Assembly: GCA_965116875.1 (NCBI GenBank)
Contig: OZ220733.1
Coordinates: 1,152,001 to 1,216,000 of the forward strand
DNA: 64,000 bases
Reading direction: 5' to 3'
Source of the DNA: Candidatus Latescibacterota bacterium
GTDB taxonomy: Bacteria > Latescibacterota > UBA2968 > GCA-2709665
In this document: positions 1 through 64,000 of the stretch, piece by piece
Position numbering within the stretch: position 1 is the stretch's first letter
How the letters are laid out: each line of letters opens with the position of its first letter
Made by a program: the position numbers and the translations under genes
The notes under the pieces: generated by a model
What the model saw: only the letters and a program-made list of their open reading frames with translations
Told to the model about the DNA's origin: nothing
Databases searched by the model: none

Positions 1-538
1 CACCATCGGGTGCGAGATGTTCGGACCTCGCTCGATGTTGTTTCGCAACGGGACGCACGCCCTGGATACGGTCTGTTTTCTTGCCGACGGAGACCCGCTC
101 TGGCTGGTGGCGGACCTGCAGGACGGCTTCGACCATTTCACGGAGTATCAGGGCGGCGGTGGAAAGGACTCGGGGAGCGATCCCTATGCCTCGGCGTACA
201 TCCGGTTCGGCAACGGCGTAAGGGCTTTCTTCAACTCCTTCAAGACGGCGTTTTCCGGCTGGCGGTTCGTTATGACGTGCGACGACGGACGGGTGGAAGC
301 GACCGATTCGTCCGCGAGACTGATCCGCGGCGCCTCGTTCGAGACTTCGGACATCGTCACGGAGCATTACATGCTGCATTCCAAGGGCGCCCTGGTGGCG
401 GAACTGGTGCATCTGCTGGAACACGGGGGAGACCCGGTGTCTCCCGCGAGAGAGGCGAGAAAATCGCTCGAGATCATCCTGGGTATCTTGAAATCGCACC
501 ACGCGGGCAACACCCGGGTCGACTTTCCGTTATCCTGA
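1..538 (+). CDS. Gfo/Idh/MocA family oxidoreductase, C-terminal part (5' end outside window)
   Basis: Frame is open from the window start. LFRNGTHALD motif and the C-terminal 'EARKSLEIILGILKS' helix are typical of the Gfo/Idh/MocA C-domain. Confidence 0.7.
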   Translation, partial: TIGCEMFGPRSMLFRNGTHALDTVCFLADGDPLWLVADLQDGFDHFTEYQGGGGKDSGSDPYASAYIRFGNGVRAFFNSFKTAFSGWRFVMTCDDGRVEATDSSARLIRGASFETSDIVTEHYMLHSKGALVAELVHLLEHGGDPVSPAREARKSLEIILGILKSHHAGNTRVDFPLS

Positions 539-550
539 GGAGTACGACTC

Positions 551-1849
551 ATGAAAATCGTCGATCCGATTGCGGTCTGGGACGTGCGCCCGTGGGGGTG
601 TCCGGCATTCACCGTCCAGGACTTCAACGGCGATGGAAAGAACGAAGTCCTGTTCGTACAGAATGCGGGCGCGCATGCCAACGAGGCGTTCGATCCGCGA
701 TTTCCGGACGTGCAGGGGTACAAGACCGGCGTGGAAGAACAGGAGCTTTTCTGTCTGACGCTTACCGACGGGGAGGGACGGGTACTGTGGCAGGTTGGTG
801 AGCCGTGGACGCTGGAGAGGCCGTTCTCGTGGAACGGCAGCAATTTCTGCCAGGTGGTGGACCTGGACGGGGACGGTCAGGTCGAGATCATGCTCATCCA
901 CAAGTCCGAACTGATGGTGTACAAAGGAGCCACGGGCGAGTTGTGCAGCCGGCACAGTCTGCCCCATTCGGGGTTCTATTTCGCCCGCGCGGTCCGGACC
1001 GATCGCTCGGGCAGGTATCACATCTTCACGAAGAGCGTGACCACCTCGGCCACCCATGGCTACGGGAATCCTTCCCTCCTGCTGGACCACAACTTCAACG
1101 TCGTCTGGGAGGTGGAGGTGGATGGCGCAGGGCATGGGGGCAATTACGCCGACGTGGACGGCGACGGGCTGGACGAACTCCTGATCGGCTTCAGCCTGTT
1201 CGACCACGACGGCAGCCCCCTGTGGTCCCACCCCCCGATGTCCGAAAACGATCATCTGGACGATTCCGTGATTGCCGATATCGACGAAGACGGGAGGTTC
1301 GAATTCGCCCTGGCCCACGACGGGCACGATGCGGTCGTACACAATTCGGATGGGACCGTGCGGTTCACCGTTCCGATGCACCACTGCCAGAATATCCTGC
1401 CGGGAAGATTCTACGAGGACGAGCCGGGGCTGCAACTGGCCTTTGTGGATAAGGCGATGGGGCGCCCGGAGGAAAGGGAGGCCGCGATTGTCAACGCCGG
1501 CGGCCGCGAGTTGTCGCGCCACCGGACGATGGGCTACTACTCGGTCATTTCGTGGGCGACCGATCTGGGCAAGGACAGCCTGATGCGCCTGGAATGGCCG
1601 ACCCGGTCCGACGCCGAACATCGCGTAGTGTGGGTGGACCCCGCGGGCAGGGAACTCGCGCGGTTGAAAGCCAGGGAGAACTTTCAGGACCGGATTCAGA
1701 AATTCAGTCTCGAGTCATTTCCCGCCGGGGGACGTTATTTCGGGACGTGCCACAATTCAACCATCGGAGACCTCGACGGAGACGGACACGACGAGTTCCT
1801 GGCAACCGATCGCGAAAAGGTGTGGGTTTTCAAACAGCCGCCGCTTTGA
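551..1849 (+). CDS. FG-GAP/VCBS-repeat beta-propeller protein (rhamnogalacturonan lyase PL11-like fold possible)
   Basis: Five DxDGDG-type Ca-binding motifs (DFNGDGKNE, DLDGDGQVE, DVDGDGLDE, DIDEDGRFE, DLDGDGHDE). GAGGAG RBS upstream; no signal peptide. Confidence 0.7.
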   Translation: MKIVDPIAVWDVRPWGCPAFTVQDFNGDGKNEVLFVQNAGAHANEAFDPRFPDVQGYKTGVEEQELFCLTLTDGEGRVLWQVGEPWTLERPFSWNGSNFCQVVDLDGDGQVEIMLIHKSELMVYKGATGELCSRHSLPHSGFYFARAVRTDRSGRYHIFTKSVTTSATHGYGNPSLLLDHNFNVVWEVEVDGAGHGGNYADVDGDGLDELLIGFSLFDHDGSPLWSHPPMSENDHLDDSVIADIDEDGRFEFALAHDGHDAVVHNSDGTVRFTVPMHHCQNILPGRFYEDEPGLQLAFVDKAMGRPEEREAAIVNAGGRELSRHRTMGYYSVISWATDLGKDSLMRLEWPTRSDAEHRVVWVDPAGRELARLKARENFQDRIQKFSLESFPAGGRYFGTCHNSTIGDLDGDGHDEFLATDREKVWVFKQPPL

Positions 1850-1930
1850 CCTTGATTCGATCAGGTCACGACCGTCGAATGAAAGCAGTTTCCTCGGTTC
1901 GACCGGAAACTCCGGCGCGGACCACACTGA

Positions 1931-2548
1931 TTAATCGAAATACTCGTCTTCGCTGAACTTCGTCCAGGACTTGAAAACGGGGAACGGCGACGGCAGGTTA
2001 CCGTCCGGGTCGTTTACCTTGAATGAAATCTTCCCGCTGTCGAAGAGGTCCCGGATCGAAACGGAAACCCCCGCGGCCTGAACACAGTTATCGCACTTCT
2101 CGGGGAATGACTGCGCCGAATTCGGCGCGAGGAAGGAAATCCTGAATTCCGAACCGTTGCCTGCCCTTTCAATCCGATAGTCTTTCGCCACGACTTCCCA
2201 TTCGTTGACGGCGTGGCCGTCCCTGGCATACTGGGCCCAGAGGCTGAACCCGCCGGTAAAATCGAGGATGACGCCCTTTCTCGGACTCGCGTCTCTGGCA
2301 GGCTCGAACTGACGAAACGACCGACCGTTCATCGTTGTCCTGACTCGTTCTTCTTCGTCCGGGTTCACCGGTTCGAACGGACCGTTCTCCCCGCACGACG
2401 TCGCGGTCGACAAGGTACACAACAACGCCAACAGCGCAATCCACCCGCGTTTCCAACCATCAACCCGTTTCCCGGTGGACGTCGCACCGCGGTTCACGCC
2501 AACGCCCGGTTCGAACGCCACACGCATTCCTTCGGGTTCGTCAGACAT
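1931..2548 (-). CDS. hypothetical protein, possible lipoprotein
   Basis: GGAGG RBS precedes the ATG at 2548. Hydrophobic stretch WIALLALLCTLSTATSC is lipobox-like, followed by a beta-rich soluble domain. Confidence 0.55.
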   Translation of the reverse strand: MSDEPEGMRVAFEPGVGVNRGATSTGKRVDGWKRGWIALLALLCTLSTATSCGENGPFEPVNPDEEERVRTTMNGRSFRQFEPARDASPRKGVILDFTGGFSLWAQYARDGHAVNEWEVVAKDYRIERAGNGSEFRISFLAPNSAQSFPEKCDNCVQAAGVSVSIRDLFDSGKISFKVNDPDGNLPSPFPVFKSWTKFSEDEYFD

Positions 2549-2855
2549 GATTACCTCCATGTGGGACCCGGCATCCATCCTGCAGGTCCGGACGCCGCAG
2601 AACCAACGCATCTTCGTTTCTGAATGGGAAATATACCCAAACGTCCGGAAGGGTTCAACCCAGCGGACCGAAACCTCTCCCCCCCGCCCCTCAGAAGCGG
2701 GGAGACGGGAGAGATTACCTGCCTTGTGAGGATTCTTTTCGTGCCGAAGGCAAGGAGGAAGACACATCGTGCAAGGATTTCTTCTACCGTCTTACGTCTT
2801 GCGTCTACCCGGTTTTCTCACCTCTACCCTCTTACCGCATTGAAGGATGTAGACC

Positions 2856-4265
2856 ATGACGCCCGAAGCCATTCTGAACAAGGTCTGCGATTCGATCGAC
2901 GTGCTGATTGAGGCGGGAAAGCCATACGGCGGTCTGTTTCCGTCATTGCTGGATCTCGAGACGCACCGGATGTTGACGGAACTGCCCCCGCCGATCCACG
3001 GACAGCGCATGGGCGACCGCGCCTTTCTGGGCAGCAACCTCATGCATGACCAGCACCTGCTCAAGATCATGTACGCCCTGGACCGCAAAGGATATCGGGA
3101 CGCGGCCGACAGGTACCTGCGCCGGTTCGCGACCCATTGCACCGGTACGGCTACCGGCCTGTTCCCGTGGGGAGAGCACGCGTACTGGCACCTTGAGGAG
3201 GACCGTGTGGGCGACAGCCATCGGCTCGCCCTTCCGGAAAAAGAGCCCGGCACCACGCTCCACGACCATCTGCGGCAGGCGCCCGTATGGCTGTGGGAGA
3301 AGCTGCATACCTTCAACCCCTCGTGCGTCGAGCGGTTTGCCGAAGGCCTGGACTACCACTACAAGGACGGTGAGCCCCGGGAGTATATCCGTCACGCCCA
3401 CGTCGAGCGGAGAGAGCGCCTCGAACACGGACCGGCCTCCTCGGATTTCCCCCGCCACGGCGGGTTCTACATTCTGGACTGGTCGTTTGCCCACCGGAAG
3501 TCGCAGCGCGCGGATTTTCTGAGGCAAATCGAGACGATGTTGGACTACTGGTGGCCCCACAGGGACCCCGCCGGTCTGCTGCTGTCCACGACGCGGGGCC
3601 GTGAAGCGCCTGCGCCCATGCACAACGCGAACACCCCGGCGCAGACGGTTTCCCTGGCGGCCAGCCTGCTGGAAGCCGCCGAAGTGCTCGACGGAAGCCC
3701 GCCGGAACTGGTCGACCGGATGCGGAAGCGCGCCGGCGTGTATATCGGCGGCTTTCTGTCGGCCCCCCACGATCCGGACGCAGGCGTCTTCGTGTCCGCA
3801 TGCCGTCGTGGAACGAATGAAGTCGTGAATACGAACCCCGTATGGGGAAGCATTTACGGAAACTGGCCGCTGGCTTACGTGGCGCTGATCGCCCTGTGCA
3901 TCTTCAGGCTTACGAAGGATGAACGGTTGTTGAAATGGGCGGACGGTGCGGCGCGCTGGCATGTAAGGACCCCCTTCCCCGAGGACGTTCCGGTCCCTGC
4001 GATGGACGCCGGTCTCGCGATCGAACTGCTGGCCGACCTCTACGATCTGACAGGTAACGCCCATTGGCTGGAACGGGGCCTGGATCTTGCACGGACGCTG
4101 ATACCCATCTATATGGATGGAGACCTGGTGCGCGGCGCGGCGGGTATCGACTGGTACGAATCCCAGATGGTTCCGGGGGACCTGCTGCACGGCATGGCGA
4201 GGCTGGCGTTGCTGGGCATGCGAGGCGATGAGAATCCCCTGGAACCCAACTATACAGCGAAGTGA
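2856..4265 (+). CDS. hypothetical protein, probable (alpha/alpha)-toroid enzyme (lyase/epimerase/glycosidase-like)
   Basis: 469-aa ORF with RBS. Repeated helices ending in 'LLKWAD' and 'LYDLTGNAHWLERG' are typical of six-hairpin folds. Overlaps the next gene (GTGA). Confidence 0.55.
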   Translation: MTPEAILNKVCDSIDVLIEAGKPYGGLFPSLLDLETHRMLTELPPPIHGQRMGDRAFLGSNLMHDQHLLKIMYALDRKGYRDAADRYLRRFATHCTGTATGLFPWGEHAYWHLEEDRVGDSHRLALPEKEPGTTLHDHLRQAPVWLWEKLHTFNPSCVERFAEGLDYHYKDGEPREYIRHAHVERRERLEHGPASSDFPRHGGFYILDWSFAHRKSQRADFLRQIETMLDYWWPHRDPAGLLLSTTRGREAPAPMHNANTPAQTVSLAASLLEAAEVLDGSPPELVDRMRKRAGVYIGGFLSAPHDPDAGVFVSACRRGTNEVVNTNPVWGSIYGNWPLAYVALIALCIFRLTKDERLLKWADGAARWHVRTPFPEDVPVPAMDAGLAIELLADLYDLTGNAHWLERGLDLARTLIPIYMDGDLVRGAAGIDWYESQMVPGDLLHGMARLALLGMRGDENPLEPNYTAK

Positions 4266-5323
4266 GGTGCGAATTGAGCCCGAAGACGTTCAGGCTGTGG
4301 GCGGGAGGCGACGCGCACGTGGGCACGGACCTGGCGGCGGGGAATCGCCGGAGCCTGGCGGATGCGATCATGCAGGCCCAAAAGGGCGGCGCGGAGGGCG
4401 GGCCTCCGTTTGAGTGGGACATCATGCTGGATATCGGAGACCTTTCGGGGTCGCAGACGCCGCCGGACGACGAGGAAGGGCAGGAGGTCGTCCGGCAGTA
4501 CAGCGTGTCGACCCTTCATCCACGGGAAGATTTCTACAATATCGTTGGCAATCACGACGCGAGCGGCCCGGACGAGCCGTGCCAGTGGTGGTTCCGGAAA
4601 TGGGTGGACCCCACCGGGGAAAATACCGGGTATTCCGGCGTCCACGCCGGCAGGCGCCCGTATCCGGTCGAAGGGACCTGGGAGCGGTATTCGTTTCAGG
4701 TTGGGAATATCCTGTTTCTGGCCATGGGAGACCGGAACGACGGGGGGCCGCCGGCGGGCCGGGCCGAAAGAGGCGGGTTTCCGGCCGGCGCGGTGAAGCA
4801 GGAGACGTTCGAATGGTGGAAACAGAGAGTAGAAGCGAACCAGGACAAGATCATCGTCACGGCGCACCACCATATGTTGAAAGACACGACGGTGGCATCC
4901 GGCCCCTGGGAGGGTGTGGACGGCGGGTATCACGGCAGGTTCGAAGCCGGCGCGCCTGTCGGCGCGTCCTACCTCTATTTCGTAGGGGGAAGACCGGACG
5001 CCGGGGCATTCGAGTCCTACCTTGAAGCGCATCCGGGGGCGATCGACCTCTGGCTGGGCGGGCATACCCACACGAATCCGGACGACACCCACGGCGGCCG
5101 GTCCCACGTGGAGCGGAAATGGGGGGTCACCTTCGTCAACGTGGCGGCGATTTCCCGATACCACGGAAAGAAGAATATCTCGATGAGCAGGCTGCTGACG
5201 TTTTCGGAAGGGGCGCCGGAGGTCAATATCAGGTGCTACCTCCATATGAGCGACTACGCGCCCCAGGGGTGGTACGACAGGGCGGAGCGATCGGCGCCGC
5301 TTCGGAAGGCATTCACATATTGA
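4262..5323 (+). CDS. calcineurin-like metallophosphoesterase
   Basis: Ordered motifs GDAHVG, DIGDLS, GNHD, AHHH, GHTH. Confidence 0.85.
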   Translation: MRCELSPKTFRLWAGGDAHVGTDLAAGNRRSLADAIMQAQKGGAEGGPPFEWDIMLDIGDLSGSQTPPDDEEGQEVVRQYSVSTLHPREDFYNIVGNHDASGPDEPCQWWFRKWVDPTGENTGYSGVHAGRRPYPVEGTWERYSFQVGNILFLAMGDRNDGGPPAGRAERGGFPAGAVKQETFEWWKQRVEANQDKIIVTAHHHMLKDTTVASGPWEGVDGGYHGRFEAGAPVGASYLYFVGGRPDAGAFESYLEAHPGAIDLWLGGHTHTNPDDTHGGRSHVERKWGVTFVNVAAISRYHGKKNISMSRLLTFSEGAPEVNIRCYLHMSDYAPQGWYDRAERSAPLRKAFTY

Positions 5324-5356
5324 CGGGCGGGATGGTGACGCCCGACGGAGCGCGGG

Positions 5357-6322
5357 ATGAAGACATTCGAAATCGACGGACGGGACAAGCGGGGGCCCAT
5401 CCGGCTGAGGATCGAAGTGGACAACCCGTTCGAAGGCGGGGGCCGCTGGCTTCGCGGCGGCCTGCATTCCCACGTGGCGCAGATGGGCGAATCCCGCGAA
5501 GTATGCGAGCACTATAGGAACCTGGGATTCGATTTCCTTGCAACAACGGACTACCTCAGCATCACGCCGATGCCGGAAGCAACGGAAGCCTTCCTAACCG
5601 TTCCCGGAGCCGAGGTTTTCTGCCCCGAAGGCGACGATCTGACCCATATTATCTGCCTGGGCCTTCAGCATCTGCCGCGGCCGCTGGACGGCACGGTGGA
5701 AGACGTTTCCCGCCTGGTTCGGGACACCGAGGCGCAGGGCGGACTGGCCGTGCTGGCGCACCCCGCCTGGAGCGACTACTCCTGGGAGAAAGCGTATGCC
5801 CTGGCGCGGTCCGGGCTGGTCGGCCTGGAGGTGAGCAACCGGCTGACCTGGCAGATCAACGGCAAGGAGCGATCGGAGGAACTGTGGCAGATGCTCTTCA
5901 ACGAGGGCGTCCGCCTGGCCGCGATCGGCGTGGACGATGCGATTGTACTGGAGGACGGGGACGTGACGGGACGGACCTGGACGGGGGTGCTCGTCCGGCA
6001 ACCCGGCGTCGAGGGCATTCTGGAGGGCATTCGCGCGCAGCGGACGTACGCCAGCGAGGGACCGGAGATTCACGATTTCCGCATCGAAGCGCGGGGCGCG
6101 GTCGTCGTGGAATGCAGCCCGTGCACGGCGTGTCACGTCCGGTCGAAGGGGTTCGGGGTCCGCAGCCTGCAGTCGGCGGCGCCTTCGAATCGATTCGAGG
6201 TCGACCTGACCGTTGAAGGGTACCGCATGCGGGACTGGGTATTCGCGTGCGTGGAGGACGAAACCGGGCGCCGGGCGTGGACAAGCGCCATACCCGTCCG
6301 CGTTGAGAAAACATCAATTTAG
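5357..6322 (+). CDS. PHP-domain (CehA/McbA-like) metallohydrolase
   Basis: WLRGGLHSH, GFDFLATTD, GAE, LAHP, GVDDA, and C-terminal 'YASEGP...GRRAWTS'. Confidence 0.75.
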   Translation: MKTFEIDGRDKRGPIRLRIEVDNPFEGGGRWLRGGLHSHVAQMGESREVCEHYRNLGFDFLATTDYLSITPMPEATEAFLTVPGAEVFCPEGDDLTHIICLGLQHLPRPLDGTVEDVSRLVRDTEAQGGLAVLAHPAWSDYSWEKAYALARSGLVGLEVSNRLTWQINGKERSEELWQMLFNEGVRLAAIGVDDAIVLEDGDVTGRTWTGVLVRQPGVEGILEGIRAQRTYASEGPEIHDFRIEARGAVVVECSPCTACHVRSKGFGVRSLQSAAPSNRFEVDLTVEGYRMRDWVFACVEDETGRRAWTSAIPVRVEKTSI

Positions 6323-6337
6323 TTCCGGGAGGACAGG

Positions 6338-8350
6338 ATGAAAAGGACCATTCGACGGACGGCGATGCTGCACTTTGAACGGGCGAGCTTTTCCAGGGAC
6401 TACGTGAAGTGGGTCGGCGAGGAGGGGTTTACGGACATCGGATTGGGACTGAAACCCGAAGACGATAAGATGACAGGGCAGGGATACGTCTGGGAAAAGG
6501 TCTGCCGGCTGGCGGAATGGGCCGGGGAATTCGGGCTGGGCGTGATCGTGTTTACGGGATACATGAAATACCGCGAGACGTTTCTGCGCACCCATCCCGA
6601 ACGCAGCCTCGTGTGCGTCGGCGGCAGCGGTACCGCGCTGGACAGCGACAATATCGTGAGGACACGGTGGCTCTGCCCGTTCCAGCCGGAGAACAAGGCG
6701 GAATACATGGACCTGATTCACAAGGTGATCCGGCTGCCGGCGCTTCGTGAAATCCATCTCAACGACGAGGCCGAGATCGGGTTCTCGAACGGTGACGTGG
6801 GCTGCTACTGCGAGCACTGCGTTGCGGAATACGAGCGTGACACCGGAGCGCCGCCGCCGCGGGAGGTCGACTGGGCCTCACCGTCCTGGTGGCGGTGGGT
6901 GCAGCACCGCATGGTGGCCTGGACCGCCGTTCACGCGTATTTTCGTGAGGAAATCAAGAACGTGCGGCCGGACGTCGTGGTGGGCATCCAGCATTCACCG
7001 AAGGTGGTGACCTTCAACGACAACCCCTGGCTTTCCGGCATCGACCTGTCCCGCGACGCGGAGGCCATGGACGTCCTGTGTACCGACCCGTACCACCACA
7101 TTCACTATTCTCATTTCACCTATCGTCCCATGCGCCGCATCCAGGCGGAGGCCGCGCGCGCGCTGGCAGGAGCGACCGTCGGCCGTTCCCTGTTCATCTA
7201 CCCCCAGGGCTTCATGCCGCCCTCGGGTAGCCTGGAGTTGACGCGGCGTGACGGATTCATGGCCGGGTCCGTTCCCTTTGCGCTGGGCGCGGAGAATATC
7301 TCGCCCTACACGTTCGATCTGTGCCAGATCATCCCGGGCTACTACGACGGGCTGCAGGACGCCGCGCGGCTGATTCCCTACTTTGAGAAAACCCGGCCCT
7401 ACAGCGCCGCCACGCTGATCAAACCTTCCCAGACGGAAATCTACGGGTATCCCGACAAACGATGGGGCCGGGAGGTTCTGGCGGTCTGGCCGGACGTGAT
7501 GAACCAGGTTGGGCTGCCCTGGCGATGGGTCTTCGACCGGCGGCTTCCGGATGCGGGGGATGCGTTGAGCGGCCCCGTCATCCTGCCGGACACCCACTGC
7601 CTCACGCGTGAACAGCGCGCCGTACTGGAATCGCATTCGGACGGCGGCAACGGGCTGCTCCGGGTGGGGCGGACGCCGTCCGGAGACTGGTCCGGCGAAG
7701 GCGCGCATCCACCCCCGCCCGGCGACGAGACAGGGCCTTCGGAATTGAAGCCGGTCGTTTCCGGCCACCCGCTGCTCGAGGGAATCGATGCGCCCGTCAT
7801 GCTGGGGTCGGCATTCCTGGAACCCGGTTTCGAAGGGGAAACGATCGCCGAAGTGGACGGGCGACCCGCGCTCGTTGCGGGAGAGTCCGGGCGGCGGCGC
7901 GAGGTCTGGCTGGCGGGAACGCCGCTGTTCAACTACGTGGAACCCGGAGACCACGGCGCCGTCCGCACCCCCACCGGCGGGATGACGCTGCTGCGGAACG
8001 CGCTGTCCTGGTTGTCCGCGAAAGCGCCCGTCGCGCGATTGTGGCCGTATCCGCCCAAAAACGATTACGGAGAGTTGCGTCCCTGGGACCGCCGTGACGT
8101 GCCGACAATGGAACTGTTTCCGGGTTTGGGAGACGGGTGCCTCGTCTGTCTGATTTTCAACTATCTGGGTCTGGCTTACGAGACCAGTCTGGAAATGCGG
8201 GTTCCGGAAGGCGCGACGGCAACCGCGTTGGTGGACATATATTCGGGCGAGGACCTGATGGGTTCCGCCGAAGTCGCCGGGCAGACCGTCCGGTTACCGC
8301 TAGACATGCCCGGCGACCAGGATTTCCTGGCCGTTGAACTGCAATGGTAG
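6338..8350 (+). CDS. putative glycoside hydrolase (GH42/GH10-like TIM barrel plus trimerisation-like domain), paralogue of 32296-34311
   Basis: WLCP, IHLNDE, GCYCEHC Zn-like motif, DPY, and a class I GATase-like C-terminal half. Confidence 0.6.
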   Translation: MKRTIRRTAMLHFERASFSRDYVKWVGEEGFTDIGLGLKPEDDKMTGQGYVWEKVCRLAEWAGEFGLGVIVFTGYMKYRETFLRTHPERSLVCVGGSGTALDSDNIVRTRWLCPFQPENKAEYMDLIHKVIRLPALREIHLNDEAEIGFSNGDVGCYCEHCVAEYERDTGAPPPREVDWASPSWWRWVQHRMVAWTAVHAYFREEIKNVRPDVVVGIQHSPKVVTFNDNPWLSGIDLSRDAEAMDVLCTDPYHHIHYSHFTYRPMRRIQAEAARALAGATVGRSLFIYPQGFMPPSGSLELTRRDGFMAGSVPFALGAENISPYTFDLCQIIPGYYDGLQDAARLIPYFEKTRPYSAATLIKPSQTEIYGYPDKRWGREVLAVWPDVMNQVGLPWRWVFDRRLPDAGDALSGPVILPDTHCLTREQRAVLESHSDGGNGLLRVGRTPSGDWSGEGAHPPPPGDETGPSELKPVVSGHPLLEGIDAPVMLGSAFLEPGFEGETIAEVDGRPALVAGESGRRREVWLAGTPLFNYVEPGDHGAVRTPTGGMTLLRNALSWLSAKAPVARLWPYPPKNDYGELRPWDRRDVPTMELFPGLGDGCLVCLIFNYLGLAYETSLEMRVPEGATATALVDIYSGEDLMGSAEVAGQTVRLPLDMPGDQDFLAVELQW

Positions 8351-8454
8351 CGCGGAAGCCCGATCCGGTAGCGCGAACTGGTACCGCAACCCGGTAGCGC
8401 GAACTGGCAGTTCGCGGCTTATTGTCAGCCCATAACCCACGGAGGAACCAAACG

Positions 8455-9300
8455 ATGTCCGAACGAGCCGACGCGCATATCCATCTGTTCGAGGGAGGCT
8501 ACCAGGATTCCTTTATAAAGCGGTTGAACCGGCCCGTCGACGAAGCCGTCGTCTACGCATCGCTGGCGAAGGACCACGGGGTGAGGGCCGCGTTGATCGT
8601 GGGGTACGCGGACGTTCCATGGGCGGCGGAGAATACCCGCTATCTCACGCAGATGGCGGCCGAATACGACTGGGTGTATCCCGCGGCCTATTTCGACGCC
8701 TCGGAAGCGCCGACAACAGACGAGTTGGCGCGATTGCAGACCCACGGTTTCGTGGGCGTGAGCTTTTACATTTTCGGTCCGGAACGCGTGGATGCCCTCC
8801 TCGGCATTTCGGACGAGGTCTGGGCCTGGCTGGCTTCCAGACGCTGGCTGGTGAGCGTGAATTCGAAGGGCGACGACTGGAACGCCTGGCAGGACGTCCT
8901 CGGGCGGCATCCGGAGTTGCGTCTCGTCGTGTCCCACCTGGGCCTGCCGCCAAGACAGGCGGAAGCGCCCGGCCCCGGGCAGGCCCGAACCGCGATGGCC
9001 AGCGTGCTGGCGCTGGCGGAATTTCCTCAAGCGCGGGTCAAGCTGAGCGGCTTCTACGCGCTGACCGATCCGGGACACGATTATCCGCACCGCGCGGCCT
9101 GGCCGTACGTGGAAGTTCTGCTGGATGCCTACGGCGTTGAGCGGCTGCTGTGGGCGTCGGACTATTCGCCCTGCCTGGACTGTGTGACGTTTCCGCAGAC
9201 GTACGACCTGTTTTCGAAGATGCCGTTCCTCTCGGACGAGGACCGGACCCGCATCGAAGGCTCGAATCTTCTCACATTGCTGGAGGAGATCGAGCATTAA
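8455..9300 (+). CDS. amidohydrolase family 2 protein (sugar lactonase-like)
   Basis: DAHIH, VVSHLGLP, VKLSG, RLLWASDYS. GGAGG RBS at 8441-8445. Confidence 0.85.
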   Translation: MSERADAHIHLFEGGYQDSFIKRLNRPVDEAVVYASLAKDHGVRAALIVGYADVPWAAENTRYLTQMAAEYDWVYPAAYFDASEAPTTDELARLQTHGFVGVSFYIFGPERVDALLGISDEVWAWLASRRWLVSVNSKGDDWNAWQDVLGRHPELRLVVSHLGLPPRQAEAPGPGQARTAMASVLALAEFPQARVKLSGFYALTDPGHDYPHRAAWPYVEVLLDAYGVERLLWASDYSPCLDCVTFPQTYDLFSKMPFLSDEDRTRIEGSNLLTLLEEIEH

Positions 9301-9516
9301 CCATGATACGTAAATTTTCGTGGACGTTAATTCGAATATATGCAAGTTGATAAAGGCGATTAGACGGCGGATTACCAGGATTAACCGGGTCACTGGACGG
9401 GAACGGAAATATCATCCTTACGAACGACCTCGATACCCCGTTTGGCGCCGGTCCCTTCTGTGTCTTTTGTGCTTTTTGTGGCCAATTTGCCTGTTGTCAT
9501 TTTTCGAATCGAGGTT
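9298..9516 (+). repeat. ~220-bp dispersed intergenic repeat, copy 1
   Basis: Co-linear with 29300-29516, sharing blocks such as GATTACCAGGAT, AACGGAAATATCATCCTTA and ACGACCTCGATACCCCGTTTGGC. Confidence 0.9.
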
Positions 9517-9594
9517 GAGACCGGCTTCGTTTCGCGACAAAAAAGCTCACTGGTAACGCATTTGCATTCCGTGGTCTGCACCGGAGGGCCTGTA

Positions 9595-10587
9595 ATGGAA
9601 AAACTGGGCGTTGGGATTGTGGGCATCGGACACGCGGGACGGGAACATTTCAAGGCGTTTGACGAGAATCCAGATGCCGAAGTGCGGGCGGCCTGGGCGC
9701 CGAGCGTGCGCAGACTGGACCTGTTCCCCGGTTCCATGGACCTGTTTACTTCGACGTATGAGACGATGCTGGTACGCGACGATATCGACGTCATCTCTCT
9801 TTGCAGCCCCAACTACGCGCACGCGGATCAGGCGGTTGCGGCACTGGAAGCAGGCAAGCACGTGATCTGCGAGAAACCCCTGGCGACCACGCTGGAGGAC
9901 TGCGAACGGATCGTGCGGGCGGCCGACGCGCAGCCGGCGCTCAAGTTCATGGTGGGGCAGAGCGCGCGGTTCAATCCCATCTGCAAGACAATCAAACGCA
10001 TGTACGACGACGGAGAACTGGGGGAAGCCTTTTACGCCGAGGCGGACTATCTGCACAACATCGGGAAACGGATCAAGGACTGGTGGGTCGACGACCGGAA
10101 TCCGCACTTCGGCCTGATGGGGGGCGGCGTCCACCCCATCGATCTCCTGCGATGGATCGTTGGCGATATCGACGAAGTATTCGCCATTTCCAACCACAAG
10201 GTGCTCGCCGAATTTCCGCATGACGACGCATACCTGATGAATTTCAGATTCGAGAACGGTTGCATGGGCAAGATGGCCGCGTTTCTCGGATGCCAGCGTC
10301 CGTACGAACTGAATCTCGCCATATACGGCACAAGGGGCACGGCGATTAACGACAGGTTATACCTCAGCAAAGTCGAGGAACTGGAGGATTTCATCCGGCT
10401 GCCAATTACGATTCTCGCCGAGCACCCCACGTTCGGCGAAGAGATGGCGCATTTTGTGGACAGTATTCTGAACGACACGACGCCGATGATCGACGTGCGG
10501 GACGGGGCGAAATCCGCCGCCACCTGCATCGCGGGCGCGGAGTCCATCAGGACCGGCAGACCCGTCCGCGTGAGGAACTCGTTTTGA
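9595..10587 (+). CDS. Gfo/Idh/MocA family oxidoreductase
   Basis: GIVGIGHAG Rossmann motif, GKHVICEKP, GGGVHPID. GGAGG RBS. Confidence 0.92.
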   Translation: MEKLGVGIVGIGHAGREHFKAFDENPDAEVRAAWAPSVRRLDLFPGSMDLFTSTYETMLVRDDIDVISLCSPNYAHADQAVAALEAGKHVICEKPLATTLEDCERIVRAADAQPALKFMVGQSARFNPICKTIKRMYDDGELGEAFYAEADYLHNIGKRIKDWWVDDRNPHFGLMGGGVHPIDLLRWIVGDIDEVFAISNHKVLAEFPHDDAYLMNFRFENGCMGKMAAFLGCQRPYELNLAIYGTRGTAINDRLYLSKVEELEDFIRLPITILAEHPTFGEEMAHFVDSILNDTTPMIDVRDGAKSAATCIAGAESIRTGRPVRVRNSF

Positions 10588-10725
10588 AATCCGTTCATTT
10601 ATCGTGAATCATTCATTAGAAATGTCGGTTTCTACTCCAGTTCGACCTGGCGGGGCTTTTTCCTGTTCATCCTGTCCATCCATGTGAGTTTGGGTTTTTG
10701 ATTTGAAGAGGTCACGGAGAATCCG

Positions 10726-11523
10726 ATGAAGCTATCGCTGTCCGGTCGGCTGGTTGAAATGACGAAACAGTCCTATGCGATGACGGTGGAAGAATTCCTG
10801 CAGCTTACGGTCAGCGCGGGTTATGAGGGCGTGCACCTGAGGGACGGACAGATCGATCACCTCATCAGGGAGGAACGATTCGATGAGGTTGAAGCCCTCT
10901 ATGCCGGACACGGGCTGGGCTGCAGCATGCTCTGGGGACGGCTGGATTCGGATTCGTTCGACGCGGACCTGACCCGGAAGAAACTGGCGCTGCTGCCGCG
11001 TGTCGGGCTGGACCAGTTGATGATCGGATATCCAACGGACGTCGATTTGATCCGTGAATGGTGCGACCTGGCCGCACGGCAGGAAATCACCCTTGTCATC
11101 GCCTGTCATTTCAACAGCATGTTCGAGGATATCCACCGTGCCCGGGATTTCATCGTAAAGGTGGACCGCCCCAACCTCGGGCTGAACGTCGATCCGTTGA
11201 ATATCCACATGGCGGAACAGGACTACGGGCTGGCCACCCTGGAACAGGTGAGAGATCTGCTGTGCATCGTCAACGTACAGGGCGGCGTGCTGCACCAGGG
11301 CGAGCAGACCATTCGCCGGTACTACCTGAAGACCACTCCGACGTTTCGAAGGGCATATCTTTGCGACGAGGACCATCTCGACGTCCCCGGGTTCATATCG
11401 AATCTGAAAACCATCGGATATCAAGGGTACGTCAACGTCCTCGAACCGTATTCGAGGGACGAAGACCTCTCTCGGGTGGCGTCGGCAACGGCGCGCATGC
11501 TCCGGGGTTACATCGATGGATGA
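10726..11523 (+). CDS. sugar phosphate isomerase/epimerase (xylose-isomerase-like TIM barrel)
   Basis: AGYEGVHL, NLGLNVDPLN, LKTIGYQGYVNVLE. Confidence 0.75.
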   Translation: MKLSLSGRLVEMTKQSYAMTVEEFLQLTVSAGYEGVHLRDGQIDHLIREERFDEVEALYAGHGLGCSMLWGRLDSDSFDADLTRKKLALLPRVGLDQLMIGYPTDVDLIREWCDLAARQEITLVIACHFNSMFEDIHRARDFIVKVDRPNLGLNVDPLNIHMAEQDYGLATLEQVRDLLCIVNVQGGVLHQGEQTIRRYYLKTTPTFRRAYLCDEDHLDVPGFISNLKTIGYQGYVNVLEPYSRDEDLSRVASATARMLRGYIDG

Positions 11524-11571
11524 CCACGGGTAATGGCGCCCGGACTTGGTTCCATGCCCGGATGTCGTGTG

Positions 11572-11601
11572 TGAAGGTGGGGCAGACATTCCTGTCTGCC
11601 G
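11572..11601 (+). repeat. REP-like palindrome (GTGGGGCAGACATTCCTGTCTGCC family), copy 1
   Basis: GGCAGACA/TGTCTGCC stem. Related copies at 21046-21075 (reverse) and 47300-47324. Confidence 0.75.
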
Positions 11602-11703
11602 GTCTCCATACGCGTCCTGGCAGGCAGCAAAACAGCGCCCGGGTCGGGGTCCGCACGTTCCTTCGATCATTATAAATTCATCTAATCGCGGTATGAAAAA
11701 TAC

Positions 11704-11731
11704 TTGACAGCGTTAATTTTCGTGCATTAAT
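11704..11731 (+). promoter_or_regulatory. putative sigma70 promoter of the outer-membrane operon
   Basis: Perfect TTGACA at 11704-11709, 16-bp spacer, TG-n-ATTAAT, in an AT-rich intergenic patch. Confidence 0.4.
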
Positions 11732-11928
11732 TGCGATATGTAGTAATCCTACTATTGAGAATCGACCGGTACAAATTCCAACCTTTTGATCGAACACGTG
11801 CGCAGAGACAACGGACAACCACACCGCGAGGAGGTGATGATTCGACTGGATTGAGGGTGCGTTTTGCAAAAAGGCGCCGGAGTGTCCGGATGTTGCTCGT
11901 GACATCTGAATCATCAAGGAGGTTGAAT

Positions 11929-12645
11929 ATGCGTAACGGTGTGTTGGTGTGTATGGCGGCGGCGCTGCTGCTGCTTTCGGGGGGAACGGCCTATGGGGGC
12001 GGCGTGGCCGGAAGTTGGGGGCTCGGGACGTTCCTGGACTACAACCGGTCCATCTTCAAGCTGAAGGACTGGTATGAAACCGGCCGGGGGCAGGCCGGCG
12101 TGGTGTTCACCTACGTGATGAGTCCACGCACCAGCGTGGAGATGGAGTTTCACCGGTCCATCTTCGAGAACGGAGTACTGGAAGACACTCCGTTTACCTG
12201 GCCCATAGACGGCAGGGACTACAAGTCCCCCAATGCTGCGAGCGAGATGCGTATCAGCAGCTTTCTGGTGAACGCGGTGGTCAGACGTGGAGGCGGAGGC
12301 ATCCTGGCCAAGGAGAAGTATTCCACCTACGTGACCGTCGGCGCTGGCTTCTACGACTACAAGACGGACGTGAGCGGACTGATCTTTCCCGGTCAGCGTG
12401 AAGCGCCCCTCGACAAGGAACTGGTGATCGAGCCGTTCAGCGATTCGCGCACGGCGCTCGGCGCCAACGTGGGCCTGGGCGTGGAGGCGTTTGTGTTCGA
12501 CAACATTTCGCTGGACGTGCGCGCGCGGTACAACCTCCTGTTGGGCGAGTTGAGGCCGATGGAAGCGTGGGGCCTCGAGGGCCAGACGTTTCCGATGCAA
12601 TTCCTGAATGCGCGGGGAGGCATCCGGTTCTACTTCAAGAAATAA
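11929..12645 (+). CDS. outer-membrane beta-barrel protein (8-stranded type)
   Basis: AAGGAGG RBS, signal peptide, alternating beta strands (YVTVGAGFY, LGANVGLGVE, SLDVRARY), terminal GIRFYF. Confidence 0.8.
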   Translation: MRNGVLVCMAAALLLLSGGTAYGGGVAGSWGLGTFLDYNRSIFKLKDWYETGRGQAGVVFTYVMSPRTSVEMEFHRSIFENGVLEDTPFTWPIDGRDYKSPNAASEMRISSFLVNAVVRRGGGGILAKEKYSTYVTVGAGFYDYKTDVSGLIFPGQREAPLDKELVIEPFSDSRTALGANVGLGVEAFVFDNISLDVRARYNLLLGELRPMEAWGLEGQTFPMQFLNARGGIRFYFKK

Positions 12646-12724
12646 CAACGCAGGCGTGGTGGCATTTTTTAATTAGAGTTGAAATGACCTGAACGTGAAG
12701 CAGACGCCGCGAAAAGGAGGAACC

Positions 12725-15700
12725 ATGAGCAGGCTCAGGATTTTCACGGGCGCTGTGGTCGTCTTGTTTGCCTTGTTCTTTGCAGCCAGTGCGGTCATGG
12801 CCGCGACAACCGGCAAGATCGTCGGTCGCGTGACCGATGAGAAGGGGCAACCCCTGCCGGGGGCGAGTGTGGCGCTTGAGGGAGCCCGGCTGGGTGGAAC
12901 GACCGACGCTGACGGATTCTACGTGATCGTCTCCGTCACGCCCGGCCAGTACAAGCTGACGGCATCGATGGTGGGGTATCACTCGGTGGTCAAAGAGCAG
13001 GTGGGCGTACGGGTGGACTTCACCACAACGGTTGACTTCCAGCTTCGTGAAACCGAACTGGAACTGGAAGAGATGGTGGTGGTCGCCGAGAGACCGCCAG
13101 TGGATCCCGACAAGACGGACAGCCGTTACGTCGTGACCGCCGAGGAGATCGATCGAACGCCCATTCTGAGAAATGTCACCGAGGTCCTGGAGTTGGAGCC
13201 GGGCTATGCCGTTGACGGCAGCGGCGCCATCCGGGGCTGGGTGGCCAGCCACAACGTCGTCTACATCGACGGCGTCCCCGTTTCCGGCAGAGACGGGCGC
13301 GGCATCGGCGGCGGATGGGGCGACGGTGGCGAGAGACAGTGGTACGGCGTCAACCTGAAGGCCGTGCAGGAGGTCTCGGTCATCACGGGCGGAATGAACG
13401 CCGAGTACGGAAACGCGCAGGCAGGCGTGATCCAGATCGTAACGCGCGACGGCGGCGCACAATATCACGGCGAGGCGGAGTATCGTCTCACCCCTGCCGG
13501 CAAGAAACACTGGGGCGAGAATGTCTACGAGGCGCCGGAACTGCGTGGAAACGCGAAGTGGAACGATCCGGCGTGGACGTCCGAGGTGGACCCCGAAACG
13601 GGAAATCTCGTCCACCCGCGAACCAACTACACGGACTGGCGGGGCCACTACCTGGATGGGTTTCTGAGCGGTCCCCTGTTCGGGGAGGCGTCATTCTTCG
13701 CCAGCGCCCGGCACCTGCGTGACGCCGCCGTGCTTCCCGGGCCGTGGCGAACCCGGCCGCCGAACCTCCGGACCACGGCAAAGCTGACGGTCCCGGCGGG
13801 GTCGAACATGAAGCTGCGGATCGGATGGATGTACGACTTCTCCGAGAATGTCAACAACGGACGGCTGTCCCGGTACAGCTTTCCGAACGTCATCCGGGGA
13901 ACGGGACGCGACCTCTTTATTCCCGATGGATCGGTCGCGGGCGAGGAAAAACAGACGGACAACATGATCTATGGCGTTATTACCCATACTATCAGCCCCA
14001 GGACGTTTTACGAGGTAAGCGTGTCGCGCTACCGGAGCGCTACAGACACCAGCGGCGTGGGGAATAAGACGACGGCCGTCAGGACCGACAGCGAAGGGTA
14101 CTTCTACATCGGCCGGGAGGACGTCTGGGCATTCAAGGTCGGCGAGCAGAACCGTTTCAGCCTGAAGGCCGATCTCTCCAGCCAGATGACCCGCGGACAC
14201 TTCGCCAAGACCGGCTTCGAGTTCATGACGTTCGAGAACTGGTGGACGTGGACCGGCATGACGCCCGGCGACGCGAAACGGGATATCCGTTACATCGGGC
14301 AGCCCGAACCCGGCGAGGCCGTGACGCCCAGACAGTTCGGCGCGTACGTCCAGGACAAAATGGAGTTCGAGGGGCTGATCGTCAACGTCGGCCTGCGCTA
14401 CGACCGCCTGTGGGGTCAGGACGTTCAGTTGCTGCCGTCGTTCACGTCGGGGTGGTACAACACAATGGATACGTTCATCCAGGCGCCCACCGGGCCCATG
14501 CGGACCATACAGGGCTGGAGCCCCAGGCTGGGTATCTCACACCCCATCACGGCCAGGTCCAGCATGCATTTCTACTACGGCCGATACATGATGATCCCCT
14601 CCTTCCGGCACCAGTTCGGAAGCCATTGGGAGACGGCTTCCGGGCCGGACGGGATTCCCGGCGTCCCGTGGAGTCATTTCAACGCGAAAGACGAAAGCTA
14701 CGGCGCCAACGTCATCAGCCCGGTCTGGGACCACGGTCACCCCACGACCAGTTTTGAGGTGGGCACCGACTGGAACTTCGTAAGCGACTATGTCTTTTCT
14801 CTGGCGGCGTTCTACAAGAGCGGCCATCTTCAGAGCACAGGCATCTGGCACGACGCCGTCGATCCTGTCACGGGCAGGACGGGCGCCATCGGGGGCACGT
14901 ACGGTTCCGAACGCACGGAAGACGTCAAGGGGTTCGAGTTCAGCATGCGGAAGGGCTTCAGCAACTTTTTCGCCTTCCGCGCCGCTTTGAATCTGGAGTG
15001 GCTGGAAGCCATCCACTGGCTGGGCGACCCGGAGACGGTTGCCAGCGTCCTGGTCTATCCCGACCGGAGTTTCATCGCCAGCGGAAGGTATCACAAGGAA
15101 TGGCGCGTCGCGGGCGGCCGAAGGGAACCGGTCCCGCTTACGGCGGAGGAGATCAAAACGCTTGGCGACAAAGCGGAAGAAAACCTGCAAAAGGTCCGGG
15201 AAAACGTGAATGCCTTCAACGCCCGCGGCTCGGCGCCTCTCCAGCCTGCGTGGGAAGTCGAGGGCCTGACGGACGAAGCGCGGGAATGGCTTCAGGGCAT
15301 CTGGTTTCAGAAGTTCTGGTTCAGTACCGGCAATATCTTCACGCGCGGACGCCGCAGCCAGGGCAGCCTTCAGATGTTCTTCTCCTCCCCGCTCGACTAC
15401 GGTCCGGGCGCAAAGTACGCGGGCGCCACGCTGTTCGGCGGCATCAACGCGAACCTGATCTACCGGATCTACACGGGCAGCAAGTTCAATTACATCAAGC
15501 TGACCGGAGCCAACACGCCGGCAAGACGGCCCTTGCACACGGAAGCCGACCTGAACCTGCAGAAGCACTTCCGGTTCGGGAACGTGAACGCCGATGTGTT
15601 CGTGGAAGTGTTCAACCTGTTCAACCAGCAGGACGCCAGCAGCGTCACCGGAACCGACTACATGTGGTGGGGGCTCCAGCAGCCCAGGCCCAACGACGCG

Positions 15701-15790
15701 ACGTACCTTAATTACGGGGACGTTTCAGACCGTTCGCGCTATATAGGCAATCCCCGGATAACGCACATGGGAATCAGGTTGAGCTTCTGA
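12725..15790 (+). CDS. TonB-dependent receptor with N-terminal carboxypeptidase-regulatory-like domain
   Basis: Signal peptide; GKIVGRVTD..PLPGASV; TonB-box-like EEMVVVAER; plug VITGGMNAEYGNAQAGVIQIVT; YVQDKMEF, SPRLGISHP; C-terminal F. Confidence 0.92.
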   Translation: MSRLRIFTGAVVVLFALFFAASAVMAATTGKIVGRVTDEKGQPLPGASVALEGARLGGTTDADGFYVIVSVTPGQYKLTASMVGYHSVVKEQVGVRVDFTTTVDFQLRETELELEEMVVVAERPPVDPDKTDSRYVVTAEEIDRTPILRNVTEVLELEPGYAVDGSGAIRGWVASHNVVYIDGVPVSGRDGRGIGGGWGDGGERQWYGVNLKAVQEVSVITGGMNAEYGNAQAGVIQIVTRDGGAQYHGEAEYRLTPAGKKHWGENVYEAPELRGNAKWNDPAWTSEVDPETGNLVHPRTNYTDWRGHYLDGFLSGPLFGEASFFASARHLRDAAVLPGPWRTRPPNLRTTAKLTVPAGSNMKLRIGWMYDFSENVNNGRLSRYSFPNVIRGTGRDLFIPDGSVAGEEKQTDNMIYGVITHTISPRTFYEVSVSRYRSATDTSGVGNKTTAVRTDSEGYFYIGREDVWAFKVGEQNRFSLKADLSSQMTRGHFAKTGFEFMTFENWWTWTGMTPGDAKRDIRYIGQPEPGEAVTPRQFGAYVQDKMEFEGLIVNVGLRYDRLWGQDVQLLPSFTSGWYNTMDTFIQAPTGPMRTIQGWSPRLGISHPITARSSMHFYYGRYMMIPSFRHQFGSHWETASGPDGIPGVPWSHFNAKDESYGANVISPVWDHGHPTTSFEVGTDWNFVSDYVFSLAAFYKSGHLQSTGIWHDAVDPVTGRTGAIGGTYGSERTEDVKGFEFSMRKGFSNFFAFRAALNLEWLEAIHWLGDPETVASVLVYPDRSFIASGRYHKEWRVAGGRREPVPLTAEEIKTLGDKAEENLQKVRENVNAFNARGSAPLQPAWEVEGLTDEAREWLQGIWFQKFWFSTGNIFTRGRRSQGSLQMFFSSPLDYGPGAKYAGATLFGGINANLIYRIYTGSKFNYIKLTGANTPARRPLHTEADLNLQKHFRFGNVNADVFVEVFNLFNQQDASSVTGTDYMWWGLQQPRPNDATYLNYGDVSDRSRYIGNPRITHMGIRLSF

Positions 15791-15856
15791 CGTGAGTGAG
15801 CCCCTCCGGAGAAGGAGGGACCGAACTCATTGGTCATCTTTGAGGAGGTCAAGGAA

Positions 15857-18127
15857 ATGAACAGGAATATCGTAAGCGGGATTGCGCTCCTGGCTCTGGT
15901 GTTCAGCACCGCGGTACACGCGGAACTCCGGGTCCAGTCCCGTGCGAAAGTATGGGACATCTACTGGAACTCGGGCACCCAGGGTGTGCGCGCCGCCACG
16001 CCCATGAGCTGGTACCGGCCCGTCGGTATGGCGTATCCAGGCAGGTTCTGGGTGCAGTACCCACAGGAATTCATAGACTACTGGGGCACCCGGACCTGGG
16101 GCGTCCGGTCCGAATGGGTGGTTTACTACAACGAATTGTGCGGCACCATGCCCGGCTGGAACCAGTTCATCGCGACACGGGTGGGCGGCGATTACCACGT
16201 TTCCGAATCCAAGGCCACGCTTGAATCGGAGGACGTGGTCCCCATGGCCTACGATCCTTCGCAGGGGCCGGAGAGCAATATCGGCTACCGGAAGGTATCT
16301 CCCCTGGGTCCCGATATGGCCAACTGGTGGCCGGGCCAGGCCGCGCCGGGTCCCGTTTCGCCGGTGGAGATCCACAACTACCGGTACAGCGAATATATGG
16401 AGGCCGACAAGGACAACTTTCCGGAGAGCATTATCGTCAGCAAATGGACCACGAAGAACGGCATCACCGTAACCAAGAAGTCTTACGCATGGAGCTATCC
16501 GGACTTCGACGACTTCCAGATTATGGAATATACGTTCGAGAACACCGGTGATTCGGACGGTGACGGCGTGGCGGACCTCGGCGGCGGCGGGCTGCAGTTG
16601 AACGATACGTTCCTGATCTTCTCCACCCGCTTTTACGCCTCCCAGTGCGGCCAGGCCCACTATGCGGGGGATTCATTCTTCCGGCGTACCATTCCGATCG
16701 CGCTGGACGATTGGTACAAATATACGGAAGCTGCCAACTTCGACGGTCCGGGCGATGCGTTGGGTCTCAAGATGTGGTATGCTTTTGATGCGGACAATCC
16801 CGACCTGCCTGGAAACGACATCGGCAAACCCTATAGTGAGGAACGCGCCAACCAGAGCTGGCACCAGTGCTGTCTCCAGCAGACGAAAATCGAGGGGGAG
16901 ATGGGGGCCTTCCAGTACATCGGCGCCGCCCCGCTGGCGTACACGCCCGGATCGGTCAACGATGCCTCGACCTTTACCTTCGACACCGGCGGAGATGCAA
17001 GCTTTATTGCGCCCCGGGTGGCCGACCAGCCTCATACCGTCAAGTGGTGGGACTACCGGGACCGTACCGATTTCTCGGAACCCGGTTCCGAGAACATGAG
17101 TTCCGAGCAGATCTACAACGAACTCACGAGTCCCGCGCCATTCATCATGGACAATCCCACCACGATTGACGGGCTCGTCGCTTCCTTCGCCTATGGGCCG
17201 TACGACCTGGCCCCCGGAGACAAGGTGAGAATCGTCTACGCCCTGGTGGCGGCCGCGCCGGTGGAGGAGAATATCTATGGTTGGGCCAAGCAGAGCCGGC
17301 AGGAAGATATGCTGTCGGACAAGCCCATGAACAACCTGCTCAAACACCACAAGGCCGCGACCGACGCCTTCAGGTGGAACTACGACTTGCCCGATCCCCC
17401 ACCTGACGTCAAGACGGAAACCACCGCGTCGGTCGACGGATTCAACCTTGTCAAGTGGACCGACGCCGGCGACGACGCGACCGACCCGGACTACACGGGC
17501 GCCGAGGCGCAGGATATCGTGGGCTACCGGGTCTACCGCTCGGACTACAAGATCGACGACTGGAAGCTGATGGCCGATGTCCCGCTGAAGGATCCGGAGT
17601 ACTACAGCGGCGGCACCTACCAGGTTGAAGACCGGAAGTCCGTTGCGGGTTTCGAGTACACCTACCGCGTGGCCGCCTACGACTCGGGCCACGATGACTG
17701 GAATGGAACCGGGATGGCCATTCCGTCGATGGAGGGCGGGAACAGCGCGCCCGAGCAGTGGGCGGGCGGCGTGATGACCAGCGTTCCCTTCGTGCCGGCC
17801 AACGCCTCCGCGGACCAGCTGGCGCGGAACGTGATCGTCGTCCCCAATCCGCACAAGGTGGACGGCGCCCACAACTATCCTTCGGCGGGGTTGATCCGGT
17901 TTACGAATATCCCGCAAAAGTGCACGATCCGGATCTACACCGTGGCGGGCGAGCTTGCCGCCCTGATTGAGCACGAAGACCCCGCCCGGGGCGAAGCCGG
18001 GTGGAGCCAGATCCCCCATTCGCGCGGCGGGGACGTGCCCGCCGGCGTCTACTACTGGATCGTCGAGTCCCAGATGCCGGGGAGCGCGGGCCAGACGCAA
18101 CGGGGCACGTTGATGATCATCAAGTAG
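15857..18127 (+). CDS. secreted protein with Fn3-like domain and T9SS type-A-like C-terminal sorting domain
   Basis: Signal peptide; Fn3 motifs GYRVYRS and YTYRVAAYD; CTD 'VIVVPNP..IRFTNIP..CTIRIYTVAGEL..W..PAGVYYW..GTLMIIK'. Confidence 0.8.
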   Translation: MNRNIVSGIALLALVFSTAVHAELRVQSRAKVWDIYWNSGTQGVRAATPMSWYRPVGMAYPGRFWVQYPQEFIDYWGTRTWGVRSEWVVYYNELCGTMPGWNQFIATRVGGDYHVSESKATLESEDVVPMAYDPSQGPESNIGYRKVSPLGPDMANWWPGQAAPGPVSPVEIHNYRYSEYMEADKDNFPESIIVSKWTTKNGITVTKKSYAWSYPDFDDFQIMEYTFENTGDSDGDGVADLGGGGLQLNDTFLIFSTRFYASQCGQAHYAGDSFFRRTIPIALDDWYKYTEAANFDGPGDALGLKMWYAFDADNPDLPGNDIGKPYSEERANQSWHQCCLQQTKIEGEMGAFQYIGAAPLAYTPGSVNDASTFTFDTGGDASFIAPRVADQPHTVKWWDYRDRTDFSEPGSENMSSEQIYNELTSPAPFIMDNPTTIDGLVASFAYGPYDLAPGDKVRIVYALVAAAPVEENIYGWAKQSRQEDMLSDKPMNNLLKHHKAATDAFRWNYDLPDPPPDVKTETTASVDGFNLVKWTDAGDDATDPDYTGAEAQDIVGYRVYRSDYKIDDWKLMADVPLKDPEYYSGGTYQVEDRKSVAGFEYTYRVAAYDSGHDDWNGTGMAIPSMEGGNSAPEQWAGGVMTSVPFVPANASADQLARNVIVVPNPHKVDGAHNYPSAGLIRFTNIPQKCTIRIYTVAGELAALIEHEDPARGEAGWSQIPHSRGGDVPAGVYYWIVESQMPGSAGQTQRGTLMIIK

Positions 18128-18154
18128 GGGCAGATCTCTATTTCTGCTCGGTTA

Positions 18155-18318
18155 GGAAGTTGTCTTAAAATTACCGGTGAGTTCCCGAGCGCGAGCGAAA
18201 AAGCGGCGGTCAAGGCAGGAAAATCCGCCCATATTTGTCTATACGGGTGGATTTGACCAACGCCGACCGGCGCTTTTGCAGCCGCGCGAAGACCGCTGGG
18301 AATTTTAAGACAGCTTCT
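18155..18318. mobile_element. 164-bp MITE, copy 1
   Basis: Terminal inverted repeats GAAGTTGTCTTAAAATT / AATTTTAAGACAGCTTC; non-coding; about 90% identical by eye to 29968-30131. Confidence 0.85.
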
Positions 18319-18351
18319 CAGGTCCATACTGAAACTCAAGGAGATGACGCG

Positions 18352-19305
18352 ATGAAACGGACGTTGTGGATCGGACTGACAGCGGCGGTGATCTGCGCCC
18401 TGCTCTACCCCCGGGGGGCGGATGCCCAGGACCAGCGGCGGTTGTCGCGGATGGTCCTCCCTGTTCTGAAGATCGATCACGGGGCGCGAATGGCCGGTAT
18501 GGGCGGCGCGTTCGTGGCCGTATCGGACAATATAGATGCCATCTTTTCGAATCCGGCGGGTCTCACGCATCTCGAACGTGCCGCGTTTACGCTCGGATAC
18601 ACCCGGTGGCTGATGAACGACCACATCCTTACGGGTGGCATGGCTTTCAACACGGCGCACGGCGTTGTGGGTGTCAACGTGGTTACCTTCAGCCCCCACG
18701 AGTTCGAAGAGACGACCATTTTCCAGCCCACCGGGACGGGACGGTATCCTGATATGGGCGATCTCTCACTGGGCGTGGTCTACGCCAGGAAACTGACGGA
18801 CAAACTCTCCGTGGGCTCGATGTTCCGCTGGACGCAGCAGACGCTGGATACAGACCGCCTGAACGCGTGGGACGTGGGCGTATCCACGTTTTTCTACACC
18901 GGTTTCAGGAGCCTGCGTCTGGGCATGACCTTCGAGAACATGGGCAAGGACGTCAAGGTGATTGACGACGTCCGAAAGATGCCGGTTGCCTTCAGCACGG
19001 CCGCGGCAATGGAAATTGTCGGCGCCACCGGCGACCCGACTTATATCACGGTCACCTTTGAAAACACGTACGCCACGGATTTCGCCGACCCGCAGTACCG
19101 TTTCGGCGGCGAACTCTGGCTTCAGAACAACTTTGCCCTCCGGGCGGGCTATAAGGCGAACTTCGACGAAGAGTCCTGGACGCTCGGGGCGGGCCTGAAA
19201 TTCTCGATGCCGAACGGACGGATCGTGCAGGCCGACGTCGCGTACAGCGATTTCGGCACGTACCTGGATGCCCCGCTGCGGTTCACGCTCAGCGGCGCGT
19301 TCTGA
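18352..19305 (+). CDS. PorV/PorQ family outer-membrane protein
   Basis: Signal peptide; GARMAGMGGAFVAVSD..AIFSNPAGL; FALRAGY; VDVAYSDFG-like terminal strands ending in F. Confidence 0.85.
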   Translation: MKRTLWIGLTAAVICALLYPRGADAQDQRRLSRMVLPVLKIDHGARMAGMGGAFVAVSDNIDAIFSNPAGLTHLERAAFTLGYTRWLMNDHILTGGMAFNTAHGVVGVNVVTFSPHEFEETTIFQPTGTGRYPDMGDLSLGVVYARKLTDKLSVGSMFRWTQQTLDTDRLNAWDVGVSTFFYTGFRSLRLGMTFENMGKDVKVIDDVRKMPVAFSTAAAMEIVGATGDPTYITVTFENTYATDFADPQYRFGGELWLQNNFALRAGYKANFDEESWTLGAGLKFSMPNGRIVQADVAYSDFGTYLDAPLRFTLSGAF

Positions 19306-19325
19306 GATTCCGGCGGAATTGGTAG

Positions 19326-19366
19326 AAAAAAGAAATGGCGGTCCTCAGGGATTGCCATTTCTTTTT
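19326..19366. terminator. rho-independent terminator, probably bidirectional
   Basis: AAAAAGAAATGGCGGTCC-loop-GGATTGCCATTTCTTTTT directly after the PorV-like gene. Confidence 0.75.
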
Positions 19367-19554
19367 ATCCTCTTCCCACACCTGCCCAAAATCGCCTTTT
19401 CCAAATAAACGTGGGCAGCGGTGATCGGACCAGGGGTTCTTCCCTTGCGGGTGGCCGCAGAACCTGGCAAAACCCGGAAGACGCTACACCGGACACGTGA
19501 GCCCTGCGACCCAGGGCAATCTGCCCGCCATCACGACGTGATCCACCTGTAACC

Positions 19555-19628
19555 GGAGCGAGGGCATCCTGCCCTCGGACTTCGCGTCACCTACCCCTTT
19601 TGCGTCGAGGGCAGGATGCCCTCGCTCC
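19555..19628. repeat. REPIN-like pair of inverted REP palindromes
   Basis: GGAGCGAGGGCATCCTGCCCTCG (19555-19577) and its exact reverse complement (19606-19628), 28-bp spacer. Confidence 0.8.
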
Positions 19629-19641
19629 AGGGAACGCCAAC

Positions 19642-19715
19642 GGCACAGGTCCCTTTTGTGTTTCTGTGCTTTTTGTGGCCAAATTGACGGTGATCTATTT
19701 TTGAATTGAGGTTGA
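19642..19715 (+). repeat. partial (3') copy of the ~220-bp repeat
   Basis: GGTCCCTTTTGTGTTTCTGTGCTTTTTGTGGCCAAATTGAC...GAATTGAGGTTGA matches the 3' part of copies 1 and 2. Confidence 0.7.
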
Positions 19716-19763
19716 TGTTCTGTCATCGGATTCTGCCGCCGGCGCGGTGGTGAGGGATAAAGT

Positions 19764-20987
19764 GTGGGCCGATTTAAAAAGATCTGTCTGACGTGCGATG
19801 CGCAACAGGGCGACGCGACCTTGAATTGCGGTGCCTGCGCCGGACCCCTGGGGTTTCAATACCGCTATCACGACGTTTCATGGGACGACCGGTTCGAAGG
19901 TACCATGTGGCGCTACTGGCCCCTGCTTCCGGTAGACCCTCCCGATGGAGCGGTGATTCTGGGCGAAGGCGGTACCCCGCTGTTGTCCGCACGGAGCTTT
20001 CGCGGGCAGCGGGTCTATCTGAAGGACGAGACCCGCAACCCCACCGGATCCCACAAGGACCGTTCGCTCTCGGTCGCGATCACGCACGCGAAAGCCATTG
20101 GCGCGGACGTTTCCGTCATCGTATCCACGGGCAGCGCGGGCATCTCGAACGCCGCTCTGGCTGCCAGGGCCGGAATGCGCAGTGCGGTGGTCATGACGGA
20201 AGGAACGCCGCCGGAGCGCCTCTACCCCATGTACGGCCTGGGCGCGGTGCTTGTCGAGGTGAAGGCCCCCATCGACCCGATCGTACAGGGGGTGATTGAC
20301 GTCTGTCGTGAACAGGGTCTCTATCTGAGTACCACCAGCCGGAGTTCCAATCCGTACCAAGCCGAGGGGAACAAGACCATCGCCTTCGAGATTGTGGAGA
20401 AGCTTGGCAGAGCGCCGGACTGGGTGGTGGTTCCCGTGGGCGGCGGCGGTACGGTCTCGGGGGTCTGGCGGGGATTCCTGGACTGCCGGACGCTCGGACT
20501 CATCGACTCCGTTCCCAGGATGATCGGCGTGGTACCCGCGGACTACAACGCCCTGGAGGTGGCCTTCGAACGCGGATTGAGGCGATGGGAAGACGTGCTG
20601 ACGTTGCCCTATGACAACCTGCCGCCCTCAATTCTGGTGAAACTCGCCCACAGCTACCCCCCCGACGGCATGGAAGCCATAGAGACCATACGTTCGTCGA
20701 ATGGGTTCTTTGTTTCCGTCACGGACGAGGAAGCCCTTTCGGCCCAGGCAGCCTGCGGCCGGCGGGAAGGTCTGTTCGTGGAGCCCTCAACGGGCGCCTG
20801 CCTCGCGGGCACAACCCGTCTTCTGGATTCGGGACGTGTCGATCCCGAGGATATCGTCGTCGCCATCGTCAGCGGCTCCGGCTATCGTGAAACCGCGTGT
20901 ACCATGGCCGAGCGTCCACTCGCGACACGGGCGATTGCCATAGAGGAACTATCCGATACCCTTTCGGGTTTCGCGGGCGCCGGGTGA
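19764..20987 (+). CDS. threonine synthase-like PLP-dependent enzyme
   Basis: N-terminal CxxC..CxxC, LGEGGTPL, NPTGSHKDR (PLP lysine), EGNKTIAFE, PVGGGG, FVEPSTG. Confidence 0.85.
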   Translation: MGRFKKICLTCDAQQGDATLNCGACAGPLGFQYRYHDVSWDDRFEGTMWRYWPLLPVDPPDGAVILGEGGTPLLSARSFRGQRVYLKDETRNPTGSHKDRSLSVAITHAKAIGADVSVIVSTGSAGISNAALAARAGMRSAVVMTEGTPPERLYPMYGLGAVLVEVKAPIDPIVQGVIDVCREQGLYLSTTSRSSNPYQAEGNKTIAFEIVEKLGRAPDWVVVPVGGGGTVSGVWRGFLDCRTLGLIDSVPRMIGVVPADYNALEVAFERGLRRWEDVLTLPYDNLPPSILVKLAHSYPPDGMEAIETIRSSNGFFVSVTDEEALSAQAACGRREGLFVEPSTGACLAGTTRLLDSGRVDPEDIVVAIVSGSGYRETACTMAERPLATRAIAIEELSDTLSGFAGAG

Positions 20988-21045
20988 ACGGTCCGGGGGC
21001 CCGGGCCATTCTTCCGTCTGCATTCCAGGAGAAGGACGAAAAGAA

Positions 21046-21075
21046 CGGCAGACAGGCGTGTCTGCCCCACCTTCA
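21046..21075 (-). repeat. REP-like palindrome, copy 2
   Basis: Reverse complement TGAAGGTGGGGCAGACACGCCTGTCTGCCG differs from 11572-11601 only at two loop bases. Confidence 0.75.
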
Positions 21076-21118
21076 AACACTTCCTCATCGGCTCGACCCT
21101 GACAAAGGAGCTGATTCC

Positions 21119-22141
21119 ATGTCCCTTCATCTCGCACAATGGCGTCGTCGCGAAGAACCTGTACTGTCCGCGCTGACCACCCGCGAGGACTGGTGCCGGG
21201 TTGAACTCTACAATCCGACAGTTATCCGCGTGGCGGACAGGTACATGATGTGGTACGTCGGCAACAGTTCCGCCACCCGTACCGACGATTCGGTCGTGGG
21301 CTTCGCCGAATCGGACGACGGCATCCACTGGAACGAGCACCCGGACAACCCCATCCTCACCCGCGATGATCTGCCCGCCTGCGACGCCTGGCAGACGCCC
21401 CACGTGATCTTCGACGCGGACGAGGGCCTGTTCAGGATGTGGTTCATCATGTCGACCGTGGTGCGGGGCGGTCCGACCTGGCTCGTCAGCTTCACCCAGG
21501 AACTGGGCTACGCCACCAGCCGCGACGGGCTGAAATGGGACGTTCATCCCGAGCCCATCTACCCCAGCGGCCGGAGGCCGTGCGTGATCAGGGACGGTCC
21601 GGGCGCCTACCGGATGTGGATGAACTCATCGCCGACGCCCGACGGGAGCTTCGACGATCTGGTGCGGCATATCTATCGATTCGAATCCGCCGACGGCATC
21701 GAATGGACGCGGGACCCTGAACCCGCGGTGAGCTTCAACGAGAAGCTCCGGGGCACGGTCTATCCGTTCGTCATGCGCGACGGCGGCGGATACATCATGT
21801 GGTACGGAGCCTGGCCCGCCAACGGCGAGGTCGTGATCGACACGGGGTCCGAATCGCCGCTGGTCCGCCCCGTTTTCGAGATCTACTGCTCCACGTCGTC
21901 CGACGGACTCGTCTGGACCCACCACCACGACACGCCCGCCCTGCCCGCGACGCGGGATCCCAACCACTACGACGGGCGGTATACTTCCACGCCGTGCGTC
22001 GTGGACGGTGGGGACCGCTATCTGATGTATTATTCGGCCCGCGACTGGGGTACCCTCTACAGGACCGGCGCCGACACGCTTGGCATCGACAGAGCCGGAA
22101 TTTACCGCCACGTCGGCGTGGCCGAGTGCGGCAGGACTTGA
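21119..22141 (+). CDS. five-bladed beta-propeller glycosidase-like protein (GH32/43/130 clan-like)
   Basis: Repeated blades 'P.VI....YMMWY...GFAES.DGIHW', 'GYATSRDGLKW', 'ESADGIEW', 'SSDGLVW'. AAGGAG RBS. Confidence 0.75.
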   Translation: MSLHLAQWRRREEPVLSALTTREDWCRVELYNPTVIRVADRYMMWYVGNSSATRTDDSVVGFAESDDGIHWNEHPDNPILTRDDLPACDAWQTPHVIFDADEGLFRMWFIMSTVVRGGPTWLVSFTQELGYATSRDGLKWDVHPEPIYPSGRRPCVIRDGPGAYRMWMNSSPTPDGSFDDLVRHIYRFESADGIEWTRDPEPAVSFNEKLRGTVYPFVMRDGGGYIMWYGAWPANGEVVIDTGSESPLVRPVFEIYCSTSSDGLVWTHHHDTPALPATRDPNHYDGRYTSTPCVVDGGDRYLMYYSARDWGTLYRTGADTLGIDRAGIYRHVGVAECGRT

Positions 22142-22167
22142 AGTGTCGGCCATTAACGGGAGAATGA

Positions 22168-24162
22168 GTGGAAAACGCTCGAGCACAGGACTCGCAACAA
22201 CGCGCGCAATCGGAGAGCCTGCCGAAACCTTCGGAAGACGGTCTGACCCTTCGCGCATTCCTGATCGGGCTGGGTCTCTGCGCGTTCATGGGCGTCGCGT
22301 TGACCTACAACCGGATGGTCGTCCAGGGTCCCTTCATGGGCAATTACCATATGGACCGGGGCGTGCTGTTCGTTTTCTTTGTGCTCGTACTGGTGGTCAA
22401 TCCCCTGGCGGGAGTCCTGAAGCGCCGCTTCTCACTGGGGCGGGGCGAATTGCTGGCCATCTACGTCATGTTGATGTTTCTGATGCCGTCATGGAAGATG
22501 ACCAAGGCCCTGCTGGGTTTCATGACGGGCGTCACCTACTATGCCTCGCCGGAAATGCGGCACCTGGAAGCCGTGTTGCCCAATGCCCTCCCATGGCTGT
22601 CGATCCTGGACACGGAAACGGTGCGGGGGTTGTACGACGGCCTTCCTGCGGGCGACCCGGTACCCTGGTGGTCGTGGGTGGTTCCCCTGTGGAGCTGGGG
22701 ATCGTTCCTGGTCGTGCTTTACGTCGTGCTCGTCTGCCTGGCGATTCTCATGAGAAAGCAGTGGGAGGAGCACGAGCGCTTCGCGTTTCCGATCATGCAG
22801 GTGCCGCTGGAGATGAGCATGATAGAGGCGCGAAGGGTGGGGCCCCTGTTCCGCAGCAGGATGATGTGGGGGGGATTCGCCGTACCGTTTCTGATCGGAT
22901 TGTTGAACGGGCTTCAGAGGTACTACTATTCGCTTCCGCGTATTCAGCTGCGAACGACTCTCTGGATCTTCCGACGGGCGATTCCCTTGCATATCGGCCT
23001 GCATTTCGCGATCCTCGGGTACTCGTATTTCGTGAATACGGACGTGAGTCTGAGCATCTGGCTGTTCAACGTCATCGCGAAGTGCATCAGCGGGATTCTG
23101 GCCATCGTCGGGGCGGAGACATACGGGGTCTCGGGGGTCGTAGGCCGGCACAGCTCCCAGGGATCCGAGTTCCTGGCGATGATGGGTATGGGGTACATGC
23201 TCGGCCTGGCGGGCTACAGTCTGTGGATCGCGCGGGACCACCTGCGGGAGGTGTGGGCGAGGGCCATGGGCCGCCCGTCGCGCCTGGACGATTCGGAGGA
23301 GGTCATCCCCTATCGGTCCGCGGTTGCCGGGATCGTTGCGGGCACACTCTATCTCGGATGCTGGCTATACCAGGCGGGCATCGCTCCCCATCTCGTCCTG
23401 CTGCTGGGCTTTTTCAGTTTTGTCGTCTTTCTGGTGCTCGCCCGCATCGTGAGCGAGACCGGATATTCCGTAACCTATTCCCCGCTGAATCCGTCTGAGT
23501 TCGTGGTGTGCGCCGTGGGCTCCGCTGCGTTCAGCCCCACGGGGCTGACGTCTCTCGGCGTCAGCTTCGCCTGGACGATGACCCGGTTGAATACGCTCAT
23601 GCCGAGGGCCTCGGGCGCGCTGCGACTCGCACGGGAGATCGGACGCAAGCGTGGGCTGGTGCTGGCGATGGGCGCCGCGCTGGCCGCGGGCCTGATCGCC
23701 GCGAGCTATACCACGCTTCAGCTGGGATACGAACACGGCGGCCGCAACCTGGACTACTGGTTCAGGGACGTGAACGACTGCGCGCTGCCGTTCGACGAAT
23801 ACATCGGGCGCAGGCTGCTTTCCCCCTCGCCCATCTTCTACCCCGGTTTCCTGTATACCGGTCTGGGTATCGCCGTCGTCGTGATGATGATGGCGCTCCG
23901 CTCCCGGCTGCCGTCGTGGCCGCTGCACCCTATTGCGCTGCCCGTGAGTACGATCGCCTATACGCACAACTACTTTTTCAGCGTGTTTCTCGCCTGGGGA
24001 ATCAAGTCGCTCGTCCTGCGGTTCGGAGGCGCCAACCTGTACCGGTTGACCCGGCTGTTCTTTATCGGCATTATTCTCGGGGAGGCGGTCTGCCTCGGGA
24101 CGTGGATCGTCATCGACAGCATCACCGGTAAAGTGGGCGGGATCTGGATATTGCAACCGTAG
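22168..24162 (+). CDS. multi-pass membrane protein of DUF6785/DUF6784 type (putative transporter)
   Basis: GLTLRAFLIG, ELLAIYVML, VPWWSWVVPL, LMRKQWEEHERFAFP, RIVSETG, WPLHPI, AWGIKSLVLRFGG; many hydrophobic helices. Confidence 0.75.
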   Translation: MENARAQDSQQRAQSESLPKPSEDGLTLRAFLIGLGLCAFMGVALTYNRMVVQGPFMGNYHMDRGVLFVFFVLVLVVNPLAGVLKRRFSLGRGELLAIYVMLMFLMPSWKMTKALLGFMTGVTYYASPEMRHLEAVLPNALPWLSILDTETVRGLYDGLPAGDPVPWWSWVVPLWSWGSFLVVLYVVLVCLAILMRKQWEEHERFAFPIMQVPLEMSMIEARRVGPLFRSRMMWGGFAVPFLIGLLNGLQRYYYSLPRIQLRTTLWIFRRAIPLHIGLHFAILGYSYFVNTDVSLSIWLFNVIAKCISGILAIVGAETYGVSGVVGRHSSQGSEFLAMMGMGYMLGLAGYSLWIARDHLREVWARAMGRPSRLDDSEEVIPYRSAVAGIVAGTLYLGCWLYQAGIAPHLVLLLGFFSFVVFLVLARIVSETGYSVTYSPLNPSEFVVCAVGSAAFSPTGLTSLGVSFAWTMTRLNTLMPRASGALRLAREIGRKRGLVLAMGAALAAGLIAASYTTLQLGYEHGGRNLDYWFRDVNDCALPFDEYIGRRLLSPSPIFYPGFLYTGLGIAVVVMMMALRSRLPSWPLHPIALPVSTIAYTHNYFFSVFLAWGIKSLVLRFGGANLYRLTRLFFIGIILGEAVCLGTWIVIDSITGKVGGIWILQP

Positions 24163-24203
24163 CCGGGTGCGCGGCGGCTTGCGTTATCGTAGAGGGTACG
24201 TAT

Positions 24204-25025
24204 ATGGAGTCAGGAGCAGATCGGATGCAGAGCGAACTGAACCAGATGCGCGTCAACGGCTGGTGTGTCGTGAAGAACGTCGTACCCAAAGACCGGGTCA
24301 CTGCGGTGAGAGAGAGCGTCCTGGATGCCGTCCACCGGCACGCGAATGCCGAAACGCTCGACGACAAGGGCATCGGCCACGTCTCAGGTTTCGTCGCCCG
24401 TGAGCAGTCATTCGCGCCCTATGTGGCGGATTCTCGCGTCATGGGCGTCGTGGAGGGATTGCTGGGCGAACATGCCAGGATCTCGTTTACGACGGCGACG
24501 GTGAATTTCCCCGGTAATCCGCGCGGCGGCTGGCACGCCGACTGGCCCTTCAACCAGAACAACGCCGGGCATATCCCCGCCCCTTACCCGGACGCGGCGA
24601 TGCACGTCACCACGCTGTGGATGCTCTCCGCCTTCAACCTGCGGAACGGCGGAACCCTCATTCTCCCCGGCAGTCACCGTTCCGACAACAACCCGAGCGG
24701 GGACAACGGTTTCGATCCGCTCGCCGCGATTCCGGGGGAATGTAACGCCGAAGGCGAAGCGGGAAGCGTGCTGATGCTGGACAGCCGGCTCTGGCACGCC
24801 ACGGCCCCCAACCATTCCGACGAGCCCCGCGTTTCCGTCGTGATTCGCTACGCGCCGTGGTGGCTCGATACCGGTGTCCTGATGCCCGGGTCCGAAGCGC
24901 GCGAGCGGATGCTGGAGGCCACCGGACTCGATTCGCCCGAGGTTCCGCCAGTCCCTCAAGAGGTCTATGATGCCATGCATGAGAGGGTGAAGCCCCTTTT
25001 CCGGCACTGGGTGCGGGCCAAATGA
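24204..25025 (+). CDS. phytanoyl-CoA dioxygenase (PhyH) family Fe(II)/2OG enzyme
   Basis: WHADWP (HxD), GGTLILPGSH, GSVLMLDSRLWH...N.SDEPR. Confidence 0.9.
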   Translation: MESGADRMQSELNQMRVNGWCVVKNVVPKDRVTAVRESVLDAVHRHANAETLDDKGIGHVSGFVAREQSFAPYVADSRVMGVVEGLLGEHARISFTTATVNFPGNPRGGWHADWPFNQNNAGHIPAPYPDAAMHVTTLWMLSAFNLRNGGTLILPGSHRSDNNPSGDNGFDPLAAIPGECNAEGEAGSVLMLDSRLWHATAPNHSDEPRVSVVIRYAPWWLDTGVLMPGSEARERMLEATGLDSPEVPPVPQEVYDAMHERVKPLFRHWVRAK

Positions 25026-25047
25026 AGCTCGTCGTGCCCGTCGAATC

Positions 25048-26022
25048 ATGTCACCGGAGGAACACAGAATGGCGGAGGCAGCGACGAAGACCGGATATAC
25101 CGCACCCAATCCCGGGTTCGGGTTCTCTGATGTGCCGCAGAAGGAATTCGACTATCCGTTTCCTGCCCTGACGCTGGAGCAGCGGATGCGGTTCGAGCTT
25201 TTCGGATACACCATCGTCGAGGACCTGTTTAGCGAGCCGGAGTTGCAGTCCATCGTGGCGTCAGCCAGCGAATTGAAGGCGGAAATCCTGGACGCGGCCG
25301 GCGACAGCGAGATCACGCCGCCTCCGCCGCCCAGGAAATACGAGGACTTCAGGGACGGGGCGATCTGGCGGGCGAACCGGAGGAGGACCGCTTCGGGCGA
25401 CCTTCACCTCGAACGTCTTGAAATCGAGAATGTACTGGGGCTGGACCCCATCTACCTGTCCGTGCTGACCAGGCCACGCGTCCTGGGGATCGCAACCGAA
25501 CTGCTGGGGGGAACCTTCCGGTTCCATCAGGTCGCGGTCCGCTTCAACCGGCGTTCCGAAACCCCGGTCCTGGGTTGGCACGGCGGGGTGACGCGGCACA
25601 AGGACCGGGCGGTGCGCAAAAACGGCTGGTTCCATACGCAGATCCTGGGTCTGATTCTCTACCTGACTGACGTCGGCCCCGGCGACGGGGGTACCGGGAT
25701 CTTCGCGGGAAGTCACAGACTGGACCTTTCGTACGACGATCTGAGGCAGTATATCACGGACCATCCGGACTCCGAGTTCTTTCACCAGACCACGGCGAAG
25801 CGGGGCTCGGCGCTGCTGTTCGCCGACGGCCCGCTGATGCACCGGACCATCAACATCGAGACGGACAGGGAACGGCTCATCATGCTCTCGCGGCTGGTCC
25901 ATTCGGACTACGATTTCGGCCAGATGGAGTCGCTGGGTCAGACCGACCACGTACCGCATGAGCTGATGCCGCTGTTCTATGGACGGGCCTTCACGCCCAG
26001 ATATCGGCCCCGCGGGGAATAG
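25048..26022 (+). CDS. PhyH family Fe(II)/2OG enzyme with HxG motif
   Basis: FELFGYTIVEDLFS, WHGG, YLTDVGPGDGG..AGSH, GSALLF..LMH...ER. Alternative start at 25069. Confidence 0.82.
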   Translation: MSPEEHRMAEAATKTGYTAPNPGFGFSDVPQKEFDYPFPALTLEQRMRFELFGYTIVEDLFSEPELQSIVASASELKAEILDAAGDSEITPPPPPRKYEDFRDGAIWRANRRRTASGDLHLERLEIENVLGLDPIYLSVLTRPRVLGIATELLGGTFRFHQVAVRFNRRSETPVLGWHGGVTRHKDRAVRKNGWFHTQILGLILYLTDVGPGDGGTGIFAGSHRLDLSYDDLRQYITDHPDSEFFHQTTAKRGSALLFADGPLMHRTINIETDRERLIMLSRLVHSDYDFGQMESLGQTDHVPHELMPLFYGRAFTPRYRPRGE

Positions 26023-26039
26023 GTGCAGGAGAGAATGGT

Positions 26040-26132
26040 GAGGAGTGAGGGTTGAGAGCCCCCGCCGCCCTCAGCGCGTCACACAGGTCTCTCTTTCCTC
26101 ACTCCTCTTTTCTCACTCCTCTTTTCTCACTT
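26040..26132. repeat. 14-bp tandem pyrimidine repeat (CTCTTTYCTCACTY x3) with an upstream complementary tract
   Basis: Three units at 26091-26132. GAGGAGTGAGG (26040-26050) is complementary to CCTCACTCCTC (26097-26107). Confidence 0.6.
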
Positions 26133-26157
26133 CTTGCAACGGAAGGTGGAAGAAGAA

Positions 26158-27435
26158 ATGGCGGCGCGAGTTCCCGGGATCAAGACGTGGTATGTGCCAC
26201 GGATCTGCGGCGTCGAGCCGGCCGGCCGGACGATTTCGGTCAATGCCGGTGAGACCCTCGACCTTCGTCTCGAGGTAGAGCCCTGTCAATCGCTCCCCAC
26301 AGGGCAGGCCTGGCGGCGCCTGTCCGATCCCATCCTGTCGGCGGCGACCACGAAACAGGACTGGTGCCGGGTGATCCTCTACATGCCCTGCGTACTGAGG
26401 ACGGACGGCATCTTCAAGATGTGGTACGTGGGCAGTTCCGACCACGCGCGCAACCCTTCGTACATCCATCTGGGGTACGCCACGTCGACGGACGGGCTGT
26501 GCTGGGACCCGCGGCCGGAGAATCCGATCGCCACCGACGATGCGATTCCGTGGGGCTGGCGTTTCCAGGCGCCGTACGTACTCTACGATCTGCAGGAAAG
26601 GATCTACAAGATGTGGTTCACCGCCGTCGATGAAATCGACACGGAGGGACGCCCGTGGTTGAACCAGCGGGTGGGGTACGGCGAGAGTCCCGACGGGATT
26701 TCCTGGACCTTCCACCCGAAGCCTGTGTTCCGCACCGGGCGGCGCCCGTGCGTCCTGAAACTGGACGATGGGACGTACAGGATGTGGGTGAACGCGCCCT
26801 CCAACGCGGTTCCGGATCTGCCGATGACCCTGAACGTCGTTTCCGCCCGGTCCGAGGACGGTCTGCACTGGGAACACGAAGGCGACGCGGTGAGGTACGG
26901 CGGGATCTATCGCTCTTGCGTGTATCCCTTCGTGATGCGCGATCGGGACGAACTGGCGATGTGGTACGGCGGTCACCGGGCGGGCGGGCTCTTCGATATT
27001 TCGTTCGGGCGGACGCGTGACGGCCGCACCTGGTACTACCAGAACGACGTGCCGACTTTTCCGCCGAACCCGCGAAGGGAAGCGTTCGACGGCCGGTACA
27101 CGTCCACCCCGCACGTATTGAAGCTGCCGGGAAGATACCTGATGTACTATTCCGCCCGGGACCTGGACGACGCCTGGGTTGCGCCGGACGGGTCGCCCCA
27201 GCGGGACGGCGACGGAGTGTATCGCCATATCGGGTGCGCCGAATTGCCCGTCGACGAAGTGGAAGATCCGGACCTCCGCTTTTCGTGGACGTCCAATGGC
27301 AGAACAATTCCCGGAAACGGCGGATCGCTGCGGTTCGTGGCGGACAGAGCGGGAAGACATTCGATAACCTGCCGCGTGGAAAACGCCAACGGCTCAGCCG
27401 CGTACACCTGGGAGGTGGATGCAGGCAATGGCTAG
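26158..27435 (+). CDS. five-bladed propeller glycosidase-like protein with Ig-like segments, paralogue of 21119-22141
   Basis: Shares DWCRV, GRRPCV, YPFVMRD, DGRYTSTP, YLMYYSARD and YRHIG.AE with 21119-22141. Confidence 0.75.
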   Translation: MAARVPGIKTWYVPRICGVEPAGRTISVNAGETLDLRLEVEPCQSLPTGQAWRRLSDPILSAATTKQDWCRVILYMPCVLRTDGIFKMWYVGSSDHARNPSYIHLGYATSTDGLCWDPRPENPIATDDAIPWGWRFQAPYVLYDLQERIYKMWFTAVDEIDTEGRPWLNQRVGYGESPDGISWTFHPKPVFRTGRRPCVLKLDDGTYRMWVNAPSNAVPDLPMTLNVVSARSEDGLHWEHEGDAVRYGGIYRSCVYPFVMRDRDELAMWYGGHRAGGLFDISFGRTRDGRTWYYQNDVPTFPPNPRREAFDGRYTSTPHVLKLPGRYLMYYSARDLDDAWVAPDGSPQRDGDGVYRHIGCAELPVDEVEDPDLRFSWTSNGRTIPGNGGSLRFVADRAGRHSITCRVENANGSAAYTWEVDAGNG

Positions 27436-29302
27436 AACCGTGGTCCTGGCCGCCGACCGCCGCGCCCGATGTGCGGTGGAGGCGCCTTCGAAACCCGAAC
27501 CGGCCGAAAAGACGGCAGGAGAAGAACTGGCGCATTACATCGGGAAGCTCGCTGGTACGCCCATCGGTCTGCATCAGGGAAAAAAGAGCGGCGCGTCCGT
27601 AAGGATTCTGGTGGGCGCAAGGGCCAGCGAGGAGATTGGCGACCTGCCGCTGGCCGAGGTGCGGGACGACGGCTTTGTGCTGCGCGTATCGACCGACCGG
27701 ATTGCGTTGACGGGCGCCAACCCCCGTGGAACGCTGTATGCCGCGTATGAGCTGATCGAGCGTCTGGGTGTGCGGTGGTACGGACCGAACCCCGAGGATG
27801 AGTACGTGCCGGCGACGGGGGACCTGGTGCTTCCCGAGGGTACGGAGGTGATCAACCCGTCCTTCCGGTTCCGGTTCCTCCGGTGCCTCTTCTCGGCGAT
27901 GGTGGGGTTGGGAGCGTCGGGAATGTGGCAGCCCTTTTCGTCTCCCCGGCGGGAACAGCTGCTGGACTGGGGCGTGAAGAACCGGCTGAACGCGGGCTTC
28001 TGGCCCTTCGACGATCCGGACGTCACGTCGTTCTTCCGAAGGCGCGGCGGCGTGGCGTGCGTGGACCACATTCACGCCCTGCCTTATATGGTGCCGCCTG
28101 CCGAATACTGGGAGTCGCACCCGGAATATTTCGCGGTCGACGAACACGGCGAGTTGTTCCCGAGACGGGCGAATGAGTACGGGATACACGTGTGCAGGTC
28201 AAATCCGGACGTCCTGGACCTGGTGATCCGGAAGGCCCTCGAGACGATGGAACGCGACCCGGACGCAGGCTTCGTGAGCATTTCCCAGGCGGACGGCCAG
28301 TTCCACTGCCGGTGCCCGGCCTGCCTGTCGAAGTGCAACCAGGGATCGCTGGTGTTTCTGGGCGAGGAGCAGATCATCCGGACCGATTGCATGGTGGATT
28401 TCGCCAACCGGGTGGCGGAACGATTCTGCGAGCGCTGGCCGGACGGGAACCTCATGATCCTGGGACACCATCAGACGATTCCGCCGCCGACGATTGCCGT
28501 GCATCCGAACGTGATGGTCAAGCTGGCCTGTTCGCCGCATGGGTTCGTGTCCTTCAACCGGCCCCTCGAGGACCCCGCGGGAAACAGCTGGATTTTCCAG
28601 AGGGCCGTGGAAGGATGGGCGGCGACGGGAACGCCGCTGGCCTATTACGGATACAACCCGCACAGTACCTTTGCCCATGCTCCCTTTTCGGCGGGCCGGA
28701 GGTTCCACAGCGACGTCAGATGGCTACACCGGCACGGGTTCGTTGGGGCCGAATTCCAGGGCGAGGGGACGCTGTGGGGATTCTACGGGCTGAATCACGT
28801 CGTACAGGCCCGGACGATGTGGGACGTCGAGGTGGATTTCGACGCGCTTCAGGCGGACTATTTCCGGTGTCTGTTCGGCGCCGCCGCCGAGCCGGTCAAG
28901 GCGTTGCACGAGGCGTTCGAGCGGGCGCTGGTCGCCCATGAACCCATGTCGAAGGGCCTAGGCGGGTTTCTTTCGTCCGAGGTGATCGATTCGGGAAGGG
29001 AACTGTTGCGCGAGGCTCGCGACGCGGAACTGTCCGAGAACGTTCAGGACCGCCTGGACGTCCTGGACGCGCAGGTTGAGTACGGAGACCGGCTGATGGG
29101 CGCGAGACGGACCGCGGAAACGTATTACCGCACGCGCGATCAGGATCACTTGAAGCGGCTGGTCCGGGAACGGGATGCCATCGTCGACTACATCGCCGCA
29201 AATCCCGTGGAAGGCGCGTATCATCTGGGCGGCATTGGGGGGCAGCGAGGGAATATCAACAACTTCCTGCTGGGGCACCTCTGGGGAGTCGATAAGATCT
29301 AA
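27428..29302 (+). CDS. DUF4838 domain protein with GH67/GH20-like N-terminal domain
   Basis: AGEELAHY, DGFVLR..GANPRGTLYAAYELIERLGVRW, HPEYF, C.SNPDV, CRCPAC, DYFRCLFGAAA. Confidence 0.8.
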   Translation: MARTVVLAADRRARCAVEAPSKPEPAEKTAGEELAHYIGKLAGTPIGLHQGKKSGASVRILVGARASEEIGDLPLAEVRDDGFVLRVSTDRIALTGANPRGTLYAAYELIERLGVRWYGPNPEDEYVPATGDLVLPEGTEVINPSFRFRFLRCLFSAMVGLGASGMWQPFSSPRREQLLDWGVKNRLNAGFWPFDDPDVTSFFRRRGGVACVDHIHALPYMVPPAEYWESHPEYFAVDEHGELFPRRANEYGIHVCRSNPDVLDLVIRKALETMERDPDAGFVSISQADGQFHCRCPACLSKCNQGSLVFLGEEQIIRTDCMVDFANRVAERFCERWPDGNLMILGHHQTIPPPTIAVHPNVMVKLACSPHGFVSFNRPLEDPAGNSWIFQRAVEGWAATGTPLAYYGYNPHSTFAHAPFSAGRRFHSDVRWLHRHGFVGAEFQGEGTLWGFYGLNHVVQARTMWDVEVDFDALQADYFRCLFGAAAEPVKALHEAFERALVAHEPMSKGLGGFLSSEVIDSGRELLREARDAELSENVQDRLDVLDAQVEYGDRLMGARRTAETYYRTRDQDHLKRLVRERDAIVDYIAANPVEGAYHLGGIGGQRGNINNFLLGHLWGVDKI

Positions 29303-29516
29303 CCATGATTCGTTGTTTTCCGGGGACGTTAGTTCGTATATATGCAGGTAGATAATGGCGATTAAACTGCAGATTACCAGGATACACCAGGTCGCTGGAC
29401 GTTAACGGAAATATCATCCTTATGGACGACCTCGATACCCCGTTTGGCACCGGTCCTTTTTGTGTCTTTTGTGCCTTTTGTGGCCAATTTGACTGTCGTC
29501 TTTTTTCGCATTGAGG
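29300..29516 (+). repeat. ~220-bp dispersed intergenic repeat, copy 2
   Basis: Co-linear with 9298-9516; also begins at the TAA stop of the upstream gene. Confidence 0.9.
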
Positions 29517-29558
29517 GTAAGCAGCCTGATGCGGCTTCGTTTCCTCAGCCGCAACCAA

Positions 29559-29885
29559 TCATGTGACGCCGGCCAGCCGCGCGCTCACCAGCCGATTCAG
29601 GCTTACGCCCTGTTCCGCCGCTTCGATGACCAGGGCTCGGTGCGATTCCGGCGGCAGACGCACCAGGAATTTGCCGCTGTACGCGCGATCCGCCAGTGGC
29701 GCCGGTATTGGCTCGCCAGTGGCGCGCATGTCGTCCACGGATTCCCGAACGAGCCGCTGGATGCCGGACAATGCCTCATCGGGTGACGTCGCGAGCCAGC
29801 TCAGCGACGGGAATTCCGCACAGAGACCCACGTGTTCGCTGTCTTCCGCGGACCACGTGATCCGGTAGGTGTAATGGTCGGTCAT
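29559..29885 (-). CDS. hicB: HicB family antitoxin
   Basis: HYTYRITWSAED.EHVGLCAEFPSLSW...YSGKFLVR.PPE.HR.L..EAAEQGVSLNRL (RNase H-like plus RHH). Confidence 0.9.
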   Translation of the reverse strand: MTDHYTYRITWSAEDSEHVGLCAEFPSLSWLATSPDEALSGIQRLVRESVDDMRATGEPIPAPLADRAYSGKFLVRLPPESHRALVIEAAEQGVSLNRLVSARLAGVT

Positions 29886-30294
29886 CTTAACTCCTCGAGT
29901 TTTTCGATTGCCTTGATCACCTGGCGGACCTGATATGGCTTCGCCATGCCTTTGTTATTTTGGATGTAGAAGCGGTTTTAAAATTACCGGTGAGTTCCCG
30001 AGCGCGAGCGAAAAAGCGACGGTCAAGGCGGGAGAACCCGACCATATTTAGTTATACGGGTGGGTTTGACCAACGCCGACCGGCGCTTTTGCAGCCGCGT
30101 GAAGACCGCTGGGAATTTTAAGACAGCTTCGTAACGCGTGGATCGCCCGGCCACGGCATCCGGTAGACCCGATGGCTCGTTCCGGTCTGACGTGGTTGCC
30201 CGAAATATTCGTCGCAGACCCTTACAAGATCCGTAAATCGAACTCCATTCGGATTGTTACGTAGCGCTTTGAGAATTTCCGCCGTGCTTGCCAT
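29882..30294 (-). pseudogene. hicA: HicA family toxin interrupted by a MITE
   Basis: Hand translation: MASTAEILKALRNNPNGVRFTDLVRVCDEYFGQPRQTGTSHRVYRMPWPGDPRV | IQNNKGMAKPYQVRQVIKAIEKLEELR*. Removing 29968-30131 restores an 83-codon frame whose stop overlaps the hicB start (ATGA). Confidence 0.88.
29968..30131. mobile_element. 164-bp MITE, copy 2 (inside hicA)
   Basis: TIRs GAAGCGGTTTTAAAATT / AATTTTAAGACAGCTTC; the 162-bp core is flanked by GTA on both sides. Confidence 0.88.
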
Positions 30295-30328
30295 GTATTA
30301 TGATATCAATAATGATACTTTTTGTAAA
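30295..30328 (-). promoter_or_regulatory. leaderless sigma70 promoter and palindromic operator of hicAB
   Basis: Minus strand TTTACA-17-TATCAT-5-ATG, no RBS, overlapped by the imperfect palindrome ATTATGATATCAATAAT. Confidence 0.6.
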
Positions 30329-30472
30329 GTAGAAACGATCCCTGTCTAAAACGCCGGTCGACCTGGAGCCTGCACTCGATATACGTTAAGTGACACGCGA
30401 GACAACGTAATCCAACTTCGAGTCGCCAAGGGTCGCCTTCGTACATAATCGTTAAGCAAGAATGGTGCCTGA

Positions 30473-32299
30473 ATGGAACAACCCATCCTGATTTTGCGCG
30501 CGGAAAGCGATCCGTCGGAGGGTCTGTGCGCGGAGGTACTCCGGTGCGAGGGTTTTCCGTGGCTGGAAGAGCGGCCAGCCCACACATTCGACGGCGTTCC
30601 GCCGGGCGTAAGTGTGGTGATTCTGGCCGGCACCGGCATCGGCCGAACGACCGCGGAGCGCCTGGCGAAGGCCGTCTCCGCGGGCGTGACGCTGATTTCA
30701 ACCTCGCCCGACCCGGCCGTCGCGGCAGCGTTCGGCGTCTCGGTCTCGGATGCCGCAACCGATGCCCACGTGGCCGTGACCGCGCTGAACGGCTGGGAAC
30801 ACGGCGACGTGCCGTTGCTGTGCCCGGACGACACCGCCCGCCCCCTTCGCGGCGGCCAGGAAGCGGCGGCGCTTCGGACCGCCGGTGGAGAGCGATGCGG
30901 ATCCGGACTCGTTTCCGCCCGCGTGGGAAATGGAACGGCCTGGATTTACGGCTACGACCTCTGCCGTACCGTGGCCACGCTGCGTCACGGTACGGGCGAC
31001 GTGCGGGAGCGGCCGGCGAAGGATATGGGGCCGCTCACCGGGCCCCGGCACATCTACGGATTCTTCCACCTTTCTGACAAGCTGCCCCGGGACGTGCCGG
31101 TATGCGATCTGCATCAGGATATCCTTCGGACGCTCGTTCTGGCTTCTCTGGCCGATACGGGTCTTCCTCGACTCTGGCACTTTCCACACGCAGCGCCCGC
31201 GCTCTGGTTCGTGAAGGGCGATGGATGCGGAGAAGCCGGCGCCGACGTGGAGGTGGACGTCGTCGAGGAGTACGGCGCCTATCTGACATTCAACAGACCC
31301 CCCGTGAGCAGGTACGACGGAGACTTGATGAAAGACTGGCACGAACGGGGGCACGGCGTCACCATCGAAGCCAACCTGGACCACGTCACAAGGCCGGTCG
31401 TCGAAGTCTCGGGACAGAAGGTCCGCCGGTCGCGCACCGCACGGGACCTGAACGAAAATGCGCTTCCCGATATCCGCGCCAACCTCGAGGCGCACCGCGA
31501 CAGCTTCGTCCGCGACACCGGTCTGGAGATGGACACCATCTGCATCCACGGCTGCCAATGGTCGGGACATCCGATGGCGGAGATGGTGGTTGACCTCGGC
31601 TGGTACACGCCCACCCACTTCATCTCCCACGATCCGCGAATGCGGCACGATGAGCGCTATGGTCCATACATGATTTCAACCGCCCTGCCGCTCCGATACT
31701 TCCAGCATGGTGTGGGCGTCCTCGACCTGTGGCATATGCCGGCGCAGTGGGACGAGAGCCAGACGCTTGGTGAATGGGACCCCGCGGATCCGAAATCCAC
31801 GGGAAGGGTGTGCCTGTCAACGGAAGCGTACGGCGAGGAGCTCATCCGGTTCGCCGAAGACGCCGCGCATCGCTGGCATGGGGTGCAGATCGCCAACTTT
31901 CACCCGAGTTACGTCGCCATGCCCCAGGACCATCCCAGCGCTTCCCGTCGGTCGCTGGAGATGGGCCTGGACGGCGCCCGGGCGGCCGGATGCCGGTTCG
32001 AGAACCAGGAGCGGTGGTCGCGGTTCTCCCGGGCCAGGGCCGACGTACGCCTCGAGGCGCGGCGGGAGGACGACCGCGCCGTTTTTCTGACGATGGCCTC
32101 CCCGGGCGACCTCGATGGACTCACGCTGCTGCTGCCCGATCGCGTGACCGGCGTCCGCTGCGGGGAAACGGGCGAAACCCTGGACGTCCGGGAGGTTGTG
32201 TTGGAGGGACGGCCCCAGCGGGCGGTGTCCATGGATCTGTTCGCTGAAACGCCGCGTACCCTTCGAATGGAGACCGCGGCCTGTGGAGAAAAGGGATGA
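30473..32299 (+). CDS. hypothetical protein, possible polysaccharide-deacetylase-like C-terminal domain
   Basis: 608-aa ORF with PRLWHFP..APA, GDGC, RGHGVTI and NFHP. Translationally coupled (ATGA) to the next gene. Confidence 0.55.
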   Translation: MEQPILILRAESDPSEGLCAEVLRCEGFPWLEERPAHTFDGVPPGVSVVILAGTGIGRTTAERLAKAVSAGVTLISTSPDPAVAAAFGVSVSDAATDAHVAVTALNGWEHGDVPLLCPDDTARPLRGGQEAAALRTAGGERCGSGLVSARVGNGTAWIYGYDLCRTVATLRHGTGDVRERPAKDMGPLTGPRHIYGFFHLSDKLPRDVPVCDLHQDILRTLVLASLADTGLPRLWHFPHAAPALWFVKGDGCGEAGADVEVDVVEEYGAYLTFNRPPVSRYDGDLMKDWHERGHGVTIEANLDHVTRPVVEVSGQKVRRSRTARDLNENALPDIRANLEAHRDSFVRDTGLEMDTICIHGCQWSGHPMAEMVVDLGWYTPTHFISHDPRMRHDERYGPYMISTALPLRYFQHGVGVLDLWHMPAQWDESQTLGEWDPADPKSTGRVCLSTEAYGEELIRFAEDAAHRWHGVQIANFHPSYVAMPQDHPSASRRSLEMGLDGARAAGCRFENQERWSRFSRARADVRLEARREDDRAVFLTMASPGDLDGLTLLLPDRVTGVRCGETGETLDVREVVLEGRPQRAVSMDLFAETPRTLRMETAACGEKG

Positions 32300-34311
32300 A
32301 ACGGAAGATACGCCGGACGGCCCTCCTGAATATTCAGAAAGTGAGTTACTCCCGCGACCATGTGGCGCGAATCAGGAGCGAGGGGTTCACGGATATCGGC
32401 GTCTCCCTGAAGACGGGGGAGCGGAAATTCACGGGCCAGGGATTCGACTGGGAACAGGTGGGTCACTTCGGCGGGTGGGCGCTGGAGTTCGGCCTGGGGA
32501 TGACCGTATTCACCGGCTATATGAAGTACCGGGAGACTTTTCTGCGTGAACATCCGGAACGGGCCATGGTTTGCGTCGGCGGTTCGGGTACCGCCCTGGA
32601 CAGCGATCATCTTGTCCGCACCAGATGGCTGTGCCCGTTTCAACCGGAGAACAAAGCGGAATACCTGGATCTCCTGAGGAAAGTGATCGGGCTGCCGGCG
32701 CTCCGGGAAATCCACCTCAACGACGAAGCCGCGATCGGGTTCGCAAACGGCGACGTCGGCTGCTATTGCGACTACTGCGTCGCCGAATACGAGAAGGAAA
32801 CCGGGACACCGCCGCCTGCGGACTTCGACTGGGAGTCGGAGGCGTGGTGGGCCTGGGTGCAGCGCAGAATGGCGCGGTGGACCGGGGTCCATGCCTGGTT
32901 CCGCGAGCAGATCCGGAAAGAACGCCCGGACGTCCTGGTGGGCATTCAGTATTCGCCGGTGGTCGTGTCCTTCAACGAAAACATCTGGCGCGCGGGGATC
33001 GATCTGTCACAGGACGCGCTGGCCCAGGACGTGCTCTGTACGGATCCCTATCACCACAACCACACGTCGCACTTCACCTATCGGCCAGCGCGCCGGATCC
33101 TGACCGAGGCAACCCGGACACTCGCCGGCGCTACGGTCAGGCGTTCACTGAATATCTATCCGCAGGCGTTCCGACCGCCCCTGGGCGGTCCGGAGTTGAC
33201 CCGCCGCGACGGTTTCATGGCCGGCGCCGTTCCCTATGCGCTCGGCGCGGACAACATCACGCCGTATTCCAACGATCTGGCGCGCATCATCCCCGGGTTT
33301 CTGGACGGATTCCACGAGGCGGGGAAACTCATTCCCTATTTCGAGAAGACGAGGCCCTGCGCGTCCGCGACCGTCATCAACCCCACGCAGACGGAAATCT
33401 ACGGGAATCCGGAAACCGGCTGGGGCAGGAAGGCGCTGGCGGTCTGGCCCGACGTGATGAACCAGGTGGGGCTGCCGTGGCGCTGGCACTTCGACGGCCG
33501 CCTCGCAGACGCCTGGGACGCGCTGGAAGGGCCGGCGATCCTGCCGGATGCCCACTGCCTGACGGGCGAACAGAGGGCCGTACTGCAGGCCTATGCCGCA
33601 TCGGGCAACGGATTGCTCCGGGTGGGGCGGACCCCCGACCGGGACTGGCCCGGAAACGGGCCATGTCCGCCCCCGGAGGGAGAGACCATCGACAGTGCGC
33701 AGTTGCGGCCCGCAAGACGGGACCATCCATTGCTGGAAGGCATTTCGCATCCCGTCATGCTGCAGCACGCGTTTTCCGAGCCGGGAATTGAAGGGGAGAT
33801 CCTCGGTGAGATCGATGGGAGGCCGGCGCTGGTCGTGAACGAGGAAGACGGCGGCCGGCAGGTCTGGCTGGCGGGGGTCCCGGAGTTCAGCTACGTGACG
33901 CCCGGAGACCACGGCGGCGTCCGGACGACCACGGACGGCATTCCGCTGCTGCGGAATATCCTGACGTGGCTGGCGCGGGACGAACCGGTTGCCCGCCTGC
34001 TACCCTACCCGCCGGACAACGCCTATCGGGACCTGCGCCCCTGGGACCGTCGCGACGTGCCGACGATGGAGCTGTTTCCGATGATGGGTGACGGCTGCCT
34101 GGTCTGCCTCATCTTCAACTACGTTGGGCTGGAATACCGGACGAACCTGGTGATGCGCGCGCCGGAAGGCGCACGGGTCGAGTCACTGAACAACATCTTC
34201 ACGGGCGCCGACGAACTGCCCGGCTGTGACGTTCGTGGAAGCGTGGTTTCGATGCCCGTGTGCATGTCGAACCAGACCGATTATCTGGCCGTGGAACTGA
34301 CATGGCGATGA
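32296..34311 (+). CDS. putative glycoside hydrolase (GH42-like), paralogue of 6338-8350
   Basis: Long blocks identical to 6338-8350 (VFTGYMKYRETFLR, RTRWLCPFQPENKAEY, LRPWDRRDVPTMELFP); GCYCDYC motif. Confidence 0.6.
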   Translation: MKRKIRRTALLNIQKVSYSRDHVARIRSEGFTDIGVSLKTGERKFTGQGFDWEQVGHFGGWALEFGLGMTVFTGYMKYRETFLREHPERAMVCVGGSGTALDSDHLVRTRWLCPFQPENKAEYLDLLRKVIGLPALREIHLNDEAAIGFANGDVGCYCDYCVAEYEKETGTPPPADFDWESEAWWAWVQRRMARWTGVHAWFREQIRKERPDVLVGIQYSPVVVSFNENIWRAGIDLSQDALAQDVLCTDPYHHNHTSHFTYRPARRILTEATRTLAGATVRRSLNIYPQAFRPPLGGPELTRRDGFMAGAVPYALGADNITPYSNDLARIIPGFLDGFHEAGKLIPYFEKTRPCASATVINPTQTEIYGNPETGWGRKALAVWPDVMNQVGLPWRWHFDGRLADAWDALEGPAILPDAHCLTGEQRAVLQAYAASGNGLLRVGRTPDRDWPGNGPCPPPEGETIDSAQLRPARRDHPLLEGISHPVMLQHAFSEPGIEGEILGEIDGRPALVVNEEDGGRQVWLAGVPEFSYVTPGDHGGVRTTTDGIPLLRNILTWLARDEPVARLLPYPPDNAYRDLRPWDRRDVPTMELFPMMGDGCLVCLIFNYVGLEYRTNLVMRAPEGARVESLNNIFTGADELPGCDVRGSVVSMPVCMSNQTDYLAVELTWR

Positions 34312-35435
34312 TACAGACCGTTGACGGCGGCATCCTTTCATGGCGGCGCGGGACGGGGGCGTTCATGCCCGCCATCACCCCGTTGTCCGATGGCACCCTG
34401 ATCGCCTGCCAGCACGTGGGCGAAAGCCTGGGATCCCCGGACAACCACATCGAAGTGCTTCGCTCCTCAGATGGGGCCGCAACCTGGGTGAACGAGGGCA
34501 GCATCCACGGCGCGGGGGCGGCGGAAGACGGCTGGAGTTACAGAAGCCCACACATCAGCGAGACGCCCGGAAACCGGCTGGTGATGACCGCGACTCGTTT
34601 CGAGATGCAGTCAGGAAAGCTGTTCGATCCGAATTCGGAGGTCCTGCAACGACCGGAAATGGTGCTGTTCCGGTCGGATGACGCGGGACACACCTGGACC
34701 ACGCCACAGGTCGTCCCCGTGGAACTGCCGCCGGAAAAATACACGTGCAATGGCGCCGGCGTACTCTTGCAACTCGCCCCGGACCGGTGGATGTACCCAC
34801 TGGAGACCTGGAAGCCGGAGGGGTACGCCGGGCCGCCAGACCAGAAGGCCGCGGCGGTCTTCTCCGCCGACCAGGGACGGACCTGGGGCGAGTTTACCGT
34901 GGTGGCCGACGATCCGTCGGGGGAGTTGCTCTGGTGGGACCAGATGAATACGGTGTTGCCGGACGGAAGAATCTACACCCTGCTCTGGACCCACGTTTAC
35001 GGGACGTCGGAGGACCTGCACAATCACTGGACCGTTTCGGAAGACGGCGGGCGGACGTGGTCGGCGCCACGGCCCACCAACCTGCGCGGACAGGTCTGCT
35101 CCCCCATCGCGCTGGTCGACGGGCGGGTGGCGGCCATCTACAATTTCCGGCACGAGCCGCAGGGCATACGCGTGGCGCTCAGCGAAGACCTGGAGACGTT
35201 CGATCTGGAGGGCCATGTCATTGTGTTCGACGCGGGGACCGAGGCCACCCTCGGTGAGCCGGAGACCGACAATTTCCTGGCCGAACACATGCAGATCGCC
35301 TTCGGAAAGCCCGGCGGTATCCGGCTTGACGACGGCGACCTGATGACGTATTTCTGGTGTACGGTCGGCGGCGTGACCCATACGCGCTGGGCGAGGTTGA
35401 GGGTCGACCAGACGACAACCGTAAATTGGAGATAG
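34302..35435 (+). CDS. sialidase/BNR (Asp-box) repeat protein
   Basis: Asp boxes RSSDGAATW, RSDDAGHTW, FSADQGRTW, VSEDGGRTWS. Start may be 34308 (ATGA overlap). Confidence 0.85.
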   Translation: MAMIQTVDGGILSWRRGTGAFMPAITPLSDGTLIACQHVGESLGSPDNHIEVLRSSDGAATWVNEGSIHGAGAAEDGWSYRSPHISETPGNRLVMTATRFEMQSGKLFDPNSEVLQRPEMVLFRSDDAGHTWTTPQVVPVELPPEKYTCNGAGVLLQLAPDRWMYPLETWKPEGYAGPPDQKAAAVFSADQGRTWGEFTVVADDPSGELLWWDQMNTVLPDGRIYTLLWTHVYGTSEDLHNHWTVSEDGGRTWSAPRPTNLRGQVCSPIALVDGRVAAIYNFRHEPQGIRVALSEDLETFDLEGHVIVFDAGTEATLGEPETDNFLAEHMQIAFGKPGGIRLDDGDLMTYFWCTVGGVTHTRWARLRVDQTTTVNWR

Positions 35436-35441
35436 AGAATT

Positions 35442-36521
35442 ATGAATGGACCGGACCAGGCGGAGACCCGTGTGGCCGCGGACGTGCTGGAAACATTCGT
35501 GCGCGACCTGTATCTGGCCGCCGGCGTGCCCCGCGAGGACGCGGAGACGATCGCCGGCGCGACCCTCTGCCAGGAAACCCGCGGCAATACGACCCACGGG
35601 CTACGGCTTGTCCATTTCAATCTTCGGGGGTTGGACGACGGCACGATCCGGGCCAACCCGGACCAGCCCGTCCTGAGCGATCGGGGCATGACCGCGGTGA
35701 TCGAAGGCGACCACGGCGTGGGGATCGTCGGTTGCATGAAAGGGATGCGGCTTGCCATACGGAAGGCCCGGGAGGGCGGTATCGGCATTGCCCTGATCGT
35801 ACGCAACAATCATTTTCTCGCCGCCGTACCGTATTGCTTGGAAGCGGCCAATGCCGGGATGATCGGCATGGCATTCTCGAACACCAAGGGATCCATGGGA
35901 TTTCCCGGCGCCCGCGGATCGGTGATCGGGAACACGCCGATGGGCTTCGGCATCCCGTCGGCCGGTGGTTTTCCCATCCTGTTCGACGCGTGCATGACCG
36001 CCTCGGGAGGCAGGATGCGGCAATGGATCCGGGAAGGCAAGCGGATTCCCCGGGATATTCAGGGCTTCGACCGGGAGGGCAGGCCCACGGACGACCCGCG
36101 GGCCGTAATCGGCGGCGGGACCACGATGCCGATCGGCGGCCACAAGGGCGCCGGACTGGCCATTCTGGTCGAGGCGTTGACGGGGGTGCTGGGCGGCGCT
36201 GCTTTCCTGAGCGATATCACGCCGCACGACCAGGCGGACAGGACGGACAAGACCCATGCGGTCAGCCATTGCTGCATCGCCATTGACGTCGCGGCGTTTA
36301 TGCCGGTGGCGGATTTCGAAGCGCGGATGGCGGACTTTGTCGCGGACCTCAAGGGCAGCCCCCTGGACGGCGGGTCCGATGAGATCCGGCTGCCCGGTGA
36401 GAGAATGGAGCGGACCCGGCGGGAATGCGAGATCCGCGGCGTGCCGCTGGAACCGGACGTGAAGCTGGAACTCGAGGATTGGGCAAACCGACTGGGCGTG
36501 CGTTTCCCGGATACGCTTTAG
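35442..36521 (+). CDS. Ldh_2 family (malate/L-lactate/sulfolactate/ureidoglycolate dehydrogenase-like) oxidoreductase
   Basis: RGNTTHG, RNNHF, IGNTPMGFGIP, GGHKGAGLA, IRLPGE. Confidence 0.9.
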   Translation: MNGPDQAETRVAADVLETFVRDLYLAAGVPREDAETIAGATLCQETRGNTTHGLRLVHFNLRGLDDGTIRANPDQPVLSDRGMTAVIEGDHGVGIVGCMKGMRLAIRKAREGGIGIALIVRNNHFLAAVPYCLEAANAGMIGMAFSNTKGSMGFPGARGSVIGNTPMGFGIPSAGGFPILFDACMTASGGRMRQWIREGKRIPRDIQGFDREGRPTDDPRAVIGGGTTMPIGGHKGAGLAILVEALTGVLGGAAFLSDITPHDQADRTDKTHAVSHCCIAIDVAAFMPVADFEARMADFVADLKGSPLDGGSDEIRLPGERMERTRRECEIRGVPLEPDVKLELEDWANRLGVRFPDTL

Positions 36522-36536
36522 TGCACCGCCGACACA

Positions 36537-37046
36537 ATGCGTGAAGATATGGATGACAGATACCGGATTCGAGGCGCAACCGATGATGACCTGGACCGTA
36601 TTGGCGAGATCATTCGCCAGGCGTGGGAGCCGATATTTGGACTGCACGAAGAAAACTGGGGCGAGGAGCTCTTCGACGTCCTCTATGCGAACTGGCCGGA
36701 GAACATCAGGGCCAGCGTGAGGCGCCATCTGGCGGAGCACCCGGAATGGGCGTTCGTCGTCGAGCCGCTTGAGAACGGCGAGGTGGCAGGTTTCATCACC
36801 TATCTTCTGGATACGAAGAAAGGGATCGGAATCGTCGGACTGAACGCCGTCGCTGCCGGATTGCAGGGGCAGGGGATCGGGACCATGATGTACAACTTCG
36901 TGATGGACCGGTTCCGGAAGGCGGGGCTGAAATACGCCCAGGTGCGAACCGGCCTGAACGATGCGCAAACCGGCGCCAGGAGGGCTTACGAGAAGGCGGG
37001 GTTCAACATCGAGCGCAAAGAGGTCGTCTATTACGCGTACCTGTGA
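36537..37046 (+). CDS. GNAT family N-acetyltransferase
   Basis: NAVAAGLQGQGIG acetyl-CoA motif A; ARRAYEKAGF. Confidence 0.9.
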   Translation: MREDMDDRYRIRGATDDDLDRIGEIIRQAWEPIFGLHEENWGEELFDVLYANWPENIRASVRRHLAEHPEWAFVVEPLENGEVAGFITYLLDTKKGIGIVGLNAVAAGLQGQGIGTMMYNFVMDRFRKAGLKYAQVRTGLNDAQTGARRAYEKAGFNIERKEVVYYAYL

Positions 37047-37057
37047 AAGGACCGGGT

Positions 37058-38125
37058 ATGGACAGATACACCTTTGCGGGAGGTCCTGCCGAAGCGGGGC
37101 GGGCGCAGGGCGCGCTCGATCCCAAATACGCCCGGCGCGAACTTGAGAAGAGGCTGGAGCAGCCCCAGGACTTCGAGGATAAGTACTTCCGTGAGAACAT
37201 GGCTTTCATGCGGCGGGAATTCCCGGAACTCGTGACACAGATGGAGGCGTACGGCGAAGCGGCAGGGATTGAGAACTTCGACCATACGTATCTGCTGCAC
37301 GTCTATTTCGCCGCCGCCGACCTGAACGGTTGTTCGGCGCTTGGGATCGTGCTGAAAGACGACGGTCCGGCGATGCTCAGGACCTACGATACGAGCTCGA
37401 TCGGCAGGGTCGAGGACTTCGTGAAGGACAAGATCCTGATCGGACTGCCGGACGGCAGGCCGCACGGGCTGGCCGGCATCGGGGAGCGGTTCGGCGTCAC
37501 CGTCGGCACGGCGATCAACGATGCGGGGCTGCTTGTGGGCTGCGCATCGGGTCACCGGAAGTTCAACCCGGGCGCCAACCCCGAACACGTCAATCTCTAT
37601 TTCACCACGCACCTGCTCGCTCAATATTGCGCCAAATGTGACGATGTCAGGCATTTCCTCCGGCAGTACCGGGTCTCGGGGATCAAGGGGCTGACGGGCG
37701 TGGCGGTAGACGCGGCGGGTGATATGGTCGGGTTCGAACTGGAATCGGAGAATATCGCCCTTCGGGGACCGGAAAACGGAGTGGTTCTCGAGACCAACCA
37801 CTGGCAGGACCCCGAGCTCCAGCGCCCGTCGCGCGAGGCCGATCCGGACTGGTGGGCCAGCGCCTCGTATTACAACTCACAGAACCGGGTCCAGTACCTG
37901 GCCTGCCACCGGGATGCGTTCGAAGAAATGCGCACCGTGAGCGAACTGACCGGTTTTTCGTTCGACGTGCACGCGCCGGGCAGAATTCTGCAAAGCCCGG
38001 AAACCAATATCGGTGGCTGGTTCACCACCCACGCGATCTTCATGACGTCGCGAGACAGGAAGCTGCGGGTCCACCGGTATCCGCTGGAGAAGGACGGGTT
38101 TACGGAAATGACGTATGGTGCGTGA
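37058..38125 (+). CDS. C45 family autoproteolytic acyltransferase/hydrolase (Ntn)
   Basis: G..QG N-terminus, G|CSALG nucleophile site, AINDAGL, ETNHW, NSQNR. Confidence 0.75.
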   Translation: MDRYTFAGGPAEAGRAQGALDPKYARRELEKRLEQPQDFEDKYFRENMAFMRREFPELVTQMEAYGEAAGIENFDHTYLLHVYFAAADLNGCSALGIVLKDDGPAMLRTYDTSSIGRVEDFVKDKILIGLPDGRPHGLAGIGERFGVTVGTAINDAGLLVGCASGHRKFNPGANPEHVNLYFTTHLLAQYCAKCDDVRHFLRQYRVSGIKGLTGVAVDAAGDMVGFELESENIALRGPENGVVLETNHWQDPELQRPSREADPDWWASASYYNSQNRVQYLACHRDAFEEMRTVSELTGFSFDVHAPGRILQSPETNIGGWFTTHAIFMTSRDRKLRVHRYPLEKDGFTEMTYGA

Positions 38126-38190
38126 GGGAAACCGCGATACGGAAGGATAGACGGTGGGAATATTCATTCGTGGAGAGCAACGTGGACAGG

Positions 38191-39681
38191 ATGAACACGA
38201 ATGCCGGCAGCGCGGATGGGTTTCTTCTGATGGACGGGATCGAGTCGGTACATCATGTCACGCAAACCGTGTGCGAAGCGGAAAAACATCCGCTGAATCC
38301 CGTACTGCCCGTGGGCGACTCCCACGAGTGGGATTCCACGCACTGCGCGCCGTGGTCCTCGCCCACAGTGATCTACGACGAAGAAGACGGGCTGTTCAAA
38401 GCCTGGTACGCGGGCTCGGACATCGCAACGTCGAAGTGGTGGGCGATGGGGTACGCCGTCAGCGAGGACGGGATCAACTGGCACAAACCCGAACTGGGCC
38501 TGTACGAGTACAACGGAAGCAAGAAGAACAACATTGTCCTGGACGGGCGCGGACCAATCATCAAGGACGATACCGAGCCGGACCCGAACAGGCGATTCAA
38601 GGGGATCAAGCGCAGCTTCGGGGGACAGAAAGTCTACGCCTGCAGGGGCGCCCGGGCCAACTATTCGCCCGACGGCATCCACTGGACCGAGGGCCCGACC
38701 ATCGACCTTCCGGAGTGGTTTCGCGGACCGCCCGATATCGGCGTTCTCGTCCGCGACGACCAGGACCCGGATCCCTCACGCCGGTACAAGACCGTCTTCC
38801 AGGAGATGATACCGTTCGACAAGCCGGACATCAAGCGGAACGCCGATCGGTACCGCGGCCTCGGACGCGCCAAGATTCTGGCGTACGGTCCGGACGTCGA
38901 GAACTTCCGGAGGGCGGAAGAGAACCCTCTGCTCTCCCCCGCCGACGGTCTCGAGTACGAAGACCATCACATCATGATGTCGCCGTACGGCGGCGCCTGG
39001 ATCATCTGCTATGAGTACGGCTGGTACGTCCCCAACGGTTACGGACGTTACGGGATGTACTCGGCCGACATCCGCCTGGCGGTGAGCGGCGACGGGCTCA
39101 ATTTCGATCGCGTCAATCCCCACCAGAAGGTCATCGCCCGCGGCGCCCACGGCGAGTGGGACGGGGGCCTGCTCATCATTACGGATAAACCGGTCGTCAA
39201 GGACGGGACCATCTACCTGTTCTATGGCGGGTCGGGAGAAGAGTTCACGAGTTGGCCGCCGGAGAACGAGGTCCCGGAGTTCATCCATGAGATGGGGAGC
39301 GGGAGCGCGCGCATGGCGCGGATGGGCCTGGCCACGCTTCGCGAGGATGGTTTTACGTGCCTGGAGACCCCGGACCGCGAGACGCCCGGACACGCGACCA
39401 CCGCGCCGCTGGCGCTGACCGACCGTTCGACCGAATTGACGGTCAACGTGGGCGACGTCCGGCGCAACCGCAACTGGCTCGAAGTGGAGGTACTCGACGC
39501 GGATTCCCGCGAGCCGGTCCCGGGATACACACGCGGGGACTGCAACGATATTGACGTCGACGGGTTGCGGCGCCGCGTCACGTGGGGCGACCGACGACTT
39601 GCCGGCATCGGCCGGGACCGCTTCAGGCTTCGCTTCCATCTGTATGGCGCGGCCCGGCTGTACGGATACCGATTCGTCTGA
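38191..39681 (+). CDS. GH32-like five-bladed propeller protein with C-terminal beta-sandwich
   Basis: KHPLNPVL, FKAWY, YAVSEDGINWHKPELG, SPDGIHW, GLATLREDGF, LRFHLYGAARLYGYRF. Confidence 0.75.
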   Translation: MNTNAGSADGFLLMDGIESVHHVTQTVCEAEKHPLNPVLPVGDSHEWDSTHCAPWSSPTVIYDEEDGLFKAWYAGSDIATSKWWAMGYAVSEDGINWHKPELGLYEYNGSKKNNIVLDGRGPIIKDDTEPDPNRRFKGIKRSFGGQKVYACRGARANYSPDGIHWTEGPTIDLPEWFRGPPDIGVLVRDDQDPDPSRRYKTVFQEMIPFDKPDIKRNADRYRGLGRAKILAYGPDVENFRRAEENPLLSPADGLEYEDHHIMMSPYGGAWIICYEYGWYVPNGYGRYGMYSADIRLAVSGDGLNFDRVNPHQKVIARGAHGEWDGGLLIITDKPVVKDGTIYLFYGGSGEEFTSWPPENEVPEFIHEMGSGSARMARMGLATLREDGFTCLETPDRETPGHATTAPLALTDRSTELTVNVGDVRRNRNWLEVEVLDADSREPVPGYTRGDCNDIDVDGLRRRVTWGDRRLAGIGRDRFRLRFHLYGAARLYGYRFV

Positions 39682-39711
39682 GGCACATCGTCAACTTAAA
39701 GGTGAATTCCT

Positions 39712-41541
39712 ATGGGCGAACCCCATACCGCTGACGTTATCGTGGCAAGGGACGTGATGGTCCCGATGCGGGACGGTGTGCGCCTGGCCACCGACCTCTA
39801 CTTCCCGGGAGAGGTCGCAAGTCGGCGAACCGGGCCCTTTCCGGCGGTCCTCGAGAGAACGCCTTACAACAAGAACGGCGGTTCGTCCGCGGCGAGCTTC
39901 TTCGCGCGGCACGGTTATCTGGCTGCCGTACAGGACTGCCGGGGACGCTATGGATCCGAGGGCGTGTTCTTCCCGTTCAGGGACGACCCGGAAGACGGGT
40001 ACGACACCATCGAGTGGATTGCCGATCATCCGTCGTGCAACGGAAGGGTGGGCATGCACGGGTGTTCGTACGATGCGTGGGTGCAGTTCCACGCGGCCAC
40101 GCAGAATCCCCCGTCCCTGGCGACAATGATCCCATTCGAAGGGCCCATCAACGCGTATCATTACAGCATGCGCGAGGGCGGCGCACTGCATCTCGGCCTC
40201 CTGAACTGGGCGGTCCGGATGGCGGCCACGGGCCACGAGGCGCACGCGGACCCGGCGATTGTCGAAGCCATACAGACCATGTCCGCAGATGGGCAGAACT
40301 TCCTGGAGTGGGCGTCCCGAATCCCCTGGCGTCGCGGTCAGACGCCGCTGGCGGCGGCGCCGCAGTACGAGGACGCGGTCTTCCAGCTCTATTTCGAGAA
40401 CAACGACTATACGGAGTTCTGGCGGCAGCCGGGATTCGCCATGGACGAGTATTTCGATTCGTTTCCCGACGTGCCCATCCTCTGGATGGTGGGCTGGTTC
40501 GACTGGTATCCCCGCACCATCATCGACGGGTTCCGGAAGATGGTGAGCATGGGACGCGGGAATCAGCACCTGCTGGTGGGTCCCTGGACCCACGGCAACT
40601 GCGAGCCGTCCTGCGGCGACGTACACTTCGGTCCGGAGGGCGGCCTCCACTTCCATGAGGATTTCCACAACCTCTACCTGCAGTGGTTCAACCGGTGGCT
40701 CAAGGAGGATTCCGGGGTGGACGTGGGAAGCGCGGTGCGGATGTTCCGGATGGGCGGAGGCGACGGCAGCCGCGACAGGGACGGGCTCCTGCAGCACGGC
40801 GGGAAGTGGTTCGGCGTGGATGGCTGGCCGCCGGAGGGCGCGCGCGAGACGCCGTACTATGTCCACGAGAACGGGTTCCTGTCCCCCGAAGCCCCCTCGG
40901 AGGAAAACGCCTCGACAACGTATACCTGCGACCCGCGCAATACGGTGTCCAGCAACGGCCGGTGTATCATCCCGTATGGTCCGATGAAGGAAGGGTGGTT
41001 CAAGGGGATGGGGCCCCGCGACCAGATTGAGATCGAGACCCTTCCCGGCCATGGCATCCCCGGCATGCCCATTGCCTCGCGGCCCGACGTGCTGGTCTTT
41101 CAAACCGCCCCGCTTGACGCGGACCTGTCGGTCGCCGGGAACGTCAGGGGGGTACTCTGGATATCATCCGACACTCCTGATACCGATTTTTTCGTGAAGC
41201 TGCTCGACGTGTATCCCCCGAGCCGGGACGATCCGACGGGGTACGCCTTCCCGGTTTCCGAAGGCATCCTCCGGGCGCGTTACCGGGACAGCTTCGAACG
41301 GCCGCGACCGATGGAACCTGGAAACGTGTATCGCATCGAAATCGACATGCAGCCGACCGCCAACCTGTTCCGGGCGGGTCATCGCATCCGCATGGATATC
41401 TGCAGCAGCAACTTTCCCAACTACGATATCAACCGGAACACGGGCGATCCGGACGACAGAGACTGGCGCATCGCCCGGAATACCGTCTATCACGAGGCCG
41501 GCCGCGCCTCGTACGTTCAATTGCCTGTCTGGAAGTCGTGA
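39712..41541 (+). CDS. CocE/NonD family hydrolase (peptidase S15)
   Basis: VPMRDGVRLATDLY, RTPY, QDCRGRYGSEG, GCSY nucleophile, GWFD, GPWTH, SSNFP. Confidence 0.93.
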   Translation: MGEPHTADVIVARDVMVPMRDGVRLATDLYFPGEVASRRTGPFPAVLERTPYNKNGGSSAASFFARHGYLAAVQDCRGRYGSEGVFFPFRDDPEDGYDTIEWIADHPSCNGRVGMHGCSYDAWVQFHAATQNPPSLATMIPFEGPINAYHYSMREGGALHLGLLNWAVRMAATGHEAHADPAIVEAIQTMSADGQNFLEWASRIPWRRGQTPLAAAPQYEDAVFQLYFENNDYTEFWRQPGFAMDEYFDSFPDVPILWMVGWFDWYPRTIIDGFRKMVSMGRGNQHLLVGPWTHGNCEPSCGDVHFGPEGGLHFHEDFHNLYLQWFNRWLKEDSGVDVGSAVRMFRMGGGDGSRDRDGLLQHGGKWFGVDGWPPEGARETPYYVHENGFLSPEAPSEENASTTYTCDPRNTVSSNGRCIIPYGPMKEGWFKGMGPRDQIEIETLPGHGIPGMPIASRPDVLVFQTAPLDADLSVAGNVRGVLWISSDTPDTDFFVKLLDVYPPSRDDPTGYAFPVSEGILRARYRDSFERPRPMEPGNVYRIEIDMQPTANLFRAGHRIRMDICSSNFPNYDINRNTGDPDDRDWRIARNTVYHEAGRASYVQLPVWKS

Positions 41542-41552
41542 GAGGAGAATCG

Positions 41553-42614
41553 ATGTCCGACAGCGCAGGACCTGGACCGAAGACCGCGAAAATCGCGGGT
41601 AGAGAGATGCTTTGCATGGATGTCCCGGGAGCACCCGTTGAGGTGTCGGGCTTTCCCTGGCTGGATCGGGAGAGACGGTTCTGCCGGCTGCCCTCAGCCG
41701 CCCTGCCGGACATGAGCGATGCCGTCCGGAGGCTGGCCTGGTGCACCTCGGGCGGAATGGCGCGCTTCAGGTCGGATTCCCGCACGATCGCCATCCGGGT
41801 GGAGTTGGCGGAAGTCGTGGACATGCCGCACATGCCGCGGTCCGGAAACTCCGGATTCGACATTTACGTGGGGACCGGGGCCGGGAAGCGGTTCATCAAC
41901 GCCGCCAGGCCGCCCCTGAACGAGCGGGCATACGAAACGCTCCTGGTGGATGGCGGGGACGGCGGCATGAGGGAGTGGACGCTCAATTTCCCGGTTTACA
42001 ACGGCGTCACCCAGGTTGTTCTGGGGTTGGATCCGGGCGCAAGAATCGAACCGCCCTCCCGGTTCACGGTCGAGAAGCCGCTACTCTTCTACGGTTCCTC
42101 GATCACGCACGGAGGCTGTGCGTCCCGCCCCGGGAACACCTATCCCAATATCCTGTCGCGCTGGCTGGATGCGAGCCTGATCAACTTCGGCTTCAGCGGG
42201 AGCGCCCGGGCCGAACCGGCCATGGCACGTCTGATCGCAACGGTGGACATGCGTGTGTTTGTGATGGACTACGACCACAATGCGCCAACCGCCGACTATC
42301 TGGAGCAGACGCACGAAGCGTTCTTCCGGATTGTGAGGGATGCCCGCCCCGAGCTTCCCGTTGTGATCGTGTCGAGCCCTTCCATCAATGCCAATCCGTC
42401 ACGCTGGACGGAGAGGCGAGAGATCATTCGCGGGACGTACGCGAACGCCTTGAAGCGGGGAGATACCAGGGTCTGGTTTGTGGATGGGGAGACCCTTTTC
42501 GGCGATACCGATCAGGATGCGTGTACCGTCGACGGGGTTCACCCGAACGACCTGGGATTCCTGCGCATGGCCAAAACGATTCGTCCATCGGTCGAGGCCG
42601 CCTTGCTGGAATGA
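41553..42614 (+). CDS. SGNH/GDSL hydrolase with GxDLY-type N-terminal domain
   Basis: SGFDIY, YGSSIT, NFGFSG, DYDHN, DGVHPNDLG. Confidence 0.9.
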   Translation: MSDSAGPGPKTAKIAGREMLCMDVPGAPVEVSGFPWLDRERRFCRLPSAALPDMSDAVRRLAWCTSGGMARFRSDSRTIAIRVELAEVVDMPHMPRSGNSGFDIYVGTGAGKRFINAARPPLNERAYETLLVDGGDGGMREWTLNFPVYNGVTQVVLGLDPGARIEPPSRFTVEKPLLFYGSSITHGGCASRPGNTYPNILSRWLDASLINFGFSGSARAEPAMARLIATVDMRVFVMDYDHNAPTADYLEQTHEAFFRIVRDARPELPVVIVSSPSINANPSRWTERREIIRGTYANALKRGDTRVWFVDGETLFGDTDQDACTVDGVHPNDLGFLRMAKTIRPSVEAALLE

Positions 42615-42692
42615 ATCGTCGAACGAGATTGGGCCTACGTCGGGAAGCGGAAACCCGGACGACAGAAGCATTGTCCAGAAAAGGAGACGCAA

Positions 42693-43757
42693 ATGGAAAC
42701 GCGAACTTTTCGTGGAAGTCCCGCCGAGATCGGGAAAGCCCAGGGCTCGATGAGCCCCGAGGCCGCGCGGGACTATCTGGAGTTCTGGCAGGCCCGCCCG
42801 CACGATTTCGAGAATGCCTACTTTCGAAAGAATATGGCGTTCATGCGTCGTGAGTTTCCGGATATGACCGATCAGATAGAGGCGTTCGGCGAAGCGGCGG
42901 GAATGGGGTCCTTCGACCACGCGTACTTCGGCCACATTCTCTGGACGGGGCCTGTGGGTGATGCCTGTTCCACGCTGGGAATCATCCTGCAGGATGACGG
43001 CCCCGCCATGCTGTCCACCAACGACGGCGGCACGGATACGGTTCCCGGGACGGTTTCCAATTCCGTTGTCTCGTTTTTCCCGGATACGAAACCGCATGGA
43101 ATGATGGGGTTCGGCACCAGGCGGCAGGTCACGCTCGGGATGGCCGTGAATGACGCCGGACTCGCGGTCGGCGCGAATTCAGGGCATCGGAAATTCAACT
43201 TCGTTTCGAATCCCGAACACCTGAATCTGTACTTCGTCGTTCACCTGCTGGCGCAGCACTGCGGCGACTGCGACGACGTCCGGCATTTCGTGGAACAGTA
43301 CCGGCTCTCCGGGCAGAAGGGGATGAACCTGGTCACGGTCGACGCAGGAGGGAATATACTGGGTCTGGAACTGGAATCGGAAAACGTCGCCATTTCGGAG
43401 GCGCAGGACGGGATGCTCCTGGAGGTCAACCACTGGCAGCATCCCAAACTTCAGAATCCGTCCCGTGAGGCAGACCCCGCTTTCTGGGACGGACCCTACT
43501 TTTACAACTCCCAGGCGCGCGTCATGTATTTCGCGCACTATCGGAACGTCTTCGCCCGGATGAAGACCCTGCAGGAACTGATCGATTTCTCGTTCGACGT
43601 CCACGCGCCCGGACGCATCCTGCAGACGCACGGTTTGAACGTGGGCGACCTGATCTCCTGCCAGGTCATGTTCGCAACCTCGAGAGATCGCAGGATGAGG
43701 CTTTACCTGCATCCGATCGAGAAAGACGACTACGAGGAGTTCGAATATCCAAATTGA
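42693..43757 (+). CDS. C45 family Ntn hydrolase, paralogue of 37058-38125
   Basis: A|CSTLG, VNDAGL, EVNHWQ; shares YFR.NMAFMRREFP and FSFDVHAPGRILQ with 37058-38125. Confidence 0.75.
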   Translation: METRTFRGSPAEIGKAQGSMSPEAARDYLEFWQARPHDFENAYFRKNMAFMRREFPDMTDQIEAFGEAAGMGSFDHAYFGHILWTGPVGDACSTLGIILQDDGPAMLSTNDGGTDTVPGTVSNSVVSFFPDTKPHGMMGFGTRRQVTLGMAVNDAGLAVGANSGHRKFNFVSNPEHLNLYFVVHLLAQHCGDCDDVRHFVEQYRLSGQKGMNLVTVDAGGNILGLELESENVAISEAQDGMLLEVNHWQHPKLQNPSREADPAFWDGPYFYNSQARVMYFAHYRNVFARMKTLQELIDFSFDVHAPGRILQTHGLNVGDLISCQVMFATSRDRRMRLYLHPIEKDDYEEFEYPN

Positions 43758-43778
43758 CCACAGAGCGGAATGTCTGTA

Positions 43779-43863
43779 CCTGTCGAAACGAGCTTGTTGA
43801 AGCTCCCGTGTTTTGGTGCCCTCGTTGACCCTTCGCCGACCCTTCGACAGGCTCAGGGAGCGG
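43779..43863. repeat. CCCTTCGACAGGCTCAGGG-type REP-like element with a degenerate inverted partner
   Basis: CCCTTCGACAGGCTCAGGGAGCGG at 43840-43863; CCTGTCGAA (43779-43787) is complementary to 43843-43851. Confidence 0.55.
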
Positions 43864-44119
43864 CTCTGGGTCCCGGGCACTTGATATCCGAAGCCTGCAC
43901 TGTCGCATTTTGCGACAGTATTTGGGCTTTTGAATGAAGATGGCTATTGCGATACCGACGCAAATATCGTAGACTTTGATGTGAATTCGCCGTTTCACAA
44001 GGGCCACGCCGGTGGCAGGAAATTCCCGCCGGCGTTCAGGTACTTTTTTTCACCATTGTCCTCTACCTTTGCCCAACGCTGTCCGGCAAACCGCAGGACG
44101 TATCGAAAAGGAGCAGGAT

Positions 44120-45034
44120 TTGAGCCGCATAACGAGTAATTCGTACACGTACGTGAAGATAACGAACCTGAAGCTCATCTCACGTATGGTCCCCGTTCTC
44201 ACTGTGGCACTCGGTCTCCTTGTGCCCCAGGTCGCGTTCGGGGGCGCGTGGACTCTCGAAAAGGGCCAGGTCTGGAGCAAGATTACCGGCCTGTACCAGG
44301 CCACCGACGAACACTACGACAAGGATGGAGAACCGAGTGGGATCCCCGCGGATTATACTTCGCAGGAAGTGTATCTCGACGTGTACTACGGGGTGACCAA
44401 GCGCTTCGATCTCGGCGTTCAGTTTGGGGCGATCAATCGTAAGTTCGAGAATTTCACCTCGAACAGGCACAGAGAGATGTTCGGATACCGCGCAAAAGAA
44501 TCAGGTCTTGGCGATATCCGCGTCTTCGGCAAAGTCAACCTCGTTCATGAGCCCGTCGTGGGCACCCTGATGCTTGGGATCAAGGCGCCAACCGGGGATT
44601 TCCGCGCCGCGCCAGAGGCCATGTCCGCCGGCAACGGCCAGTGGGACGTCGAATTGATCGCGCAGATCGGCAAGTCCTACTGGCCCATCCCGATATACGC
44701 CAACGTCGACCTGGGATATCGCCTCAGAGAGACCAACGAGACCATTCACCACAACCCGGACGACGAGTTGATCTACAATCTCGAGATCGGCGCCAGCCCG
44801 GTTGAAATGTTGAACATAGCCCTCAAGCTGGAAGGGATATCGGGCTCGGGCCGGCGGGTCACCTATGCGATACCCACGGCGATCGTCAGCCTGCCGCAGG
44901 GCATCGCCCTCGAAGCCGCGGCGAGAGTGTCCGTGCTCGGCCGCGCCGACCCCTCGCTTGGGGCGCCGTATACGTTCTTCGCCGGCTCCACGTTCCTGGT
45001 CGGGATCTCGTACACCGGAAGCCTGATGGAGTAG
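44120..45034 (+). CDS. putative outer-membrane beta-barrel (transporter-like) protein
   Basis: AAGGAG RBS plus TTG start; signal-like segment then GAWTLEKG, YYGVT.RF, SGLGDI, GIKAPTG, GQWDVE; amphipathic strands. Confidence 0.65.
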   Translation: MSRITSNSYTYVKITNLKLISRMVPVLTVALGLLVPQVAFGGAWTLEKGQVWSKITGLYQATDEHYDKDGEPSGIPADYTSQEVYLDVYYGVTKRFDLGVQFGAINRKFENFTSNRHREMFGYRAKESGLGDIRVFGKVNLVHEPVVGTLMLGIKAPTGDFRAAPEAMSAGNGQWDVELIAQIGKSYWPIPIYANVDLGYRLRETNETIHHNPDDELIYNLEIGASPVEMLNIALKLEGISGSGRRVTYAIPTAIVSLPQGIALEAAARVSVLGRADPSLGAPYTFFAGSTFLVGISYTGSLME

Positions 45035-45088
45035 TCACACATTGAGGGAAATTAACTTTCCCAGTTGAGCAGAGTCGACACCCATACG

Positions 45089-45123
45089 ACAGGGGAAAGG
45101 GCGATCGCCCCTTCCCCTGTTTT
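45089..45123 (+). terminator. rho-independent terminator
   Basis: ACAGGGGAAAGGGCGA/TCGCCCCTTCCCCTGT stem followed by T-tract, between convergent genes. Confidence 0.7.
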
Positions 45124-45253
45124 CAATTCTCGAATTCAAACCGCAACAGCCAAAACGAAGCCGGATCAGACAAGGACGCAAAACTGTAACGCCTTGATTC
45201 TTTAAGGATGCAGCGCGCCGAACTTTATTTCCTTACTACGCCATCACTCCGCT

Positions 45254-45670
45254 TCAGACAAAGGGATCGACGAGTTTGACGCCGCTGGCATCGAAATCGC
45301 GACGGTTTCGGGTCGCAAGCGGCAATCCGTGAGTCAGTGCGGTGGCGGCAATGAGGCTGTCCTTGATCGGCATCGGCTTTCCCATATGACGGAGGTGCGC
45401 CAGCAGTTCCGCCCAGCGCAATCCGGTCTCGGCATCCCACGGGACGCAGTGAATGCGACGGGCGACGTCGTCAAACCAGTTCTCGAGCGTGCGACGCCGA
45501 TGCCCTCGCGGCAGCAGAAGGATCCCGAAGCGGATTTCTCCCAGGATCACGGGATCGACGGCCAGGTCGCGTTCGTTTCGCGCCAGCCAATCGACCACCC
45601 CCGGATCCGGTCTCGGCTGGGTCGCCTCGGACAGAACATTGGCGTCGACGAGAAACATCATGGTGGTCAT
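45254..45670 (-). CDS. vapC: VapC PIN-domain toxin
   Basis: FLVDANVLSE, GEI..G, DSLIAATAL.HGL.LATRN.RDF; ATGA overlap with the antitoxin. Confidence 0.92.
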   Translation of the reverse strand: MTTMMFLVDANVLSEATQPRPDPGVVDWLARNERDLAVDPVILGEIRFGILLLPRGHRRRTLENWFDDVARRIHCVPWDAETGLRWAELLAHLRHMGKPMPIKDSLIAATALTHGLPLATRNRRDFDASGVKLVDPFV

Positions 45671-45900
45671 CCGAGCGAGTCGGTCGACTCCGATTCGATT
45701 GGCACAAACCAGCCTTTTTCGGGACACGCAAGGAGTGTGTCCACCAGCCCGAGGTTCCTCGGAGGGTTGGCAACGACCAGACGATATTCGCCTCTGTCCA
45801 CCCGTTCTATGGCAAACGACTGGCCCGGTTCGAGCTTGTCCTGATGGCGAAACTCGGCCGGAATGACAATCTGACCCCTGGTTGAGAGGACTGTTTTCAT
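45667..45900 (-). CDS. AbrB/MazE/SpoVT family antitoxin (VapB)
   Basis: MKTVLSTRGQIVIPAEFR...LEPG swapped-hairpin motif, directly upstream of the PIN toxin. Confidence 0.88.
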   Translation of the reverse strand: MKTVLSTRGQIVIPAEFRHQDKLEPGQSFAIERVDRGEYRLVVANPPRNLGLVDTLLACPEKGWFVPIESESTDSLG

Positions 45901-45936
45901 AGGAAGTAAGATAACGTCTTACATGGGTATTGTCAA
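45901..45936 (-). promoter_or_regulatory. leaderless sigma70 promoter and operator of vapBC
   Basis: Minus strand TTGACA-17-TATCTT-7-ATG, no RBS; palindrome GTAAGA-n5-TCTTAC (45906-45922) overlaps the -10. Confidence 0.7.
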
Positions 45937-46090
45937 TACCAGCCCCTGCATAATCTGTCAGGGCAGTCTGATGCGCCATGTCGGACAACCGAGGAAGGAT
46001 ACCTGCTCTTTGAGAATCGTGGATGGCAGGGCCGTGCATCGGACATTAATGAAACCGAATTGCTCGAGAAGGGACGCCGTATTGACGCAG

Positions 46091-47179
46091 ATGCGGCAGG
46101 TAATCGGACTCTTCGGTTGTGTTCTATTGAGCGGACCGTTGTGGGCTGAGACACAGACGCCGGTTTCCAGGGTGTCATTATTGACGGAGAAACACCGCGG
46201 CGTCTGTTTCGTGGCCGGTCCGAGCCGCCCCGCGGATGCGGCTTTTGACCGCCTGGCCGCGCTGAACGTGAACTGGATATCCCAGACGCCGTTCGGGTGG
46301 CAGCGCAGCGCCGGCGACCCGGAGGTGGTCCTGGCGACTTCGGGACGCGTCTGGTGGGGGGAATCGGACGAGGGCCTGGCGGATGCGGCCCGCCGGGCGC
46401 GGAAGCGGGGCATCCGGACGATCCTGAAGCCACACGTGTGGATCCGGGACCGGAGCGACGGGCGATGGCGGGGAAATATCGATTTTTCCACCCTCGAGGA
46501 ATGGGACAGGTGGTGGGCGAGCTACCGGCGGTTTATCCTCCATTACGCCGAACTGGCGGAATCCACCGGCATGGAGGCGCTGTGTATCGGAACGGAACTG
46601 CGCAGCGCCGTGTTGAACCGCCCCGAAGCGTGGCGCGGGCTGATTGCGGACGTGCGGGCGGTGTACGGGGGCGAACTCACCTATTCGGCCAACTGGTACC
46701 GGGAGTTCGAGGAAGTTCCGTTCTGGGACGAACTCGACTACATCGGTATTCAGGTCTACTTCCCGCTGGCGGACAGCGTCGCCGCCGCTTTGACGCTCGA
46801 CAAATTAAAGGATGCGTGGGCGCCCCATGGAACGCTGATCGAAGCAGTTCAGCAGCGCGTGGGCAAGCCGGTGCTCTTCACGGAGGTGGGTTACAGGAGT
46901 ACCGCGGATGCGGCCGTGGAACCGTGGGTCTGGCGATCCAACGCGCCGGTCGACCTCGAGCTGCAGGCGGCGTGTTACGAGGCGATGTTCCGGACGTTCT
47001 GGCGCAAGCCCTGGTTTGCAGGCACGCACGTCTGGAAATGGTTCCCTGAAGGGAGTACGCGTTTCGGAGGCCGGCGCGCGCGCCGCCACGCACTTCAAAG
47101 GGAACGGGGGTTCACGCCACAGGGCAAACCGGCGGAAGAGGTGCTTATGCGTTGGTACCGGGGGGAGCGAGAGAAGTGA
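46091..47179 (+). CDS. glycoside hydrolase family 113 (beta-mannanase-like), secreted
   Basis: Signal peptide; LKPHVW, WRG.I, CIGTEL (acid/base), TYSANW..E..VPFWD.LD.IG..YFPL, FTEVGY (nucleophile), FTPQGKPAE. Confidence 0.85.
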   Translation: MRQVIGLFGCVLLSGPLWAETQTPVSRVSLLTEKHRGVCFVAGPSRPADAAFDRLAALNVNWISQTPFGWQRSAGDPEVVLATSGRVWWGESDEGLADAARRARKRGIRTILKPHVWIRDRSDGRWRGNIDFSTLEEWDRWWASYRRFILHYAELAESTGMEALCIGTELRSAVLNRPEAWRGLIADVRAVYGGELTYSANWYREFEEVPFWDELDYIGIQVYFPLADSVAAALTLDKLKDAWAPHGTLIEAVQQRVGKPVLFTEVGYRSTADAAVEPWVWRSNAPVDLELQAACYEAMFRTFWRKPWFAGTHVWKWFPEGSTRFGGRRARRHALQRERGFTPQGKPAEEVLMRWYRGEREK

Positions 47180-47299
47180 AGGCGGTTCGACCTGCAAACC
47201 GGCAAATCCGTCGTGAACCGGGAAGTGGAAGCAATTTCACGCACTATCGCTCTGAAACTTGATGCACTCAAGTGATACCTCGATCGAAGGCTTGAAAGG

Positions 47300-47324
47300 G
47301 TGGAGCAGACATTCCTGTCTGCTC
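47300..47324 (+). repeat. REP-like palindrome, copy 3
   Basis: GTGGAGCAGACATTCCTGTCTGCTC; the outer stem changes on both arms relative to copy 1 and remains paired. Confidence 0.7.
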
Positions 47325-47379
47325 ACGTGTATTAGGCCGTAGTCACCGAATTCCGTGCCGCGGAACCCCGTGACTTCCC

Positions 47380-47520
47380 ATCGTCTCCCACACTGAAACG
47401 GGGACGCCGCCATCCACTGGGTGCACTTTCGCCTGACTTCCGGACCGATGGATCCAACCGGACCATACGATGCCTGAATTCTGACGGAAATCGGAATCGG
47501 GTTTCTGCCATCCGGTGCCT
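47380..47520 (-). mobile_element. possible degraded IS3-family remnant
   Basis: Minus-strand peptide MAETRFRFPSEFRHRMVRL resembles IS3 OrfA N-termini, next to an IS-end-like GTCCCCGTTTCAGTGTGGGAG. No intact transposase. Confidence 0.3.
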
Positions 47521-47713
47521 TCTTTTCCAGATGGTAAGATCACCCACTCACCTACGGACAGGACCACACAACGCCTTCAACATTAAAACGCCCAAGGCGA
47601 TATCGGATGTCGTCTCCTGCTTCTTGGATATCGACACCAGTTTGTTTAGATTCAAAGACTTCCACTTTTTCTACTTACATTCCAGCGCTGCCCGATGACC
47701 TGAAGGAGATGAA

Positions 47714-49915
47714 ATGAGTTCCGACAGAACAGGGACCGGCCACGCCATTTCGACCCCGGACCTATCTGCATCCCGCCCTGGCGCCACCGGCGGCAGGCTG
47801 AACATCAGCAACTTCATCTGGAGCATTGCTGATGATGTCCTGCGAGATGTGTTCGGTCGGGGCAAATACCGGGATGTGATCCTGCCAATGACGGTCATCC
47901 GCCGTCTCGATTCCGTCTTGGAACCTACGAAAGAAGCGGTACTCCAGATGAAAGCCCGGCTCGACGCGGCGGGAGTGACGAACCAGGACGCAGCGCTGCG
48001 CCAGGCATCCGGCGAGGCCTTTTACAACGCCTCACCGTTCAAACTCCGTGATCTGACGTCACGTGCCAGACAGCAGCAGTTACATGCCGACTTTGTGGCT
48101 TACCTCGATGGCTTCTCGCCCAACGTGGTGGAGGTCCTGGAGAGGTTCAAGTTCCGCAATCAGATTCCTGAATTGGTGGAGAACGATTTGCTCGGGTTTC
48201 TACTGGAGAAATTCCTTGATCCTTCGATCAACCTCAGCCCCAAACCGGTGTTAAACGCCGTTGGGTCCGTTCGTCTGGAAGCTCTCGACAACCACGGAAT
48301 GGGCACTGTGTTCGAAGAACTGATCCGTCGGTTCAACGAGGAAAACAACGAGGAGGCCGGAGAGCATTTTACCCCTCGTGACGTCGTACAGCTGATGGCG
48401 CGGTTGATTTTCATACCGGTTGCTGACAAGGTCAAATCAGGCACCTACCTTGTATATGACGGCGCCTGCGGAACCGGCGGGATGCTGACCGTCGCCGAAG
48501 AGACCCTCACCCGGCTTGCAGCCGAGGACGGCAAGGAGGTCTCCGTTCATCTGTATGGCCAGGAGATCAACCCGGAAACCTACGCCATCAGCAAAGCCGA
48601 CCTGATCCTCAAAGGTGAAGGGGTGGAGGCCGACAACATGCGTTATGGCTCGACGCTTGCCGCCGACGCCTTCCCCGCCAATGAGTTCGACTTCATGTTG
48701 TCCAATCCACCCTACGGCAAGAGTTGGAAAGGCGACCTGGAACGCATGGGCGGGAAGTCGGGTATCCGGGACCCCCGATTCATCGTTGAGCATGACGGAG
48801 ATCCGGAATACTCACTCATCACTCGCTCCAGCGACGGACAGATGATGTTTCTGGTCAATATGCTAAGCAAGATGAAACAGGACACACCGCTCGGGAGCCG
48901 TATTGCTGAGGTACACAACGGGAGTTCGCTGTTCACTGGCAACGCCGGTCAGGGCGAGAGCAACATCCGTCGATGGATTATCGAAAACGATTGGCTTGAA
49001 GCGATCGTGGCGCTACCGTTGAACATGTTCTACAACACCGGTATCGCCACTTATATCTGGGTGTTGACAAACCGCAAACCGGAGCATCGGCGCGGCAAGG
49101 TGCAACTCATCGACGCAACACAATGGTCGAAACCGTTGCGCAAGAATCTCGGCAATAAGAACTGCGAGTTGTCGGACGAGGATCTGACGCGTATCTGCGA
49201 TACTTTTCTCGGCTTTGAGGAAAGCGAGCAGTCCAGGATCTTCCCGAACGAGGCATTCGGTTACTGGAGGGTCACAGTTGATCGGCCCTTGCGGCTCTCC
49301 GTTGATCTGTCGGCGGACCATCGCGAACGCTTCCGGTCAACGTGTAGCGACGAAGACGAAGACCCGCTTGCTGACGTCATCGATCGTGTGGCGGCGGTGC
49401 TGGGCCACGGGCCTCACAGAGACTTCAACCGGTTTCTGGACGTCGTCGCAGATTACGCACGCGAGTGCGGCCTGAAGCTGACAGCCGGACGCAAAAAGTT
49501 GATTCAGACTGTCCTTGCATCCCGCGACGATACGGCCGAGCCCGTGATCAAGAAAATCCATCGTACAGGAAACGTGGAAGCGGACCCCATCTGTGGGCTA
49601 TTCCAGGCCACATTAAACGGTCGGAGTCGCGTTGTCGAGTACGAACCCGATACCGAACTGAGAGACACCGAGCAGGTGGCTCTTCTCGAAGACGGCGGCA
49701 TCGAAAGTTTCCTGCGCCGGGAGGTGTTACCCTATGCGCCCGATGCCTGGTACGTCCCGGGCAGTGTCAAGGTCGGATACGAAGTCAGCTTCACGCGCTA
49801 CTTCTACAAACCGCAGCCAATGCGCACGCTGGAAGAAATACGCGCTGACATTCTGTCGCTGGAGAAGGAGACCGAGGGACTATTGGAGGAAATCCTCGGA
49901 GCTGCGGCCGAATAG
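47714..49915 (+). CDS. hsdM: type I restriction-modification methyltransferase subunit M
   Basis: FIWSIADDVLR, AGEHFTPRDVV, YDGACGTGGML (motif I), SNPPY (motif IV), MFYNTGIATYIW, GYEVSFTRYFY. Confidence 0.95.
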   Translation: MSSDRTGTGHAISTPDLSASRPGATGGRLNISNFIWSIADDVLRDVFGRGKYRDVILPMTVIRRLDSVLEPTKEAVLQMKARLDAAGVTNQDAALRQASGEAFYNASPFKLRDLTSRARQQQLHADFVAYLDGFSPNVVEVLERFKFRNQIPELVENDLLGFLLEKFLDPSINLSPKPVLNAVGSVRLEALDNHGMGTVFEELIRRFNEENNEEAGEHFTPRDVVQLMARLIFIPVADKVKSGTYLVYDGACGTGGMLTVAEETLTRLAAEDGKEVSVHLYGQEINPETYAISKADLILKGEGVEADNMRYGSTLAADAFPANEFDFMLSNPPYGKSWKGDLERMGGKSGIRDPRFIVEHDGDPEYSLITRSSDGQMMFLVNMLSKMKQDTPLGSRIAEVHNGSSLFTGNAGQGESNIRRWIIENDWLEAIVALPLNMFYNTGIATYIWVLTNRKPEHRRGKVQLIDATQWSKPLRKNLGNKNCELSDEDLTRICDTFLGFEESEQSRIFPNEAFGYWRVTVDRPLRLSVDLSADHRERFRSTCSDEDEDPLADVIDRVAAVLGHGPHRDFNRFLDVVADYARECGLKLTAGRKKLIQTVLASRDDTAEPVIKKIHRTGNVEADPICGLFQATLNGRSRVVEYEPDTELRDTEQVALLEDGGIESFLRREVLPYAPDAWYVPGSVKVGYEVSFTRYFYKPQPMRTLEEIRADILSLEKETEGLLEEILGAAAE

Positions 49916-50043
49916 CTTCGCTTTCGGGCGCAGCTCTTTACAAGGGGTGGCTTCTTACCCATATTAGATACGGCCACAAAAAATAAGAGAGTGACCCGCT
50001 GCTCGGTATATTCGGGCGAGATGTACTACAATGGAGACATTGC

Positions 50044-50982
50044 ATGACTCCTGACTTAGCAAATATCCAAAAACTTCTTCTGCAACTCAGCGAAAATGGG
50101 TTGGCGTTTTTTTCGGGGATTGAGAAACTGAATGATGAACGCTTCAGAACCAACCACTACGAAGCCGATTACTACTGGATAAAACTGGATAATTCGACTC
50201 GCCAAGCATCCATCAAACTTCAATCTGACTTGCTACAGATTATTAATCTAATTGCCAATTGCATGAAGCAGGCGTCATTGTTGACCGAGGCGGACAGGAG
50301 GGACTTGGGTACCTGGACCAAAACTGTCCGTGCATCTTTACGGTTGAGACGGTACCGCTATTGGGATGCCGAGTTGCTGCATGACGAGGGTACAGTACTG
50401 GGTATTCAGCAAGCTGGCCAATCCGATACGGATCCTGTCCCGCCGGACGAGGCCTGTCGCGAATTTGAAAGTGGTATTTCAAATTTGATTGGATTGGTCG
50501 ACATTCTCGACATTTCTCCTACCCTTTCTGCAGATGAGTACCGAGTCAATCCACAAGCTACCGCTGAGTACGAACCAGATTCAGCATTTGTAATGATGCA
50601 AATCGATCCAGATATTCCAGAATTGGAGGATTGCTACAACACGATCAAGGATTGTTTCGCTCGGTTTGGGATCAATGCAATCAGGGCTGATGAAATCGAA
50701 CATGAAGACGTAATTACGGAAAAGATCAGGGAAAAAATCAGAACATCGGAGTTTCTAATCGCAGATTTGACTGGCGAACGGCCAAGTGTCTATTACGAAA
50801 TTGGATACGCACATGCGCTAAGCCGGAAGGTGATAATGTATCGCGATAGGAGCAGTAAACTGCATTTCGACCTTGCGGGATACAATTGCCCCGAATACAC
50901 CAATTTGTCTGACCTAAGGAGAAAGTTAATGCGTCGCATCGAACAAATGACAAACCGGAAGCCACAGATTGTCGGCCCATAA
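50044..50982 (+). CDS. protein with unknown helical N-domain and C-terminal nucleoside 2-deoxyribosyltransferase/TIR-like domain
   Basis: AFVMM...RADEIEH..IT..I..I..SEFLIADLTGERPSVYYEIGYAHAL.RKVI...LHFD. Confidence 0.75.
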   Translation: MTPDLANIQKLLLQLSENGLAFFSGIEKLNDERFRTNHYEADYYWIKLDNSTRQASIKLQSDLLQIINLIANCMKQASLLTEADRRDLGTWTKTVRASLRLRRYRYWDAELLHDEGTVLGIQQAGQSDTDPVPPDEACREFESGISNLIGLVDILDISPTLSADEYRVNPQATAEYEPDSAFVMMQIDPDIPELEDCYNTIKDCFARFGINAIRADEIEHEDVITEKIREKIRTSEFLIADLTGERPSVYYEIGYAHALSRKVIMYRDRSSKLHFDLAGYNCPEYTNLSDLRRKLMRRIEQMTNRKPQIVGP

Positions 50983-51285
50983 TGTATCCGCAACAAGGCA
51001 CCGCCTTCAGTCTGTTTAGGTGCCCCTCTGTCACACTGGGCGTTCGATAAGACGGATACCGATTGTTGGAGTGCGATTGTTGATTTCTGTGGAGGGTGGA
51101 ATATCCGGACGCGAACCTCTGGGTTTTACGGCATGTCGTCTATGAATTGCGAGGACTATTGGGAGCGGTATACATAGAGAAAATGCGAAGTGCGCACTTG
51201 GGCTATTTCAGTCGAATGACCACAATTCTAGAGCAATTCGCCTTTCTCAGTATTTTGAATCTTGTGGCACGCAAGGGAGATCGCA

Positions 51286-52266
51286 ATGTGTATACGTACT
51301 GATGACAGAGATATTCAAGCCAGGCAGCCTGTCAGGGTCCTTGAGCACGACCTCCCCGCGTGGTTTGAATGCAAGTACCCAAATTTCAGACAAGAACTTA
51401 AGGCAAAATGTCAGCATCATCCCAACGCCGGCCTGATCAAGTACAATATCGATGAGATCCCGGTAAGGTGTGCCTTGCCTTTTGTGAAACGGGACGGAGA
51501 AATAGTGCTATACGAGGTGTTTCTGTCGTATATATGGGCTTTATGCTATGCCTTTTTGGTCATCTTCGATGAATCAATACATGGACCACGGGCTGGAATA
51601 CAGCCTGCTCATGGGATGGGACTAGGCCGTTTCCTCGATGGAGCCAACAAGCTATTTGATTATGGTCTAAGTCTGTTGGATGCTTTTCAATCGTGGCCCA
51701 AGGAATTACCTAGTCCCGAAACCTGCAACGATGTTAACACCTATTATGTTGAAAAGGCGAATGGGATATACTTAGCTGCGGCTGATTTCATTTTATGCCA
51801 CGAGTTTGCACACATTGCTTGCGGTCATTTCGATAAGACGAACGATACCCCCCGTAAAATACTAGAACGGGAGGCGGATCTTATCGCTTTGGATTGGGTC
51901 ATGAATGGCATCCGAGAACCGGAGCGACCTCAAACAACAGTAGCCTTCGGGGCAGTCGCTGGTCTTGGATCCTTGATCTTTCTCGGTCGACGCTTGACCT
52001 CACGCACACATCCAGACATAGATGAACGAATTGCTAATGTCATGACAAGATTCCCCATTGAAGATCGAGATAATCTTTGGGGTATCGCGACGGTCTTCTT
52101 TTTTTTGTGGAAGGAACGCTTTAAGGTGAGTTTGAAATTCGCGAACGAATATGATACCTACAGGGTGTTGTTTGAAGATATTATACGCCAACTCCAGCCC
52201 CTGAAGGGAAACAGTTCCCAAGACCGGAGATTCGATAGTTTGATCACAGTTCGGCAATTGGACTGA
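51286..52266 (+). CDS. Lit-like (peptidase U49) phage-exclusion zinc metalloprotease
   Basis: FILCHEFAHIACGH, EREAD.IA, THPDIDERI; I.LYE.FLSYIW segment; defence-island context. Confidence 0.72.
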   Translation: MCIRTDDRDIQARQPVRVLEHDLPAWFECKYPNFRQELKAKCQHHPNAGLIKYNIDEIPVRCALPFVKRDGEIVLYEVFLSYIWALCYAFLVIFDESIHGPRAGIQPAHGMGLGRFLDGANKLFDYGLSLLDAFQSWPKELPSPETCNDVNTYYVEKANGIYLAAADFILCHEFAHIACGHFDKTNDTPRKILEREADLIALDWVMNGIREPERPQTTVAFGAVAGLGSLIFLGRRLTSRTHPDIDERIANVMTRFPIEDRDNLWGIATVFFFLWKERFKVSLKFANEYDTYRVLFEDIIRQLQPLKGNSSQDRRFDSLITVRQLD

Positions 52267-52511
52267 AATAGACATTTCCATGTTCGGTAAACAGGCCTAC
52301 GAATTGATTCCTGTCAATTCAGAAAGATGTTGTGACACTGTTTGCAAATATCCAAAGCGAAATATTATATCGCGAATACTGCGAGATCTAATTGCGCAAC
52401 ATAGCAGGAATCAAAATCAAGGCGCGGTGTCAAAGTCTCGGTAAATACGATGATACTTGCGTTGCGTTGCGCTGCCCGTCCTTCGATGTGTCGTAGATTT
52501 AGGAATTCGAA

Positions 52512-52991
52512 ATGTCTGATAATGTAAGCCCAAGAACCAGAAGTCGCATGATGTCAGCTATCCGAGGCAAGAACACAAAGGTGGAATTGGAGATTCGTCG
52601 ACGCCTCTTTGAGATGGGTTTTCGATATCGCCTCTACCGAAAGGATCTTCCAGGTACACCGGACCTGGTGTTTCCGAAATATCGCTCCGTGATTTTTGTC
52701 CATGGGTGCTTCTGGCACTACCACGGATGCCACTTATCCGCAATACCTCAGACACGCCGATTATGGTGGATCACGAAACTTCAAGCGAATGCAGATCGTG
52801 ATGCCTTGGCTGTAACTGCGTTGAAGCGACTCCATTGGCGAATCTTGATTGTCTGGGAATGTGGTTTCAGAAGACCCAAGACAGACCGCGCGGGAGCACT
52901 TGATTCAATTGCGACGCTGGCTGCGAAATTCTTGAGATCACAAACGGAATTTTTGGAGATCCCAGGAGCACGATGCGTTCCGACCGAATAG
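52512..52991 (+). CDS. vsr: very short patch repair endonuclease
   Basis: RSRMMSAIRGKNTKVE, GFRYRL, LPGTPDLVF, IFVHGCFWHYHGC, N..RD, WRILIVWEC. Confidence 0.95.
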   Translation: MSDNVSPRTRSRMMSAIRGKNTKVELEIRRRLFEMGFRYRLYRKDLPGTPDLVFPKYRSVIFVHGCFWHYHGCHLSAIPQTRRLWWITKLQANADRDALAVTALKRLHWRILIVWECGFRRPKTDRAGALDSIATLAAKFLRSQTEFLEIPGARCVPTE

Positions 52992-53119
52992 AAAATTGAA
53001 GTGTGTGTTTCACCAAGCTCAAATGTGCCACCTGACGGCTGCGAACACTCGCAAAAAGTATCAAGGGCGATGGCGAATCACTTGCAGATTGATATGGTAG
53101 GAAGGTTGTGTTTGGAGAA

Positions 53120-54382
53120 ATGAACGAAGCACCACGATTTCTGGATCTTTTCGCCGGTGCCGGTGGGCTGTCCGAAGGATTCATACAGGCTGGATACGTG
53201 CCGGTTGCTCATGTTGACTCAGATCAGGCAGCGTGCTTCACACTTCGTACGCGAATGGCGTACCATTGGCTGAAATCCAACGGTCGTACGGATTTTTACG
53301 GTGATTATCTCAATGGCACGCTAGACCGCAAGGCGTTTTATGCTGAGGTACCATCCGATGTGATCTCATCGGTCATTCATGCTGAAATCGGCGATGCGAC
53401 GCTGCCGGAAATTTTCAGAAGAGTTGATGACTTAGTCGGCGACAGAGGACTCGACGTGATTGTCGGTGGCCCACCCTGTCAGGCATATTCCTTAATTGGC
53501 CGCTCACGTGTTGGAAAGGAGATGAAAAGTGACAAAAGGAATTATCTGTACAGCTACTATGCGGAATTCCTGAGACGATACGCGCCGCGGTTTTTCGTCT
53601 TTGAGAATGTTATCGGCCTTCTTTCGGCCAAGAATGAAGACAACAGTCACTATTTCGACGCAATGAAACGTCTATTTCGTCAGTTCGGCTATGAATCCGA
53701 GTCCAGAACGCTATCTGCCGAAGATTATGGAGTGTTGCAGAGACGACGACGGATAATTCTCGTTGGCCGCAGAGGCAAGGAAACCGGGTTTTACCCGGAA
53801 CCCAACAGGTGGAACCCCGACGCCTGTGTAAAGGAAGTATTCGTGGACTTGCCTGCGCTTTCCGCAGGTGAAGGATCTACGGGGCCGTGTGATATTGACC
53901 AATACTGCGGAAGTTGGCAATTCGACGCTAATGTCAGAAATGAAGCACTTCCCGTTACTTGGCATCAGGCACGACCCCACACGGATCAAGATCTCGAAAT
54001 CTACCGCATCGCGGTTGATCTGTGGGACTCGAAGCAAATCCGCTTGAAGTACAATCTGCTTGAGAATCGTCTCACGACACACAAAAATCAAGGTTCATTT
54101 TTGGATAGATTCAAGGTTGTCGCTTCGAATCTACCTTACTCACAGGCTGTGGTTGCGCATATCGCCAAGGATGGCCACTATTACATTCATCCAGATAGGG
54201 ATCAAAACAGATCGATTACACCACGGGAGGCCGCTCGTTTACAGACATTCCCCGATGATTATTTCTTTGAGAGTAGCAATCGCGTACCTCGCCGAACTCC
54301 TGCATTTCGCCAGATCGGCAATGCAGTACCGGTGCTCTTGGCCCGAAAATTGGCAGAAAAGTTGAAGGAGGTTCTGTCGTGA
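53120..54382 (+). CDS. dcm: C5 DNA cytosine methyltransferase
   Basis: DLFAGAGG, GGPPCQ, FENV, Q.R.R, R.ITPREAARLQTFPD, QIGNAVP. Confidence 0.95.
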   Translation: MNEAPRFLDLFAGAGGLSEGFIQAGYVPVAHVDSDQAACFTLRTRMAYHWLKSNGRTDFYGDYLNGTLDRKAFYAEVPSDVISSVIHAEIGDATLPEIFRRVDDLVGDRGLDVIVGGPPCQAYSLIGRSRVGKEMKSDKRNYLYSYYAEFLRRYAPRFFVFENVIGLLSAKNEDNSHYFDAMKRLFRQFGYESESRTLSAEDYGVLQRRRRIILVGRRGKETGFYPEPNRWNPDACVKEVFVDLPALSAGEGSTGPCDIDQYCGSWQFDANVRNEALPVTWHQARPHTDQDLEIYRIAVDLWDSKQIRLKYNLLENRLTTHKNQGSFLDRFKVVASNLPYSQAVVAHIAKDGHYYIHPDRDQNRSITPREAARLQTFPDDYFFESSNRVPRRTPAFRQIGNAVPVLLARKLAEKLKEVLS

Positions 54383-56529
54383 GTCCAAGCGGAGCATACA
54401 GGATACGACCTGCCGGCAGGCACATCCTTACCATCGGCCGCGACTTGATTCAAGACGCGTACGCGGCCGTCGTGGAACTGGTCAAGAACGCGTACGATGC
54501 CGATTCGAGCAACGTGAATATCGATTTCGCCGCAAATCCGGACAAAGACGGATATACTCTTGTCGTTTGCGACGATGGTCACGGCATGTCCAGAGATGAT
54601 GTAATCAACAAGTGGATGGTACCATCAACCACCGACAAGCTTGACAGGCGCAGAAGTCCTGCCGGAAGGATCATGCAGGGACGCAAAGGTGTGGGACGCT
54701 ATGCAGCTTCCATTCTGGGAACGGACATGCTCCTGGAGACTACAACCGCCACAGGAGAAAAGACAACCGTATATGTCGAGTGGCGGGAATTTGCAGATGC
54801 TCAATACTTGGACGATGTAGAGATCCTGATTGAGACTGCGAAAGTTGCCGAACAGGCAGGTACTCGCCTCACAATGAACGGAGACAAAGCGCTTCTTGAT
54901 GAATGGAACAGTCACCAGTTTCGCAAACTACAATTCGAACTGAAAAAGCTGATTTCGCCCGTGGCGTCCGCTCTCAGCAATGAAAAATTCCGCGTTAATC
55001 TGCAGACAAGAGGCTTTGCTGAAACAGAAGACATCACAGATTCTATCGAACCCTTCCCGCTCTTCGACCTCTTTGACTACAGGATTAGAGGTAAGGTTGG
55101 TGTTGATGGCACGGGAGACTTAGTGTATTCGATACAGAAGGTCCAAAACGCCGTCGACGAAAATATACGAATCGCGCTAGAGAGACCGACAGGATGTGGT
55201 GAGTTGGATTTCGACATCCGGGTGTATGACAGGGAAAAGGACGCGATAGATTCTTTGATCCAGCGCGGTTTGAAGGATGATTCAGGCCACTATGTTGGAA
55301 AACTCGAGACAAGGCGGCTACTGAACTACTACAATGGCATTGGTGTTTATCGAAATGGATTCCGTATACGGCCACTGGGTGATGCGGAATTCGACTGGTT
55401 AAAACTCAATGAGAGAAGAGTGCAGAATCCTTCAATGAGGATAGGCAGCAATCAGGCAATTGGATATGTGCAGATTCAATCCGATGATAAGTCCGGACTC
55501 ATCGAAAAGAGTGCAAGGGATGGACTAAGGGAAAACAGCGCCTTTGATCGACTTAAGGAAATAACCCGAGAAATAATTACAAACCTCGAAGTGCGACGTT
55601 TCGATTACAGACGAAGGGCTGGTCTGGGCAAACCGGCCCTAAAAGTCGAACGAGAGTTGGAGAGTCTTTTTTCGTACGATGATTTGAGACAGGAATTAGA
55701 GACACAACTCACCAAGGCGAACGTCGGCAAGACAACCACGAACGAAATCATCGCGGCAGTCAATCGCGAAGAGGAAGATAAGAACCGGATCGCAGATGAA
55801 ATCAAACAGGCGGTTGCCATCTATCAGGGCCAAGCGACCCTGGGAAAAATCATAAACGTGATTCTTCATGAAGGCAGAAGACCACTCAGTTACTTCCGAA
55901 ACGAAATATCAAACCTCAGATTCTGGTACGAATCGCTTACGGAAACCAATGACCTGCGGAAACTTGAGAAAATTATGCCAATTGTGGATGGTGTAGCAGA
56001 CAATGCAGAAATCTTCGTAAAGCTCTTCAACAGACTTGATCCCCTAGCAGCAGGAAAACGATCCAAGAAAGAACCACTGCAACTGACGGTCACGATACGG
56101 AAGATACTTGAAGTATTCGGAGAAGAAATGAAGACGCACAATGTGAATTCTCAAGTTACAGGTTCTGACGGCTTTGAATTCTCCTGCTGGGCTCAGGACA
56201 TTTATTCGATTTTCACGAATCTCGTCGATAACAGCCTTTACTGGATGATTGAAAAACCCACACGGAACCGTAGAATTATGATCGAGGTCGCCACAGATGG
56301 CGATGAACTTAGCCATATCGATTACCACGACACCGGTCCGGGGATTGACCGGAGTCTAATTGAAAGCGAAGTAATCTTCGAACCTGAGTTTTCAACTAAG
56401 CCAGACGGCACGGGTCTGGGCCTAGCGATTGCGGGTGAATCGGCCACCAGAAACAATCTGGAACTCCGTGCTTTCGAATCGGAAAACGGAGCTTGGTTCA
56501 GGCTGCAACCACGAACGGAGAGTGCATAA
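54379..56529 (+). CDS. MORC-like GHKL ATPase fused to a histidine kinase
   Basis: N-terminal ELVKNAYDAD, DDGHGM, GRKGVGR, GTRL; C-terminal H-box ILHEGRRP, N-box NLVDNS, G1 DTGPGI, F-box IFEPEFSTK, G2 GTGLGL. No transmembrane segment. Confidence 0.88.
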   Translation: MSPSGAYRIRPAGRHILTIGRDLIQDAYAAVVELVKNAYDADSSNVNIDFAANPDKDGYTLVVCDDGHGMSRDDVINKWMVPSTTDKLDRRRSPAGRIMQGRKGVGRYAASILGTDMLLETTTATGEKTTVYVEWREFADAQYLDDVEILIETAKVAEQAGTRLTMNGDKALLDEWNSHQFRKLQFELKKLISPVASALSNEKFRVNLQTRGFAETEDITDSIEPFPLFDLFDYRIRGKVGVDGTGDLVYSIQKVQNAVDENIRIALERPTGCGELDFDIRVYDREKDAIDSLIQRGLKDDSGHYVGKLETRRLLNYYNGIGVYRNGFRIRPLGDAEFDWLKLNERRVQNPSMRIGSNQAIGYVQIQSDDKSGLIEKSARDGLRENSAFDRLKEITREIITNLEVRRFDYRRRAGLGKPALKVERELESLFSYDDLRQELETQLTKANVGKTTTNEIIAAVNREEEDKNRIADEIKQAVAIYQGQATLGKIINVILHEGRRPLSYFRNEISNLRFWYESLTETNDLRKLEKIMPIVDGVADNAEIFVKLFNRLDPLAAGKRSKKEPLQLTVTIRKILEVFGEEMKTHNVNSQVTGSDGFEFSCWAQDIYSIFTNLVDNSLYWMIEKPTRNRRIMIEVATDGDELSHIDYHDTGPGIDRSLIESEVIFEPEFSTKPDGTGLGLAIAGESATRNNLELRAFESENGAWFRLQPRTESA

Positions 56530-57602
56530 TGAGCCAATTTAGGCTGCTTTTGGTTGAAGATGAAGAGCAGGAAATCCAAATATGCGAGAATTCTATTGCA
56601 AGGTATTTCGACCAAAAAGGAAGAAAAATCGAAATGGATGTATGTCGAAGTGTTGAAGAAGCTCTAAAGACACTGGATAGCACATTTGATGGTGCAATCA
56701 TCGACCTAAAACTGGCAGATCAAGGTGACGAAGGAAGCCAGGTAGTTGAAGAGATCGAGGAGTCTTTCTTTCGCATTCCGGTCGCGATATTGACAGGAAC
56801 ACCTGATAACGCGAGTGACGACTTTAAATACATCGGAGTCTTCACAAAAGGGGAAATTGAATACATAGATTTATTCGATCGTTTCTGGGGAATCTACATT
56901 ACAGGAATGACACGAATCGTAGGTGGCCGCGGTCTTATCGAAGAGACGTTGAGTAGAGTGTTTCGCGAAAACCTTCTACCTAAGACGAAACAATGGGAAG
57001 CCTATGGAGAGCAGGATTCTACCAGGACCGAGAAGGCCCTTCTTCGTCATACACTTAACCATCTGTCTCAGCTTATTGAAGAAGACGAGGATAGCTGTTT
57101 TCCCGAAGAAGTGTATTTAGCACCTCCTCTTTCCGACGATATTTCAACTGGGAGTATACTTAAAGATCTAGAAGATGAAGCGTGGTTCGTCGTCATGAAC
57201 CCCACTTGCGATCTTGTCGTACGGGAAGATGGCGAGCGCAATACGGACTGGATTCTCCTCGCCGCAGTTGATCCTGCAAACGAGTTATTTCCATGGTTTG
57301 ACGATGCAAATCTGAGCAAGGCAAAGCGGGGAGAGTTGAAAAGCGCGTTTACCAACAAGAAGGCACCTTATTATCACTGGCTTCCCAAAACCGATTTCTT
57401 TAGCGGTGGATTTTTAAATTTCAGGAAAGTCTCGACGATGCCAGAAAAGTCGTTATCTGAGAGATTCGCCTTACCTCCTGGAATTCAGATATCGCCATCT
57501 TTCACAAAGGATGTAATAGCACGGTTTTCCTCATACTACGCCCGTCAGGGTCAACCAGCCATAGACTACAGCAAGTTTCTTGCATCAGGTGCCGAAGTTT
57601 AA
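56529..57602 (+). CDS. response-regulator receiver domain protein with uncharacterised C-terminal domain
   Basis: LLVEDE, DGAIIDLKL (phospho-Asp), ILTG, FTK; C-terminal VMNPTCDL and RFSSYYARQGQP; TAATG overlap with the kinase. Confidence 0.85.
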   Translation: MSQFRLLLVEDEEQEIQICENSIARYFDQKGRKIEMDVCRSVEEALKTLDSTFDGAIIDLKLADQGDEGSQVVEEIEESFFRIPVAILTGTPDNASDDFKYIGVFTKGEIEYIDLFDRFWGIYITGMTRIVGGRGLIEETLSRVFRENLLPKTKQWEAYGEQDSTRTEKALLRHTLNHLSQLIEEDEDSCFPEEVYLAPPLSDDISTGSILKDLEDEAWFVVMNPTCDLVVREDGERNTDWILLAAVDPANELFPWFDDANLSKAKRGELKSAFTNKKAPYYHWLPKTDFFSGGFLNFRKVSTMPEKSLSERFALPPGIQISPSFTKDVIARFSSYYARQGQPAIDYSKFLASGAEV

Positions 57603-57667
57603 ACCTAGCGTTGCCACATATTCAGCGCAACGCAGAACTGGTTCCTAGCTGAAAAACGGGGCGTACG

Positions 57668-59044
57668 ATGAAGTGCGATTCCAATTGTTATCCCTTAACC
57701 AGTACCTCAGGCATCTCTTGGATTGGCAACGTTCCGCGTCATTGGAAGTTAGTTAGGTTCCGAACCATACTTTCTGAAAAAACGGAACGAAATAGGTCCG
57801 ATTTACCTCTCTTGTCCGTGGTACGTGAGAAGGGAGTAATTCTGAGGGATGTAGATAATTGGGACGAGAACCCAAATTTCATTCCTGACGACCTGTCCAA
57901 TTACAAGGTCGTGGGCAAGGGTCAATTTGCCATGAACAAGATGAAAGCTTGGCAAGGCTCTTATGGCGTTTCACAGTACGAAGGCATAGTAAGTCCGGCG
58001 TACTTTGTCTTTGACGTAAATGAGGTAATGGCTGACTATTTTCACGTTGCCGTCCGCTCAAAGGCGTTCGTTCCTTTTTTTCGTCAAGCATCAGACGGCG
58101 TTCGAATTGGGCAATGGGATTTGTCACAGACACGAATGCGGGAGATTCCTTTTTGGGTCCCACCTCTCCCTGAACAAGCCGCAATCGTCCGCTATCTTGA
58201 CCAAATTGGTGACTGTATCAACCGGTATGTTAACGCGAAGAAGAGGCTTATTCGGTTGCTTGCGGAAAAAAAGCAAGCCGTCATTGATCACGCCGTCACA
58301 CGTGGCCTTGACCGTGACGTCCCATCAAAGCCTTCGGGGGTAGAGTCGATCGGCGGTGTCCCTCGGCATTGGGGATTTAAAAGGCTTGGGCACATTGCTA
58401 CGAAGTTTGGTAGTGGGATTACTCCTCGAGGCGGATCAACAGTTTATAGGGAGTGTGGCGTTCCCTTCTTGAGGAGTCAAAACATCCATTTCGACGGCCT
58501 CCGAATACGGGACGTTGCTCGAATTGCACCAAGTCTCCACCGGGAACTTTCTGGTACCCACGTAAAGCCTGGTGACGTTCTACTGAATATAACAGGCGCA
58601 TCAATCGGGCGCGTGTGCTCGGTTCCTGACGACTTCGCCGAAGCCAATGTCAACCAGCACGTATGCATAATTCGCCCTGCCCAAGACCACATACACCCTA
58701 CACTGCTTGCAGCTTTTTTGTCCACTACAATGATGCAGCGAGAGATCCAATTTGAACAGAGCGGGGCATCCCGAGAGGGCCTAACCATACAATCGATTCG
58801 CAACTTCCGAGTAATCGTGCCGCCGCTCTCGGAACAGTCCTGTATAGTTCGCTATCTCGACAAGACAACTGCCAGAATTGAAGCTACTATCGGCCGCACG
58901 CGCCGCCAAATAGAGTTAATAGAGAAATACCGTATACGGCTGATCGCAGATGTGGTCACTGGCAAATTGGATGTACGCGAAGCGGCAGTAAATCTGTCAG
59001 ATGAAGTGGGGGACTTGGGAAGCGCCGGATGTAGCGAAAACTAA
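57668..59044 (+). CDS. hsdS: type I restriction-modification specificity subunit S
   Basis: SGISWIGNVPRHW / SGVESIGGVPRHW, two PPL.EQ..IV.YLD conserved regions, AVTRGLD, LIADVVTGKLDVR. Confidence 0.93.
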   Translation: MKCDSNCYPLTSTSGISWIGNVPRHWKLVRFRTILSEKTERNRSDLPLLSVVREKGVILRDVDNWDENPNFIPDDLSNYKVVGKGQFAMNKMKAWQGSYGVSQYEGIVSPAYFVFDVNEVMADYFHVAVRSKAFVPFFRQASDGVRIGQWDLSQTRMREIPFWVPPLPEQAAIVRYLDQIGDCINRYVNAKKRLIRLLAEKKQAVIDHAVTRGLDRDVPSKPSGVESIGGVPRHWGFKRLGHIATKFGSGITPRGGSTVYRECGVPFLRSQNIHFDGLRIRDVARIAPSLHRELSGTHVKPGDVLLNITGASIGRVCSVPDDFAEANVNQHVCIIRPAQDHIHPTLLAAFLSTTMMQREIQFEQSGASREGLTIQSIRNFRVIVPPLSEQSCIVRYLDKTTARIEATIGRTRRQIELIEKYRIRLIADVVTGKLDVREAAVNLSDEVGDLGSAGCSEN

Positions 59045-59123
59045 GAGCGCGTCCAGTTCATAGGCGAGCATTCCTTCGTGCCCGCGACGTCGTGCGGGAA
59101 CAAACAAACTAAAGATTGACATC

Positions 59124-62100
59124 ATGGATGCCCGTTTGAAGCGAATCCCACCGCCTAACGCGTGGGAAGTTTTCGAAGACCTCTGTCATCAGCTATTCAT
59201 GGCTGTTTGGTGCGACCCATATGCACAGAAGGTGGGAAGACGAGGCCAAGCGCAGCAAGGAGTGGATATCTTCGGGTCGCCTAACGGTAACTATGAGAAT
59301 TATCAGGGCGTGCAGTGTAGATTGAAAGGGGACTCTTACGGCAATAAACCGAGTATCGATGAACTTCAGTGTGAAATTTCCAAGGCCGAAGGTTTTGAGC
59401 CAGCATTGCATCACTGGATATTCGCAACTACTGCTCCGGTTGACGCCACTCTACAAAAGCAAGCACGAAAAATCTCCGCAATTCGAAAAGAGAAAGGGCA
59501 CTTCACTGTCAGCGTACTTGGATGGAGTGCAATTACGTTTCTACTCTGTCAGCACAAACAGGTATTATCGGAGTTTTATCCTGAACATGGAATAGATGTC
59601 TCGCAGCTCCTCGATCATTTAAGAACAATGCCTGATGGTTCGGAAGTCCGTGAACTGCTAGAAGCAGTAAAGCAGATGGGAAAAATTGACCATTCCGCAA
59701 TCCAAACTCATTCTACTTGGCGACCGGTGGTCTTTGGTGCTGGCCGAGGCCTCGGACCTGCATTGATGGGTCGTTCACTTGGGCCGCAAGACGCTCCGTC
59801 CTGCCCGAAATTCCAGGAAGTGAATGTGGCAATCACTGAACTCAAGCGGGCCTATACAGCGCGCATTGTCGGCGAACCAGGTGCAGGAAAATCAATTTGT
59901 GCGTACCAGACAGCGCTTCACTTCGCCAAGAACGGTTGGCTAGTATTTCGGCTAGCCGACCCTTGTGTCGAGACTATCGAATTGGAGGCTGCTGACGATG
60001 ACCGACGTGCAATCTACATCGTCGACGATGCTCATCTCACCAGCAACCTTGTCCTAAAGATCGCGGAAGACGCCGCTGGCCCGCACCGGTTGCTGCTGTC
60101 CACCCATAACACCGTGAAGCACGATACATCATCCCGTGGCGCGATAATTATTGATGCAGAACATGCCGTTCGTACCATTGCTACCGCGCTCCGCAATGAA
60201 CCAGAACTCACGCTGAAGGTCGTGCGCCGCATAGACAACACAGTTGGTAATTTACCCACCGATGCCTCCCTTGAGGATCGTATTCACCAAGCTGAAAAGA
60301 ACGCTAAATACCCGTGGCAATTTTGTTTCATTGTTGGCGGTGGCTGGCGTCGATCCAAAGTAGCCGTAACCGCCGCACGATCAGCCAATGCTGATATTGC
60401 ATTGGCCGGCATCGCTACTCGCCAACTAGCCTCTCGAGACGAGCGCCCGAGCCTTAATGAGCTAATTTCACTGTTAGATGTCGCCGGGTTAGAGACTTCG
60501 GAAGTAAAACATTCCATTCGGTGGCTAATCAATAATCGTTTTGTCATCGGACCGCACGACCTGCGGTGTCCTCACCAGCGGTTTGCATCAGTGGCACTCA
60601 AAGAAATTCTTGAAGGACAGGACAATGACGAACTTGAGCGCACTGGACGGTTGTTGAAACATGTAGTTTCCGACGGCGGATATCCTATAGCGGGTCTGTG
60701 GATTCTCCTGCAGGAACTCCGCATTGGTGGTGATTTTTGGCAAGGGCGATATTTGATTGACGAAGCATCATTGAAGCCACTCATGGATAGGTCCTGGCAA
60801 ACGTCTCCTCCGGAGGATCGGACGTTTGCCAGCCTCGTCTTAAGTGAAATTGACTTCTATGTGAAGGGTTGGCCACAAACACAATTCCGGGGCCGTGAAC
60901 ACATTCTCGGTCGTTGGATCTCTGACCCTGCAGAGCCAACCGGCTACGGACTCGCGCGCCTTATTCATGCGATCCACAACAAGGATAGTGAATTCGCTCG
61001 TTCGTTGATAGACGCGTCCAATCCAATTGAGGTGGCCGCATCTATCTCTGCAGTCACGCCGAAAACGGCCTACAACTTAGGTGAAATCCTTGGCGCACTT
61101 CGCACTGATTCGGGTACTTTGTGGTGTCGGACCTTTTTGGACGACTTGGATCGGTCGAAGCTTATAGCATTTGCAGCCGATTGGCCTCAATCAGAATCCC
61201 CATCGGGATTTACGAACTTTTGCCACTCAATGGTCTACGTTGATGAGTCATTAGCGCTCGATATGATGGGTCAATTCATGCCGGCCGCACAAAAGCTCTT
61301 GGCGAAAAATCCCGTAACAGCGTTCGGTGAACTTCGCGATCTAGTACTTTATGTACTTCGCATGCTGGACCTATTCGGCACATATGTGGGCCGAATGGCA
61401 CCAGGACCCCGACAGCGCGCATTGGCGCGTGAAATGATGCGAGGCGTTACACCTTCACGGCTTGCCGAACAACTTTCAGCCAGCCAGCTGCGCGAATTCC
61501 AAAACTCTGGATTTCTCCTCGCATTCATGGCGAGTGCTGTGCCTGCGAAGTTCCGCGCTACTGTGGCTGCGATGGATTGGGCACGCATCGCAGAGACGAT
61601 CGGTGATCACTGGAAAGATCTTCCGCACGAACCAGAAGTCCTGTTTGGAATCGCCTATCACGCAAAAAGATGCCGCGAGAAAATCGCACAAGTGATTGAT
61701 GACAATCTTCATCGGATTGAAGCGTTTCCGCCTAGGTTGGTGTTGGTTGCACCAAATGCGGCCTACAAGCATGCCGAGCGCGGTGGTTTAATCAGGTTAG
61801 CGCAATACGACCATGTGGACTGGCGGTTTGGTGTTCCCGCTCTAATGTGCTTTTTCGAGAACCGTCCAAACCTCCTTTACACGATATTGAAGCCTTCTGA
61901 GATTACAACTGGACGAGTTTTCTCTAAGGCTCACCCAAGTTGGTACGATGAAGCGGGCGACTATGTCCAACTCCTAGGAGAGATTGCACCACTGAGTCTT
62001 CAACGAATCCTTGATAGTGTCGATGTTCGAGACGCAGAAAAGGGTTGGACTGAATCGCTACGTTCTTCGGCTGGACCGCGAAAGACAGTGGCTTTGCTTA

Positions 62101-62195
62101 TTGAGTCGAGCCTCGAAAGGCAGGATGAACTTGGGGCGTTGGCGAATCAGTTGCGTAAACGGTATCCAAAATCGTCTGTCCCACGTCATCCTTAG
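59124..62195 (+). CDS. Mrr/Cap4-like PD-(D/E)xK nuclease + STAND-like P-loop NTPase + long helical C-terminus (Avs/NLR-like candidate)
   Basis: FEDLC..L...GR.GQ.Q.GVDI...GVQC; Walker A GEPGAGKS; Walker B IYIVDDAH; about 600-aa helical tail. Confidence 0.75.
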   Translation: MDARLKRIPPPNAWEVFEDLCHQLFMAVWCDPYAQKVGRRGQAQQGVDIFGSPNGNYENYQGVQCRLKGDSYGNKPSIDELQCEISKAEGFEPALHHWIFATTAPVDATLQKQARKISAIRKEKGHFTVSVLGWSAITFLLCQHKQVLSEFYPEHGIDVSQLLDHLRTMPDGSEVRELLEAVKQMGKIDHSAIQTHSTWRPVVFGAGRGLGPALMGRSLGPQDAPSCPKFQEVNVAITELKRAYTARIVGEPGAGKSICAYQTALHFAKNGWLVFRLADPCVETIELEAADDDRRAIYIVDDAHLTSNLVLKIAEDAAGPHRLLLSTHNTVKHDTSSRGAIIIDAEHAVRTIATALRNEPELTLKVVRRIDNTVGNLPTDASLEDRIHQAEKNAKYPWQFCFIVGGGWRRSKVAVTAARSANADIALAGIATRQLASRDERPSLNELISLLDVAGLETSEVKHSIRWLINNRFVIGPHDLRCPHQRFASVALKEILEGQDNDELERTGRLLKHVVSDGGYPIAGLWILLQELRIGGDFWQGRYLIDEASLKPLMDRSWQTSPPEDRTFASLVLSEIDFYVKGWPQTQFRGREHILGRWISDPAEPTGYGLARLIHAIHNKDSEFARSLIDASNPIEVAASISAVTPKTAYNLGEILGALRTDSGTLWCRTFLDDLDRSKLIAFAADWPQSESPSGFTNFCHSMVYVDESLALDMMGQFMPAAQKLLAKNPVTAFGELRDLVLYVLRMLDLFGTYVGRMAPGPRQRALAREMMRGVTPSRLAEQLSASQLREFQNSGFLLAFMASAVPAKFRATVAAMDWARIAETIGDHWKDLPHEPEVLFGIAYHAKRCREKIAQVIDDNLHRIEAFPPRLVLVAPNAAYKHAERGGLIRLAQYDHVDWRFGVPALMCFFENRPNLLYTILKPSEITTGRVFSKAHPSWYDEAGDYVQLLGEIAPLSLQRILDSVDVRDAEKGWTESLRSSAGPRKTVALLIESSLERQDELGALANQLRKRYPKSSVPRHP

Positions 62196-62931
62196 GATCT
62201 TACATGCACGAGAATACAACTTGAGTGGCACAGTCTCCGTGACGCAATACAGATCGACAAATTCTTTATTTATAGTAATATACCTTGATTGACGGGTACT
62301 TGACTGAGACCGCTCCATAGATAGGTGTCACAGGTAGCATTACTCCTTTCGCAAGTGATCGGCTTCTTGGACGTGATCAATCATCCGTTGGGTAGCGACG
62401 TTTCTGATTCACTTTCAATCAACGCCCGCATGCTTGTATTTGAGAAGACGGCCAATCAGGAATTGTGCCATTAGACAAGAAACGTCTCAAATGGCATAAA
62501 ATCGGCATAATTCTGGCATTATTGATTCTGTAAGTATCTGTTTCTTAGGGATTTTTTCGCTCTGTCTTTTACGTCAAAACATAATCCTTCAGACAGAAGG
62601 GTCGTAATTCATATGTTCGGTGAACAGATTTACCGGTGATTATAAAGACCGGTTCTGTTTTAGCACAGGCGCGATTGCTGTCCCACCAATTATGCTGATC
62701 GATATTGGGAATTCCCCAGCGACGGAGTCTGGATTTCTAATCGCTGCCAATTGATCGCGAATTGCCAAAACGATAGCTGAATCCATTAACCCATTAATTT
62801 TATTGTATTTATTTAATTGACGGGTAATTGACTGGATCCGCTGCTTGACCACCCGCGTCAGCGGCCGACTCATCTCGAACACGAACGGCGGCCAGCCTCT
62901 CTTCAGAAAGTCCCAGACTTTAGTCAGAGCC

Positions 62932-63257
62932 ATGCCAAGCCGACGGACAAAATAAGCTTGCAGCCGAGTGTCCTGCAGTAGGCTCGAGAACGTGCCCGCG
63001 TCAGTCGCGACGAACTGGCTCGCGAAATGCAGGGCAACGTCGACCGCGTCGTTGAGTGGGAGGTAACCGGCTAAGTCATCGTCGCCCGGGCAGACGGGCT
63101 CGCCGAACGCACCCACACCCTTCTGGATTTGCTGTACCTCTCACTGGCACCCGACGACAGCCTGTCCATTCCAGATTTCAGGACACGCGACGCTGACGCA
63201 GATCCACGACGTCCGAGCCTCGACCTGCCGGAAACGGTCTATGCGATACAACCCTGA
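62932..63257 (+). pseudogene. decayed XRE-HTH / ImmA-IrrE metallopeptidase family gene (N-terminal fragment)
   Basis: Hand translation from 62952: ISLQPSVLQ*ARERARVSRDELAREMQGNVDRVVEWEVTG*...LAERTHT...LYL...IPDFRT...RRPSLDLPETVYAIQ. In-frame stops at 62979 and 63072; truncated before the peptidase domain. Confidence 0.7.
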
Positions 63258-63280
63258 CAGAAATGGATGCGAGTCGACCT

Positions 63281-63937
63281 ATGGCAGTACCCAACAATCC
63301 AAAGATCTACCATATCGTCCATTTTGACAGGTTGCCTTCAATAATCGCTGCCGGTGGCCTCTGGTGCGACGCGAAGATCGAGGAGTTAGGGGAAACCGGG
63401 ACAACCATAGGAATGAGCAATATCAAGAAACGCCGACTTGGTTTGAAACTAACCACCCACCCGACGCTGAACGTCGGGGAATGCGTTCCATTTTACTTTT
63501 GCCCTCGATCCGTTATGCTCTACGTGATCTACAGGGGGAATGACCCGGAGTTGGCCTACCGCGGTGGGCAGGGACCAATTGTTCATTTGGAGGCTGATTT
63601 ACGGAAAACCGTTGCTTGGGCAGAGCAGCACAATCTTCGATGGGCGTTCACCCTGTCAAATGCCGGTGCATACTACTTCGAAGACCGGTGTGACTTGGGA
63701 CAATTGTCCGAGATCAATTGGAGCGCGGTACGAGCGAATAAATGGTCCGGCATCGGCGTCCCTGTGTCCCACAAGGAAGGCAAACAGGCGGAATTCCTGA
63801 TTGAGCGGCAGTTCCCCTGGGAACTGATCTCCCGTATCGGCGTATACACCTCGCGAGTCCACGACCAAACCCTTGCAGCCCTTGAAGCAGCTACGCACAA
63901 GCCACCGGTCGAGATCAAACGCGACTGGTACTATTGA
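63281..63937 (+). CDS. darT: DarT (DUF4433) DNA ADP-ribosyltransferase toxin
   Basis: KIYHIVH..RLPSI...GL, CVPFYFCPRSVMLY, FTLSNAG, KQAEFL (catalytic Glu), C-terminal WYY. Confidence 0.92.
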   Translation: MAVPNNPKIYHIVHFDRLPSIIAAGGLWCDAKIEELGETGTTIGMSNIKKRRLGLKLTTHPTLNVGECVPFYFCPRSVMLYVIYRGNDPELAYRGGQGPIVHLEADLRKTVAWAEQHNLRWAFTLSNAGAYYFEDRCDLGQLSEINWSAVRANKWSGIGVPVSHKEGKQAEFLIERQFPWELISRIGVYTSRVHDQTLAALEAATHKPPVEIKRDWYY

Positions 63938-63956
63938 CGGCACGAGGAGAAAGGCC

Positions 63957-64000
63957 ATGATCGAATACAAGACCGGCGACATCCTCTCCGAACAAGCCGA
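63957..64000 (+). CDS. darG: DarG macrodomain antitoxin, 5' fragment
   Basis: GAGGAG RBS then MIEYKTGDILSEQA, a typical macrodomain start, directly after darT. Truncated by the window end. Confidence 0.75.
   Translation, partial: MIEYKTGDILSEQA

Follow-up and report, generated by a model that had tools for sequence, protein, structure and literature searches.

A methylase-linked histidine kinase and receiver pair with a predicted MazF/CcdB/Kid-type output domain

Within the 64,000-nucleotide stretch of a Candidatus Latescibacterota genome analysed here (contig OZ220733.1, hereafter the window), genes for a Vsr endonuclease and a C5 cytosine DNA methyltransferase (Dcm) are followed by genes for a soluble kinase and a response-regulator-like protein (Table 1). 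In structural models, the output domain of the latter adopts a MazF/CcdB/Kid-type toxin fold, and it is a candidate effector. We suggest, with somewhat less than even confidence, that the block is a defence module linked to methylation and works not through a DNase but through a His-Asp phosphorelay that turns on a MazF-fold toxin. Our analysis establishes the gene anatomy, the conserved catalytic motifs, the predicted fold of the effector, and the co-inheritance and translational coupling of three of the genes.

Table 1. Genes and protein domains of the four-gene block, in window positions.
Feature	Position	Strand	Basis
Vsr very-short-patch-repair endonuclease, 159 aa	52512..52991	+	PF03852 E 3.2e-29; TIGR00632; PADLOC Vsr E 1.3e-32
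C5 cytosine DNA methyltransferase, 424 aa from GTG 53108	53108..54382	+	PF00145 E 2.2e-54; TIGR00675 155 bits
Soluble paraMORC-type GHKL ATPase fused to histidine-kinase transmitter, 716 aa	54379..56529	+	HATPase_c_3 and HATPase_c; PDB profiles
N-terminal GHKL (Bergerat) ATPase domain, residues ~20-207	54436..54999	+	motifs I-III; codons checked
DHp (H-box) helices, residues ~470-530	55786..55968	+	His497-Glu498 at 55867-55872
Catalytic ATP-binding (CA) domain, residues ~600-716	56176..56526	+	PF02518 E 7.4e-18; codons checked
Response-regulator-like protein, 357 aa	56529..57602	+	ATG 56529 start, as in homologues; overlaps kinase stop
Receiver (REC) domain, residues 1-125	56529..56903	+	conserved residues; Foldseek; PDB profiles
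Two long helices (residues ~136-185) and acidic linker ...EDEDxCFPEEVYLxPP (E194, Y196)	56904..57134	+	AF2 model; conservation
Predicted MazF/CcdB/Kid-fold barrel, residues ~203-341	57135..57551	+	AF2 pLDDT 95.9, pTM 0.86

The four ORFs are co-oriented on the forward strand (52512-57602), at the coordinates given in the initial annotation. Read from the sequence, the stop codon of the Dcm gene overlaps the kinase start by four nucleotides (GTGA), and the kinase stop overlaps the receiver start by one (TAATG). The Vsr protein scored 140.8 bits with TIGR00632, above the cut-off of 97.85. The methyltransferase, for which an alternative in-frame ATG lies at 53120, has the catalytic motif GGPPCQ (Cys124 at 53477-53479) and the ENV motif; its best-scoring PADLOC model was PDLC02649 'DrmMII' (E 7e-159), and over residues ~5-422 it is 55-73% identical to the methyltransferases whose genes immediately precede the kinase gene in relatives. 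Searches with Pfam, PADLOC and NCBIfam profiles found no recognisable DNase in the four-gene block. The block lies inside a low-GC island (45-52% versus 60-64%) and is enclosed by a type I system, with hsdM on one side, hsdS on the other and hsdR just beyond the window end. Neighbouring genes in the window encode TIR-like, Lit-like, STAND and DarT proteins, which bears out the proposed defence-island setting. No separate antitoxin gene was present among the window ORFs beside the kinase/receiver pair.

The kinase combines two ATP-binding modules, matched by HATPase_c_3 at residues 29-139 (E 1.1e-19) and by HATPase_c (PF02518) at residues 607-712. In the N-terminal module, GHKL motifs I (E33/N37/D40), II (D65xG67xG69) and III (G101xKG104xG106) were invariant in all 30 aligned relatives. 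PDB profiles matched this part to HtpG, MORC3 and MutL. Its best scores were to the BbrUII/HgiDII restriction-enzyme family and the PADLOC REase_II models; residues 19-207 aligned with positions 13-197 of NCBIfam NF050001, the BbrUII/HgiDII family (E 3.8e-16), at 58.7 bits, far under that model's cut-off of 550 bits. Residues 463-716 matched the DHp and CA domains of solved histidine kinases (4gcz, E 2.6e-12; 3a0r; ZraS; HK853), while Pfam HisKA gave no match to the kinase even at E≤10. The putative phospho-accepting His497 and the adjoining Glu498 were also invariant (30/30), and His497 pairs in alignment with the HEF_HK histidine of a paralogue in the same genome. So were the CA boxes: the N box (N614/N618), G1 (D651xG653xG655) and G2 (G677xG679xG681). 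Neither the kinase nor the receiver has a membrane segment (maximum 19-residue Kyte-Doolittle means of 1.17 and 0.85, respectively), and we identified no methyl-reading or sequence-reading domain in the kinase.

The receiver protein belongs to a family with 1209 matches at E≤1e-3 among 7135 candidates. Its REC domain keeps E10, D11, D54, the putative phospho-acceptor D59 (56703-56705), T89 and K107, as judged from alignments and 77 receiver sequences. PF00072 matched weakly (E 4e-4, under the Pfam cut-off), but the top Foldseek matches were receiver domains (E ~1e-5), and PDB profile matches included RcpA and ArlR. The two helices that follow span residues 11-37 and 39-60 of the AF2 C-domain model (pLDDT >90). 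In the relatives, little or nothing varies at the two kinase ATP sites, at the His-Glu of the H-box, or at the Thr, the Lys and the acidic pocket of the receiver. Pfam and related profiles detected no HTH or other DNA-binding family in the receiver protein. The initial annotation had drawn much of this picture: four co-oriented genes with the last three coupled, no recognisable restriction nuclease, a kinase with two GHKL-type ATP sites and a DHp histidine and without a membrane sensor, and a receiver that keeps its phospho-acceptor Asp and ends in no HTH. All of these features held up.

No Pfam family covers the barrel at the receiver C-terminus. Structural alignment of its AF2 model (VIA-align) gave MazF 4mzm_A as the best match (Z 10.8, rmsd 3.0, 104 residues aligned), and further matches included MazF-mt3 (Z 10.7), CcdB (1vub_A, Z 9.9, rmsd 2.6, 95/95 target residues aligned), Kid (Z 9.4), CptN (Z 7.3) and AbiQ (4.8). 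The 12 best matches were all MazF/CcdB/Kid/CptN toxins (Z 10.8 to 7.3), and the next, unrelated, had a Z of 5.5. Foldseek also matched the barrel to MazF (E 5.6e-4) and to Vibrio fischeri CcdB. We found no sequence profile tying the barrel to PemK/MazF/CcdB, so the predicted link to toxins is one of fold. Within the family, P225, C227-D228 (57207-57212), H283, K327, R332 and R339-Q340-G341 are invariant. The residues C227, D228, H283, K327, R332, R339 and Q340 were unchanged in 75 of the 77 receiver sequences, the other two coming from degenerate loci, and the polar set was invariant or at least 90% conserved among 96 representatives sharing 29-60% identity with the window protein. Such conservation is as would be expected of an active site.

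The predicted fold points to an RNA- or gyrase-directed toxin. It appears to be shared with the type II toxins MazF, Kid (PemK) and CcdB and the type III toxins ToxN, AbiQ and CptN, several of which serve abortive infection or plasmid addiction. The window barrel differs from these in its length of ~140 aa, an inserted helix and a different conserved polar set. It also differs in having no MazE/Kis/CcdA-type antitoxin gene or antitoxin RNA; its control would instead come from the covalently attached receiver domain. The suggestion that the receiver C-domain is an effector replacing the restriction enzyme thus gains a candidate MazF-type fold (AF2/Foldseek), but not in the sense of a DNase simply substituting for that enzyme.

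The gene arrangement recurs in 79 loci carrying at least a dozen phylum-level labels, far beyond chance. In 74 of the 79, the receiver gene is immediately preceded by the kinase gene. An intact orthologous C5-methyltransferase gene directly precedes the kinase gene in 50 of 69 informative loci, with a remnant in five more, and a Vsr homologue occurs in 34/79, in 32 of these directly downstream of the receiver gene. The linkage to Dcm and Vsr that had been proposed from the window alone is supported as tight and conserved. Stop/start overlaps join kinase and receiver in 51/67 loci and the upstream ORF and kinase in 44/63. Across 46 loci, pairwise identities co-vary (Spearman 0.85 for kinase and Dcm, 0.81 for kinase and receiver) and their medians are alike (Dcm 64.5%, kinase 63.5%). 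The methylase, kinase and receiver genes travel together as a single unit of inheritance. The best explanation is that methyltransferase, kinase and receiver-effector form a three-gene functional unit with Vsr as a companion.

This linkage has exceptions. In 14 of the 69 informative loci an intact kinase/receiver pair lacks an adjacent orthologous methyltransferase; eight of these are embedded in type I R-M loci, and in five the two closest ORFs on either side encode no methyltransferase. Apart from one (L032), which carries a different methyltransferase, the 14 all belong to clades within Poribacteria. The gene order in the clade of eight Poribacteria loci is HsdS-TIR-kinase-receiver-AAA_21-HsdR. 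An Enterobacter mori plasmid also carries the pair, with no Dcm remnant found. A dedicated methylase next door is therefore not needed for the pair to persist, which speaks against strict R-M logic. Five plasmid records carry the pair, and MAGs with different phylum labels share kinases at 96-100% identity. Neighbours in relatives include type I and III R-M, TIR, AAA_21, Cap4-nuclease, TA and AbiJ genes. At one locus (L039) the kinase is deleted and the C-terminus of the receiver gene is disrupted too, a state that fits both addiction and defence models.

That such a neighbourhood might already have been noted computationally proved correct. Bellieny-Rabelo, Pretorius & Moleleki (2021, Genome Biol Evol, PMC8011034) describe the HEF_HK/Response_reg_2 architecture and tie HEF_HK modules to paraMORCs and R-M systems. 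As presented in the parts of that article devoted to them, these modules resemble the window in gene order (C5-MTase, a soluble kinase-like protein with HATPase_c_3, DHp and HATPase_c, then a receiver-like protein, with Vsr adjoining), paraMORC ancestry, enrichment beside R-M genes and a function known from no experiment. The HEF_HK paralogue is homologous to the window kinase (25% identity; E 2e-26 N-terminal, E 1e-13 C-terminal; H-boxes aligned), but at a threshold as loose as E≤10 the window pair still missed both PF19191 and PF19192, whereas these profiles find a true HEF_HK pair elsewhere in the same genome. PF19192 also matched none of the 96 receiver-family representatives. The window proteins are smaller, with a kinase of 716 aa versus 986 aa and a receiver of 357 aa, with a REC domain of canonical length, versus 571-583 aa. 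BLASTP detected no significant similarity between the window receiver and the HEF_HK-type receiver; their PxCD, His and C-terminal helix motifs do align (hhalign E 9.3e-4, probability 22%, 131 columns), and the effector is probably shared. The window pair is a sister family of HEF_HK/Response_reg_2, and this kind of module has itself already been described. For the receiver C-terminal part, those same parts of the article give no domain or role and propose regulation, not a toxin. We found no earlier report in the literature of a toxin-like output for the receiver proteins, nor any experiment in print on a member of the receiver/kinase family. The novelty relative to the literature is the predicted MazF/CcdB-like fold of the receiver output.

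Two other known systems are close to the module. According to the accessible text of Iyer, Abhiman & Aravind (2008, PMC2292703), paraMORCs carry swappable C-terminal effectors in Dcm/Vsr-linked R-M operons, a RecB-type nuclease or TIR depending on the family. These ATPases share with the window kinase an N-terminal GHKL domain with intact motifs and operons with Dcm and Vsr; the window kinase differs in its C-terminal histidine-kinase transmitter, the effector having moved to a separate receiver protein. Detocs defends against phages by a kinase and a receiver-effector and needs the effector site as well as the His and the Asp (Rousset et al. 2023, 10.1101/2023.01.24.525353). As far as the accessible text of that paper goes, it too pairs a histidine kinase with a receiver in which a cell-damaging effector, in the window a predicted one, replaces a DNA-binding output, and its effectors are swappable. 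Unlike the window, it has TPR sensing in the kinase, a third, buffer receiver (DtcB) and a PNP ATP-nucleosidase effector, with no methylase link. PADLOC matched the window kinase and receiver only to REase_II and TmtA models and the candidate PDC-M60B, and to no Detocs model. A two-component anti-phage system is not a new concept, Detocs being experimentally shown.

In the mechanism that we propose, the kinase would be a cytoplasmic paraMORC-type GHKL (plus putative transducer) ATPase in which a DHp/CA transmitter stands where other paraMORCs have a nuclease or TIR end. After autophosphorylation at His497 it would pass the phosphate to Asp59 of the receiver, whose output would be a toxin-like MazF/CcdB/Kid-fold barrel bearing an invariant polar set of its own (Cys227-Asp228, His283, Lys327, Arg332, Arg339), not a DNA-binding domain. 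Phosphorylation would lift auto-inhibition of the barrel, a brake that the helical hairpin and acidic PEE linker ahead of it may provide. The freed barrel would harm a core process, most likely by RNA cleavage and less so by gyrase poisoning, leading to growth arrest or abortive infection. The methylase would mark the cell's own DNA, leaving the paraMORC module silent, and Vsr would mend T:G mismatches arising from 5-methylcytosine. What we infer here is that phosphate is transferred, that the effector is toxic, which way the control runs, that the signal is the methylation status of the DNA, and that the module acts against phages.

The barrel fold is typical of TA systems and no separate antitoxin gene is present, so the pair might instead be an addiction module. 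The kinase would then be the antitoxin in effect, holding the MazF-fold receiver harmless, for example by constant phosphorylation or phosphatase action, until the island is lost, or ATP or kinase levels fall, and the toxin is set free; the role of the pair would be to stabilise the Dcm/Vsr island and not to sense invaders. Such post-segregational killing would suit the mobility of the pair and its persistence without a methylase in some lineages. Yet it needs neither a co-evolving, translationally coupled orthologous methylase, as found in 50/69 loci, nor a large conserved paraMORC ATPase with intact motifs, and we consider it unlikely. A variant keeps the relay and has the effector poison DNA gyrase, or some other enzyme acting on DNA, in the manner of CcdB instead of working as an RNase; DNA breaks would result, an outcome nearer to restriction. 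CcdB is among the best structural and Foldseek matches and the partner genes all act on DNA, but the invariant Cys-Asp/His/Lys/Arg cluster resembles a catalytic site more than the protein-binding surface of CcdB, and the best and most matches are the RNases MazF, Kid, CptN and AbiQ. This is quite unlikely.

PrrC is silenced by EcoprrI, and by analogy the paraMORC-kinase could guard an R-M system, monitoring Dcm or the type I complex, with the toxin firing when a phage anti-restriction protein disables the partner. This would explain the linkage to two kinds of methylation system, and the pair does sit inside a type I R-M locus both in the window (hsdM/hsdS) and in the eight Poribacteria loci. 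Five loci and one plasmid, however, have no R-M gene beside the pair, and co-evolution with Dcm equally fits simple co-inheritance, so that we hold such a guard to be improbable. Equally improbable is a regulatory two-component system, as the discussion in PMC8011034 proposed for the sister family, in which the kinase would read a cytoplasmic cue such as the nucleotide pool or DNA damage, and the barrel would bind nucleic acid or a partner protein and, with no killing involved, tune how far the methylase, Vsr or neighbouring R-M genes are expressed or active. Nucleic acid binding is within the reach of SH3-like barrels, and a GHKL-Vsr repair link is conceivable because MutL reportedly acts together with Vsr (cited within Iyer 2008, PMC2292703). 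Against this stand the lack of a detected HTH or DNA-binding family, solved relatives of the barrel fold that are toxins and not regulators, pairs without an R-M gene alongside, and the defence-island context.

We therefore favour, tentatively, the methylation-linked module with a phosphorelay-switched, MazF-fold effector. If this is true, it would be a restriction-like defence that acts via a switchable toxin in place of a DNA-cutting enzyme.

The four genes for Vsr, the C5 cytosine methyltransferase (Dcm), the 716-aa kinase and the 357-aa receiver protein occupy positions 52512-57602 of the window, and their description in the initial annotation proved accurate in every detail that could be checked. 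The methylase stop codon shares a GTGA with the start of the kinase gene, and the kinase stop shares a TAATG with the ATG of the receiver gene; these overlaps at both junctions bear out the proposed translational coupling. Vsr and methylase genes are separated by 116 nt. A scan of 49.8-59.3 kb for promoters and terminators gave counts not above those in shuffled sequence. The methylase carries the catalytic motifs of a type II restriction-modification (R-M) methyltransferase. Neither the kinase nor the receiver protein matches a nuclease family, in keeping with the earlier statement that the block has no recognisable restriction nuclease, and the only resemblance to a restriction endonuclease family in these two proteins lies in the GHKL head of the kinase. 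In this it differs from type II R-M systems, as the methylase has no recognisable DNA endonuclease partner. The name of the methylase's best PADLOC model, DrmMII, was all that suggested class 2 DISARM, and we rejected this assignment. The drmA, drmB and drmC genes were absent among the 12 proteins scanned between 45.9 and 64 kb, and DrmMII was the best PADLOC model also for the methyltransferases of all four relatives tested.

Features of the block, its surroundings and the second module of the host genome (plain coordinates refer to the window; G000:C1 is the host genome contig)
Feature	Position	Strand	Matches and remarks
hsdM	47714-49915		type I R-M
312-aa protein	50044-50982	+	C-terminal PF05014 (nucleoside 2-deoxyribosyltransferase) E 1.1e-6; PADLOC TIR effector E 3.9e-11
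334-aa Lit-like peptidase U49	51262-52266	+	PADLOC Lit E 1.8e-25; NCBIfam phage exclusion protein Lit E 3.1e-36, score short of the cut-off
Vsr	52512-52991	+	PF03852 E 3.2e-29; TIGR00632 above cut-off
C5 cytosine methyltransferase (Dcm)	53108-54382	+	PF00145 E 2.2e-54; GGPPCQ catalytic Cys124, ENV motif present
716-aa kinase	54379-56529	+	HATPase_c_3 and HATPase_c
357-aa receiver protein	56529-57602	+	receiver domain and C-domain
hsdS	57668-59044		type I R-M
1023-aa STAND NTPase	59124-62195	+	nSTAND3 E 2.3e-6; weak N-terminal LmuA/Cap4-like match
158-aa ORF	62640-63116	-	no family match
DarT ssDNA ADP-ribosyltransferase	63263-63937	+	PF14487 E 4.4e-63
hsdR	G000:C1:~1217411 onward, just past window end		type I R-M
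Second module, sister-family member	G000:C1:~3300293-3306564 (L085:7294-13564)	-	PF19191 and PF19192

The block lies within a low-GC island (45-52% versus 60-64%) in which the genes of a type I R-M system are separated by inserted defence genes. The interval between hsdM and hsdS holds the TIR-like and Lit-like genes and the Vsr-Dcm-kinase-receiver block, and that between hsdS and hsdR holds the STAND NTPase, the 158-aa ORF and DarT. Judging from its matches, the 312-aa protein probably serves in defence as a TIR-like NADase or nucleosidase. The STAND NTPase resembles Avs-type defence genes; although its length equals that of the HsdR genes of relatives, it is unrelated to HsdR. The gene for DarG, the partner of DarT, would lie in the ~1.1 kb that separates the window end from hsdR. 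No tRNA was found in the 64-kb window.

The kinase matches Pfam HATPase_c_3 at residues 29-139 (E 1.1e-19) and HATPase_c at residues 607-712 (E 7.4e-18), which confirms the two GHKL ATP sites first read from the sequence. For residues 19-207, the top family was that of the NCBIfam BbrUII/HgiDII restriction enzymes, at E 3.8e-16, with a score that falls far short of the family cut-off. The N-terminal domain also matched PADLOC type II REase models and, weakly in PDB profile searches, HtpG, MORC3 and MutL. Because of these matches, we assign the N-terminus by sequence to the paraMORC-type GHKL heads, as Iyer et al. 2008 (PMC2292703) use the term. Its ATP-binding motifs are intact, and it shows the operonic tie to DNA methylases, Vsr and R-M genes that characterises this group.

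Using a profile of 30 sequences, residues 463-716 of the kinase align with the DHp and CA domains of solved kinases (4gcz at E 2.6e-12, 3a0r, ZraS and HK853), while Pfam HisKA and HEF_HK (PF19191) were not matched even at E<=10. All 30 relatives in the alignment keep the GHKL motifs of the N-terminal domain (E33/N37/D40, D65xGxG and G101xKGxG) unchanged, and likewise His497-Glu498, N614/N618 (N box), D651xGxG (G1) and G677xGxG (G2), which gives the two-component order of an H-box histidine in DHp followed by the N, G1 and G2 boxes. An alignment of 65 sequences agrees on these motifs. Such invariance indicates that both ATP sites and the phospho-histidine are under selection. Residues ~208-470, where a paraMORC would have its S5-fold transducer domain after the GHKL domain, contain the conserved motifs GVYRNGFRIRPLGD and EKSARDGL, which the HEF_HK paralogue has too. 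No hydrophobic segment of the kinase comes near membrane-helix values, which agrees with its earlier description as a soluble protein that lacks a membrane sensor.

The N-terminal 125 residues of the receiver protein fold as a receiver according to structure prediction and Foldseek. Residues E10, D11, D54, D59, T89 and K107 (K or R at this position) are conserved in relatives, so that the acidic pair, the phospho-acceptor Asp, the Thr/Ser and the Lys of two-component receivers are all present; the acceptor, which the annotation had held to be retained, is D59. PF00072 stays under the cut-off for the window protein and is matched by 39 of 96 family representatives. The C-terminal 230 residues received no name from any family library searched, and none of the 96 representatives had a Pfam domain there. 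A model of the whole protein from 25 sequences reached a pLDDT of 74.6, and because its Foldseek search returned receiver domains only, we folded the C-terminal part (hereafter the C-domain) by itself. This analysis, which had been proposed for residues ~130-357, was run on residues 126-357 with an alignment of 96 representatives that are 29-60% identical.

The resulting model, which is very confident (pLDDT 95.9, pTM 0.86), begins with two long helices, after which residues ~203-341 of the protein form a barrel, and has the SH3-like barrel fold of the MazF/PemK/CcdB toxins. A VIA-align search against 48,161 chains placed MazF, CcdB, Kid and CptN toxins in the top twelve positions, including Staphylococcus aureus MazF (Z 10.8, rmsd 3.0, 104 aligned), MazF-mt3 (Z 10.7), CcdB (Z 9.9), Kid (Z 9.4) and CptN (Z 7.3). 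The next match was an unrelated helical structure at Z 5.5, and AbiQ scored Z 4.8. Foldseek likewise places MazF first (E 5.6e-4, TM on target 0.66-0.72). An HTH output was considered and rejected. Profile searches gave no sequence link to PemK or CcdB, with no Pfam match and receiver domains alone in the PDB search; the modelled tie to MazF/CcdB is one of fold only. Matches of residues 195-357 in the ESM Atlas were unnamed clusters at 0.91. A predicted C-domain homodimer scored 0.33, against a mark of 0.42 and one control at 0.38, which speaks neither for nor against a dimer.

The C-domain family has an invariant polar set of its own, consisting of P225, C227, D228, H283, K327, R332, R339, Q340, G341 and P343. 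The set is intact in 75 of the 77 receiver rows from related loci, the other two being decayed copies, and we infer that it forms a putative active site on a toxin scaffold.

We next determined how widespread the family is. Among 7135 candidates scored, 1209 were relatives of the receiver protein at E<=1e-3. The C-domain is represented in 687 clusters (50% identity) at E<=1e-3, 421 at E<=1e-10 and 133 at E<=1e-30. Most of the 150 matches listed have it at ~125-350 of a protein of ~350-390 aa; exceptions among these 150 are P0140 and shorter rows, some of which begin inside the C-domain. The library protein P0140 (571 aa) joins the PF00145 N-terminal half of a C5-methyltransferase, at 105-244, to a MazF-fold C-domain at 347-564, and looks like a deletion of the kinase and receiver domain or an assembly chimera. 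A tblastn search of a phage collection with the receiver protein yielded no match. Practical handles are offered by carriers available in culture, as strains or through plasmids of such strains, in Chlorobaculum thiosulfatiphilum DSM 249 (L043), Enterobacter mori and Bacillus sp. H8-1.

Scanning one genome per species yielded 79 loci, and the neighbourhood analysis that the annotation had called for showed a consistent arrangement. A kinase homologue lies immediately upstream of the receiver gene in 74 of the 79, and the other five are fragments. Ten loci with contig ends or decay were left out; of the 69 informative ones, 50 have an orthologous full-length methylase, 55-73% identical to the window Dcm, next to the kinase gene on its upstream side, five more keep a remnant of it and 14 have none. 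Adjacent matches number 53 (50 intact and three partial), and two further remnants are non-adjacent. L006 has in-frame stops, L060 and L062 retain C-terminal stubs, and L049 and L055 have an HNH_2 gene instead. In three relatives (L049:4442-5802, L055:4757-5829 and L062:4234-5833), the methylase upstream of the kinase is reduced to a remnant and an HNH or HNH_2 endonuclease gene takes its place. Vsr was found in 34 of the 79 loci; in 32 it comes directly after the receiver gene, whereas in the window it lies upstream.

The stop of the kinase gene overlaps the start of the receiver gene in 51 of 67 loci, and in 64 the two lie at most 9 nt apart; the kinase start is overlapped by the stop of the upstream ORF in 44 of 63. 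Over 46 loci, the pairwise identity of the methylase rises and falls with that of the kinase (Spearman coefficient 0.85), as does that of the kinase with that of the receiver protein (0.81). Median pairwise identities are 64.5% for the methylase, 63.5% for the kinase and 49.5% for the receiver protein, and no methylase pair falls under 51%. Together, the adjacency, the overlapping stops and starts and the co-variation of identities show that the three genes have moved together, in a single line of descent, across a dozen or more phylum-level labels. Four loci (L004, L005, L007 and L012) carry near-identical Dcm-kinase(-receiver) modules in metagenome-assembled genomes labelled Desulfuromonadaceae, Syntrophobacteraceae, Lentisphaeria and Thiolinea. 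Their kinases are 96-100% identical, although the L012 receiver protein is only 77-80% identical. Kinase identity of this order across phylum labels points to recent transfer; the likeness of these four modules is due either to horizontal transfer in the very recent past or to contigs that were binned wrongly.

On the kinase tree, the states that lack the methylase are derived and group together. In an eight-locus Poribacteria clade, the pair of kinase and receiver genes is found within type I R-M in the order HsdS-TIR-kinase-receiver-AAA_21-HsdR, between hsdS and hsdR. A four-locus clade has no methylase among the closest two ORFs to either side of the pair. On the Enterobacter mori plasmid, the pair adjoins an AbiJ-NTD4 gene and there is no Dcm remnant; on the Bacillus plasmid, a dcm gene is located downstream of the pair. 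Thus, the pair can persist without a dedicated adjacent methylase. Other modification genes were seen downstream of the receiver gene: a ~540-aa N6/N4 methylase in L035, L052, L057, L062, L066, L072 and L031 (Poribacteria and related), followed by a ResIII helicase in L035 and L052 (type III-like R-M), and an XhoI-family R-M pair in L063. L039 (7891-9572) is the only locus with a kinase deletion, which has left just the final ~35 codons of the gene. The receiver C-terminus is disrupted there as well, as the gene lacks the conserved C-terminal RFSSYYARQGQP motif and its ORF continues into Vsr.

The annotation had suspected that similar neighbourhoods were already noted computationally, and the accessible part of Bellieny-Rabelo et al. 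2021 (PMC8011034) indeed describes the same architecture: a C5-methyltransferase, a HATPase_c_3+HEF_HK+HATPase_c kinase, a Response_reg_2 protein and Vsr. There, this sister family comprises 644 regions in 628 strains with 91.6% linkage, HNH_2 is the most frequent nuclease nearby, and 'no other known domains' are reported for the receiver protein; its authors tied the kinase to paraMORCs and proposed a regulatory two-component system. The window shares with it an adjacent kinase and receiver gene, a C5-methyltransferase upstream and Vsr nearby, as well as a soluble kinase with an N-terminal HATPase_c_3, a DHp and a C-terminal HATPase_c domain. Unlike the sister family, the window pair matches neither PF19191 nor PF19192 at E<=10, and PF19192 was matched by none of the 96 representatives of the window receiver family. 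None of four window-family carrier names occurs in the one supplementary text file of PMC8011034 that was searched.

Searching the whole host genome with PF19191 did not find the window and identified another locus at 100.1 bits. This second module, a true sister-family member, has the order Vsr, C5-methyltransferase (371 aa), 986-aa kinase and 571/583-aa Response_reg_2 protein; thus, one genome harbours both families. NOV_C and HSDR_N-like proteins are encoded by its flanking genes. The two kinases of the host are homologous (E 2e-26, with aligned H-boxes), the methylases are 26% identical (E 6e-24) and the Vsr proteins 55%, and BLASTP found no similarity between the two receiver proteins. 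Still, the C-terminal ~170 residues of Response_reg_2 share a signature with the window family, namely QPVCDSVR, a His further along and a basic helix at the C-terminus. A trimmed hhalign comparison of this C-terminus with the window barrel gave an E-value of 9.3e-4 (probability 22%, 131 columns), against 0.012 (probability 3.7%) for the full-length alignments. As only the trimmed comparison reached this value, the sequences make a shared effector likely and suggest, but do not prove, that the two effector domains are homologous.

Outside the sister family, a precedent is Detocs (10.1101/2023.01.24.525353), a kinase and receiver-effector protein described there, in the accessible part, as a defence system on experimental evidence. 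The window module differs in having no TPR, no third receiver gene (DtcB) and no PNP, and we rejected Detocs membership on these grounds. PADLOC matches of the window kinase and receiver protein were to REase_II and TmtA models and PDC-M60B only. The accessible part of the DefensePredictor report (PMC13092281) includes an unvalidated predicted system labelled 'HATPase' and 'REC', which may or may not belong to the window family. In the literature searched, we found no report of a receiver fused to a MazF/PemK/CcdB-type domain, no experiment on the window or sister family, and nothing on HEF_HK/Response_reg_2 beyond the 2021 paper except two passing mentions. The window module is real and strongly conserved; it adds a new sequence family to an uncharacterised architecture for which a computational description already existed, and its predicted toxin-fold output is newly recognised.

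Starting from the anatomy, conservation, fold and co-inheritance observed for the block, we combine its parts in a single reading, the functional steps of which we infer throughout and to which we give slightly less than even weight. The paraMORC head of the kinase would act as the sensor, phosphate transfer from His497 to Asp59 as the signal, which may switch the barrel on or off, and the MazF-fold barrel as the toxin, while Dcm would mark self DNA and Vsr would make good the mutations that 5-methylcytosine brings about. The acidic tails of antitoxins are known to occupy MazF, and by analogy we speculate that the helical hairpin and an acidic PEE linker might restrain the barrel. No small antitoxin ORF of the kind cognate to MazF lies near the receiver gene, whose neighbours are the kinase gene and hsdS. 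Less probably, the kinase may itself be the antitoxin of an addiction module. The effector may also be CcdB-like and not an RNase: CcdB is among the top structural matches, and MazF scores higher.

A more specific version of the reading is R-M-like immunity, in which the paraMORC head would read the C5-methylation state of DNA, with self methylated and the invader not, the His-Asp relay would fire a receiver-gated MazF-fold RNase and the infection would be aborted, with the effector shared with the HEF_HK/Response_reg_2 modules. We consider this version less likely than not. What speaks most strongly against a strict R-M logic is the persistence of the pair without an adjacent methylase. The copies embedded in type I systems suggest that the pair may guard R-M complexes. 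A non-lethal regulator would be close to the regulatory role proposed for the sister family, and would then have an output domain with the predicted fold of a toxin. Under the R-M-like version, with the effector common to both families, the two would make up a single large class of toxin systems that methylation gates and a phosphorelay triggers.

Should the combined reading of paraMORC sensor, relay, MazF-fold toxin and Dcm self-marking be true, self/non-self discrimination by methylation would be wired through a His-Asp relay to an RNA- or gyrase-directed toxin, and not to a DNase, joining R-M systems, two-component signalling and MazF/CcdB toxins. The receiver-gated MazF-fold domain would represent a new, antitoxin-free control of the toxin fold. 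A bacterial MORC-type ATPase would act as a sensor that signals through phosphorylation, which would bear on how epigenetic marks are read by eukaryotic MORCs. It would also provide the first concrete output for a widespread module, considering the 687 clusters at 50% identity of the window family and the 628 strains of its sister family.
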